The notes under the pieces are model-generated. The model ran no database searches, was not told the origin of the DNA, and worked only from the letters and a program-made list of their open reading frames with translations. This document shows positions 1-64,000 of a DNA stretch of 64,000 nucleotides, one piece after another. This DNA comes from Deltaproteobacteria bacterium. Its GTDB lineage: Bacteria; Myxococcota; Kuafuiibacteriia; Kuafuiibacteriales; Kuafuiibacteriaceae. Each line of letters starts with the position of its first letter. The stretch's first letter is position 1. The DNA lies in the NCBI GenBank assembly GCA_040218735.1, contig JAVJQW010000041.1, forward strand, positions 407,801 through 471,800. The letters run 5' to 3'. A program made the position numbers and the translations under genes.

Positions 1-506
1 CCGAGCAGGCGACGCCGCACCTCGACGTCGGCGATGCGTCGAAGCTCCATGGGTGTTCGTTCTTCGCTGGTGAGGGCGATGAACGCGATCTCGCCCATCA
101 CCGACGACGCGGGAGCCAACAGGGGCGCCTCGGCGGCCTCAGGGAGCGAGGAGACCGCGGTTTGGAGCCGCTCGGTGACACGTTGGCGCGCGACGACCGA
201 AGACGTGCTCCAGTCGAACTCCGCCCACACCACCGAGATGCCCGGGGCCGACGCCGAGCGAAGTCGACGTAGCCCGGCGGTCCCGTTGACGGCGGTTTCG
301 ATCGGGAACGTGATGAGCCGCTCGACCTCCTCGGTCGCCATACCCGTCGACTCCGTCACGATCGTTACGCGCGGCGCGGTGAGATCCGGAAACACGTCGA
401 CGGGCATTTGGGATGCGCGGAGGGCGCCGACGATCAGGAGCGCTCCGGCGAGCGCGAGGACGAGCCCGCGGTGCGCGAGCGAGAGTCGAAGTAGCCGCTC
501 GACCAT
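1..506 (-). CDS. CusA/CzcA-family heavy-metal efflux RND permease (5' part only; runs off the window edge)
   Basis: Manual translation from ATG at 506: MVERLLRLSLAHRGLVLALAGALLIVG...MPVDVFPDLTAPRVTIVTESTGMATEEVERLITFPIETAVNG, the typical HME-RND N-terminus. The start overlaps the adaptor gene stop (TGATG). Confidence 0.92.
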   Translation of the reverse strand, partial: MVERLLRLSLAHRGLVLALAGALLIVGALRASQMPVDVFPDLTAPRVTIVTESTGMATEEVERLITFPIETAVNGTAGLRRLRSASAPGISVVWAEFDWSTSSVVARQRVTERLQTAVSSLPEAAEAPLLAPASSVMGEIAFIALTSEERTPMELRRIADVEVRRRLL

Positions 507-2074
507 CAGTGGATGTGTCCGTGCGCGGGCTCGCCGGCCGCGCTCTGCGCGAGGCGCACGAGGTGCGCGCCTTCGGTGACGACGCGCTCCTCGACCGCGA
601 GGCCCGAAACGATCCCCACGCGTCCGCCGGCGCGCGGGCCGACGCGGACGAGTCGCTCGGCGAAGTGCTCGCCGTCGACCTGGACGTAGACCACGCTCTT
701 GCCCTCCCGATCGACGATCGCGCTGCGCGGGACGACGACCCCTTCGAAGTCGTCGCCCGTCGGGAGCGCGACCTCCACCAGGCCGCCGACCCGCATCGCG
801 GGTGTGGTGTCGTTCAACGCGTAGACGACGTCGACGGTGCGCGTTCGCTCGTCCACCTTCGGCGCCACCGCGATGACCGAAGCGGTCGGCGACGCGCCTC
901 CCAGCGCGATCGGGATCCAGCGATCGTCGCCCGCGATCGAGAAGGAGGCGTCGACGTCCGTGCGGAGCCGCGCCGCGTCTTGCTCGGGGACCCGCGCGAC
1001 GATCCACAGGACGCGCGTGTCCACGATGGAGAACAACGTCGCGCCGGCCGATAGGGTCGCGCCGGGCGTCGCGCGGACGGTGGCGATCGTTCCGGCGATG
1101 GGGGCGCTGAGCCGCCACGCACCCTCTCGCCCCGAACCGCTCGCGCCGGAGAACAGCGCGGCGGTCCGCTGCGCGGAGCGGACCGCCTCTTCGGCGATCT
1201 TCGCTTCACGTTCGGCGTCCTCCAGCTCGCGTTTCGCGATGGCCTCGTCGCGATAGAGCCGCTTCGCGCGATCGAGCGCGGCCTTCGCGGCTTGGAGACG
1301 ACCCTCCGCTTCGGCGACGGCGAGCTTCGTCCTTGCGACCTCTTCGGGCGACGAAGGCGCGGGTACGAACGACGCGAGCGTCTGGCCCTTCTTGACCTGC
1401 TGACCCGGGCGGACGAGGCCCGCACGCGGCGCGACGACGCGTCCGGTGACCGGCGCGGCGACGACGGCCTGGCCGTCGGGCGGTGTGTCGATTCGGCCCG
1501 GGACCGTGACGGTCGCGACGAGGTGCGAACGCGTCGGGAAGACCGTGTCGAACGGGACGCCCCACTGCTGCTCCTTGAGGAACTCGATCACGCCGACGTC
1601 TTCTTCTTCCTCCGTCTCGGCCTTGGCCTCCGCGGTGACGGTGATCTCGATGCCCTCGACGGTCCCCGACCTGCGTCCCTCCACGCGCACCCGTCCGCGG
1701 TAGACACCCGCCGTAGGGGGCGTCGCCTCGAGCACGTAGATGCCGCGCCGCAGCGGCGTCTTCGTGGTGCCGCGGATCGTCGCCGGCCCCTCGAGCTCCA
1801 ACGTGACCGTGCCCTCCGTGAGCGGGCTGAAGTCTTCCAGCCACGTGAGGTGTGCGAGGAGTGAGATGGGTTGGCCGACGACCGCCGCTTCATGCTCGGC
1901 GAACAGCTCGAAGCCGCCGCTACACAGGGTGATCGACTCCGTGGCCGCGCTGTGACCGTGCTGGGGCGCGTGATGGTCGTGTCCCGCGGGGTGCGCGGTG
2001 CTGTGGTCGTGACCGTCCTCGTGCTCGTGGCAGCCGGCGAGGGCCGCCAGGAGGAGTAGGCAATGCACTCTCAT
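506..2074 (-). CDS. CusB/CzcB-type RND periplasmic adaptor lipoprotein with His-rich termini
   Basis: Lipobox LAGC, His-rich HEHEDGHDH...HDHHAPQHGH, membrane-fusion-protein motifs (APVTGRV, LSAPIAGTI, VVPRSAIVD), C-terminal HGHIH; lies between TolC and RND genes. Confidence 0.9.
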   Translation of the reverse strand: MRVHCLLLLAALAGCHEHEDGHDHSTAHPAGHDHHAPQHGHSAATESITLCSGGFELFAEHEAAVVGQPISLLAHLTWLEDFSPLTEGTVTLELEGPATIRGTTKTPLRRGIYVLEATPPTAGVYRGRVRVEGRRSGTVEGIEITVTAEAKAETEEEEDVGVIEFLKEQQWGVPFDTVFPTRSHLVATVTVPGRIDTPPDGQAVVAAPVTGRVVAPRAGLVRPGQQVKKGQTLASFVPAPSSPEEVARTKLAVAEAEGRLQAAKAALDRAKRLYRDEAIAKRELEDAEREAKIAEEAVRSAQRTAALFSGASGSGREGAWRLSAPIAGTIATVRATPGATLSAGATLFSIVDTRVLWIVARVPEQDAARLRTDVDASFSIAGDDRWIPIALGGASPTASVIAVAPKVDERTRTVDVVYALNDTTPAMRVGGLVEVALPTGDDFEGVVVPRSAIVDREGKSVVYVQVDGEHFAERLVRVGPRAGGRVGIVSGLAVEERVVTEGAHLVRLAQSAAGEPAHGHIH

Positions 2075-3237
2075 TCGAACTCACCTCGCGCCGCGCGCAG
2101 CTCGACGTGCGCGGTCTTGGCCGCGAGCGCGAGGTCGAGCGCGCGGAGCGCGACCTCAGTGCGAACGCGGCGTGCGTCGATCAGCTCGACGACCGTGCGT
2201 TGCCCCTCGCGGTACCCCGTCTCTGTCGCGCGCTCCAGACGTTCGACCCGCGCGACCGTCGCCTTCGTGAAGCGCACCGACTCGTCTCGTGCCGTCGCGA
2301 ACGCGAGCGCGGCGCGCTCCTCTTCGAGGCGAGCGCGCCGCGCGGCCGCCTCTGCCCGTGCGTGCATCGCGCGCGCGGCGGCCTCGGCCTGGGCGTCGAG
2401 GCCTTGGCCGCGCGAGAAGACGGGGAGCCCCACCGAGACGCCGGCGACGTAACCACCACCCGGTTGGTCGAGCACGCCGAAGCGCGGGCCGCCAAAGAGG
2501 GTGAGCAGCGGAATCCAGGTCCAGGTGGCTCCCGCGGCGTCGGCGCGGTCCTTCGCCGAGCGCAGGAGGGCGACGGAGCGGCGCTCCTCTGCGTTGGCTG
2601 GAGACGTTTCGTCGAGCCCGAGGTCCCCGTCGATCTTCACACCTTCGAGGCCGAGCAGAATCGCGAGCTCGCGGACGAGCTGTTGCCGGCGCGCTCGCGT
2701 CTCGCGCAATGCACTCGCCGCGATCTCGCGTTCGATCTGGACGCGCGCCTCGTCGTAACCCGCTGTGTGGCCTTCCTCGCGTCTCCGCGAGACGACGCGG
2801 GCCGCTTCGTCCAGGCGGGCGACCGCCGATGTCTGCACACGCTCGCGCTCCGAGGCGGCGACCGCGCGGTAGAAGAGCCGAAGCGCGCGCACCGTCGCGC
2901 CGCGGGTCGCGTCTGCGGCGGTTGACTCCGCGGCGAGCCCCTTTGCGTGCGCGATGCGCTCCCGCGCGTTGCGACGGCCGGAGAGATCGAGCGGCACGTT
3001 CAACGTGATCTGGTCCTCACGCTCCGCGTCGAAGGTCTGCCGGTTCCACGCGAGCGATGGGTTCGGGTACAGCGCCGCGCTCACCCGCTGGGAATCGACG
3101 AACGCGGCGTACGCCTGAGCGGCCCGCGCGTCCGCGTCATGCTGCTGCACGCGCTCGACGACCTCGTCTGCGGTGATTGCTTCGGCGATCCGTGGAAACA
3201 CGAGGAAGAACACGGCGAGCAAGATCCGATTCAGCAT
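2071..3237 (-). CDS. TolC/CzcC-family outer-membrane efflux channel
   Basis: Signal peptide from ATG 3237 (MLNRILLAVFFLVFPRIAEA; alternative ATG 3276), YPNPSL motif, coiled repeats, GYREGQRTVVELIDARR. Confidence 0.88.
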   Translation of the reverse strand: MLNRILLAVFFLVFPRIAEAITADEVVERVQQHDADARAAQAYAAFVDSQRVSAALYPNPSLAWNRQTFDAEREDQITLNVPLDLSGRRNARERIAHAKGLAAESTAADATRGATVRALRLFYRAVAASERERVQTSAVARLDEAARVVSRRREEGHTAGYDEARVQIEREIAASALRETRARRQQLVRELAILLGLEGVKIDGDLGLDETSPANAEERRSVALLRSAKDRADAAGATWTWIPLLTLFGGPRFGVLDQPGGGYVAGVSVGLPVFSRGQGLDAQAEAAARAMHARAEAAARRARLEEERAALAFATARDESVRFTKATVARVERLERATETGYREGQRTVVELIDARRVRTEVALRALDLALAAKTAHVELRAARGEFE

Positions 3238-3287
3238 CGGAGTTTTCGTCGGACGGCTGCGAGGAGGCGCTGACATCTTCGTCTTCT

Positions 3288-4244
3288 CTAACTTCCGAGG
3301 AGGCCCAGGAGGATCTCGACGCCGTGGTGAACGAGGTCGGCGCTCGCCGCAGCGCCGACGATGACGATGGCCGTCGCGACGCCGAACATCCAAGGCGTCG
3401 GACGGTCGGAGCGCGGGCGGTCGTCCATCAACACCTCGACCCGCGAGCGGATGTCCGAGCCGGAGAAGGCGGAGGCCCCGTCGGGGACGTGGATCGTGGA
3501 GCGGGTGAGGGCGACGAGCGCGCGCGCGACGCGGACGCGGCTGTCGAGGACACGCGCGGCGATGTCGTCCGCGGCCATCTCCTGGGCTCGTGCGATCGAA
3601 CGATCGAGCCATCGCGCCACGAACGGTAGGTGAAAGGCGAGCGCGAGCCCTGCGACGTAGCGACGGAGCGGGTCTCGGCGGAGGACGTGTGCGCGCTCGT
3701 GCGCGAGCACCGCCGCCAGGTGCTCACGACCTGCAGCACCGAGCAGGCCTTCGGTCACGTAGAGGCGCGGGCGGAGCAGACCGAGCACGAACGCCTGCGG
3801 TGCGTCGAACGGGAGCACCGATGTCTCGCCGTCGCGACGGCACGTCGCGTCGAGCGTGCGGCGCGTGCGAACCGCTTGTACGAGCGCGTACATCCGCGCG
3901 ATCGCACGCGCGCCGACGCGGACCGCGGCGAGGGCCGCCACCGCGATGAGGAACAGCGAGGGCCAGGCCGCCACATGGTGACCGCAGATGTGCGCGTGTA
4001 CGTGAGGATCGCCGGCGTGGCAGTGGTCCGTGATCCATCCGAAGGATGGGGCGAGCGCGGCGAGGAGGAGCACGCCGGCCACGAGCATCGGCGCGAGCGC
4101 CGCAGCGAAGTAGATGCGCGCGCGCGCCGTGGCCGTGAGGCCCTCGATGTGCCCACGAAGGAGTGACAGCGTGACCGCGGACGCGCCGGAGACGGCGGCC
4201 GCGATCAGTGCGAGCGCGGCGACGCAAAGGACGATGAGGGTCAT
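3288..4244 (-). CDS. M56-family (BlaR1-like) membrane metallopeptidase
   Basis: Several TM helices, QAFVLGLLRPRLYV, zincin motif AHERAH, downstream EMAAD; directly follows a BlaI gene (ATGA overlap). Confidence 0.88.
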   Translation of the reverse strand: MTLIVLCVAALALIAAAVSGASAVTLSLLRGHIEGLTATARARIYFAAALAPMLVAGVLLLAALAPSFGWITDHCHAGDPHVHAHICGHHVAAWPSLFLIAVAALAAVRVGARAIARMYALVQAVRTRRTLDATCRRDGETSVLPFDAPQAFVLGLLRPRLYVTEGLLGAAGREHLAAVLAHERAHVLRRDPLRRYVAGLALAFHLPFVARWLDRSIARAQEMAADDIAARVLDSRVRVARALVALTRSTIHVPDGASAFSGSDIRSRVEVLMDDRPRSDRPTPWMFGVATAIVIVGAAASADLVHHGVEILLGLLGS

Positions 4245-4666
4245 TCGCCCTCCTGTTCGCGGCGCTTCTTTTCGATCAGCGCCTCGAGCCGATCGAGTGA
4301 CGCAGAGTCCTCACCGGCGACGAGGTCGACGAACGCCGACAGGAGGCCAGCTTCACGCAGGACGCGGGCGCCCCCCGCGGCGTCGAGCATGCGCTGCGCC
4401 TTGAACGTCTCGCGCGTGAGCGCGGCGCGGTATCGATACGCGTGGGAGACCTTCTCTCGAACCACGAGTCCCTTCTTGAAGAGACGCTCCAGCGCGGAAC
4501 CCACGGTATTGACCGAGATTCCGCGGCGACGCCCCAGAGCACGGTGGGTCTCCTGGACGTCCGCCTCGTCGACCCTCCAGAGGTGTTCGAGGACGGCGAG
4601 CTCCAGCTCCCCGAGCTGCGGCAACCTTGATCTGGAGCCGGACACCGCCGCGAGGGTACGCGGCAA
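4241..4666 (-). CDS. BlaI/MecI/CopY-family transcriptional repressor
   Basis: LGELELAVLEHLW...SVNTVGSALERLFKKGLVVREKVSHAYRY winged-helix signature; start codon uncertain. Confidence 0.9.
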   Translation of the reverse strand: MPRTLAAVSGSRSRLPQLGELELAVLEHLWRVDEADVQETHRALGRRRGISVNTVGSALERLFKKGLVVREKVSHAYRYRAALTRETFKAQRMLDAAGGARVLREAGLLSAFVDLVAGEDSASLDRLEALIEKKRREQEGE

Positions 4667-4678
4667 AAACTCCGACCG

Positions 4679-6082
4679 TCAATCGGAGCTGTCGGGTCGG
4701 AGGGCGAAGCGGAGCGCATCGACCGCCTCGAGCTGGCGTTCGAAGGGCTCCCAGTCGTCGGAGATGTCGATCGGCTCCCAGATGGCTTCGATGACGTCGA
4801 TCGTCAGCGTCACCGGCGCGGCGCGTTCGAAGTACGGGGCGTCGAGGCGCGCGCCTTCCGCGGGTTCGTAGGCGTCGAGTAGCGCGCGGACGTCGGCGAA
4901 CGCAAAACCCGCGTAGGTGGCGGCGTGGGGACTCGCTGCGAAGGCGTCGCGGCGTCCGTACGCGTCGAAGAAGAGCGCGTCGAAGGGGAGCTTCGTGCGT
5001 CCGAGGAATGCAAAGACGGTGTCGGCCAGCGCGCCGTCCTCGCGCACGGTGCGGGGCTCGAGGCCGAGGCGCCACAGCAGCTGCAGGAGGAACGCCGCGT
5101 GGAAGCGATCGTCGAAGCTCTCGAGGAGCTTTTCGAGGCGCGCCGACGGCGAGACGGGTCGAATCGCCTCCGCGAGCCGCGTGAGGTTCCAGAGCACCGT
5201 CTCGGGTTGGCGTCCGTACGCGTACAGGCCCGAGTGATCGAAGTAGGCCGCGGTGAACGTGGGGTCGTAGTGCGGCAGGAATCGGTACGGCCCGTAGTCG
5301 AAGCTCTCGCCGCTCACGTTCATGTTGTCGGTGTTGAGGACGCCGTGCACGAAGCCCGCGGTCATCCACTGCGCGCACGTGCGCGCGGCGCGGCCGACGA
5401 CCGTGTCGAAGAAACGCTCCACGAGATCCCCCTCCGCGTCGGCTGCGTCGGGGAGGTACCACTCGAGGCAACGTTCGATGAGCGTCTCGGCGCGGGCGCG
5501 ATCGCCGTGCGCCGCGAGGCGCTGGAACGTGCCGTAGCGAATGTGTCCGTGGGAGAGCCGCACCAGCACGGAGGAGCGCGTCGGGGAGGGCTCGTCGTTG
5601 CGCTGGAGGGCCTCGCCGGTTTCGACGAGGCTGAACGACTTCGAGGTGTCGACGCCGAGCGCTTCGAGCATCGCCGTCGCGAGCACTTCGCGCACGCCGC
5701 CCTTGAGCGTGAGTCGGCCGTCGCCACCGCGGGAGTACGGTGTCGTGCCGCTGCCCTTGGTGCCGAGGTCGAGGAGGCGCCCGCGGTCGTCGCGAAGCTG
5801 TGCGAAGGTGAACCCGCGCCCGTCGCCGAGGTTCGGGTTGTAGGAGCGGAACTGGTGCCCGTGGTAGCGCATCGCCAGCGGCGCTTGCAGGTTGTCTTGC
5901 AACGGCGTGAAGCGCGCGAGGTGGTCGACCCACGCGTCGTCGTCGAGATCGTCGAGGCCGACGCGCGCCGCCCATCGGTCGTTGCGGTACCGCAAGATGT
6001 GTTGCGGGAACGTCGCCGGTTCGACGATGTCGAAGTAGCCGTCGGAGAGCGTCGTCAGGGCGGGGGCGGGGGAGTAGGTCAC
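4679..6082 (-). CDS. selO: SelO/YdiU-family protein adenylyltransferase (pseudokinase fold)
   Basis: YHGHQF, LGDGRG, KGSGTTPYSRGGDGR, GFVHGVLNTDNM, DYGPY motifs; GTG start at 6082 overlaps the upstream stop (GTGA). Confidence 0.92.
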   Translation of the reverse strand: MTYSPAPALTTLSDGYFDIVEPATFPQHILRYRNDRWAARVGLDDLDDDAWVDHLARFTPLQDNLQAPLAMRYHGHQFRSYNPNLGDGRGFTFAQLRDDRGRLLDLGTKGSGTTPYSRGGDGRLTLKGGVREVLATAMLEALGVDTSKSFSLVETGEALQRNDEPSPTRSSVLVRLSHGHIRYGTFQRLAAHGDRARAETLIERCLEWYLPDAADAEGDLVERFFDTVVGRAARTCAQWMTAGFVHGVLNTDNMNVSGESFDYGPYRFLPHYDPTFTAAYFDHSGLYAYGRQPETVLWNLTRLAEAIRPVSPSARLEKLLESFDDRFHAAFLLQLLWRLGLEPRTVREDGALADTVFAFLGRTKLPFDALFFDAYGRRDAFAASPHAATYAGFAFADVRALLDAYEPAEGARLDAPYFERAAPVTLTIDVIEAIWEPIDISDDWEPFERQLEAVDALRFALRPDSSD

Positions 6083-7254
6083 GCGTCGCGCCGGCGAAGC
6101 GTCAGAGCGACGACGGCGAACGCGAGCATCCACGCCCCGGTGCCGCGCGTCGACCCCGAAGTTCGGCAGCCGCACGTGTCCGCCACCGGCGGGCCGTTCC
6201 CGTCGGCGTCGAGCACGGTGTAACCGTCGGCGAGGATCGCGGACTGGCCGTCGGGGTTCGTCACGATGACGTCGTAGACGCCGACCGCGATGTTCGCGGG
6301 GACCCGCGCGGTGATCGTCGTGGCGCCGGGCACGTCGACGCCGGACGCGTCGATGCTCCCGATGCGCAACGTGAGGCCCGCTTCGAAGTTGGTGCCGGTG
6401 ACGATGACGTCGACCGGGGCGACGTTGCGGCCTTCGTCGGGGGAGATCGCGCTGATGGTGGGCGCGCCGCCGGTGTTGCCGTTACCTCCGTCCACGCCGC
6501 CGGCGTCCGGATCGCCGCCGCCCGGGCCGGCGTCGCGCCCGGGTCCTGCGTCGCGGCGTCCGCCCGGTCCGGCGTCACGCATGGGGTTGTTGACGCCGCC
6601 GTCGCGTCGCGCCGGGTCACACTCGCCGCCGGGTTCCCACGGCGTGTGATCGGAGAGGGAGACGATCGCGCGGATGATGAAGTCGCCCGGGATGCCGCGG
6701 TCCTCCGCGGAGTCCCACAGCTCTACGGGGATGAACGTGGAGTTCGCGCCCTGGACGCCGTCGGCGTCGTAGAGGAAGGGGCGGATGAACATGTTGGCGC
6801 CGGGGTCTTCGATCTGTTGCTTCAGGCAGATGCGGAACGCCACCGTCGACGTGCGTGTGCCGTGGAGGAAGCCGACGAACCCCGGCGCGGCGGAGAACGG
6901 GAGCGCGGCGCCCTGTTCGACGATCAGCTGCCCCGGGCGATCACGGCCGAGCTCTTCGTAGGTCTGCAGGAGCGAGACGACCTGCTCGCCGTCGCCGAGC
7001 AGCGCGACGAACCCTTCGATGCCGAACGAAGGCTCCGGGAGATCGAAGCTCGCGCAGACCGCCTCGAGCCAGTCGATTCGGACCCCGCCCGCGGTCATCG
7101 CCGAGTTGTCGAAGTCGTCGTTGCAGAGCACGTACTGGCCGACCCGCGAGCAGTCGGGTCCACACTGGGTGGGGATCTGCTGCGCGAGGACCGGTGCCGC
7201 GCCGAACGTGATCGACAGGAGGACGACGGCGGCCGCGGGCTTCATCACGCCCAT
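6079..7254 (-). CDS. Secreted IPT/TIG-domain surface protein with MYXO-CTERM sorting signal
   Basis: Signal peptide, RDAG linker, PTISAISPDEG...VIVTGTNF...DVIVTNPDG (IPT/TIG), C-terminal CGCRT...AWMLAFAVVALTLRRR. Confidence 0.85.
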   Translation of the reverse strand: MGVMKPAAAVVLLSITFGAAPVLAQQIPTQCGPDCSRVGQYVLCNDDFDNSAMTAGGVRIDWLEAVCASFDLPEPSFGIEGFVALLGDGEQVVSLLQTYEELGRDRPGQLIVEQGAALPFSAAPGFVGFLHGTRTSTVAFRICLKQQIEDPGANMFIRPFLYDADGVQGANSTFIPVELWDSAEDRGIPGDFIIRAIVSLSDHTPWEPGGECDPARRDGGVNNPMRDAGPGGRRDAGPGRDAGPGGGDPDAGGVDGGNGNTGGAPTISAISPDEGRNVAPVDVIVTGTNFEAGLTLRIGSIDASGVDVPGATTITARVPANIAVGVYDVIVTNPDGQSAILADGYTVLDADGNGPPVADTCGCRTSGSTRGTGAWMLAFAVVALTLRRRDA

Positions 7255-7292
7255 CGTAGCGCCCCGTCGAAAACGGTGCGACCCTCGCACCG

Positions 7293-8375
7293 ATGCGCGA
7301 CGACCCGAGGGTGATCGTCAACCGCTGGACGCCTTCGGCCGACGGGGCCTTCGAACGCGCGCGGGTGCTCGCGGCCGGTGTTCACCCCGAGGGACTCGAC
7401 GCGGTGCGGGTGCGTTTCTCGCGCGCGGCGACGGCGCCGTTCGAGGGGGCGGCGCACCTCGTGAGCCTGATGCGCGGCGCGGCGCGCATGCGAGGTTGCG
7501 GGCTCGATCCGAGCACGCACGCGTCGGTCGTCGGCGACGTCGAGCTGGAGGCGGAGGCCGGGACCGAGCTGATCGTGGTGACGGGGCGGGCGCCCGAAGG
7601 TCGCGCTGCGCTCGTCGTGCGGCAGGAGCGCTTCCTCGCGGCGGCGTTGGACGCGGAGGGGCCGCTGCGCTGGATCCTCACCCCGCAGTACCTCAGCCGA
7701 CGCATCTTCCTGCACCACGACGCGGCGCTGTTGTCGCAGTCGGGCGCACCGGTGTCCTGGTTCCGCACCACGATGTTCGACACCACGGGCCTGCCGCCGA
7801 ACGACGACGGCGAGTCGGTGTTCCGCATGTCGTACAACCACCGGACGGAGCCGAACTTCTGCTACGACGTGCAGGGGCACGCGCGCGTTCGCTTCGCCGA
7901 GCACCCCTACGACGACGCCGCGCAGCGCTTCGGTCCGTGGCACGACCTCGACGGCGAGACGACCTACCACCTGAACGAAGCGCGCGGCGGCGCGGAGGAG
8001 GAGCACCGCGATGGGCACCCCCTGCGGAACCGCCACGAGGTCGCGAACGCCGGCGGGCACACCACGCTGTTCTGCCTGTTCGATCCGGCGCCGACCGGCG
8101 TCGAAGAGCACCACCCGGGCACGTACAGCGAGTACGGCGCGCTCGACGACGTGCTCGGCTCCGAACGCTACACGAAGAAGCTCGCGCGCCTGCGCGAGGT
8201 CGACGCACACATCGATACGTTGAGCCTCGCGGCGGCGCGCGGCGAACCGCTGGAGGGGACGGCGGCGTGGGCTTGGTACGAAGAGGCTTCGGAGCAGGCA
8301 CGCAACAACCGCGCGGCGCTCCTCGCGCGCCTCGACGAAGGGCGGCGCAAGATCGTCGCGCCGTGGGCCGAGTGA
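7293..8375 (+). CDS. Cupin protein with an ectoine synthase (EctC)-like domain
   Basis: Ordered motifs SRRIFL, MSYNHRTEPNFC, TTYHLN, NRHEV, LFCLFDPAPTGVEEH resemble EctC; start may be GTG at 7311. Confidence 0.6.
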   Translation: MRDDPRVIVNRWTPSADGAFERARVLAAGVHPEGLDAVRVRFSRAATAPFEGAAHLVSLMRGAARMRGCGLDPSTHASVVGDVELEAEAGTELIVVTGRAPEGRAALVVRQERFLAAALDAEGPLRWILTPQYLSRRIFLHHDAALLSQSGAPVSWFRTTMFDTTGLPPNDDGESVFRMSYNHRTEPNFCYDVQGHARVRFAEHPYDDAAQRFGPWHDLDGETTYHLNEARGGAEEEHRDGHPLRNRHEVANAGGHTTLFCLFDPAPTGVEEHHPGTYSEYGALDDVLGSERYTKKLARLREVDAHIDTLSLAAARGEPLEGTAAWAWYEEASEQARNNRAALLARLDEGRRKIVAPWAE

Positions 8376-8692
8376 TGCGGCGCTTCCTCTGGCTGCTCCT
8401 CTTCGTTGGCTGCACCGGCAGCGACGGCCCGAGCCTCGACCAGGTCGACTGCAGCGCATGCTCCGCCGACCAGGTCTGCTGGTACGACTACGACATCGAC
8501 GCCGACGCCTACCGCGGGCACTGCGCCGCTTGGCCGTCGTACTGCGACGCCGACCGTTCGTGTGAATGTATCGACACCCAGCGCGGCCCCGGCGGCGAAG
8601 CGTTCTGCGATGACTTCGGCGTGCAGAACAGCGACGTGTGCGAGGTGCACGAGGGGCGCCCGCTGGTGCGGTGTGAGACGAACCTAGGTTAG
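8375..8692 (+). CDS. Small Cys-rich lipoprotein, unknown function
   Basis: ATG overlaps the upstream stop (TGATG); MRRFLWLLLFVGC lipobox; about 10 further Cys in 105 aa. Confidence 0.75.
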   Translation: MRRFLWLLLFVGCTGSDGPSLDQVDCSACSADQVCWYDYDIDADAYRGHCAAWPSYCDADRSCECIDTQRGPGGEAFCDDFGVQNSDVCEVHEGRPLVRCETNLG

Positions 8693-9592
8693 GCGGGTGA
8701 GCTCGTCGAGGAGGCCGTAGCGCAGGCCTCGCGAGGACACCGTGAAGAACAGGCGTCGGTAGTGCGCCAGGATCCCCGCGACGATCGCGGCGCCCGCGAC
8801 GATGACGTCGGCGCGCCTCGGAGGGATCACGTCGCCGAGGTAGCGCTGCTCCAACGACTGCGCGCGCAGCTTCTCGAGCGACTGGTTCACCTCGAGCACC
8901 GTCAACCTCCGCCCTTCGGCGTGGTGGATGACCTCGCGCATGAACGCGATCTGCTTCGCGTGACCGAACAGGGCGAGGGCCGTGCCGGCGACGCCGATCA
9001 GCGGGACGTCCGGGTCGAGCTCGGGGGCCTCCGCGAGCGCGTCGCGTACCGCGCGGCGCAGCGCCTCCACGTCGACGTTCGTCGGCGGGTCGTTCGGCAG
9101 GAACCGCTCCGTCAGCCTCACGCCGCCCAGCGGCAACGACACCCGACGCTCGATCTCCCCCGCGCGCCCCACGGTGATCTCCGTGGAGCGACCGCCGATG
9201 TCGAACACCGCGACGCGCCCCGGGCCGTACAGCTTCGACGGCGCCACGAACGACAGCTCCGCCTCGCGGTCGCCGTCGATGATCGTGAAGTCGAAGCCAC
9301 GCTTCTTCGCGCCGCGCACCACCACGTCCGCGTTTTCGACGCCGCGCAGGCCCGCGGTGGCGACCGCCACCTCCCGCTCGACGCCGTGCTCCGCGAGCAC
9401 CGAGCGCACGTGGTCGAGCCCTTCGAACGTGCGACGAATCGCGCCGAGCCCGAGCCGACCGGTGCGCTCGACGCCCTCCGAAACGCGAACGAACAGCTCG
9501 CCCTCGTCGAGGAGGTCGAACCCGTCCGCGGTCGTCTGCGCGACGGCGTACTTCAGGGTGTTGGAGCCGAGGTCGACCGCGCCAATCCGCAC
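8684..9592 (-). CDS. ppx: Ppx/GppA-family exopolyphosphatase
   Basis: AVDLGSNT, VATAGLR, IIDGDREAELSF, FDIGGRSTE, RRADVIVAGA, GLRYGLL. Confidence 0.92.
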   Translation of the reverse strand: MRIGAVDLGSNTLKYAVAQTTADGFDLLDEGELFVRVSEGVERTGRLGLGAIRRTFEGLDHVRSVLAEHGVEREVAVATAGLRGVENADVVVRGAKKRGFDFTIIDGDREAELSFVAPSKLYGPGRVAVFDIGGRSTEITVGRAGEIERRVSLPLGGVRLTERFLPNDPPTNVDVEALRRAVRDALAEAPELDPDVPLIGVAGTALALFGHAKQIAFMREVIHHAEGRRLTVLEVNQSLEKLRAQSLEQRYLGDVIPPRRADVIVAGAAIVAGILAHYRRLFFTVSSRGLRYGLLDELTRLT

Positions 9593-9597
9593 GGTCG

Positions 9598-10293
9598 TTA
9601 CATCTTCTTGAGCTCGGCGCGCCGGTTCTTCTGGTGCGCGGACTCCGAGCCGCCCAGGTCGATCGGCCGCTCCTCGCCGTACGAGATGATGTGGATCTGC
9701 TTCTCGTTCACGCCCTGCGCGACGAGGTACTTGCTCACGCTGCGCGCGCGACGCTCCCCGAGGTGCAGGTTGTACTCGGTCGAGCCGCGGACGTCGCAGT
9801 GACCTTCGATCTCGATGTTCTCCGCCGGCGTCTTCGTGAGCACCGTCGCGACGCGTGAGAGCACCGCCTTGCTGTCCTCGCGGATCGTGGCGTCGTTGTA
9901 GTCGAAGTAGATCGTCTCCAACGCGCCCGCGAGGTCGAGCGTCGCGCTCGCGTCCGTCATCGCGTTGGCCTCCGGATCCGAGATGTCCTCTTCCTCCGCG
10001 ACCTGGTCACAGCCGGGCTTCGACGCCGCCTGCGCCTGCTCGGCGAGGCTCTTCGCCTGGTTCGCCTTCTCCTTGGCCGCGTCGACCTCGCCGTCCTCGG
10101 CGAGCTGACGCGCCTCGGCGATCGCCGCCTCCGCGGCCTGGTAGGTCTCCTTGGCGCAGTCGTTCGCCTTGCCGGCGCGCGCCTCGTCGATCGCCTTCAT
10201 CGCCGCCTCGAGCTCGAGGTCGGCCGTGTTCTTCGGGCACGCGTAGAGCGCGACCGCCATCATGAGCACCGCGATTCGTTTCATGATCCCCAT
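9598..10293 (-). CDS. pal: Peptidoglycan-associated lipoprotein Pal (OmpA-like domain, with helical N-terminal extension)
   Basis: Lipobox LYAC; IYFDYND, IEGHCDVRGSTEYNLHLGERRA, ISYGEERP, KNRRAE; downstream of tolB. Confidence 0.9.
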   Translation of the reverse strand: MGIMKRIAVLMMAVALYACPKNTADLELEAAMKAIDEARAGKANDCAKETYQAAEAAIAEARQLAEDGEVDAAKEKANQAKSLAEQAQAASKPGCDQVAEEEDISDPEANAMTDASATLDLAGALETIYFDYNDATIREDSKAVLSRVATVLTKTPAENIEIEGHCDVRGSTEYNLHLGERRARSVSKYLVAQGVNEKQIHIISYGEERPIDLGGSESAHQKNRRAELKKM

Positions 10294-10308
10294 CTCCTCA
10301 CCGTCCGG

Positions 10309-11619
10309 TCATCGGTACGGCGACCAAGCCGGCGTCGAGTAACCGCCGCCCTTCGTGATGCGCGTCTGGTTCGAACCGTCGACCGCCATCACCCAAACCT
10401 GCTGCCGACCCTCGCGCGTCGACGTGAACACGATGTGATTGCCGTCGGGCGAGAAGCTCGGCTCCTCGTTGTTCCCCTGGTCCTGCGTCAGACGTTTGAT
10501 CTCCTTGGTCTCCGCGTTGACCGTGAAGATGTCGAAGACGTTGCGCTCGTCGCGCGCCGTGAATGCGATCAGGTCCCCCTTCGGCGACCAGTCCGGCGTC
10601 TGGTTGTACGTCCCGCGATCCGTAATGCGCTTCACGCCCGAGCCGTCCGCGTTCATCACGAAGATGTGCGGGTCGCCCCACCGCGACGAGACAAACGCGA
10701 TGCGCTTACCGTTCGGCGCCCACGACGGAGACGAGTCGATGCCCCAGTCCTTCGTCAGACGTTTCAGGCCGGTGCCGTCCGCGTTCATCACGTAGACCTC
10801 GCTGTTGCCGTCGCGCGACAGCGTCAACGCGACCTTCGAGCCGTCGGGTGACATCGCGCCGCCCGTGTTGAGCCCACGCTCCCCGGACAGCAGCTTCGGC
10901 GCGCCGCCGCTCAGCGGGATCCGATACAGGTTCGGGTTGTGGCGGATGTACGAAGTGAACAGCAGCTCCGCGCCGCCCGCGCCCCACGACGGGAGCAGGT
11001 TGATCGACTTGTTGCGCGTGACCGGGCGCGCCGACGAGCCGTCGACGTCCATCACCCACAGCTCGCGCCCCGTCTTGGTCTTCCGGACCGCCGCGATCCG
11101 CGTCTGGAAGATGCCCTTGTTCCCCGTGAGGAACTCGACCACCTCGTCCGTGAACTTCCGCGCGAACACCTTCGCCTCGTCCGGCTTGCCCCGGTAGGAC
11201 TTGGCGAGGAGCTGACGGCCGCTCGCCACGTCGAAGAAGCGGAAGTCCGCCTTGAGCGCGCTGCCCGACTCGGTGACGCCGCACTTGATCAGACCCTCGG
11301 CGCCGACGTTGACCCAGTCCTCGAACTTGATCGACGCGGCCGCGAGCCCCTCGCGCGCCTGGTCGGCGAGGTAACTCTTCGGGTCGAGCACCTTGAACGT
11401 CGCCGCGAGCGTGAAGTTCCACCGGAGGGTGTCGGTGATCGACTCCGCGGACGGCGGCGCGGTACCGCCGGCCATGTTGCGCGCGTCGGGGATCGCGATC
11501 GGGTAGGGCCTGAAGTCAGGGCTACCGATCTCGATGACGGCACGGGTGCCGGTGCCCTGGGCAAAGGCGGCGGCGGGGCTGGCGATCAGGAAGAGCGAAG
11601 TGAATAGGAGTCGTCGCAC
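10309..11619 (-). CDS. tolB: Tol-Pal beta-propeller protein TolB
   Basis: Signal peptide from GTG 11619 (GAGG upstream), TolB_N-like region, PD40 repeats (SPSWAPNG, PDWSPKG, PSFSPDG, PAWSP). Confidence 0.92.
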   Translation of the reverse strand: MRRLLFTSLFLIASPAAAFAQGTGTRAVIEIGSPDFRPYPIAIPDARNMAGGTAPPSAESITDTLRWNFTLAATFKVLDPKSYLADQAREGLAAASIKFEDWVNVGAEGLIKCGVTESGSALKADFRFFDVASGRQLLAKSYRGKPDEAKVFARKFTDEVVEFLTGNKGIFQTRIAAVRKTKTGRELWVMDVDGSSARPVTRNKSINLLPSWGAGGAELLFTSYIRHNPNLYRIPLSGGAPKLLSGERGLNTGGAMSPDGSKVALTLSRDGNSEVYVMNADGTGLKRLTKDWGIDSSPSWAPNGKRIAFVSSRWGDPHIFVMNADGSGVKRITDRGTYNQTPDWSPKGDLIAFTARDERNVFDIFTVNAETKEIKRLTQDQGNNEEPSFSPDGNHIVFTSTREGRQQVWVMAVDGSNQTRITKGGGYSTPAWSPYR

Positions 11620-11716
11620 GAGCACCTCGATAGCCGCCGGGGTACGACCGGCGGTGGTCTGGGTCAAGGGGATGCGGTCCAGCACATAGGTAGGACGGGG
11701 GCCTTCCGCACGATGT

Positions 11717-12484
11717 TCACGGCTTGAACCGGACCCCGACCCCCGTGTCGAGGTACTGATCGGCCAGCTCGCGCGGCGGCGGCGGAAGCTTCGTGCGCTT
11801 CAACATCGTCTCCACCGACGCCATGAACGCCTGGTTCGGATGCGCCTTCACGATCTCGTAGCGCGAGATCGTACCGTTGCGCTCGATGAACAGGACCACC
11901 TCCGCGGACAGGAAGCGCCGTTGGCTCGCGGGGATCGTGGTGGGGAGGACGTACTTCGACTTCAGCGTCCGCGCGATCTCCGCCTGGTACTTCGTCGCCG
12001 CGTTCTTCGCGCGCGCCGCCGTCCCCATGATGTCGCCGTCCTCCTGGCCCTCCGGCTCCTCGGAGTCCAGCTTCGACAGCGCGTCGTCCAGCCGCGCGTC
12101 CGATCCTTCGAGCATGCGGCGCGCGGCGTCCGACATCTCCGGGCTCTTCTTCTGGGGCTTCCGCCGCTTCTCGGGCTTGGTCTTGTTGCCGGTGTCGAGC
12201 GCGACGCCGTCGTCCTTCGGCGCGAGCGCGGGCGCGGTCTTGCGGGGCAGCAGCTTCGGATCGCGCGGCTTGCCGAGCCGCACCAGCTCCACCGTCACGG
12301 CTTCGACCGGCCGACGCGCCTTCGGCTTGAGGTTCTGATACGCGACGACGCCGCCGATCGCGCCGCCGTGCAGCAGCACGGAGAGCGTCGCGAACACCAC
12401 GAACCCGCGGTTCGCGTTCGACCGCCGCTGCGACGTGGTGGGGATCCGCATCCCCCCGGTCATCTCCATCGGGTTCTTCGCCAA
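11717..12484 (-). CDS. tolA: TolA/TonB-like energy transducer
   Basis: Single TM with SVLLH motif, Lys/Pro-rich linker, TonB-C-like C-terminus; lies between tolR and tolB. Confidence 0.75.
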   Translation of the reverse strand: MAKNPMEMTGGMRIPTTSQRRSNANRGFVVFATLSVLLHGGAIGGVVAYQNLKPKARRPVEAVTVELVRLGKPRDPKLLPRKTAPALAPKDDGVALDTGNKTKPEKRRKPQKKSPEMSDAARRMLEGSDARLDDALSKLDSEEPEGQEDGDIMGTAARAKNAATKYQAEIARTLKSKYVLPTTIPASQRRFLSAEVVLFIERNGTISRYEIVKAHPNQAFMASVETMLKRTKLPPPPRELADQYLDTGVGVRFKP

Positions 12485-12493
12485 GAATCGCCC

Positions 12494-12925
12494 CTACTTC
12501 GTCTCCGGCGTGTCCATCGGGTCTGTGACCATGCCGAGCTTCTCGACGCCGGCGCGCTTCACGATCGCCATGATGTCAACGACGTAGCCGTACTCGAGCG
12601 AACGATCCGCGTGCAGGTACAGCTCACGCTCGTCCTGCAGCTTCGCGTTCGCCTTCAGTTTGTCCTCCAGCTCCGCGTACGGGATCGCGTTGTCGTCGTT
12701 GGTCCCGATGAAGATCTGCTTGTCCTTCCGCAACGTCAGCACGAGCTTCTTCTCGGTCCCTTCCATCGCCTGCGCCTTCGTCTTCGGCAGGTCGACGTCC
12801 ACGCCCTGCGTGATCAGCGGCGCCGTGACCATGAAGATGATCAGGAGCACCAGCATCACGTCGACCAGCGGCGTGACGTTGATCTCCGAGACGGCGCGCC
12901 CGCCTCCTCCGCTCGACATGCCCAT
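12494..12925 (-). CDS. tolR: TolR/ExbD
   Basis: EINVTPLVDVMLVLLIIFMVTAP signature. Confidence 0.95.
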   Translation of the reverse strand: MGMSSGGGGRAVSEINVTPLVDVMLVLLIIFMVTAPLITQGVDVDLPKTKAQAMEGTEKKLVLTLRKDKQIFIGTNDDNAIPYAELEDKLKANAKLQDERELYLHADRSLEYGYVVDIMAIVKRAGVEKLGMVTDPMDTPETK

Positions 12926-13057
12926 CGCCGCCCGACGCTATCCCATCCGACTTCGACGCACCACGACCCCGATCGATCTGCGAAAATCGCGACTTTTCGG
13001 CCCGGTGGGCGCCGAAGACTGGCGTCGGCGCCCGGATTTCAAGGAAGGTAGAAGGCG

Positions 13058-15814
13058 GTGCACCCCGTCTTCGACCCGAGCCTGTACGTCATCGCAGGCC
13101 ACGCGCTCCCCGCGTTGGGGGTCTCGGTCGCGGTCTGCGTGCTCGGTCTCGTCGTCCTCCTCCGCGAGCGCTTCACCAACGTCGGGTTTGTGTTCATGGC
13201 CTACGCCGGCTGCCTGGGGACGTGGTTCTTCTCGGTCGGGATGCTGGGGTCCGTGCAGGACCCGGAGCTGCTGCGCTTCTACAACGCGCTCGCGATCTCC
13301 GGAGCGACGTTCGTCGCGCCCACGTTCTATCACTTCACCTCCTACGTCGTCGGCGACGTCCAGCGACAGGGCCTCCTGATCCGCGCGAAGTGGTTCGCCG
13401 CCTGCGCGCTGATGTTCCTCCTGTGGTCCAACGACGCGTTCATGACCGCGCCGGCCGAGTTCGCGTGGGGACACTACGTCACGTTCACCTCGTGGTCGGG
13501 CTCCGTCGCGGTGTTCGCGGTCGCCTCGCTCACGGTGTCGCTGGTGCGTGTGCTCCTGTCGTGGCGGAAGTCACCCGTCGGGTCCAACCGTCGCGAGCGC
13601 TCCAAACTGCTGACGCTCAGCTTCCTCTTCGCGTTCCTCGGCGCGCTCGACTTCCTCCCGGCGTTCGGCGTGCAGATGCGCCCGCTCGCGTACATCTGGG
13701 TGCTCCCGCTGATGGTCGCGAGCGTCTACATCACGTTCCGTCACCGCCTCGCGGACCTGTCGGCGGAGCTCGTCGCGGATCGGATCATCGCGACGATGTC
13801 CGAGGCGATCGTCGTCATCGACGCCGACCGCGTGGTGTTCGTCGCCAACGACGCCGCCCACGCGCTCCTCGCCGAAGACGGTCGTTCGCTCCTCGGTCGC
13901 CGCTTCGACGCAGAGCTACTCGGGCGTGACGTCGAGCGTCGCTTCTCCTCGCTCCTCGAACCGGGGGCCGCGCCCCGCAAGGAGATCGAGCTCGAGGATC
14001 GCGCGGGCGACCCACGAACCCTCGAGACCTCGCGCGCCCTCGTCACCGACCCCCGCGGGCAGGTCGTCGCGCAGCTCATCGTGCTCAACGACATCACGGA
14101 GCACCGACAGGCGGAGCGTGCGTTGGCGCGCGCGAAGCTGGGCGCGGAGGCGGCCACCGTGGCGAAGAGCACCTTCCTCGCGAACATGTCCCACGAGATC
14201 CGCACGCCCGTGAACGGCATCATGGGCATGGCGCAGCTCCTGGAGGACACGCCGCTCGACCGCTCGCAGCTCGAGTACGCGCGGACGATCCACACCAGCT
14301 CGCGTGCGCTCCTCACGATCCTCAACGACATCCTCGACTTCTCGAAGATCGAAGCCGGGCGGCTGGAGCTGTCGAAGGCGCCGTTCGATCTGAGGAAGCT
14401 CCTCGACCAAGTCGCGCTCGTCGCCAGCGTGAAGGCGTTCGAGCAGGGCCTCGAGCTGGTGGCGTTCGCCGACCCCGACGTTCCCTCGCAGCTCGTGGGC
14501 GACGCGGGTCGCATCCGGCAGGTCCTCACGAACCTCGTCGGCAACGCGGTGAAGTTCACGGCCGAGGGGAGCGTCGTCGTGCGCGTGACGCTCGACGGCA
14601 CGTCCGACGACACCGCGCGCATCCAGGTCTCCGTCACCGACACCGGGCCGGGCATCCCGGAGGACCGTCAGTCGCAGCTGTTCCGATCCTTTTCGCAGCT
14701 CGACCCGTCGACCACCCGTGAGTTCGGTGGCACCGGCCTCGGGCTCGCGATCTCCAAGCAGCTCGTGACGTTGATGGGCGGAGAGATTGGCGTGGTCTCG
14801 CGGGTCGGCTCGGGGACGACGTTCTGGTTCCGCCTCCCGCTAGGGTGGGGCGGCGAGGCCATCGCGCGGCCGAGGTCACTCGGTGGTCGTCGGGTGCTCG
14901 CGATCGAGGACGAGGATCCCGCGCGGGCGATGCTCGAGATCCTGCTGGGTGCGTACGGCGCGCACGTCATCGCGGTGCCCGACGTCGGCGGCGCCCGTGA
15001 AGCGCTCGCCGAGGGCACGTTCGACGTCGTGATCGTGGACCGAACCCTACCGGACGGCGAAGCGGCGGACGTCGTGGCGGCGCTGGAGGCGTCGTCGTCG
15101 AAGTCTGCGCGGCGGGTCCTCCTCACGCGGGCGGTCCACACCCACCCCGACGAGGTGCCGTTCGAGGCCTTCGTCGCGAAACCGGTGCGCGAGCAACACC
15201 TCGAGCGCGCCGTCCGCGGGGTGAAGGACACGCCGCGGCTGCTGCGGCCCATCTCTTCGTTCACGCGCCAGGTGCAGGTGCTGCTCGTCGAAGACAACCC
15301 GATCAACCAGCGCGTCGCGCTGCGGATGCTCGAGAAGCTCGGCTACGTCGCCGAGGCGGTCGCGAACGGTGAGCTCTGTCTGAAGGCGCTCCGCGACGGC
15401 TCGTACGACCTGATCCTCATGGACGTGCACATGCCCAAGAAGGACGGCTACACGACGACGCGTGAGATCCGTTCGCTCGGCGACGAGCGGGCGCGCATCC
15501 CGATCATCGCGATGACCGCGAACGCGATGGCCGGCGATCGCGACAAGTGCATCGCCGCCGGCATGAACGACTACATCGCCAAACCCGTGGAGCTCGACCA
15601 GCTCGAGGAAGTCCTGCGCCCGTGGAAGGAGCGCATCCGAAAGGAGCGCGCGTCGCTACTTGAAGAAGTGCCGCTTCACGATGTTGAGGAAGTCGCTGGA
15701 GAAGGACTCCATCTCGGACGTGAGGACGCGGATGCGGGAGAGGAAGAAGTTGTAGGCGATGACGGCGGGGATGGCCGCGGCGAGACCGGCGGCGGTCGCG
15801 ATCAGCGCCTCTGA
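13058..15814 (+). CDS. Hybrid sensor histidine kinase (multi-TM sensor, PAS, HisKA, HATPase, two receiver domains)
   Basis: About 7 TM helices, FLANMSHEIRTP H-box, NLVGNAVKFT, DTGPGI, GGTGLGL, receivers VIVDRTLPD and LILMDVHMP; the last ~52 codons overlap tolQ on the opposite strand. Confidence 0.93.
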   Translation: MHPVFDPSLYVIAGHALPALGVSVAVCVLGLVVLLRERFTNVGFVFMAYAGCLGTWFFSVGMLGSVQDPELLRFYNALAISGATFVAPTFYHFTSYVVGDVQRQGLLIRAKWFAACALMFLLWSNDAFMTAPAEFAWGHYVTFTSWSGSVAVFAVASLTVSLVRVLLSWRKSPVGSNRRERSKLLTLSFLFAFLGALDFLPAFGVQMRPLAYIWVLPLMVASVYITFRHRLADLSAELVADRIIATMSEAIVVIDADRVVFVANDAAHALLAEDGRSLLGRRFDAELLGRDVERRFSSLLEPGAAPRKEIELEDRAGDPRTLETSRALVTDPRGQVVAQLIVLNDITEHRQAERALARAKLGAEAATVAKSTFLANMSHEIRTPVNGIMGMAQLLEDTPLDRSQLEYARTIHTSSRALLTILNDILDFSKIEAGRLELSKAPFDLRKLLDQVALVASVKAFEQGLELVAFADPDVPSQLVGDAGRIRQVLTNLVGNAVKFTAEGSVVVRVTLDGTSDDTARIQVSVTDTGPGIPEDRQSQLFRSFSQLDPSTTREFGGTGLGLAISKQLVTLMGGEIGVVSRVGSGTTFWFRLPLGWGGEAIARPRSLGGRRVLAIEDEDPARAMLEILLGAYGAHVIAVPDVGGAREALAEGTFDVVIVDRTLPDGEAADVVAALEASSSKSARRVLLTRAVHTHPDEVPFEAFVAKPVREQHLERAVRGVKDTPRLLRPISSFTRQVQVLLVEDNPINQRVALRMLEKLGYVAEAVANGELCLKALRDGSYDLILMDVHMPKKDGYTTTREIRSLGDERARIPIIAMTANAMAGDRDKCIAAGMNDYIAKPVELDQLEEVLRPWKERIRKERASLLEEVPLHDVEEVAGEGLHLGREDADAGEEEVVGDDGGDGRGETGGGRDQRL

Positions 15815-16429
15815 GATTCCGGGCGCGACGGTCGCGAGGTTCGCGCTGCCCATGCGGCCGATGTCCTGGAACGCCTTCATGATGCCCCAGACCGTTCCGA
15901 ACAGGCCGATGAAGGGCGCCGTCGAGCCGACCGTCGCGAGGAAGGACGTCAGGCTCTCCATCGCGGTGATCTCGGAGTTGGCGCTCCGGCGCAGCGCACG
16001 CTCGACGTTCTCGATGCCGCCGCCCAGCGTCTCCTCGTCGCCGCTTCGTTTCTTCAGGCGCGCGAGCTCGATGTACCCGGCACGGAACACCTGCGAGATC
16101 GGCGAGCCCTTGTAGGACTCGGACTGCTGGTACATCTGGTCGAGGCGCTTCGCGTCCCAGAACGCGGTGAGGAATCGCTCCGACTCGCGGCTCGCGCGGC
16201 GGAGGAACCACCACTTGTGGACGATGATCGCCCAGCTCAACACCGAGAACACGATCAGCAGCACGAGCGCCGCGAAGCTGATTGGCCCGGAGTGCGTGAC
16301 CGTCTCCCACAGCGAGATGTCCGTCGCGGAGGGCGGGGCCGCAGGGGTCTGTCCCACGGCTTCGAGCGTGACGATGATGACCGTGTTCGCGTCCGCACCC
16401 GCAGCCATGAGGTGAATGGCCGCTATCAT
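15656..16429 (-). CDS. tolQ: TolQ (MotA/TolQ/ExbB family)
   Basis: LATVGSTAPFIGLFGTVWGIM, VAPGISEALIATAAGL..AIPAV. Confidence 0.95.
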   Translation of the reverse strand: MIAAIHLMAAGADANTVIIVTLEAVGQTPAAPPSATDISLWETVTHSGPISFAALVLLIVFSVLSWAIIVHKWWFLRRASRESERFLTAFWDAKRLDQMYQQSESYKGSPISQVFRAGYIELARLKKRSGDEETLGGGIENVERALRRSANSEITAMESLTSFLATVGSTAPFIGLFGTVWGIMKAFQDIGRMGSANLATVAPGISEALIATAAGLAAAIPAVIAYNFFLSRIRVLTSEMESFSSDFLNIVKRHFFK

Positions 16430-16440
16430 GGCACCACAGA

Positions 16441-16458
16441 CCTGACAACCATGTCAGG
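16441..16458. promoter_or_regulatory. Perfect palindrome CCTGACA-N4-TGTCAGG, candidate transcription-factor operator
   Basis: cctgacaaccatgtcagg in the divergent intergenic region between tolQ and the 16541 lipoprotein gene. Confidence 0.45.
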
Positions 16459-16540
16459 GGTCGCCCGCGGGCTCGACGCCCGGACCGCGGCACCGTGAAG
16501 TTGCGCCGGTGGTCTCGGTGTTGCACGCTTTTTCGACGGC

Positions 16541-17803
16541 ATGGCACGCACGCACCTCTTCGCTGCGCTGATCGTCGGCGCCTCCGCCTGCGGCGGCTCC
16601 GACGCCCCGATCGGGTCCTCCCAGTCGATTCGTTTCGAGATCTTCAAGGGCGGGCAGAACGTCGACTGCGCGAGCGTCCCGGAGATCACGCGTGTCGATG
16701 GCCTCCTGCTGCGGAGCAACGGCACCCAACAGGCCTCGGGCGAGGCGGACTGCGCGACGGGCACCTTCGAGCTGAACGAGGTGCCCGACGGGAGCTACAC
16801 CGTGGTCCTCAACGCGAAGGGCGAGCTGGGCGCCGACGCGGCCGGCATCCTGTTCTCCGCGCGCTCGGACGTGACGCTCCCCGGCGACGGCACCGCGATC
16901 TCGCTGCGTCCCGAGGTCGCCTACCTCGATCTGGAGTGGAACTTCGGGGACCTCGAGCTCGCCCCCTGCGCCGACCAGGTCGCGTTCGTCGCGGTGACGG
17001 TCGGGACGGGCAACACCACCACCGAGAGCTTCACGGCCGAGTACGACTGTACGGCGACCCCGATCGCGGTCCCCACGCCGTTCGAGCTGACCGAGCACTT
17101 CATCAAGGTCGAAGCGTACAACCACAGCGGATTCATCGACTTCTCCACCGAGGCCCGGCGCGTCTTCGACCGGGGCGACAACGCCTACACCGCGATGCTC
17201 CAGCCCATCGGCGGGACGCTCCTCCTCGATTGGCGCTTCGCCGCCGGCCCGGACATCGCGCAGGCCTGTGACGCCGCGTTCGTGCAGGTCGACGACCTCG
17301 TCGCGACGGTGCGCGCCCTGGACGGTAACGAGGTGACCTCGGAGGTCGTGGACTGCACCGCCGCTCGCCCGTACGTCTACCGCGGCCGCCGGTACGCCCC
17401 GGGCCGCGAGCTGGAGCTGTCGCTGGAGGCGGACGGCGCCCACCGGTTCATCGCCACGATGCCGTTCACGATGCCCCAGGGCGACTACGCACCCGGCGCG
17501 CTGACCCTGGAGGCGGTCGGGACGGCCACGATCACGGTGGAGGTCGCCACCTCGACCTGCACCTCCGCGGACACCCAGCGCTTCGACGTCACCGTCTTCG
17601 AGGTCCCCCCCCGGTCCGGCGAGGTCATGGTCTTCGAAGGGGAGATCCCGGCGGCCGAGACGATGGCCAGCCTCCCCCTGCTGACGTACGGCGAATACAG
17701 AGTCGAGGTGGTCCAGCAGGGGTCGGCGGGGCCCATCTGTACGCTGGACGAGCCGCGCACGATCGACGAAAAAGAGAACACGTGGGCGCCCTTCGTGTTC
17801 TGA
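16541..17803 (+). CDS. Hypothetical beta-rich lipoprotein with repeated Ig/transthyretin-like modules
   Basis: Lipobox ASAC, paired Cys, beta-strand pattern; overlaps the next gene, likely the same operon. Confidence 0.75.
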   Translation: MARTHLFAALIVGASACGGSDAPIGSSQSIRFEIFKGGQNVDCASVPEITRVDGLLLRSNGTQQASGEADCATGTFELNEVPDGSYTVVLNAKGELGADAAGILFSARSDVTLPGDGTAISLRPEVAYLDLEWNFGDLELAPCADQVAFVAVTVGTGNTTTESFTAEYDCTATPIAVPTPFELTEHFIKVEAYNHSGFIDFSTEARRVFDRGDNAYTAMLQPIGGTLLLDWRFAAGPDIAQACDAAFVQVDDLVATVRALDGNEVTSEVVDCTAARPYVYRGRRYAPGRELELSLEADGAHRFIATMPFTMPQGDYAPGALTLEAVGTATITVEVATSTCTSADTQRFDVTVFEVPPRSGEVMVFEGEIPAAETMASLPLLTYGEYRVEVVQQGSAGPICTLDEPRTIDEKENTWAPFVF

Positions 17804-20800
17804 ACCAGTCACCTTCCTTGCGGCACGCGGGATTCTTCGTCCTCGGTCTCACCCTGGCCGGGTGCGCCGGGGACCCTGCGCCCTCGAACCCCAACCGCGA
17901 CGGCGGCGGACGCGTGACCCCCGACTCGGGGTTCTTCGACCGCGACGCCGGTCACAACTTCCTCGACTCGGGCGTCCCGCGCGACGGCGGCGACGACGGT
18001 ACGCGCGACGGCGGTGACACGACGCGCGACGGCGGCGACAACGGAATGCGCGACGGCGGTGACGCGACGCGCGACGGCGGTGACAACGGCATGCGCGACG
18101 GCGGCGATGCGCCGCGCGACGGCGGTGACACAGGCATGCGCGACGGTGGCCCGGCACCGCGCGACGGCGGTCCGGCGCCGCGCGACGGCGGCGTCCCGCT
18201 CACCGACGGCGACAACGACTTCATCCTCGACGTCGACGAGGGCAACGGCCTGATCGACACCGACAACGACGGCACCCCGGACACGATGGATCCGGACAGC
18301 GACAACGACGGCATCCCGGACAGCGTCGAAGCCGGCGACATGATCCTCACCACCGCGCCGATCGACACGGACGGCGACGGCACGCCGGACTTCCAAGACA
18401 CCGACGCGGACAACGATCAGATCCCGGACCTCACCGAGGGGACCGGCGACCCGGACGGTGACGGCATCCCGAACTACCTCGACCCCGACAGCGACAACGA
18501 CGGCATCTCGGACGCCGTCGAGGGCGCGGGGGATCCGGACAACGACGGCACGCCGAACTTCCTCGACGACGACGCGGACGGCGACGGCATCCCGGACACG
18601 ATCGAGGGGCAGATCCCCACGGACGCCGACTTCGACGGCACGCCGAACTTCCTCGACCTCGACTCGGATGGCGACACGATCCCCGACTCGATCGAGGGCG
18701 TCGTCGACACCGACAACGACGGCACCTTCGACGCCTACGACATCGACTCGGACGGTGACCTCGTGCTCGACCTCGCCGAGGCCGGGACGCCGGCGCCGGT
18801 CGACACGGACAACGACGGTGTCTTCGACTTCCGCGACCTCGATTCGGACGGCGACACCATCCTCGACACCCACGAGGGCCCGACGAGCGACGTCGACCAG
18901 GACGGGATGCCGGACCGCGTCGACCTCGACTCCGACAACGACGGGTGGACAGACGCGCAGGAAGCCGGCGACACGGACCTCGCGACGCTCCCGATCGACA
19001 CGGACGGCGACGGCCTGCAGGACTTCCGCGACCTCGACTCGGACGGCGACAGCCTCGGCGACATGGTGGAGCCGGGGTGCCCGATGGGATCGGAGCGGTT
19101 GCTCGCCGACACCGACGCGGACACGTTCGTGGATCCGGCCGAGGTCGCGTACGGGAGCAACCCGTGTGACGCGACGAGTGTGATCGACGACTTCTACTTC
19201 GTCCTCCCGCCGGGCGGGCCGGGCGACGACGCGCCGCTGGTGTTCAACAACACGCAGATCGACCGTGCGGACCTCGCGATCACGATGGACACCACCGGGT
19301 CGATGGCCGGGGAGATCGCGAACCTCCAGGCGTCGCTGTCGAACACGATCATCCCGGGCGTGAACGGCGTGATCCCGGACGCCGCGTTCGGTGTCGCTTC
19401 GTTCGAAGACTTCCCGATCGCGCCGTTCGGCGACGCGCCTTCGGGTGACATCCCGTTCCGACTCGGCACGCGCGTGACGACCAACGCGGCGACGTCGCAG
19501 GCGGCGGTCAACGGGCTCACCACCCGCAGCGGCGTCGACTTCCCCGAGTCGGGGATGGAGGCGCTGTACCAGGTCGCCACCGGCGCAGGGACTTCGTGGA
19601 CGGGCGGCTCGGTGCCGGCGTTCAACCCCGCGCAGAACAACGTACCGAACGTGGCGGACGGCACGATCGGCGGCGTCGGCTTCCGGCAGGATTCGCTCCC
19701 GATCGTGGTGCACGTGACGGACGCGATCAGCCACACGGAGCGCGACTACGCGGCGTCGGCTTCGACGATCAACGCGGCGACCACGACGCAGGTCCAGACG
19801 GCGCTGTCGTCGATCGGCGCGCGTATCGTGACGATCTCCAGCGGGCTGCGGCCGTTCAACGATCTGCTGTGCACCGGGAGCATTTCGTCGTTCTTCGGCG
19901 ACGTCGCGCCGGGCACCGACGTCGACTTCTTCGAGCTGCAGGGCGCGGTCGCCGGCGACACCGTCGACGTCGAAGTGCTCGCGAACGGATTCCTCTCCAC
20001 GCTCGACCCGCTCGTCGCGGTGACGAACGCGACGGCCCTCATCGCGACGAACGACGACGCCGCGGCGAACACGACCGACGCGGCGCTCGCGGGCGTGACG
20101 CTCACCGGCGCCGGGCCGTACTACGTGGCGATCACGTCGACCGGGGACACGAACTTCGACGGCGTCGGCGGGACCACGGCGGGGCACTACGTCGCGAACG
20201 TCGCGCTCAACTCCGCGTCGTTCATGGCGTCGCCGACCGAGTGCCGCGCGGACGACGGCGACGCGCGCATGACCGCGACGGTGTTGGTGCCGGTCGCGTC
20301 GGCGGTGCCGCCGGTGAATGTGGCGCAGTGCCTCGCGAACTGCGACGCGACGCTCGGCGCGGTGTCGCCGCTCTTCGCGGAGTTCACGTTCCCCTACGAG
20401 ATGTCCGAGGACACCGGCGCGGTGATCCCGCCCTGCTCGTGGAGTGAGTTCGGGACGGCGCGCCCCACGGGCTGCGCGGCGAACGAGTGTTGCACCGGCG
20501 AGGCCGGCGCGGGGGTGCCGCCGAACGCGGCGGGGCAGTGCCCGCTCGCGTTCGAGATCGATCCGACGGGCGCCGGCATCGACACCGCGATGATCTCCGG
20601 CATCCAGGCGCTCGTGCAGTTCTCGCCGTTCACGATCACCACGCAGGTCCGCGAGGATCCGGTGGAGCTCGCGAACAGCGGCATCGACACGCGGTGTTTC
20701 ATCCAGAGCGTGGTGCCCGTCTCGGCGACGCCGCCGAACGCGTGTGTCCCGCAGCCCACGATCGCCGACCTTTTCCCGCCGGCCGGACAGCCGGACGCGT

Positions 20801-21003
20801 GGGAGAACGTCGTGCCGGGCACGGTGTTGGCCTTCCAGGTCAACGCGCTCAACCAGGACGCGACGGGCCCGTGCGCCCCCGCGGCGGCGGCGCCCCAGCA
20901 GTTCTCGGCGTTCATCGATGTGGTCGCGGACGGCGTGACGGTGGTCGACACCCGCGACGTCATCATCATCGTCCCGGCCGCCCCGCCGGGCGGACAGAAC
21001 TGA
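17782..21003 (+). CDS. Large Ca-binding vWA lipoprotein, CglD/beta-integrin-like adhesin
   Basis: Lipobox LAGC, RDGG linker, many DxDxDGxxD thrombospondin-type-3-like repeats, MIDAS-like MDTTGSM, PESGMEALYQ, VHVTDA, inserted PPC-like module, Cys-rich tail. True start may be TTG 17818. Confidence 0.8.
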   Translation: MGALRVLNQSPSLRHAGFFVLGLTLAGCAGDPAPSNPNRDGGGRVTPDSGFFDRDAGHNFLDSGVPRDGGDDGTRDGGDTTRDGGDNGMRDGGDATRDGGDNGMRDGGDAPRDGGDTGMRDGGPAPRDGGPAPRDGGVPLTDGDNDFILDVDEGNGLIDTDNDGTPDTMDPDSDNDGIPDSVEAGDMILTTAPIDTDGDGTPDFQDTDADNDQIPDLTEGTGDPDGDGIPNYLDPDSDNDGISDAVEGAGDPDNDGTPNFLDDDADGDGIPDTIEGQIPTDADFDGTPNFLDLDSDGDTIPDSIEGVVDTDNDGTFDAYDIDSDGDLVLDLAEAGTPAPVDTDNDGVFDFRDLDSDGDTILDTHEGPTSDVDQDGMPDRVDLDSDNDGWTDAQEAGDTDLATLPIDTDGDGLQDFRDLDSDGDSLGDMVEPGCPMGSERLLADTDADTFVDPAEVAYGSNPCDATSVIDDFYFVLPPGGPGDDAPLVFNNTQIDRADLAITMDTTGSMAGEIANLQASLSNTIIPGVNGVIPDAAFGVASFEDFPIAPFGDAPSGDIPFRLGTRVTTNAATSQAAVNGLTTRSGVDFPESGMEALYQVATGAGTSWTGGSVPAFNPAQNNVPNVADGTIGGVGFRQDSLPIVVHVTDAISHTERDYAASASTINAATTTQVQTALSSIGARIVTISSGLRPFNDLLCTGSISSFFGDVAPGTDVDFFELQGAVAGDTVDVEVLANGFLSTLDPLVAVTNATALIATNDDAAANTTDAALAGVTLTGAGPYYVAITSTGDTNFDGVGGTTAGHYVANVALNSASFMASPTECRADDGDARMTATVLVPVASAVPPVNVAQCLANCDATLGAVSPLFAEFTFPYEMSEDTGAVIPPCSWSEFGTARPTGCAANECCTGEAGAGVPPNAAGQCPLAFEIDPTGAGIDTAMISGIQALVQFSPFTITTQVREDPVELANSGIDTRCFIQSVVPVSATPPNACVPQPTIADLFPPAGQPDAWENVVPGTVLAFQVNALNQDATGPCAPAAAAPQQFSAFIDVVADGVTVVDTRDVIIIVPAAPPGGQN
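17980..18192 (+). repeat. Coding tandem repeat, 10 x RDGG-x(3-5)
   Basis: cgcgacggc/cgcgacggt recurs every 21-24 nt. Confidence 0.9.
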
Positions 21004-21004
21004 G

Positions 21005-21859
21005 TTGAAGGTCCTCGACGCCTCTCGCGCGAAGCGGGTCGACGGCGTCGCCGACGGCGAGGTCGGCGTGGCTTCGACGACGCTGGTGGAGCCCGACGCG
21101 CCCGTCGTGACGAGCGGGTTCGAGAACCCGTCGTCTGCGGCGAACGCGACCGTCGCGCGGCTCGCACCGCAGCACACCTACGCGGAGCGGCTGCGCGGCA
21201 AGACGTTCACCTGGCTCGCGATGACGGGCGGGCGCGCCGTGGCGATCGCGGCGGCGCTGTGGGCGACCGGCTGCGCGACGACGTCGACGGCACCCAAACG
21301 ACGTGCGCCACCACCGCCGCCGAACGAGCGCATGAGTCAGCTCGCCCACGACGATTGGCTGGGCAACGGCGAGCGGCGCACGATCGCGCAGGCCGGGTGT
21401 TTCATGACGTCGCTCGCGATGGCGTCGGAGGCGATGACGGATCACGACTGGGATCCGGTGCGCGCGAACGACGCGATCAAGAAGGCGGGTGGGTTCTCGG
21501 GCCCGGCGCTCGAGCTGGACGAAGCGACGCGCGCGCTCGGACTGAAGGTGACCTGGCGCGGTCGTCTCACCGCCTCGTCGACGACGGCGCGGCACGCCGC
21601 GTTGTCGCAGCACCTCGGCGCGAACCGCGTCGCGGTGGCGGCGGTCGACTTCCGCGACGGTGCATCGAGCGGGGAGTCCGAAGGCGACCACTTCATCATG
21701 GTCTATGCGCAGCGAGGTGAGAGCTTCTTCGCCGTCGACCCGCTCGGGGGGCGCCTCGTCGAGCTCACGCGGGGCGACGACGGCTTCCTCGCCTACGGTG
21801 ACGATCCGCGATACCGAGTCTGCGAGATCTGCCTACTCGCGCCGCGCTTGCAGCAATGA
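21005..21859 (+). CDS. Papain-fold (C39-like) cysteine peptidase, probable lipoprotein
   Basis: Q...W...TIAQAGCFMTSLAM (Cys), DHFIMV (His), VDPLGG (Asp); lipobox-like ATGC if the start is ATG 21221. Confidence 0.65.
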   Translation: MKVLDASRAKRVDGVADGEVGVASTTLVEPDAPVVTSGFENPSSAANATVARLAPQHTYAERLRGKTFTWLAMTGGRAVAIAAALWATGCATTSTAPKRRAPPPPPNERMSQLAHDDWLGNGERRTIAQAGCFMTSLAMASEAMTDHDWDPVRANDAIKKAGGFSGPALELDEATRALGLKVTWRGRLTASSTTARHAALSQHLGANRVAVAAVDFRDGASSGESEGDHFIMVYAQRGESFFAVDPLGGRLVELTRGDDGFLAYGDDPRYRVCEICLLAPRLQQ

Positions 21860-21965
21860 TCACATTGCGGCGATCTGTGGGATCACACCTTCTGCGCGCG
21901 CGCAACTGAACCTGCACTAGAGATCGTATTCAGTCGGAGCACGATGTCCTAACCTCTCGGTCACG

Positions 21966-24095
21966 GTGACGACGGCGCGCGTGACTCCGGAGGGCTCCTC
22001 GAGCTTCACCGGCGAAGTGTTGGAGCTGCGTTCCAACAGCATCCTACTCAGCACCGATCACGAGCTGGCGTTTCGAACCCGCGCGCGTATCGAAGTGGGA
22101 CCGGCGACCGTCGACGGGGAGGTCGTCTTCGCCGAGGGCCGACGTCTGGCGTTCACGTTCCCGACGACGCCGGAGATCTTCGAGGCCATCGAGGCGCTCG
22201 ACGCGATCGAGAACACCGGCGACCTCCCGGCGAGCGAGCCCGACGTGCTCGCCGCGATCGACGAAGCGCTCGCGTCCTACGTGACGGCCGAGCTGCGCAT
22301 CATCGAGTCGGTGCCGCGCCGACCGCAGCCGCCGAATGTCGAAGGGGGCGCGCTCGATCCGGGCGACCCGCTCGACCAGCTCGTGTGGTGTCTCACGTTG
22401 CTCTCGGAGCGCCCCCTCGTCGCGCAGGTGACGGGTCCGCTGCAGACGCCGGTGAAGTTCAGGCTCCCGGGCGCGATCCTGGAGCTCGACGCGACACCGG
22501 CGGGCGCGGGGTGGGTCGGACTGCGTCCGCGTGACGCCGGTGCGGTGCGCGTCGTGGTGCAGAAGATGAGCGACGTCTTCGACGACGTCGTGGGCGCGGA
22601 GCTCCCGGAGCTCGGCCCCGACGGGCACACCGTCACCTTCAACGCGCGGCAGCTCCAGCAGGAGCAGGAGGACGGCACCCTCACCGTGCGGAGCGCGCCG
22701 CTGGAGATCGGCGAGGTGCGGCGCCTCGAGCTGCGCGCGCCCGGGCAACCGGACACGTCGGTGCAGGGGATCGTCATCGCCGTCGATGACGGCGAGGTCA
22801 CGTTCTCGATCGAGGACTCGACGCCCGAAGCGCCCGCGTCGGAGGCCGCGCCGGTCCACATCGTGGCGTCGAGCTTCGAGCCGGTGCCCTTCGATGGCCC
22901 CCTGGACGCCAAGCGCCTCGTCGCGAGCGGCCCCACGAACTACTTCGACGCGTTGTCGAAGGCGCTCGCGCTGCGCGGGCGGCACGTCCTGAAGATCGAG
23001 GGCGACGGCCGCACGGTGCAGCTGTGGACCGACGACGGACGTGTCGCGTTCACGACGGCCGATCCCGTCGACGAAGGGGATCGGATCGGCGAACGCCTCA
23101 TCGCGGCGCGGCGGGTCACGAAACACGAGGTCGCCGAGGCGCTCGAATCCGCACGCGGCGGGGTGCCGTTGGGCGGTGTGTTGCTCCGCGACGGTCGGGT
23201 CTCGAGCGTCGATCTGAACCGCACGCTGCGCGAGCAGACCATCGCGCGCGTCGGGGTGCCCGCGCAGATGAAGAGGGGCCGCCTCTCGGTCACGCCGTGG
23301 TCGGAGCCCGCGGTGGAGGGCCGCCTCCTCGCCGTGTCGCCGGGCGGCGTCCGGTCGGCGTTGCTCCGGCAGGTGGCCGCGGAGCAGACGACGCACGAGC
23401 TCCGCGATGTCTTCGAAGCGCAGGCGCAAGGTGTGTTGACGGTGCACCTCGAGCGCATCGAGCCCGGCTTCCGACTGAACGACCGCGCGATGCGCGTGGT
23501 GACGAACGCGGCGCGCGACGAGATGACGCTCGACGCCTTCCTGCGCTCGCGCGGCCTGAAACCCGTGGAGTCCGCGACGCTCGCGCTGCTCGGTCACGCG
23601 CTCGGGTTCATCGAGGTGGGGGCCGCCGCGCGCGGCGCCACGACCGAACGCACCGACACCAAGACGCGCGACCTCGAGAAGCGCGTCGAGCGGATGTCGG
23701 GCGCCGACCACTTCGATGTCCTCGAGGTGCACTGGGCGGCGAGCCACCAGGAGATCTTGGCGGCGTACCAGCGGATGACGAAGCAGCTCGAGGGGCGGGG
23801 TGCGTCCTCGCCGCGGGCGGCGACGTTGCGCGCGCAGCTTCTACAGCGGGTGGAGGAGGCGTTCGCGGTCGTGGGGCGAAGGACTTCGCGCGAGCGCTAC
23901 CGCAAGGAGAACTTCAGCGAGGACCAGCGTCGACGCGCGGCCGAGCACCTGATCGAACAGGCCGAGCTCTGCGTCCTCCGCAGCGACGCCGAAAACGCCG
24001 AGCTCGCCCTGGACGCCGCCGCGGAGCTGGCGGCGCTACCGCAGATCCAACGTCTGCGGCACCGCTGCCGAAGCCTCCGCGAAGCGGCGATCTGA
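21966..24095 (+). CDS. Multidomain protein: PilZ-like segments, DUF4388-like region, degenerate J domain
   Basis: DGEVVF and VQGIVIAV PilZ-like strands; GRVAF...RIGERLI...PLGGVLLRDG; DHFDVLEVHWAASHQEILAAY with no HPD. Confidence 0.6.
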   Translation: MTTARVTPEGSSSFTGEVLELRSNSILLSTDHELAFRTRARIEVGPATVDGEVVFAEGRRLAFTFPTTPEIFEAIEALDAIENTGDLPASEPDVLAAIDEALASYVTAELRIIESVPRRPQPPNVEGGALDPGDPLDQLVWCLTLLSERPLVAQVTGPLQTPVKFRLPGAILELDATPAGAGWVGLRPRDAGAVRVVVQKMSDVFDDVVGAELPELGPDGHTVTFNARQLQQEQEDGTLTVRSAPLEIGEVRRLELRAPGQPDTSVQGIVIAVDDGEVTFSIEDSTPEAPASEAAPVHIVASSFEPVPFDGPLDAKRLVASGPTNYFDALSKALALRGRHVLKIEGDGRTVQLWTDDGRVAFTTADPVDEGDRIGERLIAARRVTKHEVAEALESARGGVPLGGVLLRDGRVSSVDLNRTLREQTIARVGVPAQMKRGRLSVTPWSEPAVEGRLLAVSPGGVRSALLRQVAAEQTTHELRDVFEAQAQGVLTVHLERIEPGFRLNDRAMRVVTNAARDEMTLDAFLRSRGLKPVESATLALLGHALGFIEVGAAARGATTERTDTKTRDLEKRVERMSGADHFDVLEVHWAASHQEILAAYQRMTKQLEGRGASSPRAATLRAQLLQRVEEAFAVVGRRTSRERYRKENFSEDQRRRAAEHLIEQAELCVLRSDAENAELALDAAAELAALPQIQRLRHRCRSLREAAI

Positions 24096-24099
24096 ACCT

Positions 24100-25104
24100 C
24101 TAGCCGTTGTAGGCGCCGTAGGCGTCGTCCCACTCGTCCTCGGTCCACTCGAGGTCTAGGTCGCCGGTGCAGCTGCCGTTGCCGGCGGCGTCGACGGTGC
24201 ACGTGAGCGAGCCGTCCTTACCGGTGATCGAGAAGCTGCCGCTGTTGTCGTCGGCGGAGATGGTCAGGGTGTAGGAGACCTCTTCGCCGCTCGGGAGCGT
24301 CACGAAGACGACCATGCGGAAGGTGAGCTCCGCGCTGTCGTCGTTGGCGCCGAGCTTCATCTCGAGGCCGCCCTTGTTGTTGAGCTCGTGGCTCTTGCCG
24401 TCGGCTTCGATGAGCGTGGCGATCTCCCACGCCGCGAAGATCTCCATCGAGAAGTCGCCGTTGGTGGTGCCGTTGGTCGGCGCGCGGCCGACGCCTTCGA
24501 GGCGCATCTCGCCGTCCTGGCAGACCTTCTCGCTGTCGCTCTTCACGCAGACGTTCGCGTACACGTAGCTGGCCTCGTACTCGAAGCTGCCCGCGTTGAT
24601 GTCGACCTCGCCCGACATCTCCATCGTGAGGCGCCCGCTGAGCGAGGCGTCACCGCAGCTGTCGAAGTCGATGTCGACCTTCATGTCGAAGCTGTCGCCG
24701 TTCGGGTCGAGCGTCGCGGCCTGCGCGAACGCGTCGTTGAAGCAGCTGTCGAAGTCGTCGTCGGCGGTGCGCAGCTCGCGGATGTTCATCGCGCGGCCGA
24801 AGCGTCGTTCGACGTGCTCGAAGAACGGCTTCATCGCGTCCATCGCGAACATCGGCTGGACCGCGGGGCGCTCCGCGGCGCCGGAGATGGTGAGCGCGCC
24901 GCCGCCGAAGGGGCTGATGGCTCCGACGGAGCCGGCCGAGCCGTTGGCCTGCTGGCGCTGCGCGGCCGCGGTGACGCCGCCCTTGTCGTTGACGGAGCCG
25001 GTCGGGTTGTCGAGCGCGTTCCTGATGCTGGAGATGTCGGGGCCCGAGCCGCAGGCGGCGGCGATCGGGAGGAGCAGGGTGAGGCAGAGTGGGGATGTCT
25101 TCAT
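24100..25104 (-). CDS. Hypothetical acidic beta-rich lipoprotein
   Basis: MKTSPLCLTLLLPIAAAC lipobox at ATG 25104; host-like codon bias. Confidence 0.78.
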   Translation of the reverse strand: MKTSPLCLTLLLPIAAACGSGPDISSIRNALDNPTGSVNDKGGVTAAAQRQQANGSAGSVGAISPFGGGALTISGAAERPAVQPMFAMDAMKPFFEHVERRFGRAMNIRELRTADDDFDSCFNDAFAQAATLDPNGDSFDMKVDIDFDSCGDASLSGRLTMEMSGEVDINAGSFEYEASYVYANVCVKSDSEKVCQDGEMRLEGVGRAPTNGTTNGDFSMEIFAAWEIATLIEADGKSHELNNKGGLEMKLGANDDSAELTFRMVVFVTLPSGEEVSYTLTISADDNSGSFSITGKDGSLTCTVDAAGNGSCTGDLDLEWTEDEWDDAYGAYNG

Positions 25105-25119
25105 CGCCCGACACCGTAC

Positions 25120-25159
25120 GCCCCCGGCCCCCCCTCTCTTCAAGGGGGGGCGTGGGGGG
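25120..25159. repeat. C-tract/G-tract palindrome (REP-like hairpin or terminator)
   Basis: cccccggccccccctctcttcaagggggggcgtggggg, intergenic between two minus-strand genes. Confidence 0.5.
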
Positions 25160-25203
25160 TGATCGCCGATACGTCGTCTTCAGGCGGAATCAGGAGGCGC
25201 TCC

Positions 25204-28032
25204 TCATTGGCACTCGGGGGGCGTGAGGTTCGCGTACGGCGTCTCGTTGGCGGCGAGGCCGGCCTGAATCTCCTCGTAGCAGGCCTTCACCTCGGCGGCG
25301 CGGGTCCACGTCCCCATCCAGCCGGTCGCGAGCTGACCGGTCTGCGTCACGCCGCTGAAGTCGACGAAGACCTTGAGGTGACAGTCGCGGCAGCTCTCGG
25401 CTTTGCACTCGTCCTGCGGTCCCCACGGGTTGCCGCACGGGGTGCCGCCGTTTTCGCCTTCCATGCACATGACGTAGTTCTTCCAGACGCCCGTGACCTC
25501 GGTCGGTTGGTTCGCGAAGTTCCCGGTGGAGCACGTCGGGTTGTACTCGACCTGCAGCGGGTTGCCGTCCTTGGTGAGCGTGTCGTTGCCGCGCGGGAAC
25601 CAGAACGTCGCCCAGTTCCAGTAGCTGAAGACCTGGTGGGTGCCCGACGAGATGTGGAAACCGACCAGGTACTGCCGCGGGCCGTCCGGGGGATCGTAGG
25701 AGTACAGGTCGTCCGGATCCGCGCTGGCCGGGAGCTCGCCGAGCGTGCGCCAGAAGCCCTTGTACACGCGCGCGTCCGTCTCGAACGCCGGCATCGAGTC
25801 GCGGAGTCCGGCGAAGCAGTACGAGACGCGGGCCGCCTGCGCGCAGGGGTCGAGGTAGCCGTTGCCGCGCAGCGTGTTGTGCGTGCTGCCGTTGTACATC
25901 GTGCGCTTCTGCGTGACGGGCCGGTCGCCGGGTTGCGGGAGGTCGAAGATCTCCTGGTAGGACGCGTACAGCATGTGCTGCGGCACGGAGTGCTCCCAGC
26001 GCGGGTAGCCGTTGACGAGCTCGGTCGCCTCGACGAGCGCGCACCACGCGGCGAGGCGCGACGTGGGGTCGACGTTCGGGTCGTCGCAGGAGGGCTTCAC
26101 GTGCTGAATGCCACCCGCGGCGCCGCCGTCGAGCGGAGGCTTCGGCTTCGCGATCTGCGTGGTGTGCGGCGGGGGCGGGGGCGGGAGGCCGCCGGGCGAG
26201 GTGTCCGTCGGACGGATGTAGATGCCGCCGGCGATCGGGTCCGCGATGGCGACGAAGTCCGGGGTACCGCAGCCGCTCGGTGCGCCACCGTCGAGCTGTT
26301 TGGAGAGGCGTCGCGCGAGGTCCTCGAGGAGCGACGCGTAGCTCAGCGCGGAGTCGTGCGCGCGGCCGGTGGCGACGACGCGACGCGAGCCGCGATCGAG
26401 GCCGGTTGCGGCCGGACGGACGAGGAGGAGATCGACCTTCACACCGGACGCGGGGTCCACGACGTTCGCGGGGACGGGGAGGAAACCTTCGTTGGCGGAT
26501 GCGTTCCACTGAAAAGATGCGATGTAGCTCGCGGACGCCGCGAAGACCGGACAGAGGTGACGGGCGAGGGTGTCGTCGCGAACCTCGCGGACGAGCCCGA
26601 AGGTGGAGGTCGGGTGGGCTTCGGCGTCGGTCGCTTCGAAGAGGCGCGGACACTTGTCACCGCTCGACGGCACCGCGCCGACGCGGAGGCGCACCAGCGT
26701 GGAGCTGCTGCCGGGGAGTCGTTCCATCCGGACGTCGCCGAAGTAGAAGTCCGTGCCTTCCGTGGGCAGGTCGCTGCCGTGCATCGACAGCTCGTCACCT
26801 TCGACGAGCGTGGTCGCGGATCCGATCGGCCGGCCATTGCCGTCGGTGAGTGAAGCGATGGTCGGCGCGGTGCCGAGGCCACACGCGGGCGCGGGGAAGC
26901 TGCTGTAGCCGGGCGCAGGGAAGGGCGCCGCGGGGGGCTTGAGCCCGAAGCGGACGAAGCGCTTCAGGCGCGAGAGGTCGGCGGAGTCGATGTCGCCGTC
27001 GGCGTCGACGTCGGCCGCCGCGACACACGCGACGTCGTCGGTGCCCGCGAGGCGCGCCGAGAGCGCGTGGACGTCGTCGTTGTCGACGCTGCCGTTTTCG
27101 TCGACGTCGCCGCGGATGAACGGCGCGCCGGCGTAGGTCACGCGACCGCCCGTGGCGATGGAGCGGTCGGCGGTGTCGAGGACGATCGCGCCGCTCGCGA
27201 ACGCGGCGGACGGACGCGGCGCGACGACCTGAAGGCGGCTGTCGCTCTGCGTGAGGATCTGCGCGGGCTCCCCAGCGACACGAACGCCGAGGACCTGCGC
27301 GAGGTGCCCGCCGAACACGGTGAGCGTGGTGCCGGTCGGCGACGCGCTGGTTTCGGTGCACTGCGCGTCGGGCGGGAGCGCGGAGTCGATCAGCGTGACG
27401 TTTGCGAAGCCGACCTCACCGGCGGCGGCGAGCGGCGCGCCCTGCGCGGCGGAGACCGTGAGTGTCGCGGACGCGAGCGCGGTGCCGGACGCGTCGTGCG
27501 TGAGCAGGTTGACGCCGTTCGAAGACGCCTCGAGCAGGCTGCCGCTGCGCGACAGGCGAACGGCGACGGGGAGCGAGACCGGGACGGGCGTCGAAGCCAC
27601 GGTGGTGCCGTCGCGCGCTTCGGCGCTGAGCCACACGCTGCCGGCGGCGCGCGAGACGGTGATGCGGAAGCGGGGCGCGTCGGGCGCGCGGACGATCGTC
27701 CGTGCTTCGAGGCCGCCTTCGTTGCCTTCGTCGACGTCGGTGATCAGCGCGGAAACGACGAAGTCGTCGGTGATGTCCTGGCCGACGACGCGGATCGCAT
27801 CGTCGGGGCCGTAGCCGTCGCCGTCGCCGCACAGGCGGAAGCCGTTGCCGCCCGTCGTGCCGGTCGTGCCGGTGGGTATCGATGCGCCGAGCGATTCGCC
27901 GACGTCGTGCGCGTACCAGTCGGCGATCGCGCTGCTCGCGAAACACGGGCTCGCGCCCATCGTCTGTGCCTCGGCGTTAGGGGTGATTGCGCAGGTCGCG
28001 ATGCCGAGTGCGCACAGAACTCGTAGTCTCAT
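25204..28032 (-). CDS. Large secreted modular protein: lectin-like N-terminus, IPT/TIG, dockerin-like pair, C-terminal CxxCH domain
   Basis: RBS GAGGAGG, ATG 28032, signal peptide ending AEA; RGDVDENGSVDNDD...AADVDADGDIDSADL; LVGFHI...WNWATFW...SCRDCH. Confidence 0.8.
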   Translation of the reverse strand: MRLRVLCALGIATCAITPNAEAQTMGASPCFASSAIADWYAHDVGESLGASIPTGTTGTTGGNGFRLCGDGDGYGPDDAIRVVGQDITDDFVVSALITDVDEGNEGGLEARTIVRAPDAPRFRITVSRAAGSVWLSAEARDGTTVASTPVPVSLPVAVRLSRSGSLLEASSNGVNLLTHDASGTALASATLTVSAAQGAPLAAAGEVGFANVTLIDSALPPDAQCTETSASPTGTTLTVFGGHLAQVLGVRVAGEPAQILTQSDSRLQVVAPRPSAAFASGAIVLDTADRSIATGGRVTYAGAPFIRGDVDENGSVDNDDVHALSARLAGTDDVACVAAADVDADGDIDSADLSRLKRFVRFGLKPPAAPFPAPGYSSFPAPACGLGTAPTIASLTDGNGRPIGSATTLVEGDELSMHGSDLPTEGTDFYFGDVRMERLPGSSSTLVRLRVGAVPSSGDKCPRLFEATDAEAHPTSTFGLVREVRDDTLARHLCPVFAASASYIASFQWNASANEGFLPVPANVVDPASGVKVDLLLVRPAATGLDRGSRRVVATGRAHDSALSYASLLEDLARRLSKQLDGGAPSGCGTPDFVAIADPIAGGIYIRPTDTSPGGLPPPPPPHTTQIAKPKPPLDGGAAGGIQHVKPSCDDPNVDPTSRLAAWCALVEATELVNGYPRWEHSVPQHMLYASYQEIFDLPQPGDRPVTQKRTMYNGSTHNTLRGNGYLDPCAQAARVSYCFAGLRDSMPAFETDARVYKGFWRTLGELPASADPDDLYSYDPPDGPRQYLVGFHISSGTHQVFSYWNWATFWFPRGNDTLTKDGNPLQVEYNPTCSTGNFANQPTEVTGVWKNYVMCMEGENGGTPCGNPWGPQDECKAESCRDCHLKVFVDFSGVTQTGQLATGWMGTWTRAAEVKACYEEIQAGLAANETPYANLTPPECQ

Positions 28033-28068
28033 TTGGTCGTATCCTCCTCGGGTCACCGGACCCGCGAC

Positions 28069-28116
28069 GACATGGGTCGCGACCGCTTCGGATCTGATCT
28101 CGGACTGCAAAAAATC
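28069..28116 (-). promoter_or_regulatory. Candidate ECF promoter: T-tract, TCAGAT-N18-ATGTC
   Basis: Minus strand GATTTTTTgcagtccgaGATCAGATCCGaagcggtcgcgacccATGTC; same core and spacing as the 34056-34105 copy. Confidence 0.7.
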
Positions 28117-28134
28117 TGCGACCATCCTCTCGCT

Positions 28135-30780
28135 TTGAAACGCGGCGGAGGGATCGTGCTCTTGTGCGCCGCGCTGGCCTGCACCGAGCGACGCCCTGCG
28201 CCCGAGCCCGAGCTGGTCGACCTCCCGATGCGCGGGTGCGTGCACGTGAGCCGCGTGTGCGAAGTCGGCGAAGCGCCGCTGGTGTTCTACGCCGAGGACG
28301 CCAAGGAAGTACGCGCTGCGCTCGACGGGACGGAGCTGACGACGCGAACCGCGACGCTCGCGACGGGCGTGCGCGTGTCGGTCGACGTCCCCGCGCGGCG
28401 AGGCACGCTGACGTTGTCGATCCTGGGTGACGTGCCGCGGCTCATGCGCGTGTCGGTCGATGCGGTGCCGGCGGACGTCGCGGTGCTCACGGCGCCGACG
28501 GATCGCACTTCGGGTGCGCGGCGCACGCAGGATTCATCGCGCGCGGAGGCGATCGCGAAGTTCGCCGAGGCGCGCCGACTCTACAAGGAGGGGGACGCCG
28601 AGGCGGCGATGGCCGCGCTCACGAAGTCCGCGGAGCTCGCGGACCGCGCGAGCTTGCGATCGCAGGCGGCGCGGAGTCGTCTGCTCGCAGTGTGGATCGC
28701 GGCCCGCAGCCTGCGTGACTTCGAGGCGGCGCGCTCCACGCTCGACCGCGTCCCAAAGCGGTCGCCGTACGACAGTGAGGCGGATGTCCTCCGCGCATTT
28801 CACGTCGCGGTCGTAGCGAGTGAGGTGGGTGATCGTCGCTCGGCGCTCGCAGCGGCCGGTCCGGCGCGGATGCTCGCACGAACGCTCGGTCTGAACGTGC
28901 TGGCGACACGGCTCGAGATGCGGGAGCTGAACACGCTCCACGAGCTGGGGCGTTTCGACGAAGCAGCGACGCGTTGGCGGAGCTTGGTACGACAGGGAAC
29001 GGGAGATGGGTGTCTCGACGTCCTCGCGACCGGCAACCTCGGCTGGTCGCTCATGCGGGCTTCGAAGGGATCCGAGGAAGCACGTGTCTGGCTCGAGGCT
29101 GCGCTCGCCGCTGACGAATCGCGCTGCACGGACCCCCCTCCCACGCGTCGCGCGAATCTCCTCGTCAACTCCGCGCTGCTGGCGCTCGAACGAAAGGAGC
29201 TCGACCGCGCGCAGGCGGCGCTCGACTCGAGCCGCCGGTCGCCGATGCTGCCCGAACATGCGCAGTGGGCGATGTTGATCGACGCCTCCATTGCCCTGGA
29301 GCGCGGAGACGTGAAGCGAGCCCTCGCGGACTTCTGGGCCCTCGCGGAGCGGGCGGACGCGACGCGTTTGACCGAAATCGCGTGGCACGCCTGGGTCGGC
29401 GTAGGGCGCAGCCGGCAAGCACTCGGTGATCTCGACGGCGCCGCAGAGGCGTACGCAGCGGCCGAGGCCCGGACGGCGCGGGAAGCCGTGCTCGTCCCGG
29501 TCGACGGAGGGCGGCAGCATCTCTACGGCGATCGCGAAGAGAGCGCGCGTCGGTGGGTTGCGCTGGAGATCGACCGCGGTCGCCCGAAGGCTGCGTTCGA
29601 TGTGGTGCGTCGCGCTCGACGACGCACGCTCGCCTCGATCGAGCTCGCGCGCCGGATCGCCACGTTGGATGGGGCGTCGCGTACACGGTGGGAGCGGGAC
29701 GTGGCTCGATATCGTCGGACGCGCCAAGCCCTCGAAGACCGGAGCGCAACACTCTGGCTGCTGCCCAAGTCCGAGCGCGCGAAGCAGGAAGCCGAGGTCG
29801 AACGTTCGGTCGCCGAGGCGCGCCGCGCTCTCGACGAAGCGATCGGCAAGTTGGCGCGCACGGATGTGTTCTCCACGCTCGCGAGCGAACGCGGCGATCC
29901 GACCGCCGCACCGTTCCGTTCGCCGGCCGAGGGTGAGGTGATGGTCGCTTGGTATCCGCTCGCCGAGGGTTGGGCGGTGTTCGCGGTCAGCCGCGAGGGC
30001 GTGGTCGTCGAGAGGCTGGTCGGGGAGCCCACGCCGGACGCGATCGTGGGCAAGCTCCGCGGACCCATCGCGGCGGCTCGGCGTGTGACGGTTCTGGCTC
30101 CAGGGGGCGTCGACCGCTTTGCGCTTCACCTCGGTCGACTCGGCGGAGAGCCACTCGCCCGACGCAAGCTCGTCGCGTACGCCCTCGACCTCCCACCGCG
30201 CGAGGAACGTTCGAATGACCGAAAGAGCGCACTCGTCGTCAGCGATCCACGCGGCGACCTACGGGCGGCTCGGGACGAGGGCACCCGCGTCGCGACGAAC
30301 CTCTCGTCCCGCGGCTGGTCCGTATCTCGAGCCCAGTCCGACGAAGCGACACGGCGCCGCCTCCTCGTCGGGCTCACGCGGGTGGAGCTCCTCCACTACG
30401 CGGGTCACGGCACGTTCGGGGGCCACGAGGGTTGGGAGAGCAGCCTGCGTTTGGCGGACGGTCGTGTGACGGTGGGCGACATCCTCACGTCGACCGCCGC
30501 GCCCGCGACGGTGCTCCTCCTCGGGTGTCGTACGGCGGAGAGTAGCGACGTCGGGGCGAGCGCGGGGCTGGGGATCGCCCAGGCCTTCGTCCTCGCCGGG
30601 GCCCGCGCGGTCGTCGCGGCGACGCGCGAGATCGACGACGAGGCCGCCGCCGAAGTGTCGGCCCGAATTTCTTCCGCCCTCGATGACGGATCCGACCTCC
30701 TCACCACCTATCAACGGTCTGTACACGGAACCGACGACGACGTGCCCGAACGGGACGCCATCGTGGTCCTGACCCCCTGA
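28135..30780 (+). CDS. TPR-CHAT caspase-like protease, probable lipoprotein
   Basis: TPR-like helices; CHAT motifs VVSDPRGDL, LHYAGHG (His), VLLLGC (Cys), GIAQAFVLAGARAVVA; lipobox-like AALAC after TTG 28135 (ORF is open from 28033). Confidence 0.88.
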   Translation: MKRGGGIVLLCAALACTERRPAPEPELVDLPMRGCVHVSRVCEVGEAPLVFYAEDAKEVRAALDGTELTTRTATLATGVRVSVDVPARRGTLTLSILGDVPRLMRVSVDAVPADVAVLTAPTDRTSGARRTQDSSRAEAIAKFAEARRLYKEGDAEAAMAALTKSAELADRASLRSQAARSRLLAVWIAARSLRDFEAARSTLDRVPKRSPYDSEADVLRAFHVAVVASEVGDRRSALAAAGPARMLARTLGLNVLATRLEMRELNTLHELGRFDEAATRWRSLVRQGTGDGCLDVLATGNLGWSLMRASKGSEEARVWLEAALAADESRCTDPPPTRRANLLVNSALLALERKELDRAQAALDSSRRSPMLPEHAQWAMLIDASIALERGDVKRALADFWALAERADATRLTEIAWHAWVGVGRSRQALGDLDGAAEAYAAAEARTAREAVLVPVDGGRQHLYGDREESARRWVALEIDRGRPKAAFDVVRRARRRTLASIELARRIATLDGASRTRWERDVARYRRTRQALEDRSATLWLLPKSERAKQEAEVERSVAEARRALDEAIGKLARTDVFSTLASERGDPTAAPFRSPAEGEVMVAWYPLAEGWAVFAVSREGVVVERLVGEPTPDAIVGKLRGPIAAARRVTVLAPGGVDRFALHLGRLGGEPLARRKLVAYALDLPPREERSNDRKSALVVSDPRGDLRAARDEGTRVATNLSSRGWSVSRAQSDEATRRRLLVGLTRVELLHYAGHGTFGGHEGWESSLRLADGRVTVGDILTSTAAPATVLLLGCRTAESSDVGASAGLGIAQAFVLAGARAVVAATREIDDEAAAEVSARISSALDDGSDLLTTYQRSVHGTDDDVPERDAIVVLTP

Positions 30781-30793
30781 CGCGAGAACGAAC

Positions 30794-32701
30794 ATGAAAC
30801 GCTTGAACAACGCCCTTTGGATTGCCCCTCTCCTCGTCGCCGCCTGTGGCGCGCCCGAGGAGCCCGTCGAGACCGCGGAGGCGGGCATCACGCCCGCACA
30901 GCAGAGTCACTGCGACGCGTTGCGCGCCGCCGGCGCGACCTCGCTACCCTGGTATTGCGGTGGCTTGCAGAGCACCTTGCCGCCGGAGCTCGACCGCGCG
31001 TGCCCCGACAACCAGTGGGTCGGCTACCGCCTGACCTCCGCGCCTTGCCCGGTCGTCACGGCGCCGCCGGCCCTCGGGACCTGGAACAAGACCGAGCCCT
31101 TCACGGGCTCCATCCCGGGCCTCGAGCGCTGGTGTGTGTACCGCTGGGAGCCTGCGGTGGTCGGCACGCCGCCCGACACCTCGGTGCTCCCCGATACGCC
31201 GGACCTCCGTCTGGAGCGGGACTGTGAGGTCGTGAGCGCCCACGCGCGCCTTCCGAACGGTGCGTGGCAGCCCCTGTCGACCGCTTATCTCGAGCAGATC
31301 GATGTCCCGGAGATCGCCGGCCTGCCGTTCCAGCAGACGACGCGCGTCGCGATCGTCGACAGCTCGCTGGAGCGCGTCGGGGCGGTGAGCGAAGGCCTGT
31401 CGCGTCACGGCGAGGCGATGGGCTCGGTCGTCCACAACCTGACATGCCTCGGACCGAACGGTGCGCCGTGCGGCGCGGAGCTATCGAATCACCTCGCGCT
31501 CCCGCGCATCGACACCGAGACCTACGGAGAGCGCGGCGGGCACTACGGCACGCAGTCGGAGCTCGGCGTCGCGATGTTCCAGGCGATCTTCTCCTGGCGC
31601 TTCGGACCGACTTGGACCCCCGGCTCTCGTTTCATCATGAACCTGAGCGTCGGCTGGAACGAGGCCTACGGCGGTGCACCGTCGAACCCGAGCCTGCCCG
31701 CGAAGCTGGTCTACCAGGTTGCGCAGTACGCCTCCTGCAACGGCGCGCTGATGATTGCGGCGTCCGGCAATCGCTCGACCGACCTCACTCCGGGGCCGAT
31801 CTTCCCGGCGGGTTGGGAGCGCGCGACGCCCTTCTGCTCCGACGCGCCGCCCAACGCCTACGACCCGCTGGTGCACGCCGTGGGCGGAGTCGATGGGCGT
31901 GACTCCACACTCGCGCTCTCGCGGATCGCCTCGCAGCCGCGCCTCGTCGCACCGGCCGCGCAGGTGAACGTGGAGCAGCCCGTGCTCAACAACGTCCCGA
32001 CCGTGATCGCGAGCGGGACGTCCTTCGCCGCGGCGGGGGTTTCGGCGACCGCCGCGCTCGTGTGGAGCCTGCGCCCCAACCTCCAGCCGTACCAGGTGAT
32101 GCAGGTCGTCTATCAATCCGCGATCCCCGTGGGCGGCGCGTCGGACTTCGGGTTGAACAACCAGGCCTTCGCGCGGCGTCGTGTCTCGGTGTGCCGCGCG
32201 GTGACGCTCGCCTGCCTGGGCCTCGCCTGCCCGCCGCTCCCCGCGTGTGAGAACCGTGCAGCGGGCGTCGACGCCACGGCAGACTTCGCGACGGCGATTT
32301 CCATCACCTACCCCGGGTTGATGGGACCGCAGAACGCGGTGCCGGGGCCGAGCGCAACGAATCCGAGCGACCTCGATCCCTTCAAGGAGCCGTGGGTCGT
32401 CCCGCAGCCCGACGAGGAGCCGTGTCCGCTTTGTGGGATCACCGCTGCTACTTTCGAAGGTCAGATCGATCAGGACATCGCGCAGTCCGGCGCGACCATC
32501 ACCAACAGCACGGTCATCGTCACGACGTTCCAGGGCGACGAATTCGTCATCGCGGTCGACATCCCCGACCCCACCCAGCCCTTCGAGATCGAGCTGGCTC
32601 AGCTGCAGGATCAGGACCTGAAGACCGGGAAGTTCGAATTGACGACGGACGAGAAAGGTGAGGAAACCGTCCGCGTCAGTGAGCTCTTCATCAAACCGTA
32701 G
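30794..32701 (+). CDS. S8 subtilisin-like serine protease, lipoprotein
   Basis: Lipobox VAAC; VAIVDS (Asp), HGEAMG (His), AASGN (oxyanion Asn), SGTSFAAAGV (Ser). Confidence 0.88.
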   Translation: MKRLNNALWIAPLLVAACGAPEEPVETAEAGITPAQQSHCDALRAAGATSLPWYCGGLQSTLPPELDRACPDNQWVGYRLTSAPCPVVTAPPALGTWNKTEPFTGSIPGLERWCVYRWEPAVVGTPPDTSVLPDTPDLRLERDCEVVSAHARLPNGAWQPLSTAYLEQIDVPEIAGLPFQQTTRVAIVDSSLERVGAVSEGLSRHGEAMGSVVHNLTCLGPNGAPCGAELSNHLALPRIDTETYGERGGHYGTQSELGVAMFQAIFSWRFGPTWTPGSRFIMNLSVGWNEAYGGAPSNPSLPAKLVYQVAQYASCNGALMIAASGNRSTDLTPGPIFPAGWERATPFCSDAPPNAYDPLVHAVGGVDGRDSTLALSRIASQPRLVAPAAQVNVEQPVLNNVPTVIASGTSFAAAGVSATAALVWSLRPNLQPYQVMQVVYQSAIPVGGASDFGLNNQAFARRRVSVCRAVTLACLGLACPPLPACENRAAGVDATADFATAISITYPGLMGPQNAVPGPSATNPSDLDPFKEPWVVPQPDEEPCPLCGITAATFEGQIDQDIAQSGATITNSTVIVTTFQGDEFVIAVDIPDPTQPFEIELAQLQDQDLKTGKFELTTDEKGEETVRVSELFIKP

Positions 32702-33344
32702 CGCCCCCGACGGGGCCTCGGATCTCGAGCTCGTCCAACAGGCCCTCGGTCGCGACGCCGCCGCCTGTCGCCGCCTGGTGCGGCGGCTGACGCCCGTCAT
32801 CCAGCGCCGGGTGAACGGCGCCCTGATCCGGCACCACCGCATCGACCGGCAGGAGACCCTCGACCTCACGCAGGACGTCTTCCGCCTCCTCTTCGACAAC
32901 GACGGGCGCGTCCTACGCACCTGGGATCCGGAGCGCGGGCTGTCGCTGGAGAACTTCGTCGGCCTCGTCACCCGGCGCGAGGTGAACGCCATCCTCTCCT
33001 CCGGGCGACGCAGCGCGTGGGCCGAAAAACCCACCGCCCCGGACGACCTGGAGCCCCAGGCCGCCGCGCCGGAGGCCGAGGTCCGGACGCTGTCGAAGGA
33101 TCTCCTCCGCGAGGTCCTGAAGCGCCTCGAGCAGCGCCTGAGCACCAAGGGCCTCGCGCTGTTCTACGCGCTGTTCGTGCAGCACCTGGACGTCGAGACC
33201 ATCTGCGCCGAGCACGACATGAAGCGCGACGCCGTCTACACCTGGCGCGCGCGGCTCAAGAAGACCGTCGCGACGATCTCCGAAGAAATCGCGTCAGATG
33301 ACGGCCTGTCACCACCAACGTCACGAGCGGGAGCATCCGGATGA
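32679..33344 (+). CDS. ECF-type RNA polymerase sigma factor
   Basis: DLELVQQALGRD..A.RRLV, DLTQDVF (region 2), LRTWDPERGLSLENFV, region 4 HTH VETICAEHDMKRDAVYTWRARL; start 32658 or 32679. Confidence 0.88.
   Translation: MSSSSNRSAPDGASDLELVQQALGRDAAACRRLVRRLTPVIQRRVNGALIRHHRIDRQETLDLTQDVFRLLFDNDGRVLRTWDPERGLSLENFVGLVTRREVNAILSSGRRSAWAEKPTAPDDLEPQAAAPEAEVRTLSKDLLREVLKRLEQRLSTKGLALFYALFVQHLDVETICAEHDMKRDAVYTWRARLKKTVATISEEIASDDGLSPPTSRAGASG
33294..33322 (+). promoter_or_regulatory. Candidate ECF promoter TCAGAT-N18-ACGTC inside the sigma gene 3' end, upstream of the anti-sigma
   Basis: gcgTCAGATgacggcctgtcaccaccaACGTC, 18 nt before ATG 33341; same spacing as the other two copies. Confidence 0.55.
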
Positions 33345-34057
33345 ATCGCGACGAAGATCTGCTCGAAGCCCTCGGCGAAGCCGCAAAGGACCGCGACGAG
33401 GAGGATGACCGCTGGTGGGACGCGGTCGCGGCGAAGGACGCCTCGGCGCTGCCCTCCGAGGAGGCCGTCGAAGCGCTGAGGCCCCTCGACGACGCGGAGA
33501 TGGACGGCATCGCCGACATGCTCCTCGCGGAGGAGAAGCCCGCCGTCGAAGCGGATGAGGGCGGCGCGACGGTCGTCTCGATCTTCTCCGCCCGCCGCTG
33601 GGCCGCCCCCGCCGGCGCGCTCCTCGCGGTCGCCGCCGCGGCGCTGCTGTTCCTGAGCACGCCGAACGACGCGATGCTCCCGCGCTACGCGCTCGACGTT
33701 CGCTCCGGCGAGAAGGTCGTCCGCGGCGACGACCACACCCAGACCGAGATCACCGCGTACTCCGACGGCGCGACGTTCGACTTCGTCCTCGTCCCCGACG
33801 AGCGGGTCACCGGAGACGTCGCGCTCGCCGCGGTGGTGATCGGCGACGGCGGGGAGAAGGTTTGGGACGCCCCCTTCACCCGCCTGGACGGCGGCACGCT
33901 CCGCGTCCGCGGCGTCGTCGGCGAGCAGCTCGACCTCGCTCCGGGCGACTGGCGCGTCGTGTTCTTCGTCGGCCCGAAGGACCGCCTCCCGACGACGCCC
34001 ACGCACGAAACGCCGTCCGGCGTGCAGCGCTTCGAAGCCCAGATCCGCGTCCGCTGA
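33341..34057 (+). CDS. Putative membrane anti-sigma factor
   Basis: ATGA-coupled to the sigma gene; acidic helical N-terminus, one TM (WAAPAGALLAVAAAALLFL), C-terminal beta-sandwich. Confidence 0.72.
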   Translation: MNRDEDLLEALGEAAKDRDEEDDRWWDAVAAKDASALPSEEAVEALRPLDDAEMDGIADMLLAEEKPAVEADEGGATVVSIFSARRWAAPAGALLAVAAAALLFLSTPNDAMLPRYALDVRSGEKVVRGDDHTQTEITAYSDGATFDFVLVPDERVTGDVALAAVVIGDGGEKVWDAPFTRLDGGTLRVRGVVGEQLDLAPGDWRVVFFVGPKDRLPTTPTHETPSGVQRFEAQIRVR

Positions 34058-34105
34058 TTTTTTTTCCCTCCGCGGATCAGATCCGCACCCCCCACCGCCA
34101 ATGAC
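34056..34105 (+). promoter_or_regulatory. Candidate ECF promoter: T-tract, TCAGAT-N18-ATGAC
   Basis: GATTTTTTTTccctccgcgGATCAGATCCGcaccccccaccgccaATGAC, 44 nt before ATG 34150. Confidence 0.7.
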
Positions 34106-34149
34106 CGACCGAAGCGCTCGCACCGAGCGCTCGGAAGGAAGAAAACAAA

Positions 34150-36300
34150 ATGTCACGTACCCAGCTCCGGCACGGCCGGTTCATCGCATCGATCTGCGCC
34201 GGTCTGGCGGCGCTCACCTTCACGGGTTCGGCGTTCGCCGAGCCGTGGGCCGGCGACGTCACCGGCGAGACGCCCTGGACCACCGCGACCGGCGACTTCG
34301 ACAACGACAACCAGCGCGACCTGGTCTTCGGTTTCCCGAAGCGCTCGGGCAACGGCCTGGTCGGCATCTGGATCAACGACGGAGACCCGCGCCACAGCGC
34401 GGTCGAAAACGGCAGCAACAACGGCGCCGCCTACTTCAACCTCGTCCAGAACAACTTCCTCACGATCTTCCCCGCGTCGCCCGTCATGCAGGGCTCGCCG
34501 GTCTACAACCAGGCCCAGCCGCTCTTCGGCGCGAGCGTCGTGACCGGTGACTTCGACAACGACGGCAAGGACGACATCGCGTTCGGCGCACCCGGCGCGA
34601 CGATCAACGGCCGCTCCAACGCCGGCGCGGTCGTCGTCATCTACGGCAAGGACCTCGGCAACCCGAACGCGAACATCCCGCCGACCCCCGGCGCTGCGGT
34701 CACGTTCACGCAGGACTCACCCGGCGTCGGCTCCTCCGCGGAGACCAACGACTACTTCGGTGAAGTGCTCGCGGTCGGTGACTTCGACTGCAACGGCGTC
34801 GACGACCTCGCGATCGGTGTTCCGCGCGAGGACATCGGCTACAGCGCGCCGGACGCCGGCTACGTGCACGTCCTCTACGGTCAGACGAACAGCGGCCTCA
34901 CCGGCGTCGGCAGCTCCACGCTGTGGCAGGGCGGCGGCCCGCTCTCGGACACCTACGAGGCCAACGACCACTTCGGCGCCGCGCTCGCGGGCGGGGCCTT
35001 CGCGCCGTCTTCGTACTTGGGCCAGCGCTGGTGTGACAGCCTCGCGATCGGCGTGCCCGGCGAAGACTTCACGTACAACTACCAGACCCGCGTCGACGCC
35101 GGCCGTGTGCACCTCATCATCGCGCCGAGCTACGCGCAGGGCGGTTACTTCACGGGCTTCAAGCCGATCACCGAAGGCTTCGAGTTCCTCCTCGACCAGT
35201 CCACGAACGGCGTCTACTCCTCCCCCGAGAACAACGACACGTTCGGCTCGGCGCTCGGTCGTGTGACCGGATCGCGGGCTGCTCGCGGCAGCCCCACCCC
35301 ATTCATCGACGCGCTGTGGATCGCCGCCGCCGGCGAGTCCTGCAACAACTGTGTGGACGGCGTCGTGCACCGCCTCGACTGGTACCTCGGCAGCTCCTGG
35401 ACCGGCTCCAGCGTGCGCCCCGACATCCTGGAGACCGAGACCGGCGTCGTCGTGGAGAAGGGCGACCAGTTCGGCCGCTGGTTGCAGTACATCCCGGAAG
35501 GCATCGACCCGCAGACCGCCGAGATGTTCGTCGTCTCGCCCGGCACCAACAAGTACACGTCCTCCGAGAGCGCCGCGTGGCCCGCGGGGCGCGCCAACGC
35601 GAACCGCTACATGGCGTACGACGGCTTCGTGCAGGCGGCCGACGACCTCGGCTTCGTGCTGATCATCCCCGAGTGGGAGGACTACAACTTCGGCAACGAC
35701 TTCCAGCCCAACTTCAACGCGGGCGGCTACCGTGCGCTCCTCGGTCGCGACATCCGCGCCGACTGGTGGATCGACCGCATCGTGGACCGCTACGCAAACG
35801 TCGGTCTCGGCGACGGACGGATGCACCTCTTCGGTCACTCGGCTGGCGGACAGTTCGCGATTCGCTACGCGCTGCAGCGCCCCGAGCGGATGCTGAACGT
35901 CATCGTCGAGTCGTCGGGCAGCATGCCGCGTCCCACGATCGACGAGAACCCGAACGACGGCATCGAGCCGACGCCGAGCCCTTGGCGCGGTGGCTTCGGC
36001 AACATCTGGCTCCCGGCGGCGAACGGTTGGCCGGCGCTCGTGTTCTTCCCCAACGAGGCGGGCGCGGCGTGGGCCGCGGCGAACCGCCCGATCAGCATCG
36101 TGGCCGGGTCGCTCGAGGGCGCTTCGCACACGGACGTGGTGATGGACTGGATGGACGACGTCGCGACGACGTGGGGCCCGCACCAGATGACGTACTGCGA
36201 AGTGCAGGGCGTGGACCACGACTCCAAGAGCGCGCACCGCTCCGCGCTCAAGACCGTGTGGCCGAGCCTGTCGTTCCCGGGCGCGCCCGCGTGCAACTGA
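34150..36300 (+). CDS. Secreted FG-GAP (integrin-alpha-like propeller) protein with C-terminal alpha/beta hydrolase
   Basis: Signal peptide; GDFDNDNQRDLVFG, GDFDNDGKDDIAFGAPG, GDFDCNGVDDLAIGVP; nucleophile elbow GHSAGG and a C-terminal His (VDHDS). Confidence 0.85.
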   Translation: MSRTQLRHGRFIASICAGLAALTFTGSAFAEPWAGDVTGETPWTTATGDFDNDNQRDLVFGFPKRSGNGLVGIWINDGDPRHSAVENGSNNGAAYFNLVQNNFLTIFPASPVMQGSPVYNQAQPLFGASVVTGDFDNDGKDDIAFGAPGATINGRSNAGAVVVIYGKDLGNPNANIPPTPGAAVTFTQDSPGVGSSAETNDYFGEVLAVGDFDCNGVDDLAIGVPREDIGYSAPDAGYVHVLYGQTNSGLTGVGSSTLWQGGGPLSDTYEANDHFGAALAGGAFAPSSYLGQRWCDSLAIGVPGEDFTYNYQTRVDAGRVHLIIAPSYAQGGYFTGFKPITEGFEFLLDQSTNGVYSSPENNDTFGSALGRVTGSRAARGSPTPFIDALWIAAAGESCNNCVDGVVHRLDWYLGSSWTGSSVRPDILETETGVVVEKGDQFGRWLQYIPEGIDPQTAEMFVVSPGTNKYTSSESAAWPAGRANANRYMAYDGFVQAADDLGFVLIIPEWEDYNFGNDFQPNFNAGGYRALLGRDIRADWWIDRIVDRYANVGLGDGRMHLFGHSAGGQFAIRYALQRPERMLNVIVESSGSMPRPTIDENPNDGIEPTPSPWRGGFGNIWLPAANGWPALVFFPNEAGAAWAAANRPISIVAGSLEGASHTDVVMDWMDDVATTWGPHQMTYCEVQGVDHDSKSAHRSALKTVWPSLSFPGAPACN

Positions 36301-36309
36301 AGCGGTACC

Positions 36310-37662
36310 TCAGATGTTCATCTCGACCTGTAGGTAGCCGATCGTCGGGTTCGGCGTGGGCGCCCCTCGGGCGGCGTTCACGGCGAACCCGCGGCGCCAC
36401 AGGTGTGCGAAGCCTCCTTCCAATCTCACGTTCCCCGGCAGGACGTCGTACTGCACGCGCACTTCGAATTGCTCGCCGAGCGTCGCCCCCGACTGACCCG
36501 TGGGATCGCTGTACCCCGACCCGAACCAAGCGTCGCGCGCGGCGGCGAGTGTGAACGAACGGGCGGTGATGAGCGTGCGGACCCCGTCGAAGGGGCTCGC
36601 GTCGAGTTGGATCCCCGGCGTGAACAGGTTCGTACGGTTGAACGCGAGGTAGATCATCGTCGGCCCGTACTCGGGGCGCGGGACACCGTAGAGGTGGTTG
36701 AAGCCGTGGCTCACGTCGTCGTCGGGATCCTCGTCGCCGCTGGCGTACTCGAACGTGAGGGACAGGCTGGGCTGGGCCCACACGTCGAAGGTGTAGCCGG
36801 TGGACGCGTGGAGGAAGCCGGCAAGGTGGTTCAACTGCTCGACCTCGCCGACCTGAAGGAGCGCCTCCAGCTCGAAGTGGACGTCACCCACCGCGGGGTT
36901 CTTCACCACGCGGACGCCGGGGTTGAGCAGGTCGGCCCGGCCGTTGGCGCGGCGGTCGTGGCGACCGAAGACATACGGCTCGAACGCGACGTCGCCGAAG
37001 ACCCGCCGCACGTAGACGCCCCAGAAGACGTTGTCGAAGGACTCCGTGTCGAGCTCGAAAGCGTTGTCCGCGATCGCGTCGCGGTCGGTTGGTCTGATTC
37101 GCACCGGGAGCGTCGCGAACGCGTCGACGGTCGTGTCGCTCGCTTCGTAGTGCAGGTGTCCGCCGGTGAACGCGTTGATCGTGTTGCGGTAGCGGTTGCG
37201 CGCGATGAAGCGACGGCTACCGAGGTCGAGCGTGAAGCGACCGAGGAGGAGCGACAGCTTTCGCTCTTCGTTTTCGGCGTCGAAAGCGACGTACGCCTGG
37301 AGGATGTCGAGCGGGTTGGCGTACGCGAAGTCGACGGGAGTGTTGTCGTCCGAGAGGTACGCGCGCATGTCGACGACCTCCCCGCCGACGCGCCACGCCG
37401 AGCCGCGCGCCTCGGCGAAGATACCGGTACGGGTCGAGAGCACCTGGTCGCCGCCCGTCAGGCCGGCCCGGAACTGTTCGTCGATCGCCTCGAAGCGGGT
37501 CTGGTTGTGCAGCTCGACCGTGAGCCACTCGGGGAGGCGGTCCGAGAGCCGCCAGGGCTCGGCCGACGACGACCTCGGAGAGGAAGTCGTCATGGCCACG
37601 AATGCGATGGCCGCGAGCTGCAGGGCGGTGGCGCGGGGCCATCGGTTCTCGGCGATCGACAT
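36310..37662 (-). CDS. Alginate-export (AlgE-like) family outer-membrane porin
   Basis: NPLDILQAYV, GRFTLDLGSRRFIARNRYRNTINAFTG, EYASGD; start uncertain. Confidence 0.8.
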   Translation of the reverse strand: MSIAENRWPRATALQLAAIAFVAMTTSSPRSSSAEPWRLSDRLPEWLTVELHNQTRFEAIDEQFRAGLTGGDQVLSTRTGIFAEARGSAWRVGGEVVDMRAYLSDDNTPVDFAYANPLDILQAYVAFDAENEERKLSLLLGRFTLDLGSRRFIARNRYRNTINAFTGGHLHYEASDTTVDAFATLPVRIRPTDRDAIADNAFELDTESFDNVFWGVYVRRVFGDVAFEPYVFGRHDRRANGRADLLNPGVRVVKNPAVGDVHFELEALLQVGEVEQLNHLAGFLHASTGYTFDVWAQPSLSLTFEYASGDEDPDDDVSHGFNHLYGVPRPEYGPTMIYLAFNRTNLFTPGIQLDASPFDGVRTLITARSFTLAAARDAWFGSGYSDPTGQSGATLGEQFEVRVQYDVLPGNVRLEGGFAHLWRRGFAVNAARGAPTPNPTIGYLQVEMNI

Positions 37663-37751
37663 GGGCGTGGCACGTAACATCGATTCGATGCGGCGTCGCG
37701 GTGTTCCGCGTTGATGCGCCGACGCACAAAACTCACCGATCCGCGCGGTGC

Positions 37752-39527
37752 ATGTTGCTGAGGCCTCAGAACTCACCGAAGGTGTTCGTGGGGGGACTCT
37801 TGGCGGGAGGATCTGCGAGCGGCGCCAAGCCCGGACATGGCCTGGAACGTCGGCTCCTCGTGGGATGGGTCGCCGGGTCGGTCGTCGTGGGTCTCGCCGC
37901 GCTCGCCGGAGCGTTCTTCCCCCTCTACGACCTGCTGTTGGAGCAGCGCGAGGCCCAACTCCTGGAGCAGTGCCGTGCGACCGCACGCGGCGTCCAGCAG
38001 TTCGAGCGACGCATCGAGGCGATCGCGGCGCAGGTGTCGAGTCGAACCCGGGCGCGCGGTGCCCTCGAGGCGCTCAACACAGAACGAAGCACGCTTGCGG
38101 AACACGAGGCGATCGTCCGTCCGATCCTCGAGGACGCGCTCCGACGTTCCCGCGGTGCCATCGCGTGGTTGGTTCGTCACGACGCCGACGGGCGTCGTGT
38201 CATCGCCATGGGGTCCGAGGCCTCGCCCATCGCGCTGGTCCCGGACGCACCCGAGCTCCTCCTTCGGGGCGTCGTCGAGAACGCCGGGGAACGCTACGTC
38301 GTCGTCGAGTCCGCGATCCTCGACCCGACCGGGCGTCGCGTCGGGACCGACCAGGTCGGGTTCGATCTGGCGGCGCTCCGTGCCTTGTTGGACGACGCGA
38401 CGTTGCTCTCGTCGGACGGACAGATCGCCCTCGGGGCTCCGCTCTCTCGCGCGTGGCGGGACTGGGCGTTGGCGCCGACCTCCGAGGTGGTGGCGGACGA
38501 CGAGGTCGGTGAGCGGCTCCTGACCCGCGCGGCGGTCGACGATACCCAGTGGTGGGTCGTCCGCTCGACGCCGTACGCGTCCTCGATCACCGGCCAGCCG
38601 CTTCGGCGCCTGTTCTGGATCATGGCGGTGTTGATCCTCGTCGTGGTCTTGGCGACGGCGCTGTCGCCGGTTCTGTTGGCGCCCGTGTCACGACGACTCG
38701 TGGCGGACGCGCGTCGGATCGAGGAGGAGTCCGCGTCCCGGTTGGAGGCCGAGGAGGCGCTTCGAAAGCACCTCGACAACCTCGAAGAGGTGGTCGCGGA
38801 GCGCACCGCTTCCTTGGAGCGTTCGAACGCGGACCTCGAGCAGTACGCCTACCTCGTCTCGCACGATCTCAAGGGCCCGATTCGCACGATCTCCGCGTTT
38901 GCGGAGGTCCTCGAGGGCAACGAGGCGATCGCCGAGGACCCTGAGGCGCTTCACCAGATCCACTTCGTCCGCCAGGCCGCGAAGCGTTCGTCGGACATGG
39001 TCGATGCGCTCCTGGAGCACGCGCGTGTTTCGCGGGTGTCGTTGGCTCCGACGACGGTCTCGCTCGATGAGGTCACCCAGGAGATTTGTAGGGATCTCGG
39101 TACGCGAATTCGGGACACGGGTGCGAACATCGAGGTGGGTCAGCTCCCGACGCTCGAGACGGACCCGCAGCTCGTTCGGTGCATCCTCCAAAACCTCATC
39201 GAAAACGCGTTGAAATATCGGCGGCCCTCCACCCCTCCGCACGTCTGGGTGCGATCGACGGACGTCGATGGGCGCATCGTGGTCGAGGTCGAGGACAACG
39301 GTGTGGGCTTCGACCCGAAACACACCGAGCGGGTGTTCATGAAGTTCTCGCGCCTCCACAACGACGACGCGATCGAGGGCGTGGGGATCGGGCTCGCCTT
39401 GGTTCAACGTTCCGCCGAGCGACTCGGAGCCCGGGTGTCGGCGAGCTCACGACCCGGGGTCGGTAGCTGTTTCCGCGTCGAGTTCGGCGTCGATCTCGAA
39501 GAAGACCTCAGCCCGAGAACGCGATGA
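37752..39527 (+). CDS. Membrane sensor histidine kinase (no adjacent response regulator)
   Basis: Two TM helices, LEQYAYLVSHDLKGP, QNLIENALKY, EDNGVGF, GVGIGL; start uncertain. Confidence 0.88.
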   Translation: MLLRPQNSPKVFVGGLLAGGSASGAKPGHGLERRLLVGWVAGSVVVGLAALAGAFFPLYDLLLEQREAQLLEQCRATARGVQQFERRIEAIAAQVSSRTRARGALEALNTERSTLAEHEAIVRPILEDALRRSRGAIAWLVRHDADGRRVIAMGSEASPIALVPDAPELLLRGVVENAGERYVVVESAILDPTGRRVGTDQVGFDLAALRALLDDATLLSSDGQIALGAPLSRAWRDWALAPTSEVVADDEVGERLLTRAAVDDTQWWVVRSTPYASSITGQPLRRLFWIMAVLILVVVLATALSPVLLAPVSRRLVADARRIEEESASRLEAEEALRKHLDNLEEVVAERTASLERSNADLEQYAYLVSHDLKGPIRTISAFAEVLEGNEAIAEDPEALHQIHFVRQAAKRSSDMVDALLEHARVSRVSLAPTTVSLDEVTQEICRDLGTRIRDTGANIEVGQLPTLETDPQLVRCILQNLIENALKYRRPSTPPHVWVRSTDVDGRIVVEVEDNGVGFDPKHTERVFMKFSRLHNDDAIEGVGIGLALVQRSAERLGARVSASSRPGVGSCFRVEFGVDLEEDLSPRTR

Positions 39528-40350
39528 ACAACGTGAACACCGGGCCGCGCGCCTGGCTCCGCACGCCGAGGCCGGCGAGGCTGAACTGCGCGCTCGTGCC
39601 GACCTGCCAGCGGTCGCTCGCGAGGAACGTCGTCTCCAGGATCGTCGAGGTGAACGACGTGCCGTTCGACTGACCCGCCGGGTTCTCGACCGACGCTGCT
39701 CCCCCGGTGTCGAGCGCGTGCCGCCCGCCGAGCCGCAAGACACCTTGCAGGCGCCACCACCGTCCGCCGAGCTCGGCGCGCCAGTCGAGCATTCCGTCGT
39801 AGCCACCGAATCGCTGCACCCACCCGATCGCGGCGGAGGTCCAGGCGGCGTCCCACGCCCAGCCGAGCTCGGCGCGGCCGGTGAGATCGAGCTGCCCCGG
39901 ACCGGCGCGGAGCTCGGCGATGGTCGCGCCGTCCTCGTCCGCGAGCGGCGCGATGACCTCGCCGGACGCCACGGGCACGCCGAGCCAACCTTCGAACGCG
40001 AGCGCTCCGCGACCGAAGCTCAGCGCCGTGTAGCGCACGCCCGCGCGCGGGTCGCCGGGGCGCACGAGTGATCGGCTCGTTTCGCCGTCGATGCGAAACC
40101 ACCGAGCGACGTCCCACTGCGCGAGGAGCGTCACGCCCGACCCGAGGCTCAGCTCGGCCGACAGCGCGTTCGTGAGCTCGCGGTAGCCCGGGATCGGCGT
40201 CGTCTCGCCGCGGCCGTCGGTGTACCGCGCGCCGAGGAGCAGACGGGAAGACGCCTTGGCGTACACCGTCCCGGCGGGGCGCGCCCAGGGGCCAGCGCGG
40301 GCGGCGCCGGGGACGAGGAGGAGGGTCAACGCGAAGAGGGCACGTTTCAT
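39508..40350 (-). CDS. Hypothetical outer-membrane beta-barrel protein
   Basis: MKRALFALTLLLVPGAARA signal peptide, alternating beta-strand pattern, RPGDPRAGVRY. Confidence 0.65.
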   Translation of the reverse strand: MKRALFALTLLLVPGAARAGPWARPAGTVYAKASSRLLLGARYTDGRGETTPIPGYRELTNALSAELSLGSGVTLLAQWDVARWFRIDGETSRSLVRPGDPRAGVRYTALSFGRGALAFEGWLGVPVASGEVIAPLADEDGATIAELRAGPGQLDLTGRAELGWAWDAAWTSAAIGWVQRFGGYDGMLDWRAELGGRWWRLQGVLRLGGRHALDTGGAASVENPAGQSNGTSFTSTILETTFLASDRWQVGTSAQFSLAGLGVRSQARGPVFTLFIAFSG

Positions 40351-40442
40351 GGTCTTCGTTACCGGCCGCTCGCGGCGCCCGTGGGACCGCCGCGGCCAAA
40401 GTTCGAACCCGGGTGGCCACCTGGGCGGTATCGAGCAGTGCG

Positions 40443-41345
40443 ATGCCGACCGTCTCGGCCCCCGTCGTCGCCTCGATCCTCCCGGCCGCCGCTCGGCGGG
40501 CGTCGGTGCTCCCCGAGCACGACCCGCCGGCCGGCGCGCGGTGGTCGGACGCGGTCGCGTTCGACGTGTGGCGCTTCGCGCTGGCGCGTGGCGCCCACCC
40601 CTTCGAGCCCTCCAGTCGCAACACGTTGGACGCGCTCGGGGTGTACGGGTTCGTCGTGCAGACCGCGCCCTCGGGCGACGAAGCGGTCGACGCCGCGGCT
40701 CGGTTGTTCCCGCTCCTCTCGGACCGCGGGGCCTGGCGCCGTGAGGAGGGTGTCCTGCGCTGGTGCACGCCGCCGCCCGCGTCGGACGCGGTGGTGGCCT
40801 CTGACGCCTCCACGATCGCGCACTTCGCCGCCGGCATGATCGCGGTGTGTGGCCCGGCCGCGGTGCGCGAGGTTCATGTGCGCTGGTCCTCGGCCCGGGG
40901 TGCCGAGCGGCTCGGGACGTCAGTGTTCGCGGGAGCGGACGAAGATCGAATCGTCGTGGGTGACACGAGCGCTCCGCCGCCGCGTGCGCACCGTCCGCTG
41001 TTCGCGCACCTGCTCGCGGAGGCCGAGGCTCGGCTCGCGTCGCTCCCGGCGAGCTTTGTCGATGGTGTGGCACGCCTCATCGCCGATGGCGTCCGCGACC
41101 CGCACGACGCCGCGCGACGATTGGCGACGAGCGCGCGCACGCTACGTCGGCGCCTCGAAGGCAGCGGCACGTCGTTTTCGACGCTGCTCGACCAACACCG
41201 ACGGCAAGACGCACGCGCGCGGGTCCGTCGCGGCGAACCGATCCAACACATCGCTGACGAGCTGGGTTTCTCGGATCCCACGGCCTTCGCCCGCGCCTAC
41301 CGACGTTGGTACGGGCGCGCGCCCAGCGGCGATCGCTTTCAGTAG
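40443..41345 (+). CDS. AraC-family transcriptional regulator
   Basis: AARRLATSARTLRRRLEGSGTSF...IADELGFSDPTAFARAYRRWYG. Confidence 0.9.
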   Translation: MPTVSAPVVASILPAAARRASVLPEHDPPAGARWSDAVAFDVWRFALARGAHPFEPSSRNTLDALGVYGFVVQTAPSGDEAVDAAARLFPLLSDRGAWRREEGVLRWCTPPPASDAVVASDASTIAHFAAGMIAVCGPAAVREVHVRWSSARGAERLGTSVFAGADEDRIVVGDTSAPPPRAHRPLFAHLLAEAEARLASLPASFVDGVARLIADGVRDPHDAARRLATSARTLRRRLEGSGTSFSTLLDQHRRQDARARVRRGEPIQHIADELGFSDPTAFARAYRRWYGRAPSGDRFQ

Positions 41346-42934
41346 GCGCGCTGTACGCTGAGCGCGACCCCGAACCCGAGCTCACGTCCCGCCGCGATGC
41401 CGAGGCCCGCGTAGGTGCTAAGCTGGAAGGCGTCCAGGAGCAGGACGTGCAGTCCGAGCCCGAACGTGGTCGCGGCGCGTAGGTCGGTCGGCTCGCGATC
41501 GTCGTCGAGGTCCTGGTAGGCCGCAACGTCGTCGAAGATGCTGACCTTGACGGCGTCGCGCGACAGCGAGACGCGGTACTCGAACGAAGCACCCAGCGCG
41601 CGCTTCAGGAAGATGTCGTTACCAAACGCGGCCCGCAGGAAGCCGTCACCGATCGACAGCTCGTCGTAGAAGAAGGGCCGCCCGAAGATGTGCACGCCGT
41701 TCACGCCGAGGTGGAACTCGTCGTAGCCGAGCACCCAGGCCTTGTCGTACTCGAGGAACAACTTCGTGATCACGTTCGAGCGCTGCAGGTTGCCCGCCGT
41801 GAGGTAGCGGCCGCTCAGCTCCAGGCGGTGGCCGCGGTCCAGGCGGAGCGCGTTCTTCTCGAAGTCGAGCTCGATCGACCCGGCCATGAAGATGCGCAGG
41901 TCTTCGCGCTCGGTGGCCTCGACCAGCGGCGTCACGGTCTCCCCCTCCACGGGGTCGATCCCGAACAAGAAGCGCTCTTGGACGCCGACGCCGAGGGAGA
42001 CCGTCATCGTGTCCGTCGCGAGCATCGACGCGTTCACCGAGCCCTCCAGCGGCACGTAGTAGTAATTCGCGACGTTCAGGTCGCGCCGAAGCCGCGCGAA
42101 GAGGCTCGCGTCGAATCGCATGTACGTCGACACGAAGTCACCGAACGGCGGGGAGTGCAGCTCGATGGCGGCCTGGAGCCGCGACAGGCCCACGGGGTTG
42201 CTCGCGGTGTCGATCTCGTCGTCGAGCCGAAAACCCACGCGAGCCTCGGTGTCGAGTTTGTCGCCTTTCAGCACGAGGTCCGACTCGTTGTACTTCAGGC
42301 CCCCGTAGAACCCGTCGGGGCTCCGGATGCCGAGCTGCAGTCGGAGCCCGTCGCGGCGGTCGGGGCGCTCCAGGTAGATGTGCAGCTCGTGCGGCGCGCC
42401 GGGTTTCAGCAGCTCCAGACCGCGGAGCAAACGCGGCTCCTCGATCTGCACGCCCGCGTGTCGGACGCGCTCGACCTTCACGACTTCGAACGTCGCCTTG
42501 GTCACGTCCGTGTCGCGCACCAGCGCGTCGAGCTGTTGTTGGAGGAGCGGCCGGTTGAAGATGTCGCCGGGGAGCTTGATCGAGAACTTCAGCTCCAGCG
42601 TGCGCAAGGTGCCTTGCCGCATGAAGATGATCTTGTCGAGGCGCCCCTCCTCGACTTCGAGGTAGACGACACCGTCGGCGATCGTCGCGGTCGCCGTCGC
42701 GAGGTCGTAGCCGGACGCGAGGAGGAAATCGAGCGCGCTCCGTGCAACTTGTCTTGCGCGCTTCTTGGCGATGGTCGCCGTCTTCGTCCGGGCTTGGTCG
42801 GAGAGGAAGATCGCGGACTCGTACACCGCGGAGGGCAGGGCGACGTTCCCGCGCACCTCGATCGGATAGGCCTCGGCCGCGCTCGGCGCGAGCGCCGCGA
42901 GCAACAGGCCGATCCCGACGATTCGACGATTCAC
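41339..42934 (-). CDS. POTRA plus beta-barrel outer-membrane protein (Omp85/TpsB-like)
   Basis: GTG start with GAGG, signal peptide ending AEA, IEVRGN...SGY...YLEVEEGRL POTRA-like region, barrel strands, terminal Tyr. Confidence 0.6.
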   Translation of the reverse strand: MNRRIVGIGLLLAALAPSAAEAYPIEVRGNVALPSAVYESAIFLSDQARTKTATIAKKRARQVARSALDFLLASGYDLATATATIADGVVYLEVEEGRLDKIIFMRQGTLRTLELKFSIKLPGDIFNRPLLQQQLDALVRDTDVTKATFEVVKVERVRHAGVQIEEPRLLRGLELLKPGAPHELHIYLERPDRRDGLRLQLGIRSPDGFYGGLKYNESDLVLKGDKLDTEARVGFRLDDEIDTASNPVGLSRLQAAIELHSPPFGDFVSTYMRFDASLFARLRRDLNVANYYYVPLEGSVNASMLATDTMTVSLGVGVQERFLFGIDPVEGETVTPLVEATEREDLRIFMAGSIELDFEKNALRLDRGHRLELSGRYLTAGNLQRSNVITKLFLEYDKAWVLGYDEFHLGVNGVHIFGRPFFYDELSIGDGFLRAAFGNDIFLKRALGASFEYRVSLSRDAVKVSIFDDVAAYQDLDDDREPTDLRAATTFGLGLHVLLLDAFQLSTYAGLGIAAGRELGFGVALSVQRAY

Positions 42935-42938
42935 TTCC

Positions 42939-43553
42939 TCAAAGCGAGAGCCACGCCGTGAGCAGCCGCTGCCCCGCATCTTGACTCTTCTCCGGATGGA
43001 ACTGCGTGCCTACCACGTTGCCGGCCGTGAGGGCCGCCACGAACGTCACGCCGTGCTCCGTGGTCGCGGTGTCGAAGCCATCGGCCCGACGCGCCGCGTA
43101 GGAGTGCACGAAGTAGAACGCCTCACCCGACGGGTTCGCCGCGAGGACCGGGTGCTTCGACGTCGTGTGGACCGGCGCCCACCCCATGTGCGGGCGCTTG
43201 AGGCCGTTGCCCACCGGGAGGAGCGTCACGGCGTCGTCGACGATCGCGAGGCCCGTACGACCGGGCGCCTCCTCGGAGGTTGCGAACAGGAGCTGCTGCC
43301 CGAGGCACACCCCGAGCACCGGCCGCCCGTCCGCGCAGACCTCCTGCAGCGCCGAGAACAGGCCGCGTTCGACGAGGTGGTCGACGGCCTGCCCGAACGC
43401 GCCCTGACCGGGGATCGCGACGCGGTCCGCGCGCCGTACGACGTCCGGGTCGCCGGAGATCTCGACGGTCGCGCCGCTGCGTTCGAGCGCCCGCTGCAGC
43501 GAGCGCCGGTTCCCCATCTCGTAGTCGACGATCGTGACGCGCGGCGCGCTCAA
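42939..43553 (-). CDS. hisH: Imidazole glycerol phosphate synthase glutaminase subunit HisH
   Basis: IVDYEMGN, PGQGAF, LGVCLGQQ, PHMGW, FYFVHSY, QFHPEKS; TTG start overlaps the hisB stop. Confidence 0.95.
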   Translation of the reverse strand: MSAPRVTIVDYEMGNRRSLQRALERSGATVEISGDPDVVRRADRVAIPGQGAFGQAVDHLVERGLFSALQEVCADGRPVLGVCLGQQLLFATSEEAPGRTGLAIVDDAVTLLPVGNGLKRPHMGWAPVHTTSKHPVLAANPSGEAFYFVHSYAARRADGFDTATTEHGVTFVAALTAGNVVGTQFHPEKSQDAGQRLLTAWLSL

Positions 43554-44227
43554 TCCAGGCTGCCCTTGGTGGAGGCGACGCCCTCTCGGCGAGGGTCGAT
43601 CTCCACGGCCATCCGCGTCGCGGCGGCGAGGGTCTTGAAGCACCCCTCCACGATGTGGTGGCGGTTGGTGCCGTACTCGCAGATCAGGTGAAGGTTCATG
43701 CGCGCTTCGGCGCAGTAGGCCGAGAAGAAGACCTCGGCGAGCTCGGCGTCGAACGTGCCGATGCGCCCCGGCGGGACCTCGACGCGGTACGAGAACACCG
43801 GCCGCCCGCAGTAGTCGACGTACGCCCGCACCAGCGCTTCGTCCATGGGCCGCGTCGACTCGCCGTAACGACGGATGCCGGCGCGGTCGCCCAGCGCGTC
43901 GAGCACCGCGCGGCCGATGCACAGCCCCACGTCCTCGACGGTGTGGTGCGGGTCGACCTCGAGGTCTCCGCGCGCGAGCACGTGCAGGTCGATCATCGAG
44001 TGGTGCGCGAACGCCTCGAGCATGTGGTTGAAGAACGGGACCTCGGTGTCGATCTGGTGGCGCCCCGTGCCGTCCAGATCCACGACGACCTGCACGTTGG
44101 TCTCCTTGGTCTGTCGCTGCACCGTCGCGCGTCGCCCGTCGGCTTCGGGCGGGTTCACCGGGACGGGCAGGCGGGGCTCGTCCTCGGGCGCGGTGTGACC
44201 GTTCTTGGCGCGTCGCTTCTCGCTCAT
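43550..44227 (-). CDS. hisB: Imidazoleglycerol-phosphate dehydratase HisB
   Basis: RQTKET, FFNHML, DPHHTVEDVG, MDEAL, NRHHIVEGCFK. Confidence 0.96.
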   Translation of the reverse strand: MSEKRRAKNGHTAPEDEPRLPVPVNPPEADGRRATVQRQTKETNVQVVVDLDGTGRHQIDTEVPFFNHMLEAFAHHSMIDLHVLARGDLEVDPHHTVEDVGLCIGRAVLDALGDRAGIRRYGESTRPMDEALVRAYVDYCGRPVFSYRVEVPPGRIGTFDAELAEVFFSAYCAEARMNLHLICEYGTNRHHIVEGCFKTLAAATRMAVEIDPRREGVASTKGSLD

Positions 44228-44240
44228 CGCAGCCGGAACT

Positions 44241-45554
44241 CTACCGCTTCTCGTCGCCCTTACGCACCTCGATGGCGCGGGCGTGCGCTTCGAGCCCCTC
44301 GGCGCGGGCGAGCGTCGCTGCGTCGGGGCCCAGGCGGGCGAGGGCGGAGGCGTCGAGGTCCAGCACGTTCATGCGGCGGACGAAGTCGTGCACCGACAGC
44401 GGCGAGCCGAAGCGCGCCGCGCCGCCGGTGGGGAGCACGTGGTTCGAGCCTGCGTTGTAGTCACCGAGCGCCTCCGGGGCGTGGTGGCCGAGGAAGACGG
44501 CGCCCGCGTTCTCGACGCGGTCGAGCGACGCGCGCGGGTCGGCGGTCGCGAGCCCGAGGTGCTCGGGGGCGTACGCGTTCATCAACGCGTATGCTTCGTC
44601 GGCGTCCCGGGCGAGGATGACGCCGCCGCGGTTCGCGAGGGCCTGCGAGGCTTGCTCGTGGCGCGGCAGCTCCGCGACCTGGCGGTTCGCGGCCTTCGCG
44701 GCCTGTTCGGCGATCCGCGGATCCCACGTCACGAGGATCGCGGCGGCGCGGACGTCGTGCTCGGCCTGCGCGAGCAGGTCCGCGGCGAGCACCTCGGGGT
44801 CGGCGGAGTCGTCCGCGACGATCAGCACCTCGGAGGGGCCCGCGATCTCGTCGATGTCGACGAACCCGAACACCTGCCGCTTCGCCTCCGCGACCCACGC
44901 GTTCCCGGGGCCGACGATCTTGTCGACGGCCGGCACCGTCTCGGTCCCGAACGCGAGCGCGGCCACCGCCTGCGCACCGCCGATCGTGAACAATCGATCC
45001 ACACCCGCGAGGTGCGCCGCGGCGAGCACGATGTCCGCGACCTCACCGCCCCCCGCGGGCGACACCATGATGACCTCGTCGACGCCCGCGACCTTGGCGG
45101 GGATCGCGTTCATCAACACGGTGGACGGGTACGTCGCGGTGCCGCCGGGCACGTAGATCCCGACGCGCGCGAGCGGGCGCACGACCAGCTCGATCGTGGC
45201 GCCCGGCTCCTCCATCCTTGCGTCCGCGAGCTGCGCCGCTTGTGTCTCGTGGAACCGACGAATGCGCTCCGCCGCGCGCTCCAGGGCGCCGCGCAGCTCG
45301 GCGTCCAGGCGGTCGTAACCCGCGCGCATCGCGTCGCGATCGATCTCCAGGTCCGCGGCGGTGACGTCGGGCCGACGGTCGAAGCGCGCCGTCAGCGTGA
45401 CGAGCGCGGCGTCCTTGCGGAACCGCACCTGGTCGACGATCGAGCGCGTCGACTCCTCGACCCGCGAGGTGTCTGCGTCGTCGCGCCGCGCGAGCAAGCG
45501 CGTCCAGGTCGTCGCGAAGTCGTCGTCGGTGGTGCGGAAGATCGGTGTGCTCAT
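44241..45554 (-). CDS. hisD: Histidinol dehydrogenase HisD
   Basis: YVPGG..YPSTVLM, KIVGPGN, AGPSEV, QAEHD, APEHL, GSNHVLPT. Confidence 0.97.
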   Translation of the reverse strand: MSTPIFRTTDDDFATTWTRLLARRDDADTSRVEESTRSIVDQVRFRKDAALVTLTARFDRRPDVTAADLEIDRDAMRAGYDRLDAELRGALERAAERIRRFHETQAAQLADARMEEPGATIELVVRPLARVGIYVPGGTATYPSTVLMNAIPAKVAGVDEVIMVSPAGGGEVADIVLAAAHLAGVDRLFTIGGAQAVAALAFGTETVPAVDKIVGPGNAWVAEAKRQVFGFVDIDEIAGPSEVLIVADDSADPEVLAADLLAQAEHDVRAAAILVTWDPRIAEQAAKAANRQVAELPRHEQASQALANRGGVILARDADEAYALMNAYAPEHLGLATADPRASLDRVENAGAVFLGHHAPEALGDYNAGSNHVLPTGGAARFGSPLSVHDFVRRMNVLDLDASALARLGPDAATLARAEGLEAHARAIEVRKGDEKR

Positions 45555-45555
45555 C

Positions 45556-46197
45556 CTACGAAGCCTCCGGCGCCGTGCGCAGTCGGTTCTGCAGCGTGCG
45601 AACGCGTTGCATCGACAGGTGCATCGCGGCGCGATTCACGATCAGGCGCGCGCTCACTTCGAAGACGTCGGCGTGCACGACCAACCCGTTCTGCCGGAGG
45701 GTCTCGCCGGTCTCGACGAGGTCCACGATCGCGTCCGCCAACCCCACGAGCGGCGCGACCTCGATCGCCCCCGAAAGCTTGATGATCTCCGCGGGCGCCC
45801 CGCGCTGCAGGAAGAAGTCCGCCGCGACGCGCGGGTACTTGGTCGCCACGCGCGGCGTCTCGAGCGCGAGCGCGTCGACGTCCGGCTTCGCCGCGAGGCA
45901 CATCCGGCACTTGCCGAAGCCGAGGTCGAGCGGCGCGAGCACGTTCGGGCGCTGCTCCTTCAGCACGTCCGAACCGAGCACACCCAACGCGCACACGCCG
46001 TGCTCGACGTACGCACCGACGTCGGACGCACGAATGATCAACACCTCGACCTCGCCGATGCCGTCGAGCGTCGTCGGCTGCAGCAGCTTGCGTGCCTTCG
46101 GCGAGACCCCCTCCAACGGGATGCCCGCGCGCTCGAAGAGGTCCGCCGCGTGGTCGAAGAGCCGACCCTTCGGGAGACCGATGCGCAGCGGCGTCAC
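45556..46197 (-). CDS. hisG: ATP phosphoribosyltransferase HisG, short form
   Basis: LPKGRL, DLGFGKC, VATKYP, DAIVDLVETGETLRQNGL; ~213 aa, lacks the C-terminal regulatory domain. Confidence 0.95.
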   Translation of the reverse strand: MTPLRIGLPKGRLFDHAADLFERAGIPLEGVSPKARKLLQPTTLDGIGEVEVLIIRASDVGAYVEHGVCALGVLGSDVLKEQRPNVLAPLDLGFGKCRMCLAAKPDVDALALETPRVATKYPRVAADFFLQRGAPAEIIKLSGAIEVAPLVGLADAIVDLVETGETLRQNGLVVHADVFEVSARLIVNRAAMHLSMQRVRTLQNRLRTAPEAS

Positions 46198-47059
46198 GGC
46201 CGCCGCCCCCACGTGACACGTTCGTGGCCGCCGGGGTCACGAACCGTCGCGACGTCGACGAACGCCGAGAGCATCCCTCGGATCCGCTTGTGCTGATCGT
46301 AGCCGGCCTCCAGCGCGAACACGCCGCCCGGCGCGAGGCGCTCCGGCGCCTGCTCGACGAGCCGACGCACGAGGTCGAGGCCGTCGTCTCCGCCGTCGAG
46401 CGCGAGCGAGGGCTCGTGGTCCCGGACGTCGGCCATCAGCTTCGCGATGTCGGCGCTCGGGATGTACGGCGGGTTCGAGACGAGGAGGTCGATCGGTGGG
46501 ACGTTGTGCGGGAGCGCGTGGAGCAGGTCACTCGCGAGGATCGTCACGCGGTCGCTCATGCCGTGTTTTTCGACGTTGCGCTCCGCGACGGTGCGCGCGG
46601 CCTCGGAGATGTCGAGCGCCCAGACCTTCGCGTCGGGGTGCTCCTTCGCGATCGCGATCGCGACACACCCGGTGCCGGTCCCCACGTCGACGATCGTCTT
46701 CACGTCCCGCCCGCGCGCCGCGTCGAGCGCGACCTCCACGAGGGTCTCGGTGTCGGGGCGCGGGACGAGGGTGTCGCGCGTGACTTCGAAGTCGAGGCTC
46801 CAGAACTCTCGCGACCCGGTGAGGTGCGCGATGGGTTCGGCGTTCGCGCGGCGCGCGACGAGGTTGCGGATCTTCGCGAGCTCCTCGGGCACGAGCGGCT
46901 GGTCGTACTTGGCGTAGAGCATCACGCGCTTCAGCCCGAGCGCGTGCGCGATCAGGACCTCGGCGTCGAGGCGCGGCGAAGCGAGGCCCTTCTTCTCGAA
47001 GTGCCCGCGCGTCCAGTCGAGCACCTCGAGGATCGACCATCGCTTTGTGCGTTCGCCCG

Positions 47060-47063
<4 letters not shown>
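46194..47063 (-). CDS. prmC: Release factor glutamine methyltransferase PrmC
   Basis: LVPRPDTE, DVGTGTGC, SNPPY, ALDGG; follows prfA. Confidence 0.96.
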
Positions 47064-48139
<1,076 letters not shown>

Positions 48140-48193
48140 GGGGCTCCTGATTCGGTCGGAAGGGAAGGGGGCGGTGTGGCGACGTGAAGGTCG

Positions 48194-49255
48194 CTAACGC
48201 CCGGTGTCGATCGCCGCAGCCAGCTCGCCGTAGCTTCCGAACACGGCGACGTGGCCGCCGACCGGCTGGGCGTCCTTGATGGCCTTCGCGGCGGCGACGT
48301 CGACGTCGACCAACGACGCCTCGCGCGCGAGCGCGGCCTGCATCGCGGCGAGCGCGATCTCGAGTTGGTCGTCGCTCGGCTCCTTGGTCGTGAGCTTCTG
48401 CATCAGGCGACCGGGGACGACGAGCAGCTGCACCCAGAGCTGCTCCGGGTGGCGCGCTGCGAAGCGATTGATCTCGTACGCGAACCCCGACAGCGGGATC
48501 ATCAGCGGCACCTTGATGAGGATCATCGCGAGGTGGTTCACCACCGTGATGTCCGAGACGGTGGGGATGAACGGGAACACCACCGCGAACATGAAGATCG
48601 AGAGGACGAGCACGAACAGGATGAAGCTCGTGCCGCAGCGTGCGTGGAACGTGGGGAAGGCGCGCGCGTTGTCGATCGTGAGCGGCAGCTCGTTTTCGTA
48701 GACGTTCACGACCTTGTGCTCGGCGCCGTGGTACTCGAACACCCGGCGGATCTCGGGGATCAGTGAGATCGCCGATATGTAGCCGACGAAGATCGCCAGC
48801 TTGAACAGCCCATCGAGCAGGTGGAAGAGGAAGCTGTCGAGGCCGAGCTCGGCGCCCGCGAGCTCACCGGTGCCCCACGCGAGCAGGTGCGGCAGTCCGA
48901 CGAACAGACCGATCGCCAGCGCGAACGAAAACGCCATGGTGAGCGCGTTGCTCCCGCCGCTCGAGGTGTCTTCCGTCGGGTCCGGTGGTTCTTCGCCGTC
49001 GAGCATCGCGTGCGACGCGGCGAAGTTGAGGGCCTGCAGGCCGTTGTAGAGGGACTCGACGAGGACCACCGAGCCGCGCAGCAGCGGCCAGCGGAGGAAC
49101 TTCAGGTGCTCCCAGATCGATATCCACGCGTCCTCGCGGACGACGATGGATCCGTCTGGCCGGCGCACGGCGATCGCCATCGAGCGTGGGGCGCGCATCA
49201 TGACGCCCTCGATGACCGCCTGGCCGCCGACGTAGGGCTTGTCGGGAGCGCTCAC
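48194..49255 (-). CDS. DUF1385-family membrane protein
   Basis: [30 protein letters not shown]; usual position between rpmE and prfA. Confidence 0.92.
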
Positions 49256-49266
49256 GCCAGAGGACT

Positions 49267-49467
49267 TCAGCCGCGCTTGTACTTCTTGTTGAACTTCTCG
49301 ACGCGACCGGCCTGCGTCACGCGCTTCTGCTTACCCGTGTAGAACGGGTGGCACGCGTTGCAGATGTCGACCTTGAAGTCGCCCTTGGTCGAGGCGGTCT
49401 CGATCGTGTTGCCACAGGCGCAGCTCACCGTGGATCCAACGTACTGGGGGTGGATGTTTTCCTTCAT
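49267..49467 (-). CDS. rpmE: 50S ribosomal protein L31 (Zn-binding form)
   Basis: MKENIHPQY...CACGN...[15 protein letters not shown]...GRVEKF. Confidence 0.97.
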
Positions 49468-49558
49468 GATGTCCTCGCTCCTCGGGCAGCGTTCAAGAAC
49501 GCGGACCCTGTGCCGACGATTCCCGCCAGTCAAGCGGGAAGGTGCCCCCGAGGCAAGC

Positions 49559-49969
49559 TCAAGGGGCGGCCACGACGATTCGGATCGGCGAGACCTCCCG
49601 ATCGAACACCTGCTGGTTCTCGGCGCAGCCGGTCCCCACGATCGTGTTGTCGGTGTCGAGCGCGTCCACCAGCACCGAATAGGTGCCTACGGGGATGTCC
49701 GTACGCCGGATGAGTACGCCCGCCTCCCGGCCCTCGGCGCTCAGCGGCGCGGCGAAGGGCCCGAGCTGCGCGCGCGCGCGCGGGAGCGTGGTCCTCAGGT
49801 CCATACAGGTCTGCTTGGCGCCGTAGAAGTACAGCGCGAGCTTCGAGGCGTCCTCGAGGAGGGCCTGCTCCGCGAAGCGGATCTCCATCACCGGCGCGTC
49901 GGGCTCTCCGCCGCACGCGACGAGTGCCGTCAGAACGAGACCAGCGGCAACACACGCACTTCGGTGCAT
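49559..49969 (-). CDS. Small hypothetical lipoprotein
   Basis: [19 protein letters not shown] lipobox; beta-rich. Confidence 0.7.
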
Positions 49970-51222
49970 CCGAACCCCTCCTCCGCGTCGCAGTCGGCCG
50001 GCGCCCCGGCGAGCAGGACGGCGGCGATCGTCACCCCCGTCACGATGATGGCCCCGCCGACCACGAGCAAGACGACCTCCGTGGTGCCGAGCCCCGAGCT
50101 CGCCGCCTCCACCTTCGTCGCTGCGGGCACCTGTCCGCCGGGCGGGGGCGGGGGCGGCACACCCATCGCGACCGACGACGTCGAGGTCGTCGGCGGTGGC
50201 GGTGGGGCGGACGGTGGCGGCGCGGTGCTCGCCGACCACGCCTCCGCGAGCGGGGGCGGTGGCTCCGTGGTGGTCAGGACCATCGGCTCACGCTCCGAGC
50301 CCGCCGCGGCGATGACCTTTCGGCGACGCTTCGCCTGAACGAAGTACTCCAGCCGCGGCCGGTCCAGCGTGAACGTGTGCGTCGAGACCGTCCCGGTCCG
50401 GACGAGCTTCGCCGCGTTGAAGCCGCCCGACTGCGCGCGCCGCACGAACAGCTTCAGCCGCGCACGCCGCGGGAGGTTCCCGCTCGACACGATGAGCTCC
50501 ACCTTCCGGCCCGGCGCGACCTCCCCGACGATCCGGGTGTCGATCCACGGGCCCGACCGGGCGGGGGGCGCCTTCGGCGGGGCCTCGGGCGGCGGCGCCT
50601 TCGGCGGCGGGGCCTTCGGCGGCGGCGCCTTGGGCGGTGGACGCCGCGGCGGCGGACGTTTGGGCGGCGGCGGCGTCACGCGCTTGGGCGGCGGCGGCGG
50701 CGGCGTCACGCGCTTGGGCGGCGGCGGCGGCGGCGTCACGCGCTTGGGCGGCGGCGGCGGCGGCGGAGGAGGTGGAGGTGGCGGCGGCGGCTCGGGGGGC
50801 GGCGGCGGCGCGGTCTCCGTCTTCCCGGGCACGGGCGCGTTCGCGCGCGCGCGGTCCAGCGCCTCGCGGATCTTCGGCGAGGTGGACTTGGAGAGCCGGA
50901 CGCGGCGGTCCCACCGGACGGCCTCCAGGAAGGCCTCGTCGGTGCCGACCATGTCGCCGAGCTCGGCCCGCGCGCGGCCGAGGAGGGCCCACAGCTGAGC
51001 CTTCGACGCGGGCGACGCGCGACGGAAGCGCGGGTTGCGCACGCTCGACTCCAGCAGCTCGCGCCCCCGTTCATATTCGAGTTTGTCGAGGAGACGCTGC
51101 GCGCGCCGGCAGATCGTCTGGACCTCCTTCGTCGCCTTGCGGCTCGGGGCCGCGGTCGCGGGGAGCGCGAACGTGAGCGCGAGGGCGAGGGCCGTCGCGA
51201 GGACGCGGGCGACGAACGCCAT
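49930..51222 (-). CDS. Secreted TPR-like, proline-rich protein with C-terminal hydrophobic segment
   Basis: Signal peptide from ATG 51222, helical N-domain, long polyproline linker, beta domain, TM-like helix near the C-terminus. Confidence 0.75.
   Translation of the reverse strand: MAFVARVLATALALALTFALPATAAPSRKATKEVQTICRRAQRLLDKLEYERGRELLESSVRNPRFRRASPASKAQLWALLGRARAELGDMVGTDEAFLEAVRWDRRVRLSKSTSPKIREALDRARANAPVPGKTETAPPPPPEPPPPPPPPPPPPPPPKRVTPPPPPPKRVTPPPPPPKRVTPPPPKRPPPRRPPPKAPPPKAPPPKAPPPEAPPKAPPARSGPWIDTRIVGEVAPGRKVELIVSSGNLPRRARLKLFVRRAQSGGFNAAKLVRTGTVSTHTFTLDRPRLEYFVQAKRRRKVIAAAGSEREPMVLTTTEPPPPLAEAWSASTAPPPSAPPPPPTTSTSSVAMGVPPPPPPGGQVPAATKVEAASSGLGTTEVVLLVVGGAIIVTGVTIAAVLLAGAPADCDAEEGFGCTEVRVLPLVSF
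50671..50760 (-). repeat. Perfect 30-nt tandem repeat x3 (PPPPPKRVTP)
   Basis: cggcgtcacgcgcttgggcggcggcggcgg three times in a row. Confidence 0.92.
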
Positions 51223-51230
51223 GCCGGCGA

Positions 51231-52508
51231 CTACCCCGGGCTCCCGGTCGGCGGGAGGGCGGTGGTCGCGGTGAAGGTGCCTTCGATCGTGGCCGTACGG
51301 TTCACGACGCCGAGGATCTGCGCTTCGTTCAGGCGTCGCGCGCTGAACACCGCGGTCACGGTGCCCGCTCCGCCGGGGGCCTTCGCGGCGTAGGGGATCG
51401 GCACCGACTTCACCCGCGAGCCGAAGGGCACGCTCAAGCTCGTTCCCGCGGGCGTGACGAGCAGCGGCTCGGCCTTGCCGTTCGCGTCGACGAACGCGAG
51501 CGCAACCTCGGTTGCGTCCTGCGGCGCGGTGACCGCGATGCGGACCTCGCTCCCCGCGGCGCACGGCGAAGCGCAGGCGGCGGTCACGGCCGGGACGGGG
51601 TACGTGTCGTCGCCGTAGTACGGCAGCACGCCGAGGTACATCAGCAGCCACAGCCCGAACGCAACGGCGGCCACGGCGGCGGCCCACGCGGCGCGCGCGC
51701 CGAATGAGCGCGGCACGTCGATGTGGATCCGTCGCAGGATTTGGGTGCGCAAGCGCTCTTGCGTGACCGGGTGCAGGCTCGGATCCACGAGGCGATCCGA
51801 GAGCACGGCGTCGAGGCTCGCCGGGCCGAGGTCCAGGTGGTGGTGCACGCGCCGAATCGCGTGGCCGAGCTTTCGGCGCACGCGCATCTCGCGCTCCGTG
51901 ACGGCCGCGACGCCGCAGTCGAAGCCCTTCGCGATCTCTTCACGCGAGCGCCCGAGCACGAACCGCTCGTGGACGAGCTGCGTGCTGCGTTCGTCGAGGC
52001 CCCCGACGTAGTCGTCCTTGATGAGCCGCAGCGCCTCCGCGAGCTGCGTCCGCTCGACGCTCGTCGTCACCGCGGCGTCCGAGGGGCGCTGCCCGCCCGC
52101 GATCTCGGCGTCGAGATCCTCGACGCCCTCCGGCACCTCATGCCGGGCCTCGACGCTCTGAACGTCGACGAGGGTCCCGGCGCGTCGTGCGTGGCTCACG
52201 AGCGCCTCGCGCGACGCTCGCAGTACGGCGAGCTGTAGCGCGGCGGCCCCGTCGAGCCCCGGTCGATCCTCGGGGCCGAGGCAGCCAGCGACGACGTGCT
52301 CGATCACGTCCGCGGCTTCGTCCGCGTCCTCGATGCCCTGCACCCAGACCGGGACGCCGTCGTCCTGCGTGAGGAAGCCGCGGCCCGCCAGGCGCCAGAG
52401 CCAGGGGAGCACGACGTCGACCGCCTCGGCGATCGCGTCCATGTCGCCCCGCTGGAACGCTTCGACGCGCACGAAGTGTGAGGTAGCCCGCGCCGTGGAC
52501 GCCGTCAA
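51231..52508 (-). CDS. Sigma-70/ECF-like domain fused to a TM helix and an extracytoplasmic domain
   Basis: FQRGDMDAIAE...DEAADVIEHV (region 2-like); LDERSTQLVHERFVLGRSREEIAKGF...VTEREMRVRRKL (region 4-like); TM; beta-sandwich. Confidence 0.6.
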   Translation of the reverse strand: MTASTARATSHFVRVEAFQRGDMDAIAEAVDVVLPWLWRLAGRGFLTQDDGVPVWVQGIEDADEAADVIEHVVAGCLGPEDRPGLDGAAALQLAVLRASREALVSHARRAGTLVDVQSVEARHEVPEGVEDLDAEIAGGQRPSDAAVTTSVERTQLAEALRLIKDDYVGGLDERSTQLVHERFVLGRSREEIAKGFDCGVAAVTEREMRVRRKLGHAIRRVHHHLDLGPASLDAVLSDRLVDPSLHPVTQERLRTQILRRIHIDVPRSFGARAAWAAAVAAVAFGLWLLMYLGVLPYYGDDTYPVPAVTAACASPCAAGSEVRIAVTAPQDATEVALAFVDANGKAEPLLVTPAGTSLSVPFGSRVKSVPIPYAAKAPGGAGTVTAVFSARRLNEAQILGVVNRTATIEGTFTATTALPPTGSPG

Positions 52509-52509
52509 C

Positions 52510-52935
52510 TCAGCGCTTCTTGGCGTCGGCGCGCAGGTCCCACCACGACTTGGCGCCCGCGACCTTCTCCTTGTTGGCGACGGGGGTGAGGTCCCGGCTG
52601 CTCCCGAGGAGCGCCTTGGCGCGTGATTCGACCTGAGCGGACTCCACGACGGCTTCGAGCAGGAGGCCCTGCGCCTCCAGCGGAGCGCGGGCGATCTGCA
52701 CGAGCTCGATGAGGGTGTCGGCCGCGGCGCGAGCCCCCTTCTTCACCTCCAAGAAGAACGCGAACAGGACGATCTCGGCGACCGCGTCCTTCAGATCGGG
52801 GTGACCGAATCGCGCTTTCAGCGCGCCCTCGATCGCCGCGCGTCCATCCGGGGCGAATCCCAGCTGGCCGTCGACCTCCGCGAGCGCGTCGATCAGCGTG
52901 CCTTCGATCGCGTGCCGCTCGGTCGGGACGTTCAA
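52510..52935 (-). CDS. Hypothetical helical protein
   Basis: TTG start overlaps the upstream stop (TTGA); host-like codon usage. Confidence 0.6.
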   Translation of the reverse strand: MNVPTERHAIEGTLIDALAEVDGQLGFAPDGRAAIEGALKARFGHPDLKDAVAEIVLFAFFLEVKKGARAAADTLIELVQIARAPLEAQGLLLEAVVESAQVESRAKALLGSSRDLTPVANKEKVAGAKSWWDLRADAKKR

Positions 52936-53858
52936 GCGCTCCACCGGAAGACGCCGCGCATCCCGGCGCCGCCCTCGTACACGGTGGAGGCGACGTGGCC
53001 GTCCGCGAACATCACGTCCTGCGACGAGGCCGCCCCCATGTTCATCGCCGTCTCCCACCCGAAGGTGGTCGTGACCATCGCGCCGATGCGTCCGCGGTGG
53101 CTCGTGAAGGGCGCGTCCTTGATCTTCAGCAGCTGGGCGTCGCCGGGGAGCTGGCCCTTCGCGTTCGGGATCGCGATCGTCATGACGGACTCCAGCGGTG
53201 CGCCGTCCATGTGGGACTTCGTCTGGTGCCCGGCGATCGCCGCCGCTTCGTACCCGCGTAGGCCGTTGGCGCCCGGGTCGACCTGGTCGAAGCCGAGCGA
53301 CAGGCGGTTGTAGACGTAACCGCTGCCGCCGTCCCACTTCGCCTGGTCATCGGCGCCACGTTGGAACCGCTCGACGTGGGCCGACAGCTCGGGCGCCGCG
53401 CCGGTCATCGCGAGGCGTCGACCTCGCGCACCGATCTCGATCGACACGGCGCCGTTTCGGTCGCGCTCGATCTTCACGGGGACGTCGCGTCCGTTGGCGC
53501 CGTTCGTGATCAGCGCCTTCAGCTTCGCGCGGTCGGCGGCGGGCAGCTGCGTCGCGCCGTCGATGGCGTCCAGCGCGCTCTGGATCTGCGGCGTCACCGT
53601 TGCCTTGGCGGCGGGCGCCGCGCTGGTCGGCGGCGCGACCATCTCCAGCACGGCGAACAACCACCGGTTCTCCGGCTCGGCGAAGCGCTGCGTCATGTAG
53701 GCCGCGAGCTGCTCCTGCGCCTGCGGCGTGAACGCCTCGGTCATCGCGCGGTACTCGGCCTGGACGGTCCCTTTGTCGAGCGCGTTGGTCTGGGCCTTCG
53801 GGCCCAGCCGACTCACGAACGCGTCACCGGACTGTCGGACGAAGTCGTTGATCGCCAT
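52932..53858 (-). CDS. Hypothetical protein
   Basis: MAINDFVRQSG... from ATG 53858; strong GC3 bias; no recognised family. Confidence 0.7.
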   Translation of the reverse strand: MAINDFVRQSGDAFVSRLGPKAQTNALDKGTVQAEYRAMTEAFTPQAQEQLAAYMTQRFAEPENRWLFAVLEMVAPPTSAAPAAKATVTPQIQSALDAIDGATQLPAADRAKLKALITNGANGRDVPVKIERDRNGAVSIEIGARGRRLAMTGAAPELSAHVERFQRGADDQAKWDGGSGYVYNRLSLGFDQVDPGANGLRGYEAAAIAGHQTKSHMDGAPLESVMTIAIPNAKGQLPGDAQLLKIKDAPFTSHRGRIGAMVTTTFGWETAMNMGAASSQDVMFADGHVASTVYEGGAGMRGVFRWSA

Positions 53859-53911
53859 GACGTGGATCTCGATACCACAGACGTCGCCGACTGCGCTTCC
53901 GCCCGCGCGGG

Positions 53912-54979
53912 TCAGTCCAGCTCGGCGAGGATGGTCGCGACGTCCCGGGCCACCGGGTCCGGCTCCAACCCGAGCCGCTCCACCGTCCCCATCGCCGCGG
54001 CGAGCGCACGATCGACGGACGCGGTCAGGCCGTGTTCGTCGTCGACGAGGTCGAGCGTCGCCTTTTCGTTCGCGGCGACCACGGCCTCCACCATCGCGGG
54101 GTCCACGATGTCGTCGCCGCGCCCCTGCAGGACGTAGGTCGGGACCCGCAGCGGTGGCCGGCTCGGGTGGGTGCGCGCGTCGCGCAGGAGGTCGAACGAG
54201 AGGCGCTGCATCCCTTCGAGGCCGTAGTGCTCGACCTCGACGAACCCGCGCTCCTCCCACATCCGAACCGCGTGCCCGCCGTAACGCGCCTCGAAGCGCT
54301 CCGAGAAGTCGAACGCCGGCGCCATCAACACCAGCCCCTTCACCCGATCGTCGCGCGCCGCGAGGAGCGAAGCGAGGTACCCACCGAAGCTCGAGCCGAT
54401 CACCAACGTCCGCTCGCGCACGTGGCGCTTCGCGAGCGCGAGGGCGCGCGACACGGTGAGGTGTTCGAAGTCGTCCTCGTTGAGGTCGGGCACCGCGACG
54501 TGCAGCCCGCGCGCGCGGAGCGCCGGCACGATCGTCGCGGCCTTCTTCGACTGCGGGCTCGACGCGAAGCCGTGCAGGTACAGGACACCGTCGCGGCCCG
54601 ATCGATCCGGGAGCGTCGGCGCCATGACCTCGGCGGTGCCTCCGGTCGCGATGGTGTCCGCGGCTGCGAGCGCCCGCGCGAGGTCGGCTTCGAGGCGCAC
54701 GAGATCGATCCCCAACCAGGCCGAGGCGCCCTCGCGGATCTCCTGGACCTTGTCGAGCGCCTTCGCGAGGAGCTTGCAGGTCCCGACGGGGTTGCCGGTG
54801 TCGTGTTTGTACAGCCCCGCGGCGAGCTGGATGAGCGCCTGCAGCGTGAGTTTGCTGCGGCCGACTTCGTCGCGCCACGCGTCTTCCCACAGCTCGTGCG
54901 CTTCGAAGCGGTGCCCGGCGTTGTAGAGCGCGAGGCCTTCGTTGAGCTTTTCGTACGTCAGGTCTTCGTCGTCGTTCAT
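53912..54979 (-). CDS. DUF309 plus YqiA/YcfP-like esterase fusion
   Basis: FEAHELWEDAW...LQALIQLAAGLYKH (DUF309); YLHGFASSP, IGSSFGG, D(DIVD), H(EHGL). Confidence 0.85.
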   Translation of the reverse strand: MNDDEDLTYEKLNEGLALYNAGHRFEAHELWEDAWRDEVGRSKLTLQALIQLAAGLYKHDTGNPVGTCKLLAKALDKVQEIREGASAWLGIDLVRLEADLARALAAADTIATGGTAEVMAPTLPDRSGRDGVLYLHGFASSPQSKKAATIVPALRARGLHVAVPDLNEDDFEHLTVSRALALAKRHVRERTLVIGSSFGGYLASLLAARDDRVKGLVLMAPAFDFSERFEARYGGHAVRMWEERGFVEVEHYGLEGMQRLSFDLLRDARTHPSRPPLRVPTYVLQGRGDDIVDPAMVEAVVAANEKATLDLVDDEHGLTASVDRALAAAMGTVERLGLEPDPVARDVATILAELD

Positions 54980-56040
54980 TCGTCCGCCGGCCCGCGCGTG
55001 GTGCGCGGCTTCTCGGTCCCGTCGCGCACGCGTTCGAGGTAACCGAGCGTGCTCCGCACCAGCGTGATGATGCGTGCGTTCTCCTCGAGCTTCTTCATCT
55101 CCAGCAGCTTCGGGATCGCGCGGACGTCGCCGATCAGCGAGAGCCCGTGGATCGCGGCGCCGCGGACGAGGACGTCCTGATCGTTCATCGCGGTGAGGAG
55201 GAGCGTCGCCGCCTCGTCGCCGCCGAGCACGCCGAGCACCTTCAGCGCGCGCGCGCGGAAGAACCGGTTGTTCGAGCGTCGCGCGGCGACGAAGTACTTC
55301 TTCTCGTCGATGTAATCGCGGAAGCTGCGCAGCGCGTCCGCCGCCGCGATCGTCACCTCGGGGACGCGCGAGTCGAGCATCGTGATCAGCGGCTCGGTCG
55401 CCTCCTCGGCGCCGATCTCGGCGAGCGTTCGGATCGCCGCGATCTGCACGCGGTAGTCGAGGTGCTCGAGCCCTTCGAGGAGCAGCCCCACCGCTTCGGG
55501 CTCGGGCTGCGACGCGATCACGGAGGCGGCGAAGCGCCCGACCTCGCCGGGCTCGCCCGTCGCTTCGAGCAGGGCCGAGAGCCCCTCGCGCGTCGGCGCT
55601 TCGGCGAGCCGTTCGGCGCACCCGAGCCTGACCCGTTCGTCGGCGTGACGAGCGAGCGCCGTGATCAGGTAGGGGCGCGCGTCGTCCAGCGGCCACCGCG
55701 CAAGTGACTTGCGCGCTTCGATTCGCACGAACGCTTCGTCGTCGCCGAGGAGATCGAGCATCGACGGGACGGCGCGAACGTCGCGCAGGTGGACCAGCGC
55801 GCGGAGCGCCGCGGTGCGCACGGCGTAGTGTTCGTCCGTCAGCGCGCGCTGCAGCGGTTCACGCGCGCGGATGTCGTCGGACCGGCCGAGCTGCAGCGCG
55901 GCGTCGGCGCGGGTCTTGTAACTCTCCCCCTCGCGGAGCTGGTCGACGAGCCGCAGCACGTTCTTGGGCGGCGCCGCCGTCGCGAGCGCGGGCATCAAGA
56001 GCAGGAACGTGCAGAGCGCGATGCGCATCTTCTCGGCCAT
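54976..56040 (-). CDS. Secreted HEAT-repeat protein
   Basis: Signal peptide; repeated L.D....VR..AA.AL units. Confidence 0.85.
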   Translation of the reverse strand: MAEKMRIALCTFLLLMPALATAAPPKNVLRLVDQLREGESYKTRADAALQLGRSDDIRAREPLQRALTDEHYAVRTAALRALVHLRDVRAVPSMLDLLGDDEAFVRIEARKSLARWPLDDARPYLITALARHADERVRLGCAERLAEAPTREGLSALLEATGEPGEVGRFAASVIASQPEPEAVGLLLEGLEHLDYRVQIAAIRTLAEIGAEEATEPLITMLDSRVPEVTIAAADALRSFRDYIDEKKYFVAARRSNNRFFRARALKVLGVLGGDEAATLLLTAMNDQDVLVRGAAIHGLSLIGDVRAIPKLLEMKKLEENARIITLVRSTLGYLERVRDGTEKPRTTRGPADE

Positions 56041-56058
56041 CGTACTCGATCCGAACCG

Positions 56059-56946
56059 TCATCCGGGAGGCTGACGCACCAGATACAGCGGCCGCGTCCC
56101 CAGCCGGAACCACACGCGCTGCCCGAACTCCACACGGTAGCGCCGGTGTGACCCATCCAGGAACACACTCGCGCCCTCCATCAGGCACTCCATTCCGAGC
56201 CGCTCCTCTTTCACGAGCACCGCCGACTTGACCCGCACCGCGGCGCCCGGCGGCGAGTACGGTTCGCGGACCAGGAACGCGAGCTGCTTGGCGGTGAGCG
56301 GGAGGATCGGGCCGCCGGCCGACGCGAGCGCGGACGTGCTGCCCGCGGGGGTGGAGATCCACACCCCGGAGCTGCGCTGCAGCTCGGTGCCGTCCGGCCA
56401 GATCAATCGATAGCGGCACATCTGCGCAGGGTTGTCGGCGCAGAACAGGACGTCGTTCAACACCGGCTCGGGGAGCACGCGCTGGCCGATCGAGACGCGC
56501 AGTCGTTGGACGGTGAGCGGCTCGAGCGTGCCGGCCGCGAGGTCGTCGAGCGTCTCGCCGAACGTCGCGGCGGTGCAGCCCGAGAGGTACCCGACCGAGA
56601 ACGACGGCTCCGAGTTCACCCCGAGCACCGGCGTCTTGTCGCGCACCGCGTGCGAGCAGCCGAGCACCATGCCGTCGCCGCCGACGGGGACGATCAGATC
56701 GTAGCCGCTCACCGGGCCGCGCGGGATGGTGCTCTGGACCTTGAAGTCGACGCCGCGCTCCTTGAGCACCCGCTTCACGTGTTTGACGCTCGCGACGTGT
56801 TCTTCGTGTCCCTCGAGGATGCCGAGCACGGACGCGTCGCGCTGCTCGACCAGCTTGCGGATGCGTCGCGAGTGAACGCGTTTGTCCTTCGCGAGCTTCG
56901 ACAGCGCAGTGCGCTTCACGACGACGAGGGCGCGTCGCAGCTTCAC
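56059..56946 (-). CDS. nadK: NAD(+) kinase
   Basis: VGGDG, LGVN, LNDV, SSGVWISTPAGSTS...SAGGPI. Confidence 0.9.
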   Translation of the reverse strand: MKLRRALVVVKRTALSKLAKDKRVHSRRIRKLVEQRDASVLGILEGHEEHVASVKHVKRVLKERGVDFKVQSTIPRGPVSGYDLIVPVGGDGMVLGCSHAVRDKTPVLGVNSEPSFSVGYLSGCTAATFGETLDDLAAGTLEPLTVQRLRVSIGQRVLPEPVLNDVLFCADNPAQMCRYRLIWPDGTELQRSSGVWISTPAGSTSALASAGGPILPLTAKQLAFLVREPYSPPGAAVRVKSAVLVKEERLGMECLMEGASVFLDGSHRRYRVEFGQRVWFRLGTRPLYLVRQPPG

Positions 56947-57629
56947 GCTTCGGACTCCAGCATTCGCTTCAAACGAAACAGCGCCAGCTCGGTCTTGGCG
57001 TCCTGGATCTGATACGGGTCGTCGGTCCCGCCGCGGTCGGCGAGGGCGAGGGCGTCGCCGAGGGACATCGACAGCAGCTCGGCGCCGACCTCCATCTCGC
57101 TCCCGTCACCGGGCGGGGCGAGGGGACCGTCGAGGGCGTCGGCGTCCAGCTCGATCGCGACGATCGTGATGCGCTCGGTGAGGATGCCCGGGCTCGGATA
57201 GAACCAACCGCCGACCTGCCGTGCGGCGGTGGGGGCGGCGCGGATGCCGGCTTCTTCGTACAGCTCGCGGAGCGCCGCGGCTTCGGGGGGCTCGTCGCCT
57301 TCGATGATGCCCGCGACGCACTCGATCATCGTGGCCTGGCCCGACACGACGTACGGCGGGTAGCGCACCTGCTCGCGGAGGAGGACGGTGGTGCGCAGCG
57401 GATCTTCGTCGCGGATGAACGCGATCGCGCCGACGGCGTCGCGGCGGTTCGGCGCGCGGTCCACGTAGTCGACGACGTACGTGTCGGTGCGCGTCCCGTC
57501 CGAGAGCTTGGTCTTGATGCGGTGGCGGTGTCGGCGAAGGAAGCCCGACAGCGCCGGCGAGATCGCGGACAGATCCTGGATCAGCTCGACGCCCACCGCG
57601 CGAGGCGGCGCCCGATCGTCCGAAGCCAC
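56943..57629 (-). CDS. NUDIX hydrolase (ADP-ribose pyrophosphatase-like)
   Basis: Nudix box AGIIEGDEPPEAAALRELYEEAG, QVRYP, YPSPG, IQDAKT; start uncertain. Confidence 0.88.
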   Translation of the reverse strand: MASDDRAPPRAVGVELIQDLSAISPALSGFLRRHRHRIKTKLSDGTRTDTYVVDYVDRAPNRRDAVGAIAFIRDEDPLRTTVLLREQVRYPPYVVSGQATMIECVAGIIEGDEPPEAAALRELYEEAGIRAAPTAARQVGGWFYPSPGILTERITIVAIELDADALDGPLAPPGDGSEMEVGAELLSMSLGDALALADRGGTDDPYQIQDAKTELALFRLKRMLESEA

Positions 57630-57711
57630 GGCCCGGGACGCTAGCAGACCGCCTGCCCGGTCGCACCTTTGTTGGTTGCCCGGGGGGCCGCATCGTGTGA
57701 ACGACGGCGCC

Positions 57712-60700
57712 ATGTCGAAGGTGAAGCTCCTGTCGCTGCTCCTGCTCGCTGCGTCGTGCCGACAGGCGGGGCCGGTGGCGCCGCCGGTCACGGCCCCCGC
57801 GGCGCCGCGGATGGTGCCCTACGCGGTGGAGGCGGCGAAGACGGCGTCGACGAGCTGGTCGGTCGACGCGCCCCCCGGGCCGGTGGTCTGGGCGGACATC
57901 GACGTCGAGGAGGGGACGTGGATCAGCCTCGACGTGAGCCCGGACGGCGAGACCATCGTCTTCGATCTCCTCGGCGACCTCTACACGATGCCGATCGCCG
58001 GCGGCACCGCGAAGTCCCTCACCAGCGGGATGTCGTGGGACATGCAGCCGCGCTTCGCGCCGGACGGGAAGTCGATCGCGTTCATCAGCGACCGCGGCGG
58101 CAGCGACAACCTGTGGATCATGAACGTCGACGGCAGCGACGCGAAGCAGCTGTCGAAGCACACCGAGATCGCGAGCCCGGCGTGGACGCCGGACGGTCAG
58201 TTCATCGCGGTCCGCAAGCACCTCACCACGCAGCGCTCGCTCGGCGCGGGTGAGATCTGGCTCTACCACCGCACCGGCGGCGGCGGGTTGATGATGACCA
58301 AGCGAAGCAACGATCAGAAGGACGTCGGCGAGCCCGCGTTCTCGCCGGACGGCAAGTACTTGTACTTTTCGATGGACGCGACGCCCGGGAAGTACTTCGA
58401 GTACAACAAGGACCCGCACGCGGGCATCTACCGGATCAAACGCATGGAGCGGGCGACGGGGCGCATCGACACGTACCTCGGCGGGAGCGGCGGCGCAGTC
58501 GCTCCGACGCCCTCGCACGACGGCAAACACGTCGCGTTCGTGCGGCGCGTCGGGCTGAAGACGGCGCTGTTCGTCGACGACGTCGAGACCAACGCCGCCA
58601 CGATGCTGTTCGACGGACTCGACCGCGACCTGCAGGAGACGTGGGCCGTGCAGGGCGTCTATCCGCAGTTCGCATGGACCCCGGACGACAGCGCGATCCT
58701 CGTGTGGGGCGGCGGGAAGATCTGGCGCGTCGACGTCGCGACGAAGAAGGCCGAGAACGTCCCGTTCCGCGTAAAGGACCGCCGCGAGATGCGGTCGGCG
58801 GTGCGGTTCGACGTCGACGTCCACCCGGCGAAGTTCGACACGAAGATGCTGCGCGACGTCGCGGTTTCGCCGGACGGCAAGACCGCGGTCTACGTCGCGC
58901 TGGGCCGCATCTACGTGCAGCCGCTGGACGGGAAGCCGCGGCTGCTCACCGACGGGAAGACGGGCTTCGAGCAGCATCCCGCGTTCTCGCGTGACGGCCG
59001 AAGCGTCGTCTACACGACCTGGAGCGACGAGGCGCTCGGCTCGGTACGGACGATCGGCGTCAACGGTCGCGGCGCGCGCACGCTGACGAAGGTCCCCGGC
59101 CACTACGCGGACCCGGCGTTTTCGCCGGACGGGAAGAACGTCGTCTTCGTGAAGCTGGGGCAAGGTGTCTTGCGCGCGCCCGAGCACACGCGTGACCCGG
59201 GCCTGTACGTCGTGTCCTCGCGAGGGGGAGCGATGGAGCTCGTCCGCCGCGGCGGCGCGACCCCGCACTTCGGCGCTCAGTCCGACCGCGTCTACTTCAC
59301 GTCGCAGACCGGCCAGGGCGAGGGGCTGCGTCACACGCTGCTGAGCATCGAGCTCGACGGGAGCGACGAGGTGCTCCACGTGAAGAGCCCGCTCGCGGCG
59401 GAGCTTCGACTCTCGGACGACGGCCACTGGGTCGCGGTGCGTGAGAGCTACCAGGCCTACGTCGCGCCGTTCCCGCGCACCGGACGTCCGCTGGATCTCT
59501 CCGCGAAGACGTCGAGCCTCCCGGTGCGGAAGGTGAGCGACGACGCGGGCGCGTACATCCACTTCACGGGCGGTGGGAAACGCATCCACTGGTCGATGGG
59601 GCCGCTGCTGTTCACGCGGTCGCTCGACGAAGCGTTTGCGAAGTCACCGCCGAAGATCGAGCCGATCACACTCGGCTTCGAGGTCGAGTCCGACGTGCCG
59701 CGCGGGTTCCTCGCGCTGTCCGGCGGGCGCGTCGTCACGATGCGCGGCGACGAGATCATCGACGACGGCGTCGTGCTCATCCAGGACAACCGCATCGCGG
59801 CGATCGGCAAGAGGGGCGCGCTGAAGCTCCCGCCGAAGACCAAGGTCGTCGACTGCTCCGGCACGACGATCGTCCCCGGCCTGATCGACGTACACCACCA
59901 CGGACCGCAGGGCGGGGACGGTCTCATCCCCCAGCGCAACTGGGCCCTGTACGCCATGCTCGCGTTCGGCGTGACGACAGTGCACGACCCTTCGCACCGG
60001 ACGCCGCTGATCTTCTCCGCGGCCGAGCTCGCGCGTGCGGGGCGCGTCGTCGCGCCGCGCATCTTCTCGACAGGGACGATCCTGTATGGCGCCGACTACC
60101 CGTTCAAAGCGCGCGTCGAAAACCTCGACGAGGCCCGTACGCACCTGGTGCGGATGAAGTCGGTCGGCGCGTTCTCGGTGAAGAGTTACCGCCAACCGAT
60201 GCGCAGCCAGCGCCAGCAGATCCTCGCCGCCGCGCGTGAGACGCAGATGATGGTGGTGCCGGAGGGCGGATCGATCTTCCAGCACAACATGAACATGATC
60301 GTGGACGGTCACACCGGGATCGAACACGCCGTCCCGCTCGCGAACATGTACGCCGACGTCGTGCAGCTGTGGTCGCAGAGCAAGACCGGCTACACGCCGA
60401 CCACCGGCGTCGGGTACGGCGGCATCTGGGGCGAGAACTACTGGTACGCGAAGAGCGACGTGTTCGCGCACCCGCGCCTGTCGAAGTACGTCCCGCCGGA
60501 GGTCCTCGTGCCGCGCTCGCGACGCCGGATGCTGGCCTCGGACGGCGACTGGAACCACGTGTCGATCGCGAAGACGACGAAGAAGCTGCACGACGCAGGC
60601 GTCGGCGTGCAGATCGGTGCCCACGGTCAGCGCGAAGGCCTCGCGGTGCACTGGGAGATGTGGATGATGGTGCAGGGCGGGATGACGCCGCACGAGGCGC

Positions 60701-60930
60701 TCCGCGTGGCGACGCGCGAGGGGGCCGCCTACCTCGGGCTGAAGGACGTGGGCACGCTCGACATGGGCAAACTCGCGGACGTCGCGGTTATCGAGGGCGA
60801 CGTCCTCGGTGACATCCGCCGCTCCGAGAAGGTCCGTCACGTGGTGATCAACGGGCGCCTCTACGACGCCGCGACGATGGACCAGCAGCACCCCGACGTC
60901 GTCGAACGCCAACCGTTCTTCTTCGAGTGA
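57712..60930 (+). CDS. PD40-repeat amidohydrolase-family lipoprotein
   Basis: Lipobox AASC, many P.FSPDG repeats, PGLIDVHHH, HDPS, GAHG, GKLAD. Confidence 0.9.
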   Translation: MSKVKLLSLLLLAASCRQAGPVAPPVTAPAAPRMVPYAVEAAKTASTSWSVDAPPGPVVWADIDVEEGTWISLDVSPDGETIVFDLLGDLYTMPIAGGTAKSLTSGMSWDMQPRFAPDGKSIAFISDRGGSDNLWIMNVDGSDAKQLSKHTEIASPAWTPDGQFIAVRKHLTTQRSLGAGEIWLYHRTGGGGLMMTKRSNDQKDVGEPAFSPDGKYLYFSMDATPGKYFEYNKDPHAGIYRIKRMERATGRIDTYLGGSGGAVAPTPSHDGKHVAFVRRVGLKTALFVDDVETNAATMLFDGLDRDLQETWAVQGVYPQFAWTPDDSAILVWGGGKIWRVDVATKKAENVPFRVKDRREMRSAVRFDVDVHPAKFDTKMLRDVAVSPDGKTAVYVALGRIYVQPLDGKPRLLTDGKTGFEQHPAFSRDGRSVVYTTWSDEALGSVRTIGVNGRGARTLTKVPGHYADPAFSPDGKNVVFVKLGQGVLRAPEHTRDPGLYVVSSRGGAMELVRRGGATPHFGAQSDRVYFTSQTGQGEGLRHTLLSIELDGSDEVLHVKSPLAAELRLSDDGHWVAVRESYQAYVAPFPRTGRPLDLSAKTSSLPVRKVSDDAGAYIHFTGGGKRIHWSMGPLLFTRSLDEAFAKSPPKIEPITLGFEVESDVPRGFLALSGGRVVTMRGDEIIDDGVVLIQDNRIAAIGKRGALKLPPKTKVVDCSGTTIVPGLIDVHHHGPQGGDGLIPQRNWALYAMLAFGVTTVHDPSHRTPLIFSAAELARAGRVVAPRIFSTGTILYGADYPFKARVENLDEARTHLVRMKSVGAFSVKSYRQPMRSQRQQILAAARETQMMVVPEGGSIFQHNMNMIVDGHTGIEHAVPLANMYADVVQLWSQSKTGYTPTTGVGYGGIWGENYWYAKSDVFAHPRLSKYVPPEVLVPRSRRRMLASDGDWNHVSIAKTTKKLHDAGVGVQIGAHGQREGLAVHWEMWMMVQGGMTPHEALRVATREGAAYLGLKDVGTLDMGKLADVAVIEGDVLGDIRRSEKVRHVVINGRLYDAATMDQQHPDVVERQPFFFE

Positions 60931-60967
60931 CACCCAACCGACGGCGTCTGGCGTAGACTCGGACCGC

Positions 60968-63247
60968 GTGCGGAGGGTCGCAGCAATCCTGGCGTTGGCG
61001 TTGGCGGTGAGTGCGTGCCGTCGCGCGGACGTGTTGCTGTTCCTCGAGGCCGACCCGACGATGCAGTCCGCGGTCCTCGTCCACGTCGTCGACGACGAGG
61101 CCCACGTCAGCGCGCACACACTCGTCGACGGTGCGCTCGAAGCGACGCTCCTCGACCCGTACATCGGTCGTTACGACGTCGACGTCACGGCGCTGTTCTA
61201 TACGCGCCCGCTCGCTTCGCTCGATCTGATCGCGGGCGACGTACAGACCGTCCCCGACGGGCGCCAGCTCCCCGCGTCGCCTCGAACGATGCAGACGCGC
61301 ATCCGCGGTGAAGACGTCACGCCGTGGGAAGAGATCTCCGCGCTGCCGGACGCCGTCGCGGCGGTGCGGCTGCCCGCGATCCAGAGCGCGTGTGTCGAGC
61401 GCGGCGGGTGTTACGCCTCAGAGACGTCGGGGTGCGTCGTGCCCTGTCCAGCGCCGGCGGCGCCGCTGCCGCCGGTCGACGCGGTGCCCCCCGTGTTGAC
61501 GCCGTGCCCGCCGGGGCAGACGCCGGTGGAGATCGACACCGAGATCGTCGTCTGTGACCCCTTCCCCAACGGGCGATCGATCTGCGCCCCCGGCACCGCG
61601 CACTTCCTCGGCGACGCGGGCTGCACCCGCATCGGACCCGCGTGTCCGTCGGGGCGCTTCCCGGACGTCGAGCCGGGCGCGACGGTCGTCTACGTCGCCC
61701 AGGGGGAGTCGGGCGTGGGCACGCAGGCCTCGCCCTACGGAACGATCACGGAGGCGCTGGCCGACGCGAGCTCGGGCGACGTCGTCCTCGTCGCGGCGGG
61801 GCGTTACACGGAGTCGTTCACGGTACCGGTCGGCGTGACCGTGCGGGGTGCGTGCGTCGCAGAGACGATCGTCGAGACCACCGAGAAGCTCCAGGTCGCC
61901 GGGACGCTGGAGAACCTCCAACTCGATCGTGCGCGCGTCGACGCCGTCGCCCCGGGCGGCAACGGTGCGACGCTCGTGAACCTCGCGATGTATCGCGCGG
62001 CGGGGCAGGCCGTGCGGCTCGACGTGTCGACGGGGCTGCGTCTCGAGAACGTGCTGATCCAGGACTCGGAGGCGGCGGGGATCGTCGCGTGGCGCGGGTA
62101 TGTTTCGCTGCAGCGGGTGATCGTCGCGTCGGCGTCGAGCCACGGGATCCTCGCGAGCGGCGCGCGATACCTCGTGGAGGATCTGGTCGTCGACGGCACG
62201 CGCCTCTCGGACGGCGTGTCGCGTGCGATCGGCGTCCAGGGCGACGCGAGCTTCGAGGGGGATCGGGTGTGGCTCGGCAACGGATTCGACCTCGCGTTGT
62301 TCGTCGACCGCGCAACCGCCGAGATCGACGACGTCGTCATCCGCGACACCGAAGAGTCGGGTCCCGGCAAGCGCGACGGGCGCGGCGTGCTCGTCCAGAA
62401 CGGCGCGGACGTGTTGCTGCGCCGCGCGTGGCTCCACCGCAACACCGGCCACGCCATTCGAAGCCAAGCCGAGGTGACGTTGTTCGACAGCGTCGTCACG
62501 CAGACGGGCGGCGTCAGCGTCTTCGTCGAGAGCACCGGCGCGCTGACGGCCGGGAACGTCGCGATCCTCGACTCGGGCTACCACGCGGTGCAGAGCTCCG
62601 CGGCGAACACCATGCTCGTGAACCTGATCGTCCGCAGGACGGGGTCCACCGGCGTCATGAATCAGCACGGCCACGCGGTGATCGCTTCGGGGCGTGTCTC
62701 GATCAACGTCGCGCGTTTCGAGGACCTCGCGGGGGCGGGCGTCGTCGCGACCGGCACGACCGACGCCCTCGGTGTGTCGGACTTGATGCTGATTCGTCCG
62801 AGCCGCGCCGGGTGCCGCGTGTGCACGGGCGTGTGCACGAAGCTCGCGCTGGGCACCGTGCTCGAGCGCGTCGAGGTGGTCGACGCCGCGGGGATGGCGA
62901 TCGGTCAGATCGATCTGATCGCGGGGAGCGTCCACGCGCGCGACGTGAAGATCTCGAACGTCGGTCGAATCGAGTGTGATCACACGGTGGCGTCGGCGTC
63001 GGGGGGCCTCGGCGACGGCTTCGTCACGCGCGGCGACCTCGATCTCGAACGCTTCGAGATCTCGGGGTGCGTCGGATCGGGCCTGAGCATCGGCGCCTAC
63101 GACGATCCCAGCGGCGTGAAGGTGCGCGACGGCTTCCTGCACGACAACGACGTCGGTATGGCGCTCCTCTTCACGCCGCCCGACGAGGCGAACGTGCTGA
63201 CGCGCGTGAAGCTGGAGTCGAACCGCATCGCGCTCGGCGCGCCGTAG
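60968..63247 (+). CDS. Lipoprotein with Cys-rich region and right-handed beta-helix (DUF1565-like)
   Basis: Lipobox VSAC; VYV...GTQASPYGTITEAL...GDVVLVAAGRY; parallel beta-helix repeats. Confidence 0.8.
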   Translation: MRRVAAILALALAVSACRRADVLLFLEADPTMQSAVLVHVVDDEAHVSAHTLVDGALEATLLDPYIGRYDVDVTALFYTRPLASLDLIAGDVQTVPDGRQLPASPRTMQTRIRGEDVTPWEEISALPDAVAAVRLPAIQSACVERGGCYASETSGCVVPCPAPAAPLPPVDAVPPVLTPCPPGQTPVEIDTEIVVCDPFPNGRSICAPGTAHFLGDAGCTRIGPACPSGRFPDVEPGATVVYVAQGESGVGTQASPYGTITEALADASSGDVVLVAAGRYTESFTVPVGVTVRGACVAETIVETTEKLQVAGTLENLQLDRARVDAVAPGGNGATLVNLAMYRAAGQAVRLDVSTGLRLENVLIQDSEAAGIVAWRGYVSLQRVIVASASSHGILASGARYLVEDLVVDGTRLSDGVSRAIGVQGDASFEGDRVWLGNGFDLALFVDRATAEIDDVVIRDTEESGPGKRDGRGVLVQNGADVLLRRAWLHRNTGHAIRSQAEVTLFDSVVTQTGGVSVFVESTGALTAGNVAILDSGYHAVQSSAANTMLVNLIVRRTGSTGVMNQHGHAVIASGRVSINVARFEDLAGAGVVATGTTDALGVSDLMLIRPSRAGCRVCTGVCTKLALGTVLERVEVVDAAGMAIGQIDLIAGSVHARDVKISNVGRIECDHTVASASGGLGDGFVTRGDLDLERFEISGCVGSGLSIGAYDDPSGVKVRDGFLHDNDVGMALLFTPPDEANVLTRVKLESNRIALGAP

Positions 63248-63260
63248 GCTGGTGCGTTTG

Positions 63261-64000
63261 TCAGATAGCCGGGGTGGGAGTGCCCAGGTCCGGCTTCGCT
63301 TTCGGCGACGGCCGGGGACCTCCCCTCCGGTCAGAAGCCGTTCGTCTCGCCGGGTGTTGCCCCTCGGCTTCGCTGTTTGCCGAGGCGGGCGAGCCGAACT
63401 GATTCCCTACGGAGAGGTCCCCGCCCGCCGCCATCGCTCCGCTTCTCGAGTTGCCTTCGCTCGGCGATCCGATGGGGGGGGTGACCCAACGAGCTTCGCG
63501 CCATCGCGGAAGTGATGCGACGTGCTGCCCAGGCGCTCGCTCCGCTCCGGCGGCGGGCGTGCCGACCTCGGTTCGGCGAGGTTGGCCATCGATCGACACG
63601 GGGACCCAGCGGTCGCGATGGGCAAGGCACGTTGCGCTCGGCGGGGCGGCTCGGCTTTCGGAATCGGCGCGCCCGCCGCCTGCGCTCCGCTATTCGTGTT
63701 CCCTGATCCCAACGCGTAGGACTTCACATCAGCACGAGATCACGACGATGCAGGCGTTGGGATCGGGCAACACGTCCAGCGGAGCGCAGACATCGGGCGC
63801 GGCGATTCCGACAGCCGGACCGCCCCGCCGAGGCGCCCGGGTACTGCCGAGCGTCGCAGCGCGATCCCCGCGCCGGACGGTCGCCCGGCAAGCCGAACCG
63901 AGGTCGCCGCGCCCGATGTCGGAGCGGAGTGGGAGCCTGGGCAGCGCGTCGCATTGGCGGGGCGTTGGGTCGAAGCTCCACGGGTCACCCCACTCATCAG
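63261..64000. repeat. Cluster of three homologous structured non-coding elements (63261-63472 +, 63469-63715 +, 63754-64000 inverted)
   Basis: Units 2 and 3 align without gaps (151/201 identical over 63515-63715 vs 63754-63954, hand count). All three share TGCCCAGG...CT(T/C)CGCT-stem...stem-CGCTCCGCT...GTT(G/C)CC. Confidence 0.85.

Follow-up and report, generated by a model that had tools for sequence, protein, structure and literature searches.

Four closely packed genes, all on one strand, occupy positions 28135-34057 of the stretch of DNA analysed here (the window; 64,000 nt) and are predicted to encode a TPR-CHAT lipoprotein, an S8 subtilase lipoprotein, a divergent ECF-type sigma factor, and a single-pass anti-sigma factor (Table 1). 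The CHAT and S8 genes are separated by a gap of 13 nt, the end of the S8 gene is overlapped by the start of the sigma gene, and the sigma stop codon is overlapped by the anti-sigma start (ATGA). A tightly coupled CHAT/S8/ECF sigma/single-TM cassette had been described in an earlier note on this DNA, and all of its parts were found by the analysis of open reading frames, Pfam matches, and family profiles, together with the large secreted-type gene that the note had placed on each side (cargoL and cargoR).

Table 1. Features of the cassette and its flanks (positions in the window)
Feature	Position	Strand	Description
cargoL	25204..28032	-	942-aa secreted-type protein, signal-peptide-like N-terminus
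Promoter-like element, cargoL	28089..28116	-	GATTTTTT 28116-28109, 9 nt, GATCAGATCCG 28099-28089
TPR-CHAT lipoprotein gene (predicted)	28135..30780	+	881 aa
S8 subtilase lipoprotein gene (predicted)	30794..32701	+	635 aa
Divergent ECF-type sigma gene (predicted)	32658..33344	+	228 aa counted from GTG 32658
Single-pass anti-sigma gene (predicted)	33341..34057	+	238 aa
Promoter-like element, cargoR	34056..34085	+	GATTTTTTTT 34056-34065, 9 nt, GATCAGATCCG 34075-34085
cargoR	34150..36300	+	716-aa secreted-type protein, signal-peptide-like N-terminus

The open frame of the CHAT gene extends from 28033 to 30780, with TTG 28135 as the likely start and ATG 28072 as another possible one. Read from TTG 28135, the N-terminus is MKRGGGIVLLCAALAC, which ends in a lipobox-like sequence. 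The protein comprises a beta-sandwich with two invariant Cys (residues 35-110), a TPR solenoid (134-583), and a caspase-like CHAT domain (600-881; Pfam match, 6.1e-19). The catalytic residues His754/His758 (HYAGHG) and Cys798 (LLGCRT) are present, His758 and Cys798 lying in the CHAT domain, and the His/His/Cys set was invariant in 64/64 family sequences, confirming that the His/Cys dyad is intact. The AF2 model of the protein (pLDDT 86.8, pTM 0.86) was compared with known structures using Foldseek, and the best matches, 8rw5 (8.0e-14) and 8rot_A (7.4e-13), were both structures of DdvA. The VIA comparison with DdvA gave a Z of 21.9 over 624 residues at 18% identity (model residues 32-880), and that with Csx29 a Z of 23.9; DdvA, Csx29, and separase were level within about 2 Z. 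Since single-sequence searches of the PDB with the CHAT, sigma, and anti-sigma proteins returned nothing relevant, profiles were used for the PDB searches, and DdvA was the top natural-protein match of the CHAT profile A4 (2e-10, versus 0.004 for Csx29). The sequence identity between the CHAT protein and DdvA was just 16-18%, and the TM-scores were low (0.23), which is expected of a flexible multi-domain protein and is not decisive.

The second protease matched Peptidase_S8 in Pfam (6.5e-15) over profile positions 108-273 only. Its catalytic set (Asp189, His205, Asn283, and Ser410) shows the Asp-His-Ser order and the oxyanion Asn of peptidase family S8; the triad, intact as the note had it, was invariant in 42/42 family members, and the Asn was kept in 40/42. 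The N-terminus, MKRLNNALWIAPLLVAAC, is lipobox-like, as is that of the CHAT protein, and a crude pattern detected such N-termini in 45/64 CHAT and 28/42 S8 sequences. Both proteases are thus predicted to be exported, with their catalytic residues kept.

The sigma gene starts at GTG 32658 or, judged by the N-termini of homologues, more likely at GTG 32682. The protein's own sequence had no Pfam match and scored 6.1e-05 against TIGR02937 (22.7 bits, below the cut-off of 42.9). The family profile (A1), however, matched the PDB entry 9isn_F, an 'ECF sigma factor', at 5.3e-13 (positions 11-201) and CnrH at 1.3e-05, and 16/31 family members matched Sigma70_r2 and 12/31 matched Sigma70_r4_2. The protein, described as an ECF sigma factor in the note, is accordingly assigned by its family profile to the ECF (group 4) sigma-70 family, its own sequence being under the curated cut-offs.

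The product of the fourth gene had no Pfam match. Its AF2 model (mean pLDDT 83.8) contains N-terminal helices, a TM helix (residues 91-105), and a beta-sandwich (116-237), for which Foldseek retrieved generic Ig-like folds only. The helical domain (3-64) is zinc-less: the HxxxCxxC motif is absent, and residues 1-85 contain neither His nor Cys. Tyr116 and Arg128 were the sole invariant columns in an alignment of 36 anti-sigmas (A3), and both belong to a juxtamembrane LPxY...RG motif. Comparison of A3 with the zf-HC2 anti-sigmas of paralogous modules (A5, four sequences) by hhalign gave 99.2% and an E-value of 8.2e-20, and the alignment was collinear through the N-terminal domain, the TM helix, and the ectodomain. 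Lacking the zinc ligands yet homologous to zf-HC2 proteins, the single-TM protein is, by profile comparison, a zinc-less derivative of the zf-HC2 (class I) anti-sigma factors, which upholds its earlier reading as an anti-sigma. Binding to the sigma factor is predicted from this homology and from gene order, namely the gene overlap and the +1 position of the anti-sigma in 47/50 loci.

The best 80 related loci were fetched with the sigma family, and 50 of them have at least 7 kb on both sides. All four genes were present in 36 of the best 80, and CHAT, anti-sigma, and sigma in 21 more. Among the 50 loci with long flanks, the full set occurred in 26, CHAT in 42, the anti-sigma in 47, and S8 in 27, and the commonest order was sigma>anti-sigma>CHAT>S8 (21/50). 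CHAT accompanied the sigma/anti-sigma pair in more than one arrangement, the gene order and the strand both varying, and the fetched loci spanned two phyla. Joint conservation elsewhere was one of the points on which the note had staked its proposal, and the result supports it: the four-gene unit is real and widely conserved. At E<=0.001 and 50% clustering, the anti-sigma family has 3748 representatives. The genome itself (11.6 Mb) contains 11 further loci in which a family sigma gene lies no more than about 6 kb from a CHAT gene, among them a second subtype in the order CHAT, zf-HC2 anti-sigma, S8, and Sigma70_ECF sigma (L019, L024, and L028). In another locus of this genome (L032), the anti-sigma and TPR-CHAT are joined in one polypeptide (P0056), adjoining a related sigma gene. 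P0056 combines an anti-sigma domain of the HxxxCxxC type with a TM helix, a PxY...RG motif, and beta-domains, and also has both TPR and CHAT parts; its CHAT domain matched Pfam at 1.4e-19, and hhalign comparison with A3 gave 68.7% and an E-value of 4.5e-05.

No cas gene was matched among the 41 called genes of the window, nor was a CRISPR-like array found in it. PADLOC returned a weak subtilase match only for the six genes of the cassette and flanks, and generic MotB-like, methyltransferase-like, and HEAT-like matches only for the 35 other called genes. The four genes form one conserved functional unit independent of CRISPR, as had been supposed.

The nearest described system is DdvS/DdvA. In Myxococcus xanthus, DdvA is an anti-sigma factor with a fused periplasmic TPR-CHAT (PMC11506125; PMC6061681); DdvA without the TPR-CHAT domain is cut by RseP, self-cleavage of the linker by CHAT has been proposed, and such fused anti-sigmas are described as narrowly distributed, in several Myxococcota and one Comamonas (PMC11506125). 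As far as that system is described, both have an ECF sigma adjoining a single-pass anti-sigma, and both have a periplasmic TPR-CHAT that shows the separase/craspase architecture and a His-Cys dyad (indicated here by the AF2 model, Foldseek/VIA, and the lipobox-like signal). Each operon also carries one more peptidase gene, of C25 type in DdvS/DdvA and of S8 type at the present locus, and for both a regulated intramembrane proteolysis is proposed in which CHAT would be the site-1 protease. At the present locus, in contrast, the anti-sigma (238 aa) and the TPR-CHAT lipoprotein (881 aa) are encoded by separate genes, the ectodomain is Ig-like with a conserved LPxY...RG motif, and the CHCC zinc site described for the anti-sigma domain of DdvA is absent. 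DdvS/DdvA is reported to control a neighbouring CBASS/CRISPR defence island, whereas secreted-type proteins flank the genes here, and the narrow range described for the fused form differs from the breadth of the split anti-sigma family. The profile A3 did not retrieve the DdvA N-terminus by sequence. Since TPR-CHAT is not fused to the anti-sigma here, the locus is by its domain layout a split variant of DdvS/DdvA and not a member in the sense of that paper.

Csx29/Csx30, which the note had offered as the parallel, must give way to the periplasmic DdvS/DdvA, the closer system by both the Foldseek ranking and the A4 profile. Type III-E Craspase, described as Cas7-11, Csx29, Csx30, and RpoE/CASP-sigma, likewise ties a TPR-CHAT protease to a sigma-factor inhibitor (PMC10028731). 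Csx29 is described as cytoplasmic and RNA-guided, whereas the CHAT protein here has a predicted lipoprotein signal, its presumed substrate is a periplasmic ectodomain, and neither the Cas7-11/gRAMP association nor an array was found in the window.

A further comparison concerns ECF54, on whose genomic context Huang et al. 2015 is reportedly a source. The ECF54 survey describes CHAT and subtilase genes beside ECF sigmas in Actinobacteria (Casas-Pastor et al. 2021, PMC7826278; PMC8999054), and proteolytic control was proposed there from genomic context alone (PMC7826278). By these descriptions, ECF54 resembles the present locus in its conserved subtilase, a nearby TPR/CHAT protein, and a small beta-sandwich-type +1 protein, and its predicted -35 GTATCAG is faintly like GATCAG here. 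The group is, however, described as 100% actinobacterial and without an anti-sigma, and none of the best 80 related loci carried an actinobacterial title. The ECF54 +1 protein is described as carboxypeptidase-regulatory-like, whereas PF13620 was not detected in the +1 TM anti-sigma homologue here, and the predicted -10 CTCC was not seen. ECF216, compared by description only, belongs to the Myxococcales; its sigma genes have an anti-sigma at +1, and a neighbour is of the carboxypeptidase-regulatory-like type.

In the proteolytic control of sigma-E, a periplasmic site-1 cut by DegS leaves a short stub of the single-pass anti-sigma RseA, which is then cleaved by the M50 protease RseP. The present anti-sigma is likewise predicted to be single-pass, and M50/RseP-type genes are present in this genome; the presumed site-1 enzyme would, however, be an operon-encoded caspase-like cysteine protease lipoprotein and not a PDZ serine protease.

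Taken together, the four genes probably constitute one signalling unit, a split ECF sigma switch of the DdvS/DdvA type, to which we assign a probability of about 0.6. What follows on the signal, each proteolytic step, the point of cleavage, and the regulon is inferred. The cytoplasmic helical domain of the anti-sigma would hold the sigma factor at the inner membrane, and the strictly conserved juxtamembrane LPxY...RG motif and the Ig-like domain would be presented to the periplasm. The TPR and the N-terminal beta-domain would read a signal, probably proteinaceous, whereupon the membrane-anchored TPR-CHAT would act, its caspase-like domain cutting the anti-sigma ectodomain close to the membrane. 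A candidate cut lies after the invariant Arg128; the stub left behind would be about 23 residues long, and from it an RseP-type site-2 protease could complete the cleavage and free the sigma factor. Complex prediction of CHAT (20-881) with the anti-sigma (106-238) from separate alignments gave 0.43, 0.46, and 0.46, but one control gave 0.35, and these scores are given no weight on either side.

The two proteases are not equivalent, because S8 is optional (27/50 loci) and CHAT nearly constant (42/50), and the absence of S8 from 23/50 loci indicates that it is dispensable for the core switch. The S8 lipoprotein would be a frequent accessory: it may be a protease that acts earlier or later in the cascade, or else an output expressed along with it. 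The optional occurrence of S8 would also suit an ordinary ECF pair that answers an envelope cue in the conventional way, through a DegS- or Prc-like site-1 protease encoded elsewhere, CHAT and S8 being co-transcribed secreted enzymes under control of the sigma factor. Both proteases carry predicted export signals, secreted hydrolases are common beside the modules in this genome, and neighbourhood alone cannot separate regulators from targets, as is noted for ECF sigmas (PMC7826278). We consider this improbable, however, because the fused forms (DdvA and P0056) put CHAT physically in the sensor, CHAT stays with the pair in several orders and on either strand, and regulated proteases with specific substrates share the TPR-CHAT architecture.

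The roles of the proteases might also be exchanged, with TPR-CHAT as a gate that shields the anti-sigma ectodomain, much as RseB shields RseA, until a signal or CHAT self-processing unshields it and S8 makes the site-1 cut. The invariant S8 triad and the position of S8 directly after CHAT in 21/50 loci would fit such a gate. It is given only a slim chance, as 14/50 loci have CHAT, anti-sigma, and sigma with no S8 within 9 kb, and the invariance of the CHAT dyad in 64/64 sequences speaks for CHAT as a catalyst in its own right. Cleavage by CHAT within a split switch remains the preferred reading.

In DdvA, the protease and its substrate are in one chain and the signal is not known, so that the proposed self-cleavage could not be tested. 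Here the protease and the presumed substrate are two proteins, which opens a caspase-like site-1 cut of an anti-sigma to tests in trans using point mutants. Split forms also outnumber the fused one by far, with 3748 representatives of the anti-sigma family, two phyla among the fetched loci, and about a dozen copies in one genome; they would thus make up a considerable class of envelope signalling that is as yet unexplored. A bolder proposal, which as a whole we regard as rather unlikely, is that Myxococcota and Acidobacteriota have a large, so far undescribed family of two-component-like, protease-gated sigma switches. TPR-CHAT would be the dedicated site-1 protease cutting after the invariant arginine (Arg128 here), S8 a second tier of the cascade, and the dozen genome copies sensors of different extracellular protein cues with private promoter motifs for their own secreted enzyme or toxin genes. 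If the idea of private promoters were true, the secreted enzymes or toxins under the control of each copy could be read off from it.

Within the split switch, the T-tract/GATCAGATCCG element would probably be the route by which the released sigma factor drives both flanking secreted-protein genes. The open frame of cargoL has its first start at 28245, but the true start is ATG 28032, which has GAGGAGG upstream. Its product matched Dockerin_1 (1.3e-08 to 4.4e-08) and TIG/IPT (7.6e-04) in Pfam, and the C-terminal 498 aa, which contain one CxxCH motif, matched no Pfam family; no paralogue was found in its own genome at E<=1e-5. The cargoR product matched FG-GAP (1.6e-24) and, at its C-terminus, Abhydrolase_1 (1.1e-05, with GHSAGG); an NCBIfam match of the PHA-depolymerase type was weak (2.3e-04, far below the cut-off). 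The same promoter-like motif had been noted before both genes, and it was found at both: GATCAGATCCG, oriented with each gene, lies 66 and 75 nt ahead of the two cargo starts, with a T-tract, GATTTTTT(TT), 9-11 nt upstream, a layout that is reasonable for a promoter. The cargoL element sits in a 102-nt divergent region common with the CHAT operon, and the cargoR T-tract begins within the anti-sigma stop codon. A shared run of at least 11 bases between two 120-nt regions has a chance probability of 0.012 (61/5000 dinucleotide shuffles). The cassette is thus weakly linked to the flanking genes, by one shared 11-mer and a T-tract at two sites of one locus.

The cargoR copy of GATCAGATCCG is inside a perfect palindrome, CGGATCaGATCCG, a core more in keeping with a dimeric transcription factor than with a sigma factor. 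It is quite possible, if short of probable, that the element is a site of this kind or a chance repeat unrelated to the sigma factor, and that the regulon lies elsewhere in the genome. A second CAGATCCGC copy at 34040-34048, 35 nt upstream of the 11-mer's own, suggests repeated binding sites, and a histidine kinase gene (37602-39527) lies 1.3 kb downstream. Shared 11-mers were not enriched within paralogous loci (128/909 pairs within a locus versus 5473/37739 between loci), a comparison made with 390-nt search regions, which swamp any signal. Against a chance or unrelated origin stand the same orientation, the similar distances, and the collinear T-tract at both genes, as well as the genomic distribution: the 11-mer has 50 copies, and the other 48, judged by eye, are in coding-like G+C-rich sequence without a T-tract. 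As these copies look coding, the motif was rejected as the mark of a genome-wide regulon. A paralogous module, moreover, carries a 12-mer of its own, TCTGTAAGATCC, which lies upstream of both its sigma gene and the next gene.

Locally, the shared motif, the 12-mer of the paralogue, and the secreted hydrolases or toxin-like genes beside some paralogues favour the exchangeable cargo envisaged by the note, whereas the flanks of the 36 four-gene loci elsewhere were heterogeneous, mostly unrelated housekeeping or unidentified genes, which also suits a motif unrelated to the sigma factor. The cargo motif was not enriched upstream of 75 family sigma genes (AGATCC, 2 versus 1.7 expected; GATCAG, 0), and autoregulation is thus not evident; these sequences are kin to one another, so that enrichment statistics from them are overstated. 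The same upstream regions contain TATAAT/TAGAGT-like (sigma-70-like -10) boxes near the start codon. A sigma-70 promoter scan of 27800-34400 gave 0 sites, and orthologue footprinting found no relative above 51% identity among 40 related genomes. Closer homologues exist at 83% and 69%. No RNA run containing this DNA was listed among the sequencing runs, and a 24-kb contig seen in four DNA runs was 98.9% identical across the whole stretch (70 differences/6401 bases), which is too close for footprinting.

The plus strand of the window between positions 28135 and 34057 carries four genes, spaced by 13 nt or overlapping, which encode a TPR-CHAT protein, an S8 subtilase, a divergent ECF-type sigma factor and a single-TM homologue of anti-sigma factors. 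The earlier note had described this tight unit with a large secreted-type gene on either side (cargoL to the left, cargoR to the right), and the arrangement was confirmed. The window, with a G+C content of 70%, belongs to a genome of 11.6 Mb in 70 contigs. The third-position G+C of the unit genes was 0.81-0.93 (CHAT, 0.81; S8, 0.88; sigma, 0.87) versus 0.93-0.96 in many neighbours, and low values were also seen in paralogous modules of the same genome.

Features of the four-gene locus in window coordinates, with example copies of the module elsewhere in the genome
Feature	Position	Strand	Description
cargoL	25204-28032	-	true ATG at 28032 behind GAGGAGG; signal-peptide-like N-terminus; TIG and dockerin domains
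TPR-CHAT gene	28135 (TTG start)-30780	+	881 aa; Pfam CHAT, 6.1e-19; N-terminus MKRGGGIVLLCAALAC, a lipoprotein-type signal
S8 gene	30794-32701	+	635 aa; Pfam Peptidase_S8, 6.5e-15; N-terminus MKRLNNALWIAPLLVAAC
Sigma gene	32658 or, more likely, 32682 to 33344	+	TIGR02937 match, sub-threshold
Anti-sigma homologue gene	33341-34057	+	start overlaps the sigma stop; TM protein
cargoR	34150-36300	+	signal-peptide-like N-terminus; FG-GAP repeats; alpha/beta-hydrolase part
Example module copies	C64:168.8-172.9k, C54:4.6-10k, C50:28.5-34.3k, C67:80.5-86.4k, C42:507-513k, C17:219-224k		

The catalytic residues of both proteases, previously noted as intact, were present and invariant in alignments of the paralogues and the strongest related matches, from which weaker matches had been dropped beforehand: His754, His758 and Cys798 in CHAT (n=64, E<1e-100), and Asp189, His205 and Ser410 in S8 (n=42, E<1e-50), with Asn283 in 40 of the 42. 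The invariance of the CHAT dyad argues for proteolysis as part of the function. A lipobox-like N-terminus was found in 45 of 64 CHAT and 28 of 42 S8 sequences using a crude pattern (basic residue, hydrophobic run, [AGST]-Cys) that, by eye, missed some real lipoboxes and accepted some spurious ones; ordinary signal peptides occurred in a few family members.

The sigma protein of the window had no Pfam match, and its match to TIGR02937 (6.1e-05, 22.7 bits) was under the cut-off of 42.9. At E<=1e-5, 55 homologues were recovered among 985 candidates from a collection of 5.8 billion proteins, mostly without Pfam annotation, several being named ECF sigma by their source. A 31-member family profile matched the solved 'ECF sigma factor' 9isn_F over nearly its full length (5.3e-13) and CnrH (1.3e-05), and Sigma70_r2 and Sigma70_r4_2 were detected in 16 and 12 of the 31 members, respectively. 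On these profile and domain matches, the third gene is, as judged from sequence, a divergent ECF-type sigma factor.

The anti-sigma homologue gave no family match in the family searches. Its model, built from a 36-sequence alignment (mean pLDDT 83.8), comprised helices 3-30, 40-45 and 51-64, a disordered linker, a TM helix (91-105) and a beta-sandwich (116-237), for which Foldseek returned generic Ig-like folds only. The cytoplasmic part contains no His or Cys, and the zinc site of the class I anti-sigmas is therefore missing. Over columns 23-254, the family nevertheless aligned in collinear fashion (hhalign 99.2%, E 8.2e-20) with zf-HC2 anti-sigmas from a second module subtype of this genome. 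Tyr116 and Arg128, the sole invariant columns among the 36 sequences, lie in an LPxY...GG...RG segment immediately past the TM helix, 11-23 residues from it, and an LPxY...RG-type motif was also present in the zf-HC2 subtype. When the anti-sigma profile was searched exhaustively, 3748 cluster representatives passed E<=0.001, of which 2854 also passed 1e-10 and 1050 passed 1e-30. All of the top 150 matches had lengths of 242-425 aa, indicating unfused anti-sigmas.

The AF2 model of the CHAT protein (36-sequence alignment, pLDDT 86.8, pTM 0.86) begins at the N-terminus with a beta-sandwich that contains two invariant cysteines and continues through a TPR solenoid into the CHAT domain. In a Foldseek search of the PDB, the top matches were two entries of DdvA (8.0e-14 and 7.4e-13; 16% identity), the Myxococcus xanthus anti-sigma of the ECF sigma DdvS, followed by Csx29 and separase. 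VIA-align placed Csx29 (Z 23.9), DdvA (Z 21.9) and separase (about 21) effectively level, the alignment to DdvA having the widest span (32-880; 624 residues, rmsd 6.9, 18% identity). With the sequence profile, DdvA was the top natural match (2e-10) and Csx29 was far behind (0.004). DdvA is described in PMC11506125 as a TM anti-sigma of an ECF sigma, with a periplasmic part of 900 residues that is a dimeric TPR-CHAT. According to that paper, DdvA without this part is exposed to RseP; its authors propose signal-induced self-cleavage of the juxtamembrane linker by CHAT, which in their view only identification of the signal would make it possible to validate. The operon is also stated there to include, besides a C25-type peptidase, an unknown protein, and fused DdvA-like anti-sigmas to have been found in several Myxococcota and one Comamonas only.

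Searching the window's own genome with tblastn revealed 11 further loci with a family sigma and a CHAT gene within about 6 kb, as well as loci with part of the gene set only. The diverged sigma/anti-sigma/CHAT(/S8) copies number about a dozen, divided between a subtype with zinc-less and one with zf-HC2 anti-sigmas, with a single fused DdvA-like gene in addition. Pfam analysis of 36 proteins from six paralogous loci distinguished two module subtypes, one resembling the window (sigma, family-less TM protein, CHAT, S8) and the other with the order CHAT, zf-HC2 anti-sigma (228-268 aa), S8 (763-784 aa) and Sigma70_ECF sigma. At one paralogous locus (L032, ~3965-7135), a related sigma gene is followed by a gene for one fused protein of about 1050 aa, which contains HLRDCRLC, a TM helix, PPAYEIRVATRG, beta-domains, TPR and CHAT. 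It shares the LPxY...RG-type motif, its first 300 residues can be aligned with the anti-sigma profile (68.7%, E 4.5e-05), and it has the architecture of DdvA.

A scan of one genome per species gave 178 pattern matches, 129 of them encoding relatives, and the best 80 of the 129 loci were analysed. By title, 50 of these loci came from Myxococcota lineages, Bradymonadia or 'delta proteobacterium' bins and 25 from Acidobacteriota lineages (Thermoanaerobaculia, Holophagales), with 4 unassigned and 1 labelled Pseudomonadota. When HMMs from the paralogues were run over all ORFs of these 80 loci, all four genes were found together in 36, CHAT, anti-sigma and sigma in 21, anti-sigma and sigma in 16, sigma only in 3, CHAT and sigma in 2, and CHAT, S8 and sigma or S8, anti-sigma and sigma in 1 each. 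In a stricter count (50 loci with at least 7 kb on each side; matches within 9 kb at E<1e-10), all four genes were present in 26; taken singly, CHAT was detected in 42 loci, S8 in 27 and anti-sigma in 47. The genes most often ran in the order sigma, anti-sigma, CHAT, S8 (21/50), and the order of the window occurred in 2/50. The window sigma itself had a match at E<=1e-20 in 11 of 19 same-family and 1 of 21 other-family genomes, none above about 50% identity, and the window copy therefore has no close orthologue among those 40 relatives.

The earlier note had proposed a CRISPR-independent envelope cascade in which CHAT and/or S8 cut the anti-sigma. Its CRISPR independence was supported, and the four genes do occur together elsewhere. 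The two proteases are not equivalent: S8 was absent from 23 of the 50 well-flanked loci and is therefore accessory. The unit is best restated, with partial support, as a split, CRISPR-independent switch of the DdvS/DdvA type in which CHAT is the core partner and S8 a frequent but accessory companion. Gene order, the fusion evidence and the DdvA precedent all suggest that the TPR-CHAT lipoprotein interacts with the ectodomain of the anti-sigma in the periplasm. After a site-1 cut in the Tyr116/Arg128 segment, the remaining stub would be short enough to suit an M50 protease, genes for which are present in the genome. Separases, structural relatives of the CHAT protein, are described as cleaving after Arg. 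On these grounds, we infer that the candidate cleavage point may lie after Arg128. S8 could form a second tier of proteolysis, serve in maturation or be an output. The value of the split unit is that caspase-like site-1 proteolysis of an anti-sigma could be tested in trans, and the finding gains further value from the large size of the family.

Full-text literature searches returned no description of the split Myxococcota/Acidobacteriota form; TPR-CHAT with periplasm and sigma retrieved the DdvA paper alone (PMC11506125), and CHAT with subtilase, sigma factor and Myxococc the review PMC8999054 alone. In the passages of PMC7826278 and PMC8999054 that concern the actinobacterial ECF54, its usual neighbours are a subtilase and a CHAT/TPR protein, with a carboxypeptidase-regulatory-like protein at +1; no anti-sigma is recognised, the predicted promoter is GTATCAG/CTCC, and proteolytic control is suggested from context alone. 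The available text of the ECF classification supplement (PMC7826278) mentions CHAT under ECF54 only.

The 11-mer GATCAGATCCG was located upstream of both cargo genes (66 and 75 nt), each copy in the orientation of its gene, with a GATTTTTT(TT) tract 9-11 nt upstream and CCCATG/CCAATG 12 nt downstream. A shared run of at least 11 bases arose in 61 of 5000 shuffles, and, judged qualitatively, the collinear T-tract makes a chance origin less likely still. Reading the motif as a private promoter of the sigma fits with a paralogous locus at which a private 12-mer, TCTGTAAGATCC, precedes both the sigma gene and the next gene. Two features speak against a sigma promoter, namely the perfectly palindromic cargoR copy and an extra CAGATCCGC at 34040-34048, which is situated inside the anti-sigma gene at its 3' end, 35 nt upstream of the copy contained in the 11-mer. 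Two general tests, a motif search upstream of 75 family sigmas and a comparison of shared 11-mers within and between paralogous loci, gave nothing. Control of cargoL and cargoR by the window sigma is a plausible hypothesis. Among near-identical metagenome contigs, one (depth 5) lacked one base of the cargoL start codon (28032), one strain had A>G within the T-tract (28111) and three had C>A at 28119, some of which may be assembly errors. In the 120 nt upstream of family sigma genes from other genomes, TATAAT/TATACT/TAGAGT-like boxes were enriched, with statistics that overstate the effect as the sequences are related to one another, and often lay, by eye, about 7-25 nt before the start codon. 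This pattern suggests housekeeping-type promoters with short-leader or leaderless mRNAs for the sigma operons, rather than autoregulation.

The immediate neighbours of the 36 four-gene loci elsewhere (65 proteins) were mixed: about 10 were secreted-type hydrolases (S8 twice, trypsin, papain-like, lipase, patatin, M48, polyglycine-hydrolase-like, transglutaminase-like, CarboxypepD_reg), many were housekeeping enzymes and 30 had no Pfam match. Neighbours of the paralogues included FG-GAP-astacin, trypsin-CARDB and Big_2 proteins and an RHS/SpvB/TcdB-like protein of 1848 aa. The gene for the last (L019:2-5545, minus), toxin-like of the Tc/RHS kind with matches to RHS repeats, FG-GAP, SpvB and TcdB-middle/N-terminal, lies directly downstream of a zf-HC2-type module. 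The C-terminal 498 aa of cargoL (25204-26700, minus) matched no Pfam family; this part contains one CxxCH motif (SCRDCH), and its nearest protein-atlas clusters carry the automatic name 'cytochrome c family' (score 0.94, with a recognition of 1525 that falls short of the reliable mark), which is a lead only. Elsewhere in the window, the ORF at 17782-21003 (1073 aa, no Pfam match at 1e-4) contains tandem repeats of 45-96 nt at 17977-18877 coding for Asp/Gly-rich, DxDxDG-like units, and the 12-mer AGGAGCGTCACG is common to two intergenic regions at 40123 and 43218, outside the four-gene locus.

Follow-up and report, generated by a model that had tools for sequence, protein, structure and literature searches.

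In M. xanthus, the DdvS/DdvA pair combines an ECF sigma factor with a transmembrane anti-sigma that carries a periplasmic TPR-CHAT part, and the available text of the reports describes four local DdvS-dependent promoters (PMC6061681, PMC11506125); many ECF promoters are described there as having an AAC core in the -35 and a CGT core in the -10 (PMC6061681). In E. coli, P3 of rseA is a sigmaE-dependent promoter located in the rpoE coding region, from where, according to the excerpted account, it drives rseABC (PMC8595263). The ECF54 group, as summarized in the accessible parts of two reports, comprises ECF sigmas whose genes neighbour those for carboxypeptidase, subtilase and CHAT proteins, and control by proteolysis has been proposed for them (PMC8999054, PMC7826278).

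The window analysed here, i.e., the whole stretch of 64,000 nt, contains a four-gene cassette coding for a TPR-CHAT protein, an S8 peptidase, a divergent ECF sigma and a membrane anti-sigma. Two promoter-like sites, 1 and 2, face outward from the cassette, and site 3 lies within the sigma gene, in its last codons. The features, in window coordinates, are the following:

25204-28032, minus strand: cargo gene 1, 942 aa, with signal peptide, dockerin (Pfam Dockerin_1, E=4e-8) and TIG (2.6e-4)
28069-28116, minus strand: site 1, promoter-like, upstream of the dockerin/TIG gene; GATTTTTT at 28116-28109, 9-nt gap, -35 block GATCAGATCCG at 28099-28089, 15-nt spacer including CCC at 28076-28074, -10 block ATGTC at 28073-28069
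28156-30780, plus strand: TPR-CHAT (caspase-like) protein, 874 aa (Pfam CHAT, E=5.6e-19)
30794-32701, plus strand: secreted S8 subtilase-type peptidase (Pfam Peptidase_S8, E=6.5e-15)
32658-33344, plus strand: divergent ECF-type sigma, start at 32658 or 32679 (both GTG), overlapping the end of the S8 gene
33294-33322, plus strand: site 3, promoter-like; TCAGAT at 33294-33299 (codons TCA GAT), 15 nt, CCAACGTC at 33315-33322
33341-34057, plus strand: anti-sigma-like membrane protein, 238 aa, its ATG overlapping the sigma stop (ATGA)
34056-34105, plus strand: site 2, promoter-like, upstream of the FG-GAP/alpha-beta-hydrolase gene; GATTTTTTTT at 34056-34065, 9-nt gap, -35 block GATCAGATCCG at 34075-34085, 15-nt spacer including CCA at 34098-34100, -10 block ATGAC at 34101-34105
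34150-36300, plus strand: cargo gene 2, 716 aa, with signal peptide and FG-GAP repeats (Pfam FG-GAP, E=1.6e-24)

We consider it probable, at roughly 70%, that sites 1-3 are promoters for the ECF sigma encoded at 32658-33344 and that they operate in the circuit described below. The type of circuit is ordinary; the protease-linked family is little studied.

As in the myxobacterial DdvS/DdvA pair, so far as its sources describe it, a TPR-CHAT protein is tied here to an ECF sigma with a membrane anti-sigma, and a shared bipartite promoter precedes the neighbouring operons, in what would again be a small, purely local regulon. One homologous locus (L087), the single one of its kind, encodes a 1211-aa protein joining an anti-sigma-like part and CHAT, like DdvA. 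Unlike in DdvA, CHAT belongs here to an exported protein with a gene of its own, and the cassette further includes an S8 peptidase; moreover, residues 1-70 of the cassette anti-sigma lack Cys and His, so that it cannot form the CHCC zinc site reported for DdvA. The promoter is ATCAGATCCG-N15-CCnATGwC instead of the GTAA-N16-CGT given for DdvS, the cargo consists of secreted dockerin and FG-GAP proteins instead of the reported CBASS/CRISPR, and the sigma gene has no obvious autoregulation, unlike that of DdvS as described. The arrangement of site 3 resembles rseA P3 in that the anti-sigma promoter would lie within the sigma gene and putatively be read by that same sigma, which would separate feedback from sigma synthesis. 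The start of rseA P3 is placed 228 nt before rseA, with a long regulated leader, whereas site 3 is in the last 17 codons, with a predicted leader of roughly 10-15 nt, and is kept family-wide, written in rare codons of a tail modelled with low confidence. As in ECF54, with which the cassette is likened by context only, an ECF sigma is conserved beside a subtilase and a CHAT protein; ECF54 is described, in the available text, as actinobacterial and without an anti-sigma (PMC8999054), whereas the module studied here occurs in Myxococcota and Thermoanaerobaculia and includes a conserved membrane protein that resembles an anti-sigma.

Searches with the sigma protein found no Pfam sigma domain (Sigma70_r2/r4) even at E up to 10; the match to TIGR02937 (E=6.1e-5, 22.7 bits) was under the cut-off of 42.9, and as a single sequence it retrieved no solved relative. 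A profile of 36 sigma homologues matched the solved ECF sigma 9isn_F with E=6.6e-11, over profile positions 11-202 of 212. The AlphaFold2 model is all-helical (pLDDT 86.8), and its top Foldseek matches were SigL, SigH, AlgU, SigE, BldN and CnrH, with probability 1.00 and TM scores of 0.28-0.35, which are low because the domain arrangement differs. The product is thus a true, if divergent, ECF sigma with sigma2 and sigma4 architecture.

The protein encoded next to it had no match in family-model searches; it shows an acidic N-terminal domain, one hydrophobic segment (about residues 86-104, as read from the sequence) and a C-terminal extracytoplasmic domain. Among the distinct ORFs found 3' of sigma homologues, 53 of 74 are related to it. 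A model of the complex with the sigma scored 0.85, whereas no control exceeded 0.01. The mark that it passed is attained by 58 of 80 solved complexes and by 2 of 110 mismatched pairs; this pass may partly reflect likeness to sigma/anti-sigma complexes already solved. Contact agreement among runs was at least 92% and partner pLDDT at least 77, and residues 4-64 of the anti-sigma touch residues 25-72 and 138-201 of the sigma, that is, sigma2 and sigma4. The model thus points to 33341-34057 encoding a predicted cognate anti-sigma with class I features.

As for the other cassette genes, the start of the CHAT gene is uncertain, either GTG 28156, with GGAGG upstream, or TTG 28132, which gives a signal-peptide-like N-terminus. 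A CHAT paralogue adjoins 13 of the 14 sigma paralogues of this genome, and CHAT is likewise found in 46 of 57 loci of other genomes; the S8 gene, which begins 13 nt past the CHAT gene, is also kept in paralogous and homologous loci. Cargo gene 1 has a ribosome-binding site (GGAGGA) ahead of ATG 28032, and the C-terminal part of the cargo gene 2 product is alpha/beta-hydrolase-like (Abhydrolase_1, E=1.1e-5, just under the cut-off).

A sequence-only reading had claimed an identical 11-mer at 28089-28099 (minus) and 34075-34085 (plus), and both coordinates and letters were as reported, GATCAGATCCG being exact at the two positions. The accompanying details also held: GATTTTTT precedes both copies as a common upstream sequence, ATGTC or ATGAC follows after exactly 15 nt (28073-28069 and 34101-34105), and the distances to the cargo-gene starts, given as about 40 nt, are 36 nt (ATG 28032) and 44 nt (ATG 34150). 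The conserved blocks of both sites are equally spaced while the intervening sequence differs; the -35 is TCAGATCC and the -10 is ATG(T/A)C. The usual AAC and CGT cores of ECF promoters are absent at sites 1 and 2, CGT occurring only in site 3 (ACGTC). The T-runs, at 28109-28114 (minus) and 34058-34065, both finish 9 nt 5' of the 11-mer, and the first letters of GATTTTTTTT in site 2 are within the anti-sigma stop codon. The T-tract may not matter, because the run of site 1 is broken by A>G at 28111 in two related strains. Overall, bipartite blocks with a fixed spacer, oriented toward genes and repeated near the sigma gene in the window and in homologous cassettes, are consistent with ECF-dependent promoters.

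The 11-mer on its own is unremarkable: with up to one mismatch it has six matches in the window against 2.0 expected, a number reached by 4 of 100 shuffles, and there are 50 exact copies in the genome, mostly in coding DNA. The composite pattern is far beyond chance, since TCAGAT-N18-AYGWC has three matches in the window against 0.03 expected and none of 100 shuffles reached three. A scan of the 11.6-Mb genome (23.2 Mb counting both strands) with GATCAGATCCG-N15-ATGWC retrieved sites 1 and 2 as the only 16/16 matches, none with 15/16 and ten with 14/16. Runs of at least six T are also scarce, with just 244 on both strands. With a matrix derived from the family without this genome, site 1 scored 4.1 bits (-22 and -33 when shifted by one base left or right) and ranked 78 of about 128,000 window positions, site 3 scored 3.0 bits (rank 120) and site 2 scored 2.7 bits (rank 138), so that in a window scan the family matrix alone does not single out the three sites. 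The -10 block of the window, CCnAYGWC, differs from the family (G/A)(T/A)A in the base that precedes the invariant A.

Comparison with homologous cassettes yielded a related bipartite motif de novo. Expectation-maximisation runs, seeded with random subsequences, on 77 sigma-upstream regions of other genomes produced GTCAGAT-N16-(C)GTAGACC; across the family the consensus blocks read GTCAGA(A/T) and (C)G(T/A)A. In the homologous cassettes, GTCAGA(A/T)-N16-(G/A)(T/A)A recurs at four places: upstream of the sigma gene, within its final codons just 5' of the anti-sigma gene, upstream of the S8 gene, and upstream of genes that flank the cassette. Sense-strand matches of at least 11 bits in 57 loci of other genomes, positioned relative to the sigma start, numbered 19 in the bin -400 to -1 (the region on which the matrix was trained), 12 at +400 to +799 (the sigma 3' end), 12 at +4000 to +4399 (before the S8 gene) and seven in the bins from +6200 to +6999, against none or one per non-trained bin on the antisense strand. 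Less favourably, a simple regular expression hit 7 of 57 upstream regions in sense and 3 of 57 in antisense. Sites in homologous loci lie 45-75 nt 5' of ATGs having ribosome-binding sites; two loci with the same gene order as here (L051 and L078) have a family-motif site directly 3' of the anti-sigma gene, and in L039, which at 53% identity was the nearest homologue retrieved, GTCAGATCC-N16-ATGGC precedes the S8-sigma-anti-sigma operon. This genome has 14 sigma paralogues in all, 13 besides the cassette's own, the nearest of which (C64) shows 51% identity. Two paralogous cassettes carry variants of their own, CTGTAAGATCC twice in one (C42) and GT(G/T)AG(A/G)T(C/T)...TTGTA(G/T) three times in the other (C67). 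Genome-wide, matrix matches of at least 16 bits are weakly enriched near sigma paralogues (4 of 63, 1.15 expected, P ~0.03).

The third copy described in the earlier reading, TCAGAT-N18-ACGTC at 33294-33322, was found within the last sigma codons; it ends 18 nt 5' of the anti-sigma ATG (33341), with the sigma stop at 33342-33344. Compared with the 16-position pattern, it matches 10/16, a level met by about 55,000 genomic sites; with TCAGAT-N15-CC[AC]ATG[AT]C, which has the longer -10 block shared by sites 1 and 2, it matches 13/14 and is one of only two such genomic sites, the CCM extension having been picked with all three sites already in view. Its position is that of the motif retained in homologous cassettes: an in-frame TCA GAx/GGx occurs in the tail of 26 of 87 distinct sigma ORFs, in 22 of these 26 at 12-13 codons past the WRxR anchor. 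In one homologous locus (L061) a stop codon follows directly after TCAGAA, and CGAATA is kept at equal spacing in non-coding DNA. TCA accounts for 2.5% of the Ser codons of this genome and GAT for 14.2% of the Asp codons, and only 19 of 11,353 Ser-Asp pairs are encoded as TCA-GAT; the tail of the sigma model that carries site 3 has low pLDDT. As judged from these patterns, the embedded site is selected at the DNA level, and conservation at the same position and the rare codons lend backing to the proposal of negative feedback through this site.

A weak fourth match at 30686-30714, before the S8 gene, is present as it had been written; as a promoter element it found no support in any test, scoring -20 bits with the family matrix in its original register (best nearby, -2.2), and it looks like chance. 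A further observation, overlooked in the sequence-only reading, is that the sigma gene has no convincing motif copy upstream: 5' of the CHAT-S8-sigma genes the best plus-strand match, of 8.1 bits at 28087, is the reverse reading of site 1.

Several other explanations could account for sites 1 and 2. Their core might be an operator (GATC-N-GATC; GCGGATCAGATCCGC at site 2) for a dimeric DNA-binding regulator of both flanking genes, and not a sigma element. The 11-mer of site 2 indeed sits in GCGGATCAGATCCGC, a perfect 7+1+7 palindrome, and therefore the 11-mer also has a reverse-strand match, off by a single base, at 34073-34083; additionally, GATCNGATC is common to both sites. An operator is nevertheless improbable, as site 1 is symmetric in its 4-bp GATC arms only, the -10 block and the T-run are asymmetric with the same polarity toward the genes, and the motif of other genomes (GTCAGAA/T...CGAAGACC) is non-palindromic and strongly strand-specific. 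We give hardly any credit to sites 1 and 2 being inverted terminal repeats or duplication remnants from insertion of the cassette, devoid of a present regulatory role, even if the inverted pair brackets exactly the CHAT-S8-sigma-anti-sigma block and the module is multi-copy in this genome (14 sigma paralogues). Their likeness is limited to three short blocks at fixed spacing, with unrelated spacers, which argues for protein contacts and not common descent; no transposase or recombinase was found within or beside the cassette; sigma identity among paralogous cassettes is only 38-51%, indicating that these are old; and there is a third copy within the cassette, with the motif at equivalent pre-gene positions in homologous cassettes.

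The sites could also be promoters read by another sigma, be it one of the 13 ECF paralogues or the housekeeping sigma with the T-tract as an UP element. This would fit with the genome having 13 or more paralogues associated with a related motif class, and with the lack of an obvious autoregulated promoter at the cassette sigma gene; yet we found no sigma-70-like hexamer pairs in 27800-34400, the exact variant occurs only around the cassette and inside its sigma gene, and other cassettes have their own variants, so we regard a different sigma as unlikely. For the T8 run past the anti-sigma stop, a role as the U-tract of an intrinsic terminator, coincidentally like the T6 of site 1, is doubtful while deserving some weight: an irregular G+C-rich hairpin at 34020-34054 precedes UGAUUUUUUUU in the minimum-energy fold, which is however no better than that of shuffles (z = -1.55; 16 of 200 fold as well), a terminator scan made no call there, and the T-run of site 1 lies equally 9 nt from its 11-mer without a same-strand upstream gene to terminate. 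A dual role as terminator and promoter is possible, and compatible with the promoter reading.

Reading sites 1-3 as the -35/-10 elements of the adjacent ECF, as had been proposed earlier, fits the identity of the sigma, the predicted anti-sigma and the related motif elsewhere. From this we infer a local sigma regulon, with its start sites, that would depend on the cassette's own sigma and not on its 13 paralogues; roles for the T-tract and the proteases are likewise putative. The anti-sigma (33341-34057) would normally hold the sigma at the membrane; following an envelope signal, the exported TPR-CHAT and S8 peptidases probably would help to destroy the anti-sigma, and the freed sigma would then transcribe outward from sites 1 and 2. 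These flanking promoters would consist of a -35 ATCAGATCCG, a 15-nt spacer and a -10 CCnATGwC, with the upstream T-tract possibly aiding polymerase binding, and would switch on the dockerin/TIG and the FG-GAP/hydrolase genes, both coding for secreted proteins. Site 3, a weaker copy, would also be read by the sigma to produce more anti-sigma, closing a negative feedback.

Tentatively, and with the balance of probability against it, the observations may be joined into a genome with about 14 protease-gated ECF cassettes that use private promoter dialects and are insulated from each other, the present one being feedback-only and having a promoter in rare codons. If this were true, the dialect of this cassette, ATCAGATCCG-N15-CCnATGwC, would be found nowhere else in 11.6 Mb, and each cassette would form a local circuit, free of cross-talk, for secreted cargo enzymes that differ from one cassette to the next. 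In the present one, the sigma would act on the genes for its inhibitor and the cargo, and not on its own, in a pulse-type design, with the promoter of the inhibitor placed in rare codons of the unstructured tail of the sigma and kept across two phyla.

For the family, the proposed arrangement provides a testable wiring diagram, in which three promoters serve two outputs and a single feedback arm, for a widespread sigma/anti-sigma/CHAT/S8 switch. The promoter class of the family can be read from genomes, including a coding-embedded copy that ordinary intergenic searches would miss. The many paralogous cassettes, with their distinct variants, form a ready-made set of sigma/promoter pairs that may be orthogonal, and they offer a way into the question of which signals the exported caspase-like and subtilase proteases respond to.

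The sigma gene lies in a four-gene block of a genome of 11.6 Mb (68.8% G+C, 70 contigs), flanked on each side by a gene for a protein with a signal peptide. The genes of this cassette and the candidate sites in it are:

25204–28032, minus strand, dockerin/TIG protein with a signal peptide, flanking the block
28069–28116, minus strand, site 1, before the dockerin/TIG gene
28156–30780, plus strand, TPR-CHAT protein (Pfam CHAT, E = 5.6e-19)
30686–30714, fourth site, before the S8 gene
30794–32701, plus strand, S8 peptidase, 13 nt after the CHAT gene
32658–33344, plus strand, sigma factor of 228 aa
33294–33322, plus strand, site 3, in the last sigma codons
33341–34057, plus strand, anti-sigma-like protein of 238 aa, its ATG overlapping the sigma stop codon
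34056–34105, plus strand, site 2, before the FG-GAP/hydrolase gene
34150–36300, plus strand, FG-GAP/alpha-beta-hydrolase protein with a signal peptide, flanking the block

The sigma protein matched no Pfam family even at E values up to 10, its score for TIGR02937 (22.7 bits) was below the cut-off of 42.9, and no solved relative was found from the single sequence. A profile of 36 relatives, in turn, matched the solved ECF sigma 9isn_F over nearly its full length (E = 6.6e-11). The AlphaFold2 model, confident (pLDDT 86.8) outside the linker and the C-terminal ~15 residues, had ECF sigmas as its best Foldseek matches; the TM scores are low owing to a different arrangement of the domains. The product is thus a true, if divergent, ECF sigma. 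The N-terminal domain of the anti-sigma-like protein is acidic and is followed by a single hydrophobic segment and a C-terminal domain; members of its family, which typically start with MSDDELL, follow 53 of 74 distinct sigma homologs. In the predicted complex its residues 1–85 dock between sigma2 and sigma4 with a score of 0.85 (best control, 0.01). Among solved complexes 58 of 80 attain the mark for this score, and among mismatched pairs 2 of 110; resemblance to sigma/anti-sigma pairs of solved structure may have added to the score. The runs agreed in at least 92% of contacts with a partner pLDDT of at least 77, and the prediction supports, without proving, that the anti-sigma binds the sigma. 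As for the CHAT gene, there are two candidate starts: GTG at 28156 is preceded by a strong GGAGG and leaves nearly no signal peptide, and TTG at 28132 lacks a ribosome-binding site and gives MKRGGGIVLLCAALAC, which resembles a lipoprotein signal peptide.

The sequence-only reading had proposed that a shared motif, TCAGAT-N18-A(T/C)G(T/A)C, defines a local regulon of this sigma, and its letters and coordinates were all correct on re-examination. Read toward the flanking gene, site 1 consists of GATTTTTT, 9 nt, GATCAGATCCG, 15 nt, ATGTC, 36 nt and ATG, and site 2 of GATTTTTTTT, 9 nt, GATCAGATCCG, 15 nt, ATGAC, 44 nt and ATG; the 3 nt preceding the ATG of the –10 are CCC and CCA, respectively, and the intervening sequences of the two sites bear no relation to each other. 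A genome-wide scan bore out only the composite: the 11-mer GATCAGATCCG alone has 50 copies, the majority within genes (with up to one mismatch, 6 matches in the window vs. 2.0 expected), and means little without the rest, whereas GATCAGATCCG-N15-ATGWC reached 16/16 only at sites 1 and 2, with no site at 15/16 and ten at 14/16. Runs of six or more T are also scarce, with 244 across the genome. The –35 block of site 2 lies within a perfect palindrome, GCGGATCAGATCCGC (34071–34085). The GATC words might also be read as a cluster of Dam-type methylation sites.

The paired sites might be regarded as the terminal repeats of a mobile cassette, but common descent would not yield blocks at fixed spacing with unrelated spacers; conserved blocks that are separated by free spacers and oriented alike toward the start codons argue instead for protein contacts. 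Scans at the sites called neither a sigma-70-type promoter nor an intrinsic terminator, and sites 1 and 2 lack the canonical AAC and CGT cores. The T-run of site 2 might additionally be used as the U-tract of a terminator; the RNA folds of the site regions, including a hairpin ahead of this T-run, were no better than those of shuffled sequences. Related strains are ~98.9% identical (73 differences in 6601 nt, or ~1.1% divergence, for the run X3); in the contigs of X3 and X4 the T-run of site 1 is interrupted by G instead of A at 28111, which makes a role of the T-tract doubtful, and X2, X3 and X4 have A for C at 28119. Of the 127 differences, 40 are listed and none of these affects a –35, spacer or –10 block, which makes the comparison uninformative for the motif blocks. 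We consider that sites 1 and 2 are promoters of the adjacent ECF sigma, with a probability of about 0.7.

No true ortholog was found (best identity, 53%), so that the test became whether promoters of this kind form a class in the sigma family. The source genome yielded 18 matches to the sigma, ten of them at 32–51% identity, and relatives occurred in 14 of the 41 genomes searched, counting the source. It holds at least 14 sigma paralogs, with 13 of 14 lying within 12 kb of a TPR-CHAT paralog and often also accompanied by an S8 gene and an anti-sigma relative (contigs C64, C14, C67, C17, C42 and C54, with two each in the last two, and C50, C59, C61 and C56). Several of these cassettes have their own variant of the promoter motif: in C42, CTGTAAGATCC stands ahead of a sigma paralog and of the next gene, and in C67 three genes are preceded by GTGAGATCT...TTGTAG, GTTAGATTC...TTGTAT and GTGAGGTCC...TTGTAG. 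A search for related loci was productive with a 7-row alignment, and returned nothing with a 36-row alignment or the single protein. A CHAT gene is also present in 46 of 57 loci from MAGs of Myxococcota and Thermoanaerobaculia; the other 11 are mostly on short contigs. The commonest order in these loci is sigma, anti-sigma, CHAT and S8, and the order of the window (CHAT, S8, sigma, anti-sigma) recurs in four (L051, L053, L066 and L086). In locus L087 (7672–11304, plus strand) the ORF following the sigma gene, of 1211 aa, fuses an anti-sigma-like N-terminus to a TPR-CHAT region, as in DdvA, whereas the same two proteins are separate in the window.

When 77 regions upstream of sigma genes in other genomes were submitted to expectation-maximization from random starting subsequences, GTCAGAT-N16-(C)GTAGACC came third by likelihood and was refined from its own random seed; the top solution was a low-information GC-rich pattern. 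After refinement, ~25 of the 77 regions scored above 8 bits. The resulting matrix was run along the 57 loci in 200-nt bins relative to the sigma start (matches of at least 11 bits). On the sense strand there were 19 matches at –400 to –1, which is the training region, 12 at +400 to +799 (sigma 3′ end), 5 at +1400 to +1799 (end of the anti-sigma gene), 12 at +4000 to +4399 (ahead of the S8 gene) and 7 at +6200 to +6999 (ahead of the next genes). The remaining sense bins had mostly 0–1 and never more than 3, and the antisense strand 0–1 per bin outside the trained bins. Individual sites lie 45–75 nt upstream of ATGs with ribosome-binding sites. The motif thus recurs in homologous cassettes at the sigma 3′ end, at the end of the anti-sigma gene, before S8 and before the next genes, and the family would have a local multi-promoter regulon of the proposed kind. 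The closest homolog, L039, has GTCAGATCC-N16-ATGGC ahead of its S8-sigma-anti-sigma operon. Enrichment of matrix matches near the sigma paralogs was modest genome-wide (4 of 63 vs. 1.15 expected), and a simple regular expression matched 7 of 57 upstream regions in sense vs. 3 of 57 in antisense. AT-rich words dominate an unbiased 8-mer count of the sigma-upstream regions of loci L011–L098; AGCGAACC, GTGAACCT and TGAACCTC are also enriched on their sense strand. These words may point to a more canonical GAAC-type –35 in some members of the family.

With this matrix, from whose training the source genome was excluded, sites 1, 2 and 3 scored 4.1, 2.7 and 3.0 bits in the correct register, ranking 78–138 among ~128,000 positions; they are not the top-ranked in the window and would not be found by the matrix alone. 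The low scores are mainly due to a C where the family has G or A directly ahead of the invariant A. The matrix gave no convincing copy upstream of the sigma gene itself. The top plus-strand match ahead of the CHAT gene, of 8.1 bits at 28087 (28087–28118), is the GATC-N-GATC core of site 1 read in reverse, TTCGGATCTGATC...AAAAAATC, with the A-run as –10; it faces the CHAT gene and might drive the CHAT-S8-sigma operon back to back with site 1. The sequence ACGGATCCG-N15-ATCAA does occur as written at the fourth site, but the suggestion that it serves as a sigma promoter did not survive: it scored –20 bits in that register, with –2.2 bits as the best nearby, and is very probably a chance match. 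The matrix detected no promoter ahead of the S8 gene in the window cassette, although many homologs have one.

Site 3, 780 nt from site 2, was initially viewed as a chance match as well, since it scores 10/16 against the simple pattern, a level reached by ~55,000 genomic sites; this view was overturned by the extended pattern, the position in homologs and codon use. Only two genomic sites, site 3 among them, score 13/14 for TCAGAT-N15-CC[AC]ATG[AT]C, a count that is somewhat post hoc in that the –10 extension shared by sites 1 and 2 was picked after all three sites had been seen. The only other near-match in the genome (13/14 and 12/14) is a three-copy repeat in called genes, which includes TCAGATGCTGAACCTCGAAACCCAACG(T/G)CAC (C22:9392, minus; C65:6432, minus; C47:5133, plus) and may be a repeated mobile gene. 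The 3′ ends of homologous sigma genes contain 8 matches to the simple regular expression, 7 of them in one reading frame, and 12 to the matrix, most exactly 52 nt ahead of the stop codon. The –35 half is encoded as TCA GAT or TCA GAA in 26 of 87 distinct sigma ORFs, in 22 of them 12–13 codons past the WRxR anchor. In the source genome Ser is encoded by TCA in 2.5% of cases and Asp by GAT in 14.2%, and TCA-GAT encodes 19 of 11,353 Ser-Asp pairs. In L061 the sigma stops directly after TCAGAA, and the –10 part, CGAATA, is retained at the same spacing in non-coding DNA. Because the motif is kept in a sigma tail of low confidence in the AlphaFold2 model, its conservation is best explained at the DNA level. 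De novo searches of the sigma 3′ ends, in three tries, missed the motif and picked up conservation of the coding sequence, in the DAVYAWRSRL region, at the anti-sigma start MSDDELL and in the helix past WRSRL, so that the embedded motif is shown through position, codon use and the upstream-trained matrix. These features favor the proposal that the third copy is a promoter for the anti-sigma gene inside the sigma tail, which we hold to be somewhat the likelier reading. Besides this putative promoter, the ATGA overlap of sigma stop and anti-sigma start (33341–33344), a junction that is the same in most homologous loci, suggests translational coupling from sigma to anti-sigma.

Local ECF regulons with a shared bipartite promoter are already well known, as in DdvS, for which four promoters are described (PMC6061681), and the P3 promoter of Escherichia coli rseA, a sigmaE-dependent promoter inside rpoE (PMC8595263), is a precedent for an anti-sigma promoter within the sigma gene as proposed for site 3. 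ECF genes in the company of CHAT and subtilase genes are known from group ECF54 (PMC8999054). Neither CHAT nor subtilase is mentioned in the main text of PMC7826278, whose supplements may already list the family and motif. What is new is the particular motif, the way it is written into rare codons in two phyla, and the set of paralogous cassettes whose variants differ. In the best-supported mechanism, the membrane anti-sigma would hold the sigma until an envelope signal removes it; by analogy with DdvA (PMC11506125), this signal would probably act by way of the CHAT and/or S8 proteases, which are exported. The freed sigma would then transcribe the cargo genes on both sides and, starting at site 3 within its own gene, the anti-sigma gene, which would shut down the response.

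Follow-up and report, generated by a model that had tools for sequence, protein, structure and literature searches.

The structured repeats at the end of the window (the whole stretch of 64,000 nucleotides that was analysed) very probably constitute a non-autonomous foldback element of the IS1182 family, in which two left ends of an insertion sequence (IS) meet head to head. The window is the final 64 kb of contig C58 in an 11.6-Mb genome with 69% GC (G000), and the contig stops at position 64000, where the window also ends. The element reads IRL-A-B1 up to a central junction and continues, inverted, with B2 and, very likely, past the end of the contig, with A and a second IRL, where IRL is the left terminal inverted repeat and A and B are rod-like hairpin units. 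We assign a probability of roughly 70% to the full reading, in which this element, devoid of a transposase, was likely moved in trans and its rods likely fold on the antisense strand, probably as single-stranded DNA (ssDNA); it builds on the observed identity of the units with an IS left end, the transposase codons at the center, a common junction, covariation, and strand asymmetry. The preliminary description of this DNA had proposed a three-unit array of a free-standing REP/BIME-like repeat or non-coding RNA family. That proposal was wrong, because the units belong to the left end of an IS1182-family element, which is present twice, and because units 2 and 3 represent a single module in two alleles (B1 and B2) of opposite orientation rather than successive array members. 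The other option it had named, a MITE-like or folded ssDNA element, is the one that we consider right.

The element has landed at the TAG stop codon of a host gene (60968–63247, plus strand) that lies outside it and encodes 759 residues with weak beta-helix/DUF1565 matches. The IS1182-type IRL (63245–63270, plus strand) is damaged; the left end in the window reads TAGGCTGG, intact copies read CTAGGAGGCCGTATCAGATAGCC or CTAGGAGCGTGTATCGGATAGCC, and the repeat is mirrored by the right terminal inverted repeat (IRR) of the intact IS on contig C57. CTAG flanks many ends elsewhere and both ends of relatives. Unit A, a rod-like hairpin, occupies 63278–63455 on the plus strand (outer stem 63304–63324/63412–63432) and carries GCTNCGC motifs at 63293, 63367, and 63436, which are GCGNAGC on the minus strand. 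A spacer that is conserved among copies (63456–63522, plus strand) leads to unit B in allele B1 (63523–63702, plus strand), with a 17-bp stem at 63549–63565/63664–63680 and foot motifs at 63539 and 63684, and this is followed by the beginning of the pre-transposase GATC...TGATC module, here truncated (63703–63715, plus strand). Beyond the deletion junction at 63715/63716, the minus strand carries the first four codons of an IS1182 transposase (GTG AAG TCC TAC, 63716–63727), which are identical to those of the intact gene on C57 and are all that remains of the transposase in the window. The complete GATC-N19-TGATC-N9 module upstream of this start codon (63728–63764, minus strand), which we infer to be promoter-like, has a position conserved in related IS1182 elements. 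It is followed by unit B in allele B2, inverted (63765–63943, minus strand; stem 63789–63805/63904–63920), and by the inverted spacer (63944–64000, minus strand), which is cut by the contig end. It had been suggested that the array might continue past 64000, and the start of contig C55 overlaps the final 141 nt of the window exactly and then runs through inverted A, IRL, and CTAG. The join of C58 to C55 is ambiguous because the end of C60 has the same repeat, but unit A and the inverted repeat very likely follow beyond 64000, and the right IRL of this locus would lie past the contig end, judging from C55 and the interior copies.

The observation that started the analysis was confirmed in nearly every detail. 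All six stem arms have the coordinates and letters first given for them, and the 17-bp stem of unit 2 differs from that of reverse-complemented unit 3 by four two-sided changes (positions 2, 4, 5, and 14) and one change of T.G to C-G. The two units have equal spans of 132 nt and lie, as reported, on one diagonal without gaps, but their identity is 73% over 246 nt rather than about 75% over 247 nt. Unit 1 shares its flanks with the other units and differs in its interior. Their non-coding nature is borne out by 1-nt indels among copies. When copy number was checked by BLAST, 29 loci were obtained in G000, including a few short chance matches, and 14 of the 29 are no more than 300 nt away from a contig end. 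The model of unit A matched 24 sequences over its full length, each with 99 bits or more.

The parent element is found on C57, where the sequence of unit 3 (B2), in reverse complement, leads directly into a 490-aa ORF matching the IS1182 model NF033551 with 311.9 bits (cut-off 270) as well as Pfam DUF772 and DDE_Tnp_1_6. This ORF is followed by a right end of ~75 nt that mirrors the IRL and terminates in CTAG, and the IRL and IRR share a perfect 12-nt core, TAGGAGGCCGTA. The C57 transposase is the sole full-length one found in the assembly, with partial copies on C16, C60, and C39. Positions 63716–63764 of the window, when reverse-complemented, reproduce the C57 start region with its four codons. 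In a congeneric genome (G001), a single contig (C1014) carries IRL, A, B, and a transposase with 88% amino acid identity over the 160 residues present. Judged from these sequences, units A and B1 together make up a left end of ~490 nt, that of a CTAG-targeting IS1182-family element, and B2 belongs to a second isoform, whose left end it represents. The enzyme is a DDE transposase and not the HUH/RAYT transposase or reverse transcriptase (RT) for which a look at the neighboring genes had been advised.

Of 80 relatives of the transposase, 46 were examined; the remainder were for the most part additional copies from genomes already represented. Of these 46 loci, 45 have a CTAGG[AG]G end, and the leader from the end to the gene has a median of 83 nt, exceeding 250 nt in four and being longest, at 494 nt, in G001. 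The GATC...TGATC module lies just ahead of the start codon in most of the 19 relatives displayed, and its spacing is the same in the G000 element. Units A and B are situated between the IRL and this promoter-like module and are therefore probably outside the transposase mRNA. An element of the same IS clade in genome G006 (33 matches) has an unrelated insert of ~570 nt at the same place in its left end (L048 and sister loci), which suggests that the site tolerates passengers. By eye, the insert contains a GGTCCC tandem repeat and an antisense ORF, which we take to resemble a four-helix-bundle/IVS protein. CTAG is 4-fold depleted in the genome (1891 observed versus 8148 expected). The loci examined here support the existence of a CTAG-specific class within IS1182. 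The family is heterogeneous in targeting according to a published account (PMC5678879).

Eight head-to-head doublets are present in G000, on C58, C41 (twice), C23, C60, C50, and C64, with a much older one on C20, and in each of the seven recent ones a B1 arm is paired with a B2 arm. Remnants of both transposase starts are kept on C60, C41 (262k), and C50, and deletion derivatives of ~235 nt and ~70 nt also occur. The doublets of the window, C41 (440k), and C23 have one and the same central junction in unrelated surroundings, and this recurrence at three unrelated sites indicates that the doublet has been copied as a MITE; it was likely moved in trans by an intact transposase. No empty site was found: runs X1, X2, and X4 continue into the element, whereas runs X3 and X5 follow the window only as far as 63252. 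Past this point, they carry the beginning of another repeat with many copies, for which G000 has nine similar starts just after TAG/TAA, so that the junction is polymorphic rather than an empty site. At 63252/63253, related strains carry the beginning of a multicopy element different from the one in the window. A separate case on contig C1183 of G001 (L011:1942-2511) has an ORF of 190 aa, without a Pfam or NCBIfam match, between two inverted left ends, like the cargo of a composite element.

Preservation of base pairing, which had been claimed from two units, was borne out above both shuffled and slid controls in alignments of 17 B and 19 A copies. In the B copies, 95.4% of cells pair, two-sided changes are present in 7 of 26 pairs, and the covariation score is 0.210 as compared with 0.085 after shuffling (0/500), whereas slid controls pair in 36–44%. 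For A, the corresponding values are 92.9% of cells and 13 of 36 pairs (0/500), with slid controls at 39–52%; these covariation counts for A and B come from related copies and are not probabilities. The copies are diverged (~56–80% identical within a type), and their stems have been rebuilt from different letters. The interiors of A and B share little sequence, but the span from foot to foot is 140–150 nt in 16 of 16 representatives. Single-unit folding energies within the window have modest z-scores (-0.4, -2.4, and -1.8). Mosaic or recombinant copies with mismatched stem halves on C26, C41 (440k), and C50 have survived, so present copies can do without strict pairing.

The imperfections of the rods are distributed unequally between the strands. 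In all 16 diverged units, mismatches in the outer 36 nt read on the transposase-sense strand are predominantly pyrimidine-pyrimidine (111 Y.Y versus 6 R.R), although the use of the foot motif as an anchor accounts for ~48 of the 111 and the copies are related to one another. A.C outnumbers G.T on the sense strand by 31 to 19 in these units, which amounts to a G.T ratio of 31 to 19 in favor of the antisense strand, and the antisense-strand mismatches are mostly G.A. Particular C.T/C.C mismatches persist in 16 of 17 and 16 of 19 copies at one column each. On the sense strand, GCTNCGC outnumbers GCGNAGC by 44:1 in A and by 34:8 in B (genome rate, 1.25/kb), but among the 20 feet of ten diverged A units, 8 are without the full motif. 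All four bases occur at N of GCGNAGC, and CTNCG is followed by C rather than by G. The RNA cUNCGg loop requires G after cUNCG, so the motif does not fit this loop on the sense strand. Folded as DNA, the antisense strand is better in 19 of 19 A copies, whereas the sense strand is better in 11 of 17 B copies. According to a published report (PMC13037366), GCGNAGC forms a DNA mini-hairpin of exceptional stability, which occurs at priming sites and ssDNA promoters. Taken together, the sequences suggest that the rods were selected to fold on one strand, as ssDNA more likely than as RNA. A hairpin capped by GCTNCGC also occurs in a second repeat family of G000, which is 83 nt long with two hairpins, is bounded by CTAG (e.g., L021:1648-1730 on C57), gives about 57 BLAST matches, and often abuts IS ends or stands in tandem; one copy lies inside a unit A of G001 (L011:3050-3120).

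The strand asymmetry would fit equally well if A and B, with the same IS origin, encoded an outward-facing antisense RNA that runs from inside the transposase start toward the IRL and is stabilized by purine-rich internal loops with tandem G.A. IS10 RNA-OUT is a comparable antisense RNA. Folding of the B alignment as RNA agrees with such a transcript (-44.2 for antisense versus -32.6 for sense), but the A alignment slightly prefers the sense strand (-35.8 versus -33.1), the single GCGAAGC close to the apex of A is more readily explained as a DNA triloop, and neither strand has a sigma-70-like promoter or terminator. We regard an antisense RNA as unlikely. A second explanation, to which we give still less weight, is that A and B are functionless passengers, their paired changes arising by template switching in the arms of a quasi-palindrome, or that an independent REP-like repeat was captured by the IS. 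The mosaic copies are compatible with this, as are diverged copies free of the IS on C4, C21, and contig C18 of G001 and the permissive insertion site seen in G006. Template switching can account for the paired changes, but it should erase mismatches without strand bias, and it does not explain conserved one-sided mismatches such as the persistent C.T/C.C columns or the 111:6 bias. Moreover, B comes after A wherever upstream sequence exists, the exception being one partial B duplicate in G001. On C4 and C21, the spacer and the first letters of B come next, and by this retained A-then-B order the isolated copies look like decayed left ends; with regard to a captured repeat, no unit adjoins a Y1 transposase. 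Another diverged A-B copy, at a contig end of C43 (L026), is interrupted by repeats of AACTGACCCAC, which resemble an IS21-type end. Finally, the rods might act in sense read-through mRNA, as an RNase III site or attenuator that shields the transposase from host transcription entering at the stop codon. This idea agrees with the finding that, for 13 of 25 outer ends, a long, high-GC3 frame directed into the element stops no more than 30 nt away, and it has a precedent in the Correia MITEs cleaved by RNase III (PMC10969869). It is nevertheless very improbable, because sense-strand loops would be rich in C.U/C.C, G.U pairs would be fewer than A.C, and relatives with leaders of 60–150 nt land at CTAG without such rods.

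Among the sequences searched, homologues of A and B turned up in this genus alone (G000 and G001). BLAST of 41 genomes gave G001 only, plus two weak, short matches (38–40 nt), and models R1 and R2 on 20 genomes of the family and R2 on 151 genomes of the phylum gave matches in G000 and G001 only, a result that holds for the 17–130 candidates scored per genome. Seven viral stretches from a pattern scan (R2, best E 0.046) and 80 of 97 metagenome stretches from a pattern scan, tested with R1 and R2 (best E 0.017), matched at chance level. The plasmid and phage collections gave no match, 60 loci of IS1182 relatives, Y1 transposases, and RTs gave nothing with R2, and no homology to the radC/ardC contigs C31 and C44 was found. 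As the preliminary description would lead one to expect, no Rfam family matched at gathering thresholds; six sub-threshold matches, five miRNA hairpins and one hammerhead, were nothing real. A REP/BIME system with a RAYT was rejected, as none of five Y1_Tnp loci carries the units, and so was a retron msr-msd, the unit A model matching none of five RT loci (best E 0.65). An integron attC array was likewise rejected, as the RYYYAAC/GTTRRRY box pair is absent from the units. The genome has an integron integrase above the TIGR02249 cut-off on C28 (134263-135204; L298), with no attC-like sites around it in a simple scan. The five Y1_Tnp-like ORFs (L001–L005; frames of 229–342 aa), of which four are closely related, have long non-coding flanks without A or B units.

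REP, BIME, and REPIN sequences with a RAYT and integron attC sites are dispersed palindromic repeats with bulged stems and one favored strand. The present units resemble them in all these respects, but they have neither an adjacent Y1 transposase nor the RYYYAAC/GTTRRRY pair, and the simple scan around the integron integrase of this genome showed no attC array. The element is like CTAG-type IS1182 elements (NF033551) in its DDE transposase above the family cut-off, short terminal inverted repeats, CTAG ends, type of IRL, and GATC module before the start, and unlike them in its left end of ~490 nt, as compared with the median of 83 nt, with two structured rods of equal span that occur in this genus only. 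No description of an IS1182 left end of this kind was found in the literature covered, most subscription papers being outside that coverage. IS1182-derived hairpin MITEs are already known. MITEPye1 of Paracoccus yeei (PMC11578231) has no ORF, IS1182-type ends, an intergenic location, and long stem-loops and is presumably mobilized in trans, as is proposed here, whereas the present element is ~1 kb long, forms a foldback with arms of ~460 nt that was built from the left ends of two isoforms instead of from IRL plus IRR, and has internal rods with strand-specific conserved mismatches. The GCGNAGC signals of the phage G4 origin, RSF1010 ssiA, and the N4 virion-RNAP promoter (PMC13037366) share with the units the heptamer with its free N, restriction to one strand, and a folded context upstream of a gene on the template strand. 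They differ in that the host here is a chromosomal DDE element, in which the motifs could also form symmetric G.A internal loops. In comparison with ssDNA promoters and priming signals such as Frpo and ssi, strand bias and mini-hairpins are seen in the units, and sigma-70 boxes are not.

The foldback element may have arisen when two isoforms, one of B1 type and one of B2 type, inserted nose to nose at the rare CTAG. The unstable middle would then have been deleted, and the two IRLs that remained would constitute a mobilizable MITE, copied as a unit. A and B may, tentatively, represent a tandem duplicate placed between the IRL and the promoter module. In active ancestors, the rods would have been selected to fold on the transposase template strand: when this strand is single-stranded, at a replication fork or in incoming DNA, rods with G.A-rich loops and GCGNAGC mini-hairpins could form and be recognized by a protein as a signal that tunes how the element is expressed or copied. 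DDE transposition, however, is not known to have an ssDNA step, the relatives manage without the module, and the element of G006 has a different insert at this place, so that the site may simply tolerate passengers. A stronger version, which we think improbable, is that a lineage of DDE ISs has a dedicated, strand-specific module of folded ssDNA (two rods of ~145 nt with GCGNAGC feet) that would switch on transposase expression or second-strand priming when it is single-stranded, e.g., on entering a new cell.

For the biology of the family, the rare target CTAG makes elements pile up, and this yields foldback MITEs. The same pile-up at CTAG is seen in an Acidobacteriota record (L115:900-1210), where an inverted-repeat element of ~220 nt with CTAG-like ends lies against the IRL of a related IS1182. 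As debris, such repeats are of little importance, apart from breaking the assembly. The element looks like ordinary mobile-DNA debris, save for its unusually long left end and hairpins apparently selected to fold on one strand. If the one-strand fold is functional, it would represent an undescribed layer of control in IS1182 ends, and if the ssDNA module is true, it would mean that ssDNA is sensed by an IS family that is thought to work only through double-stranded DNA.
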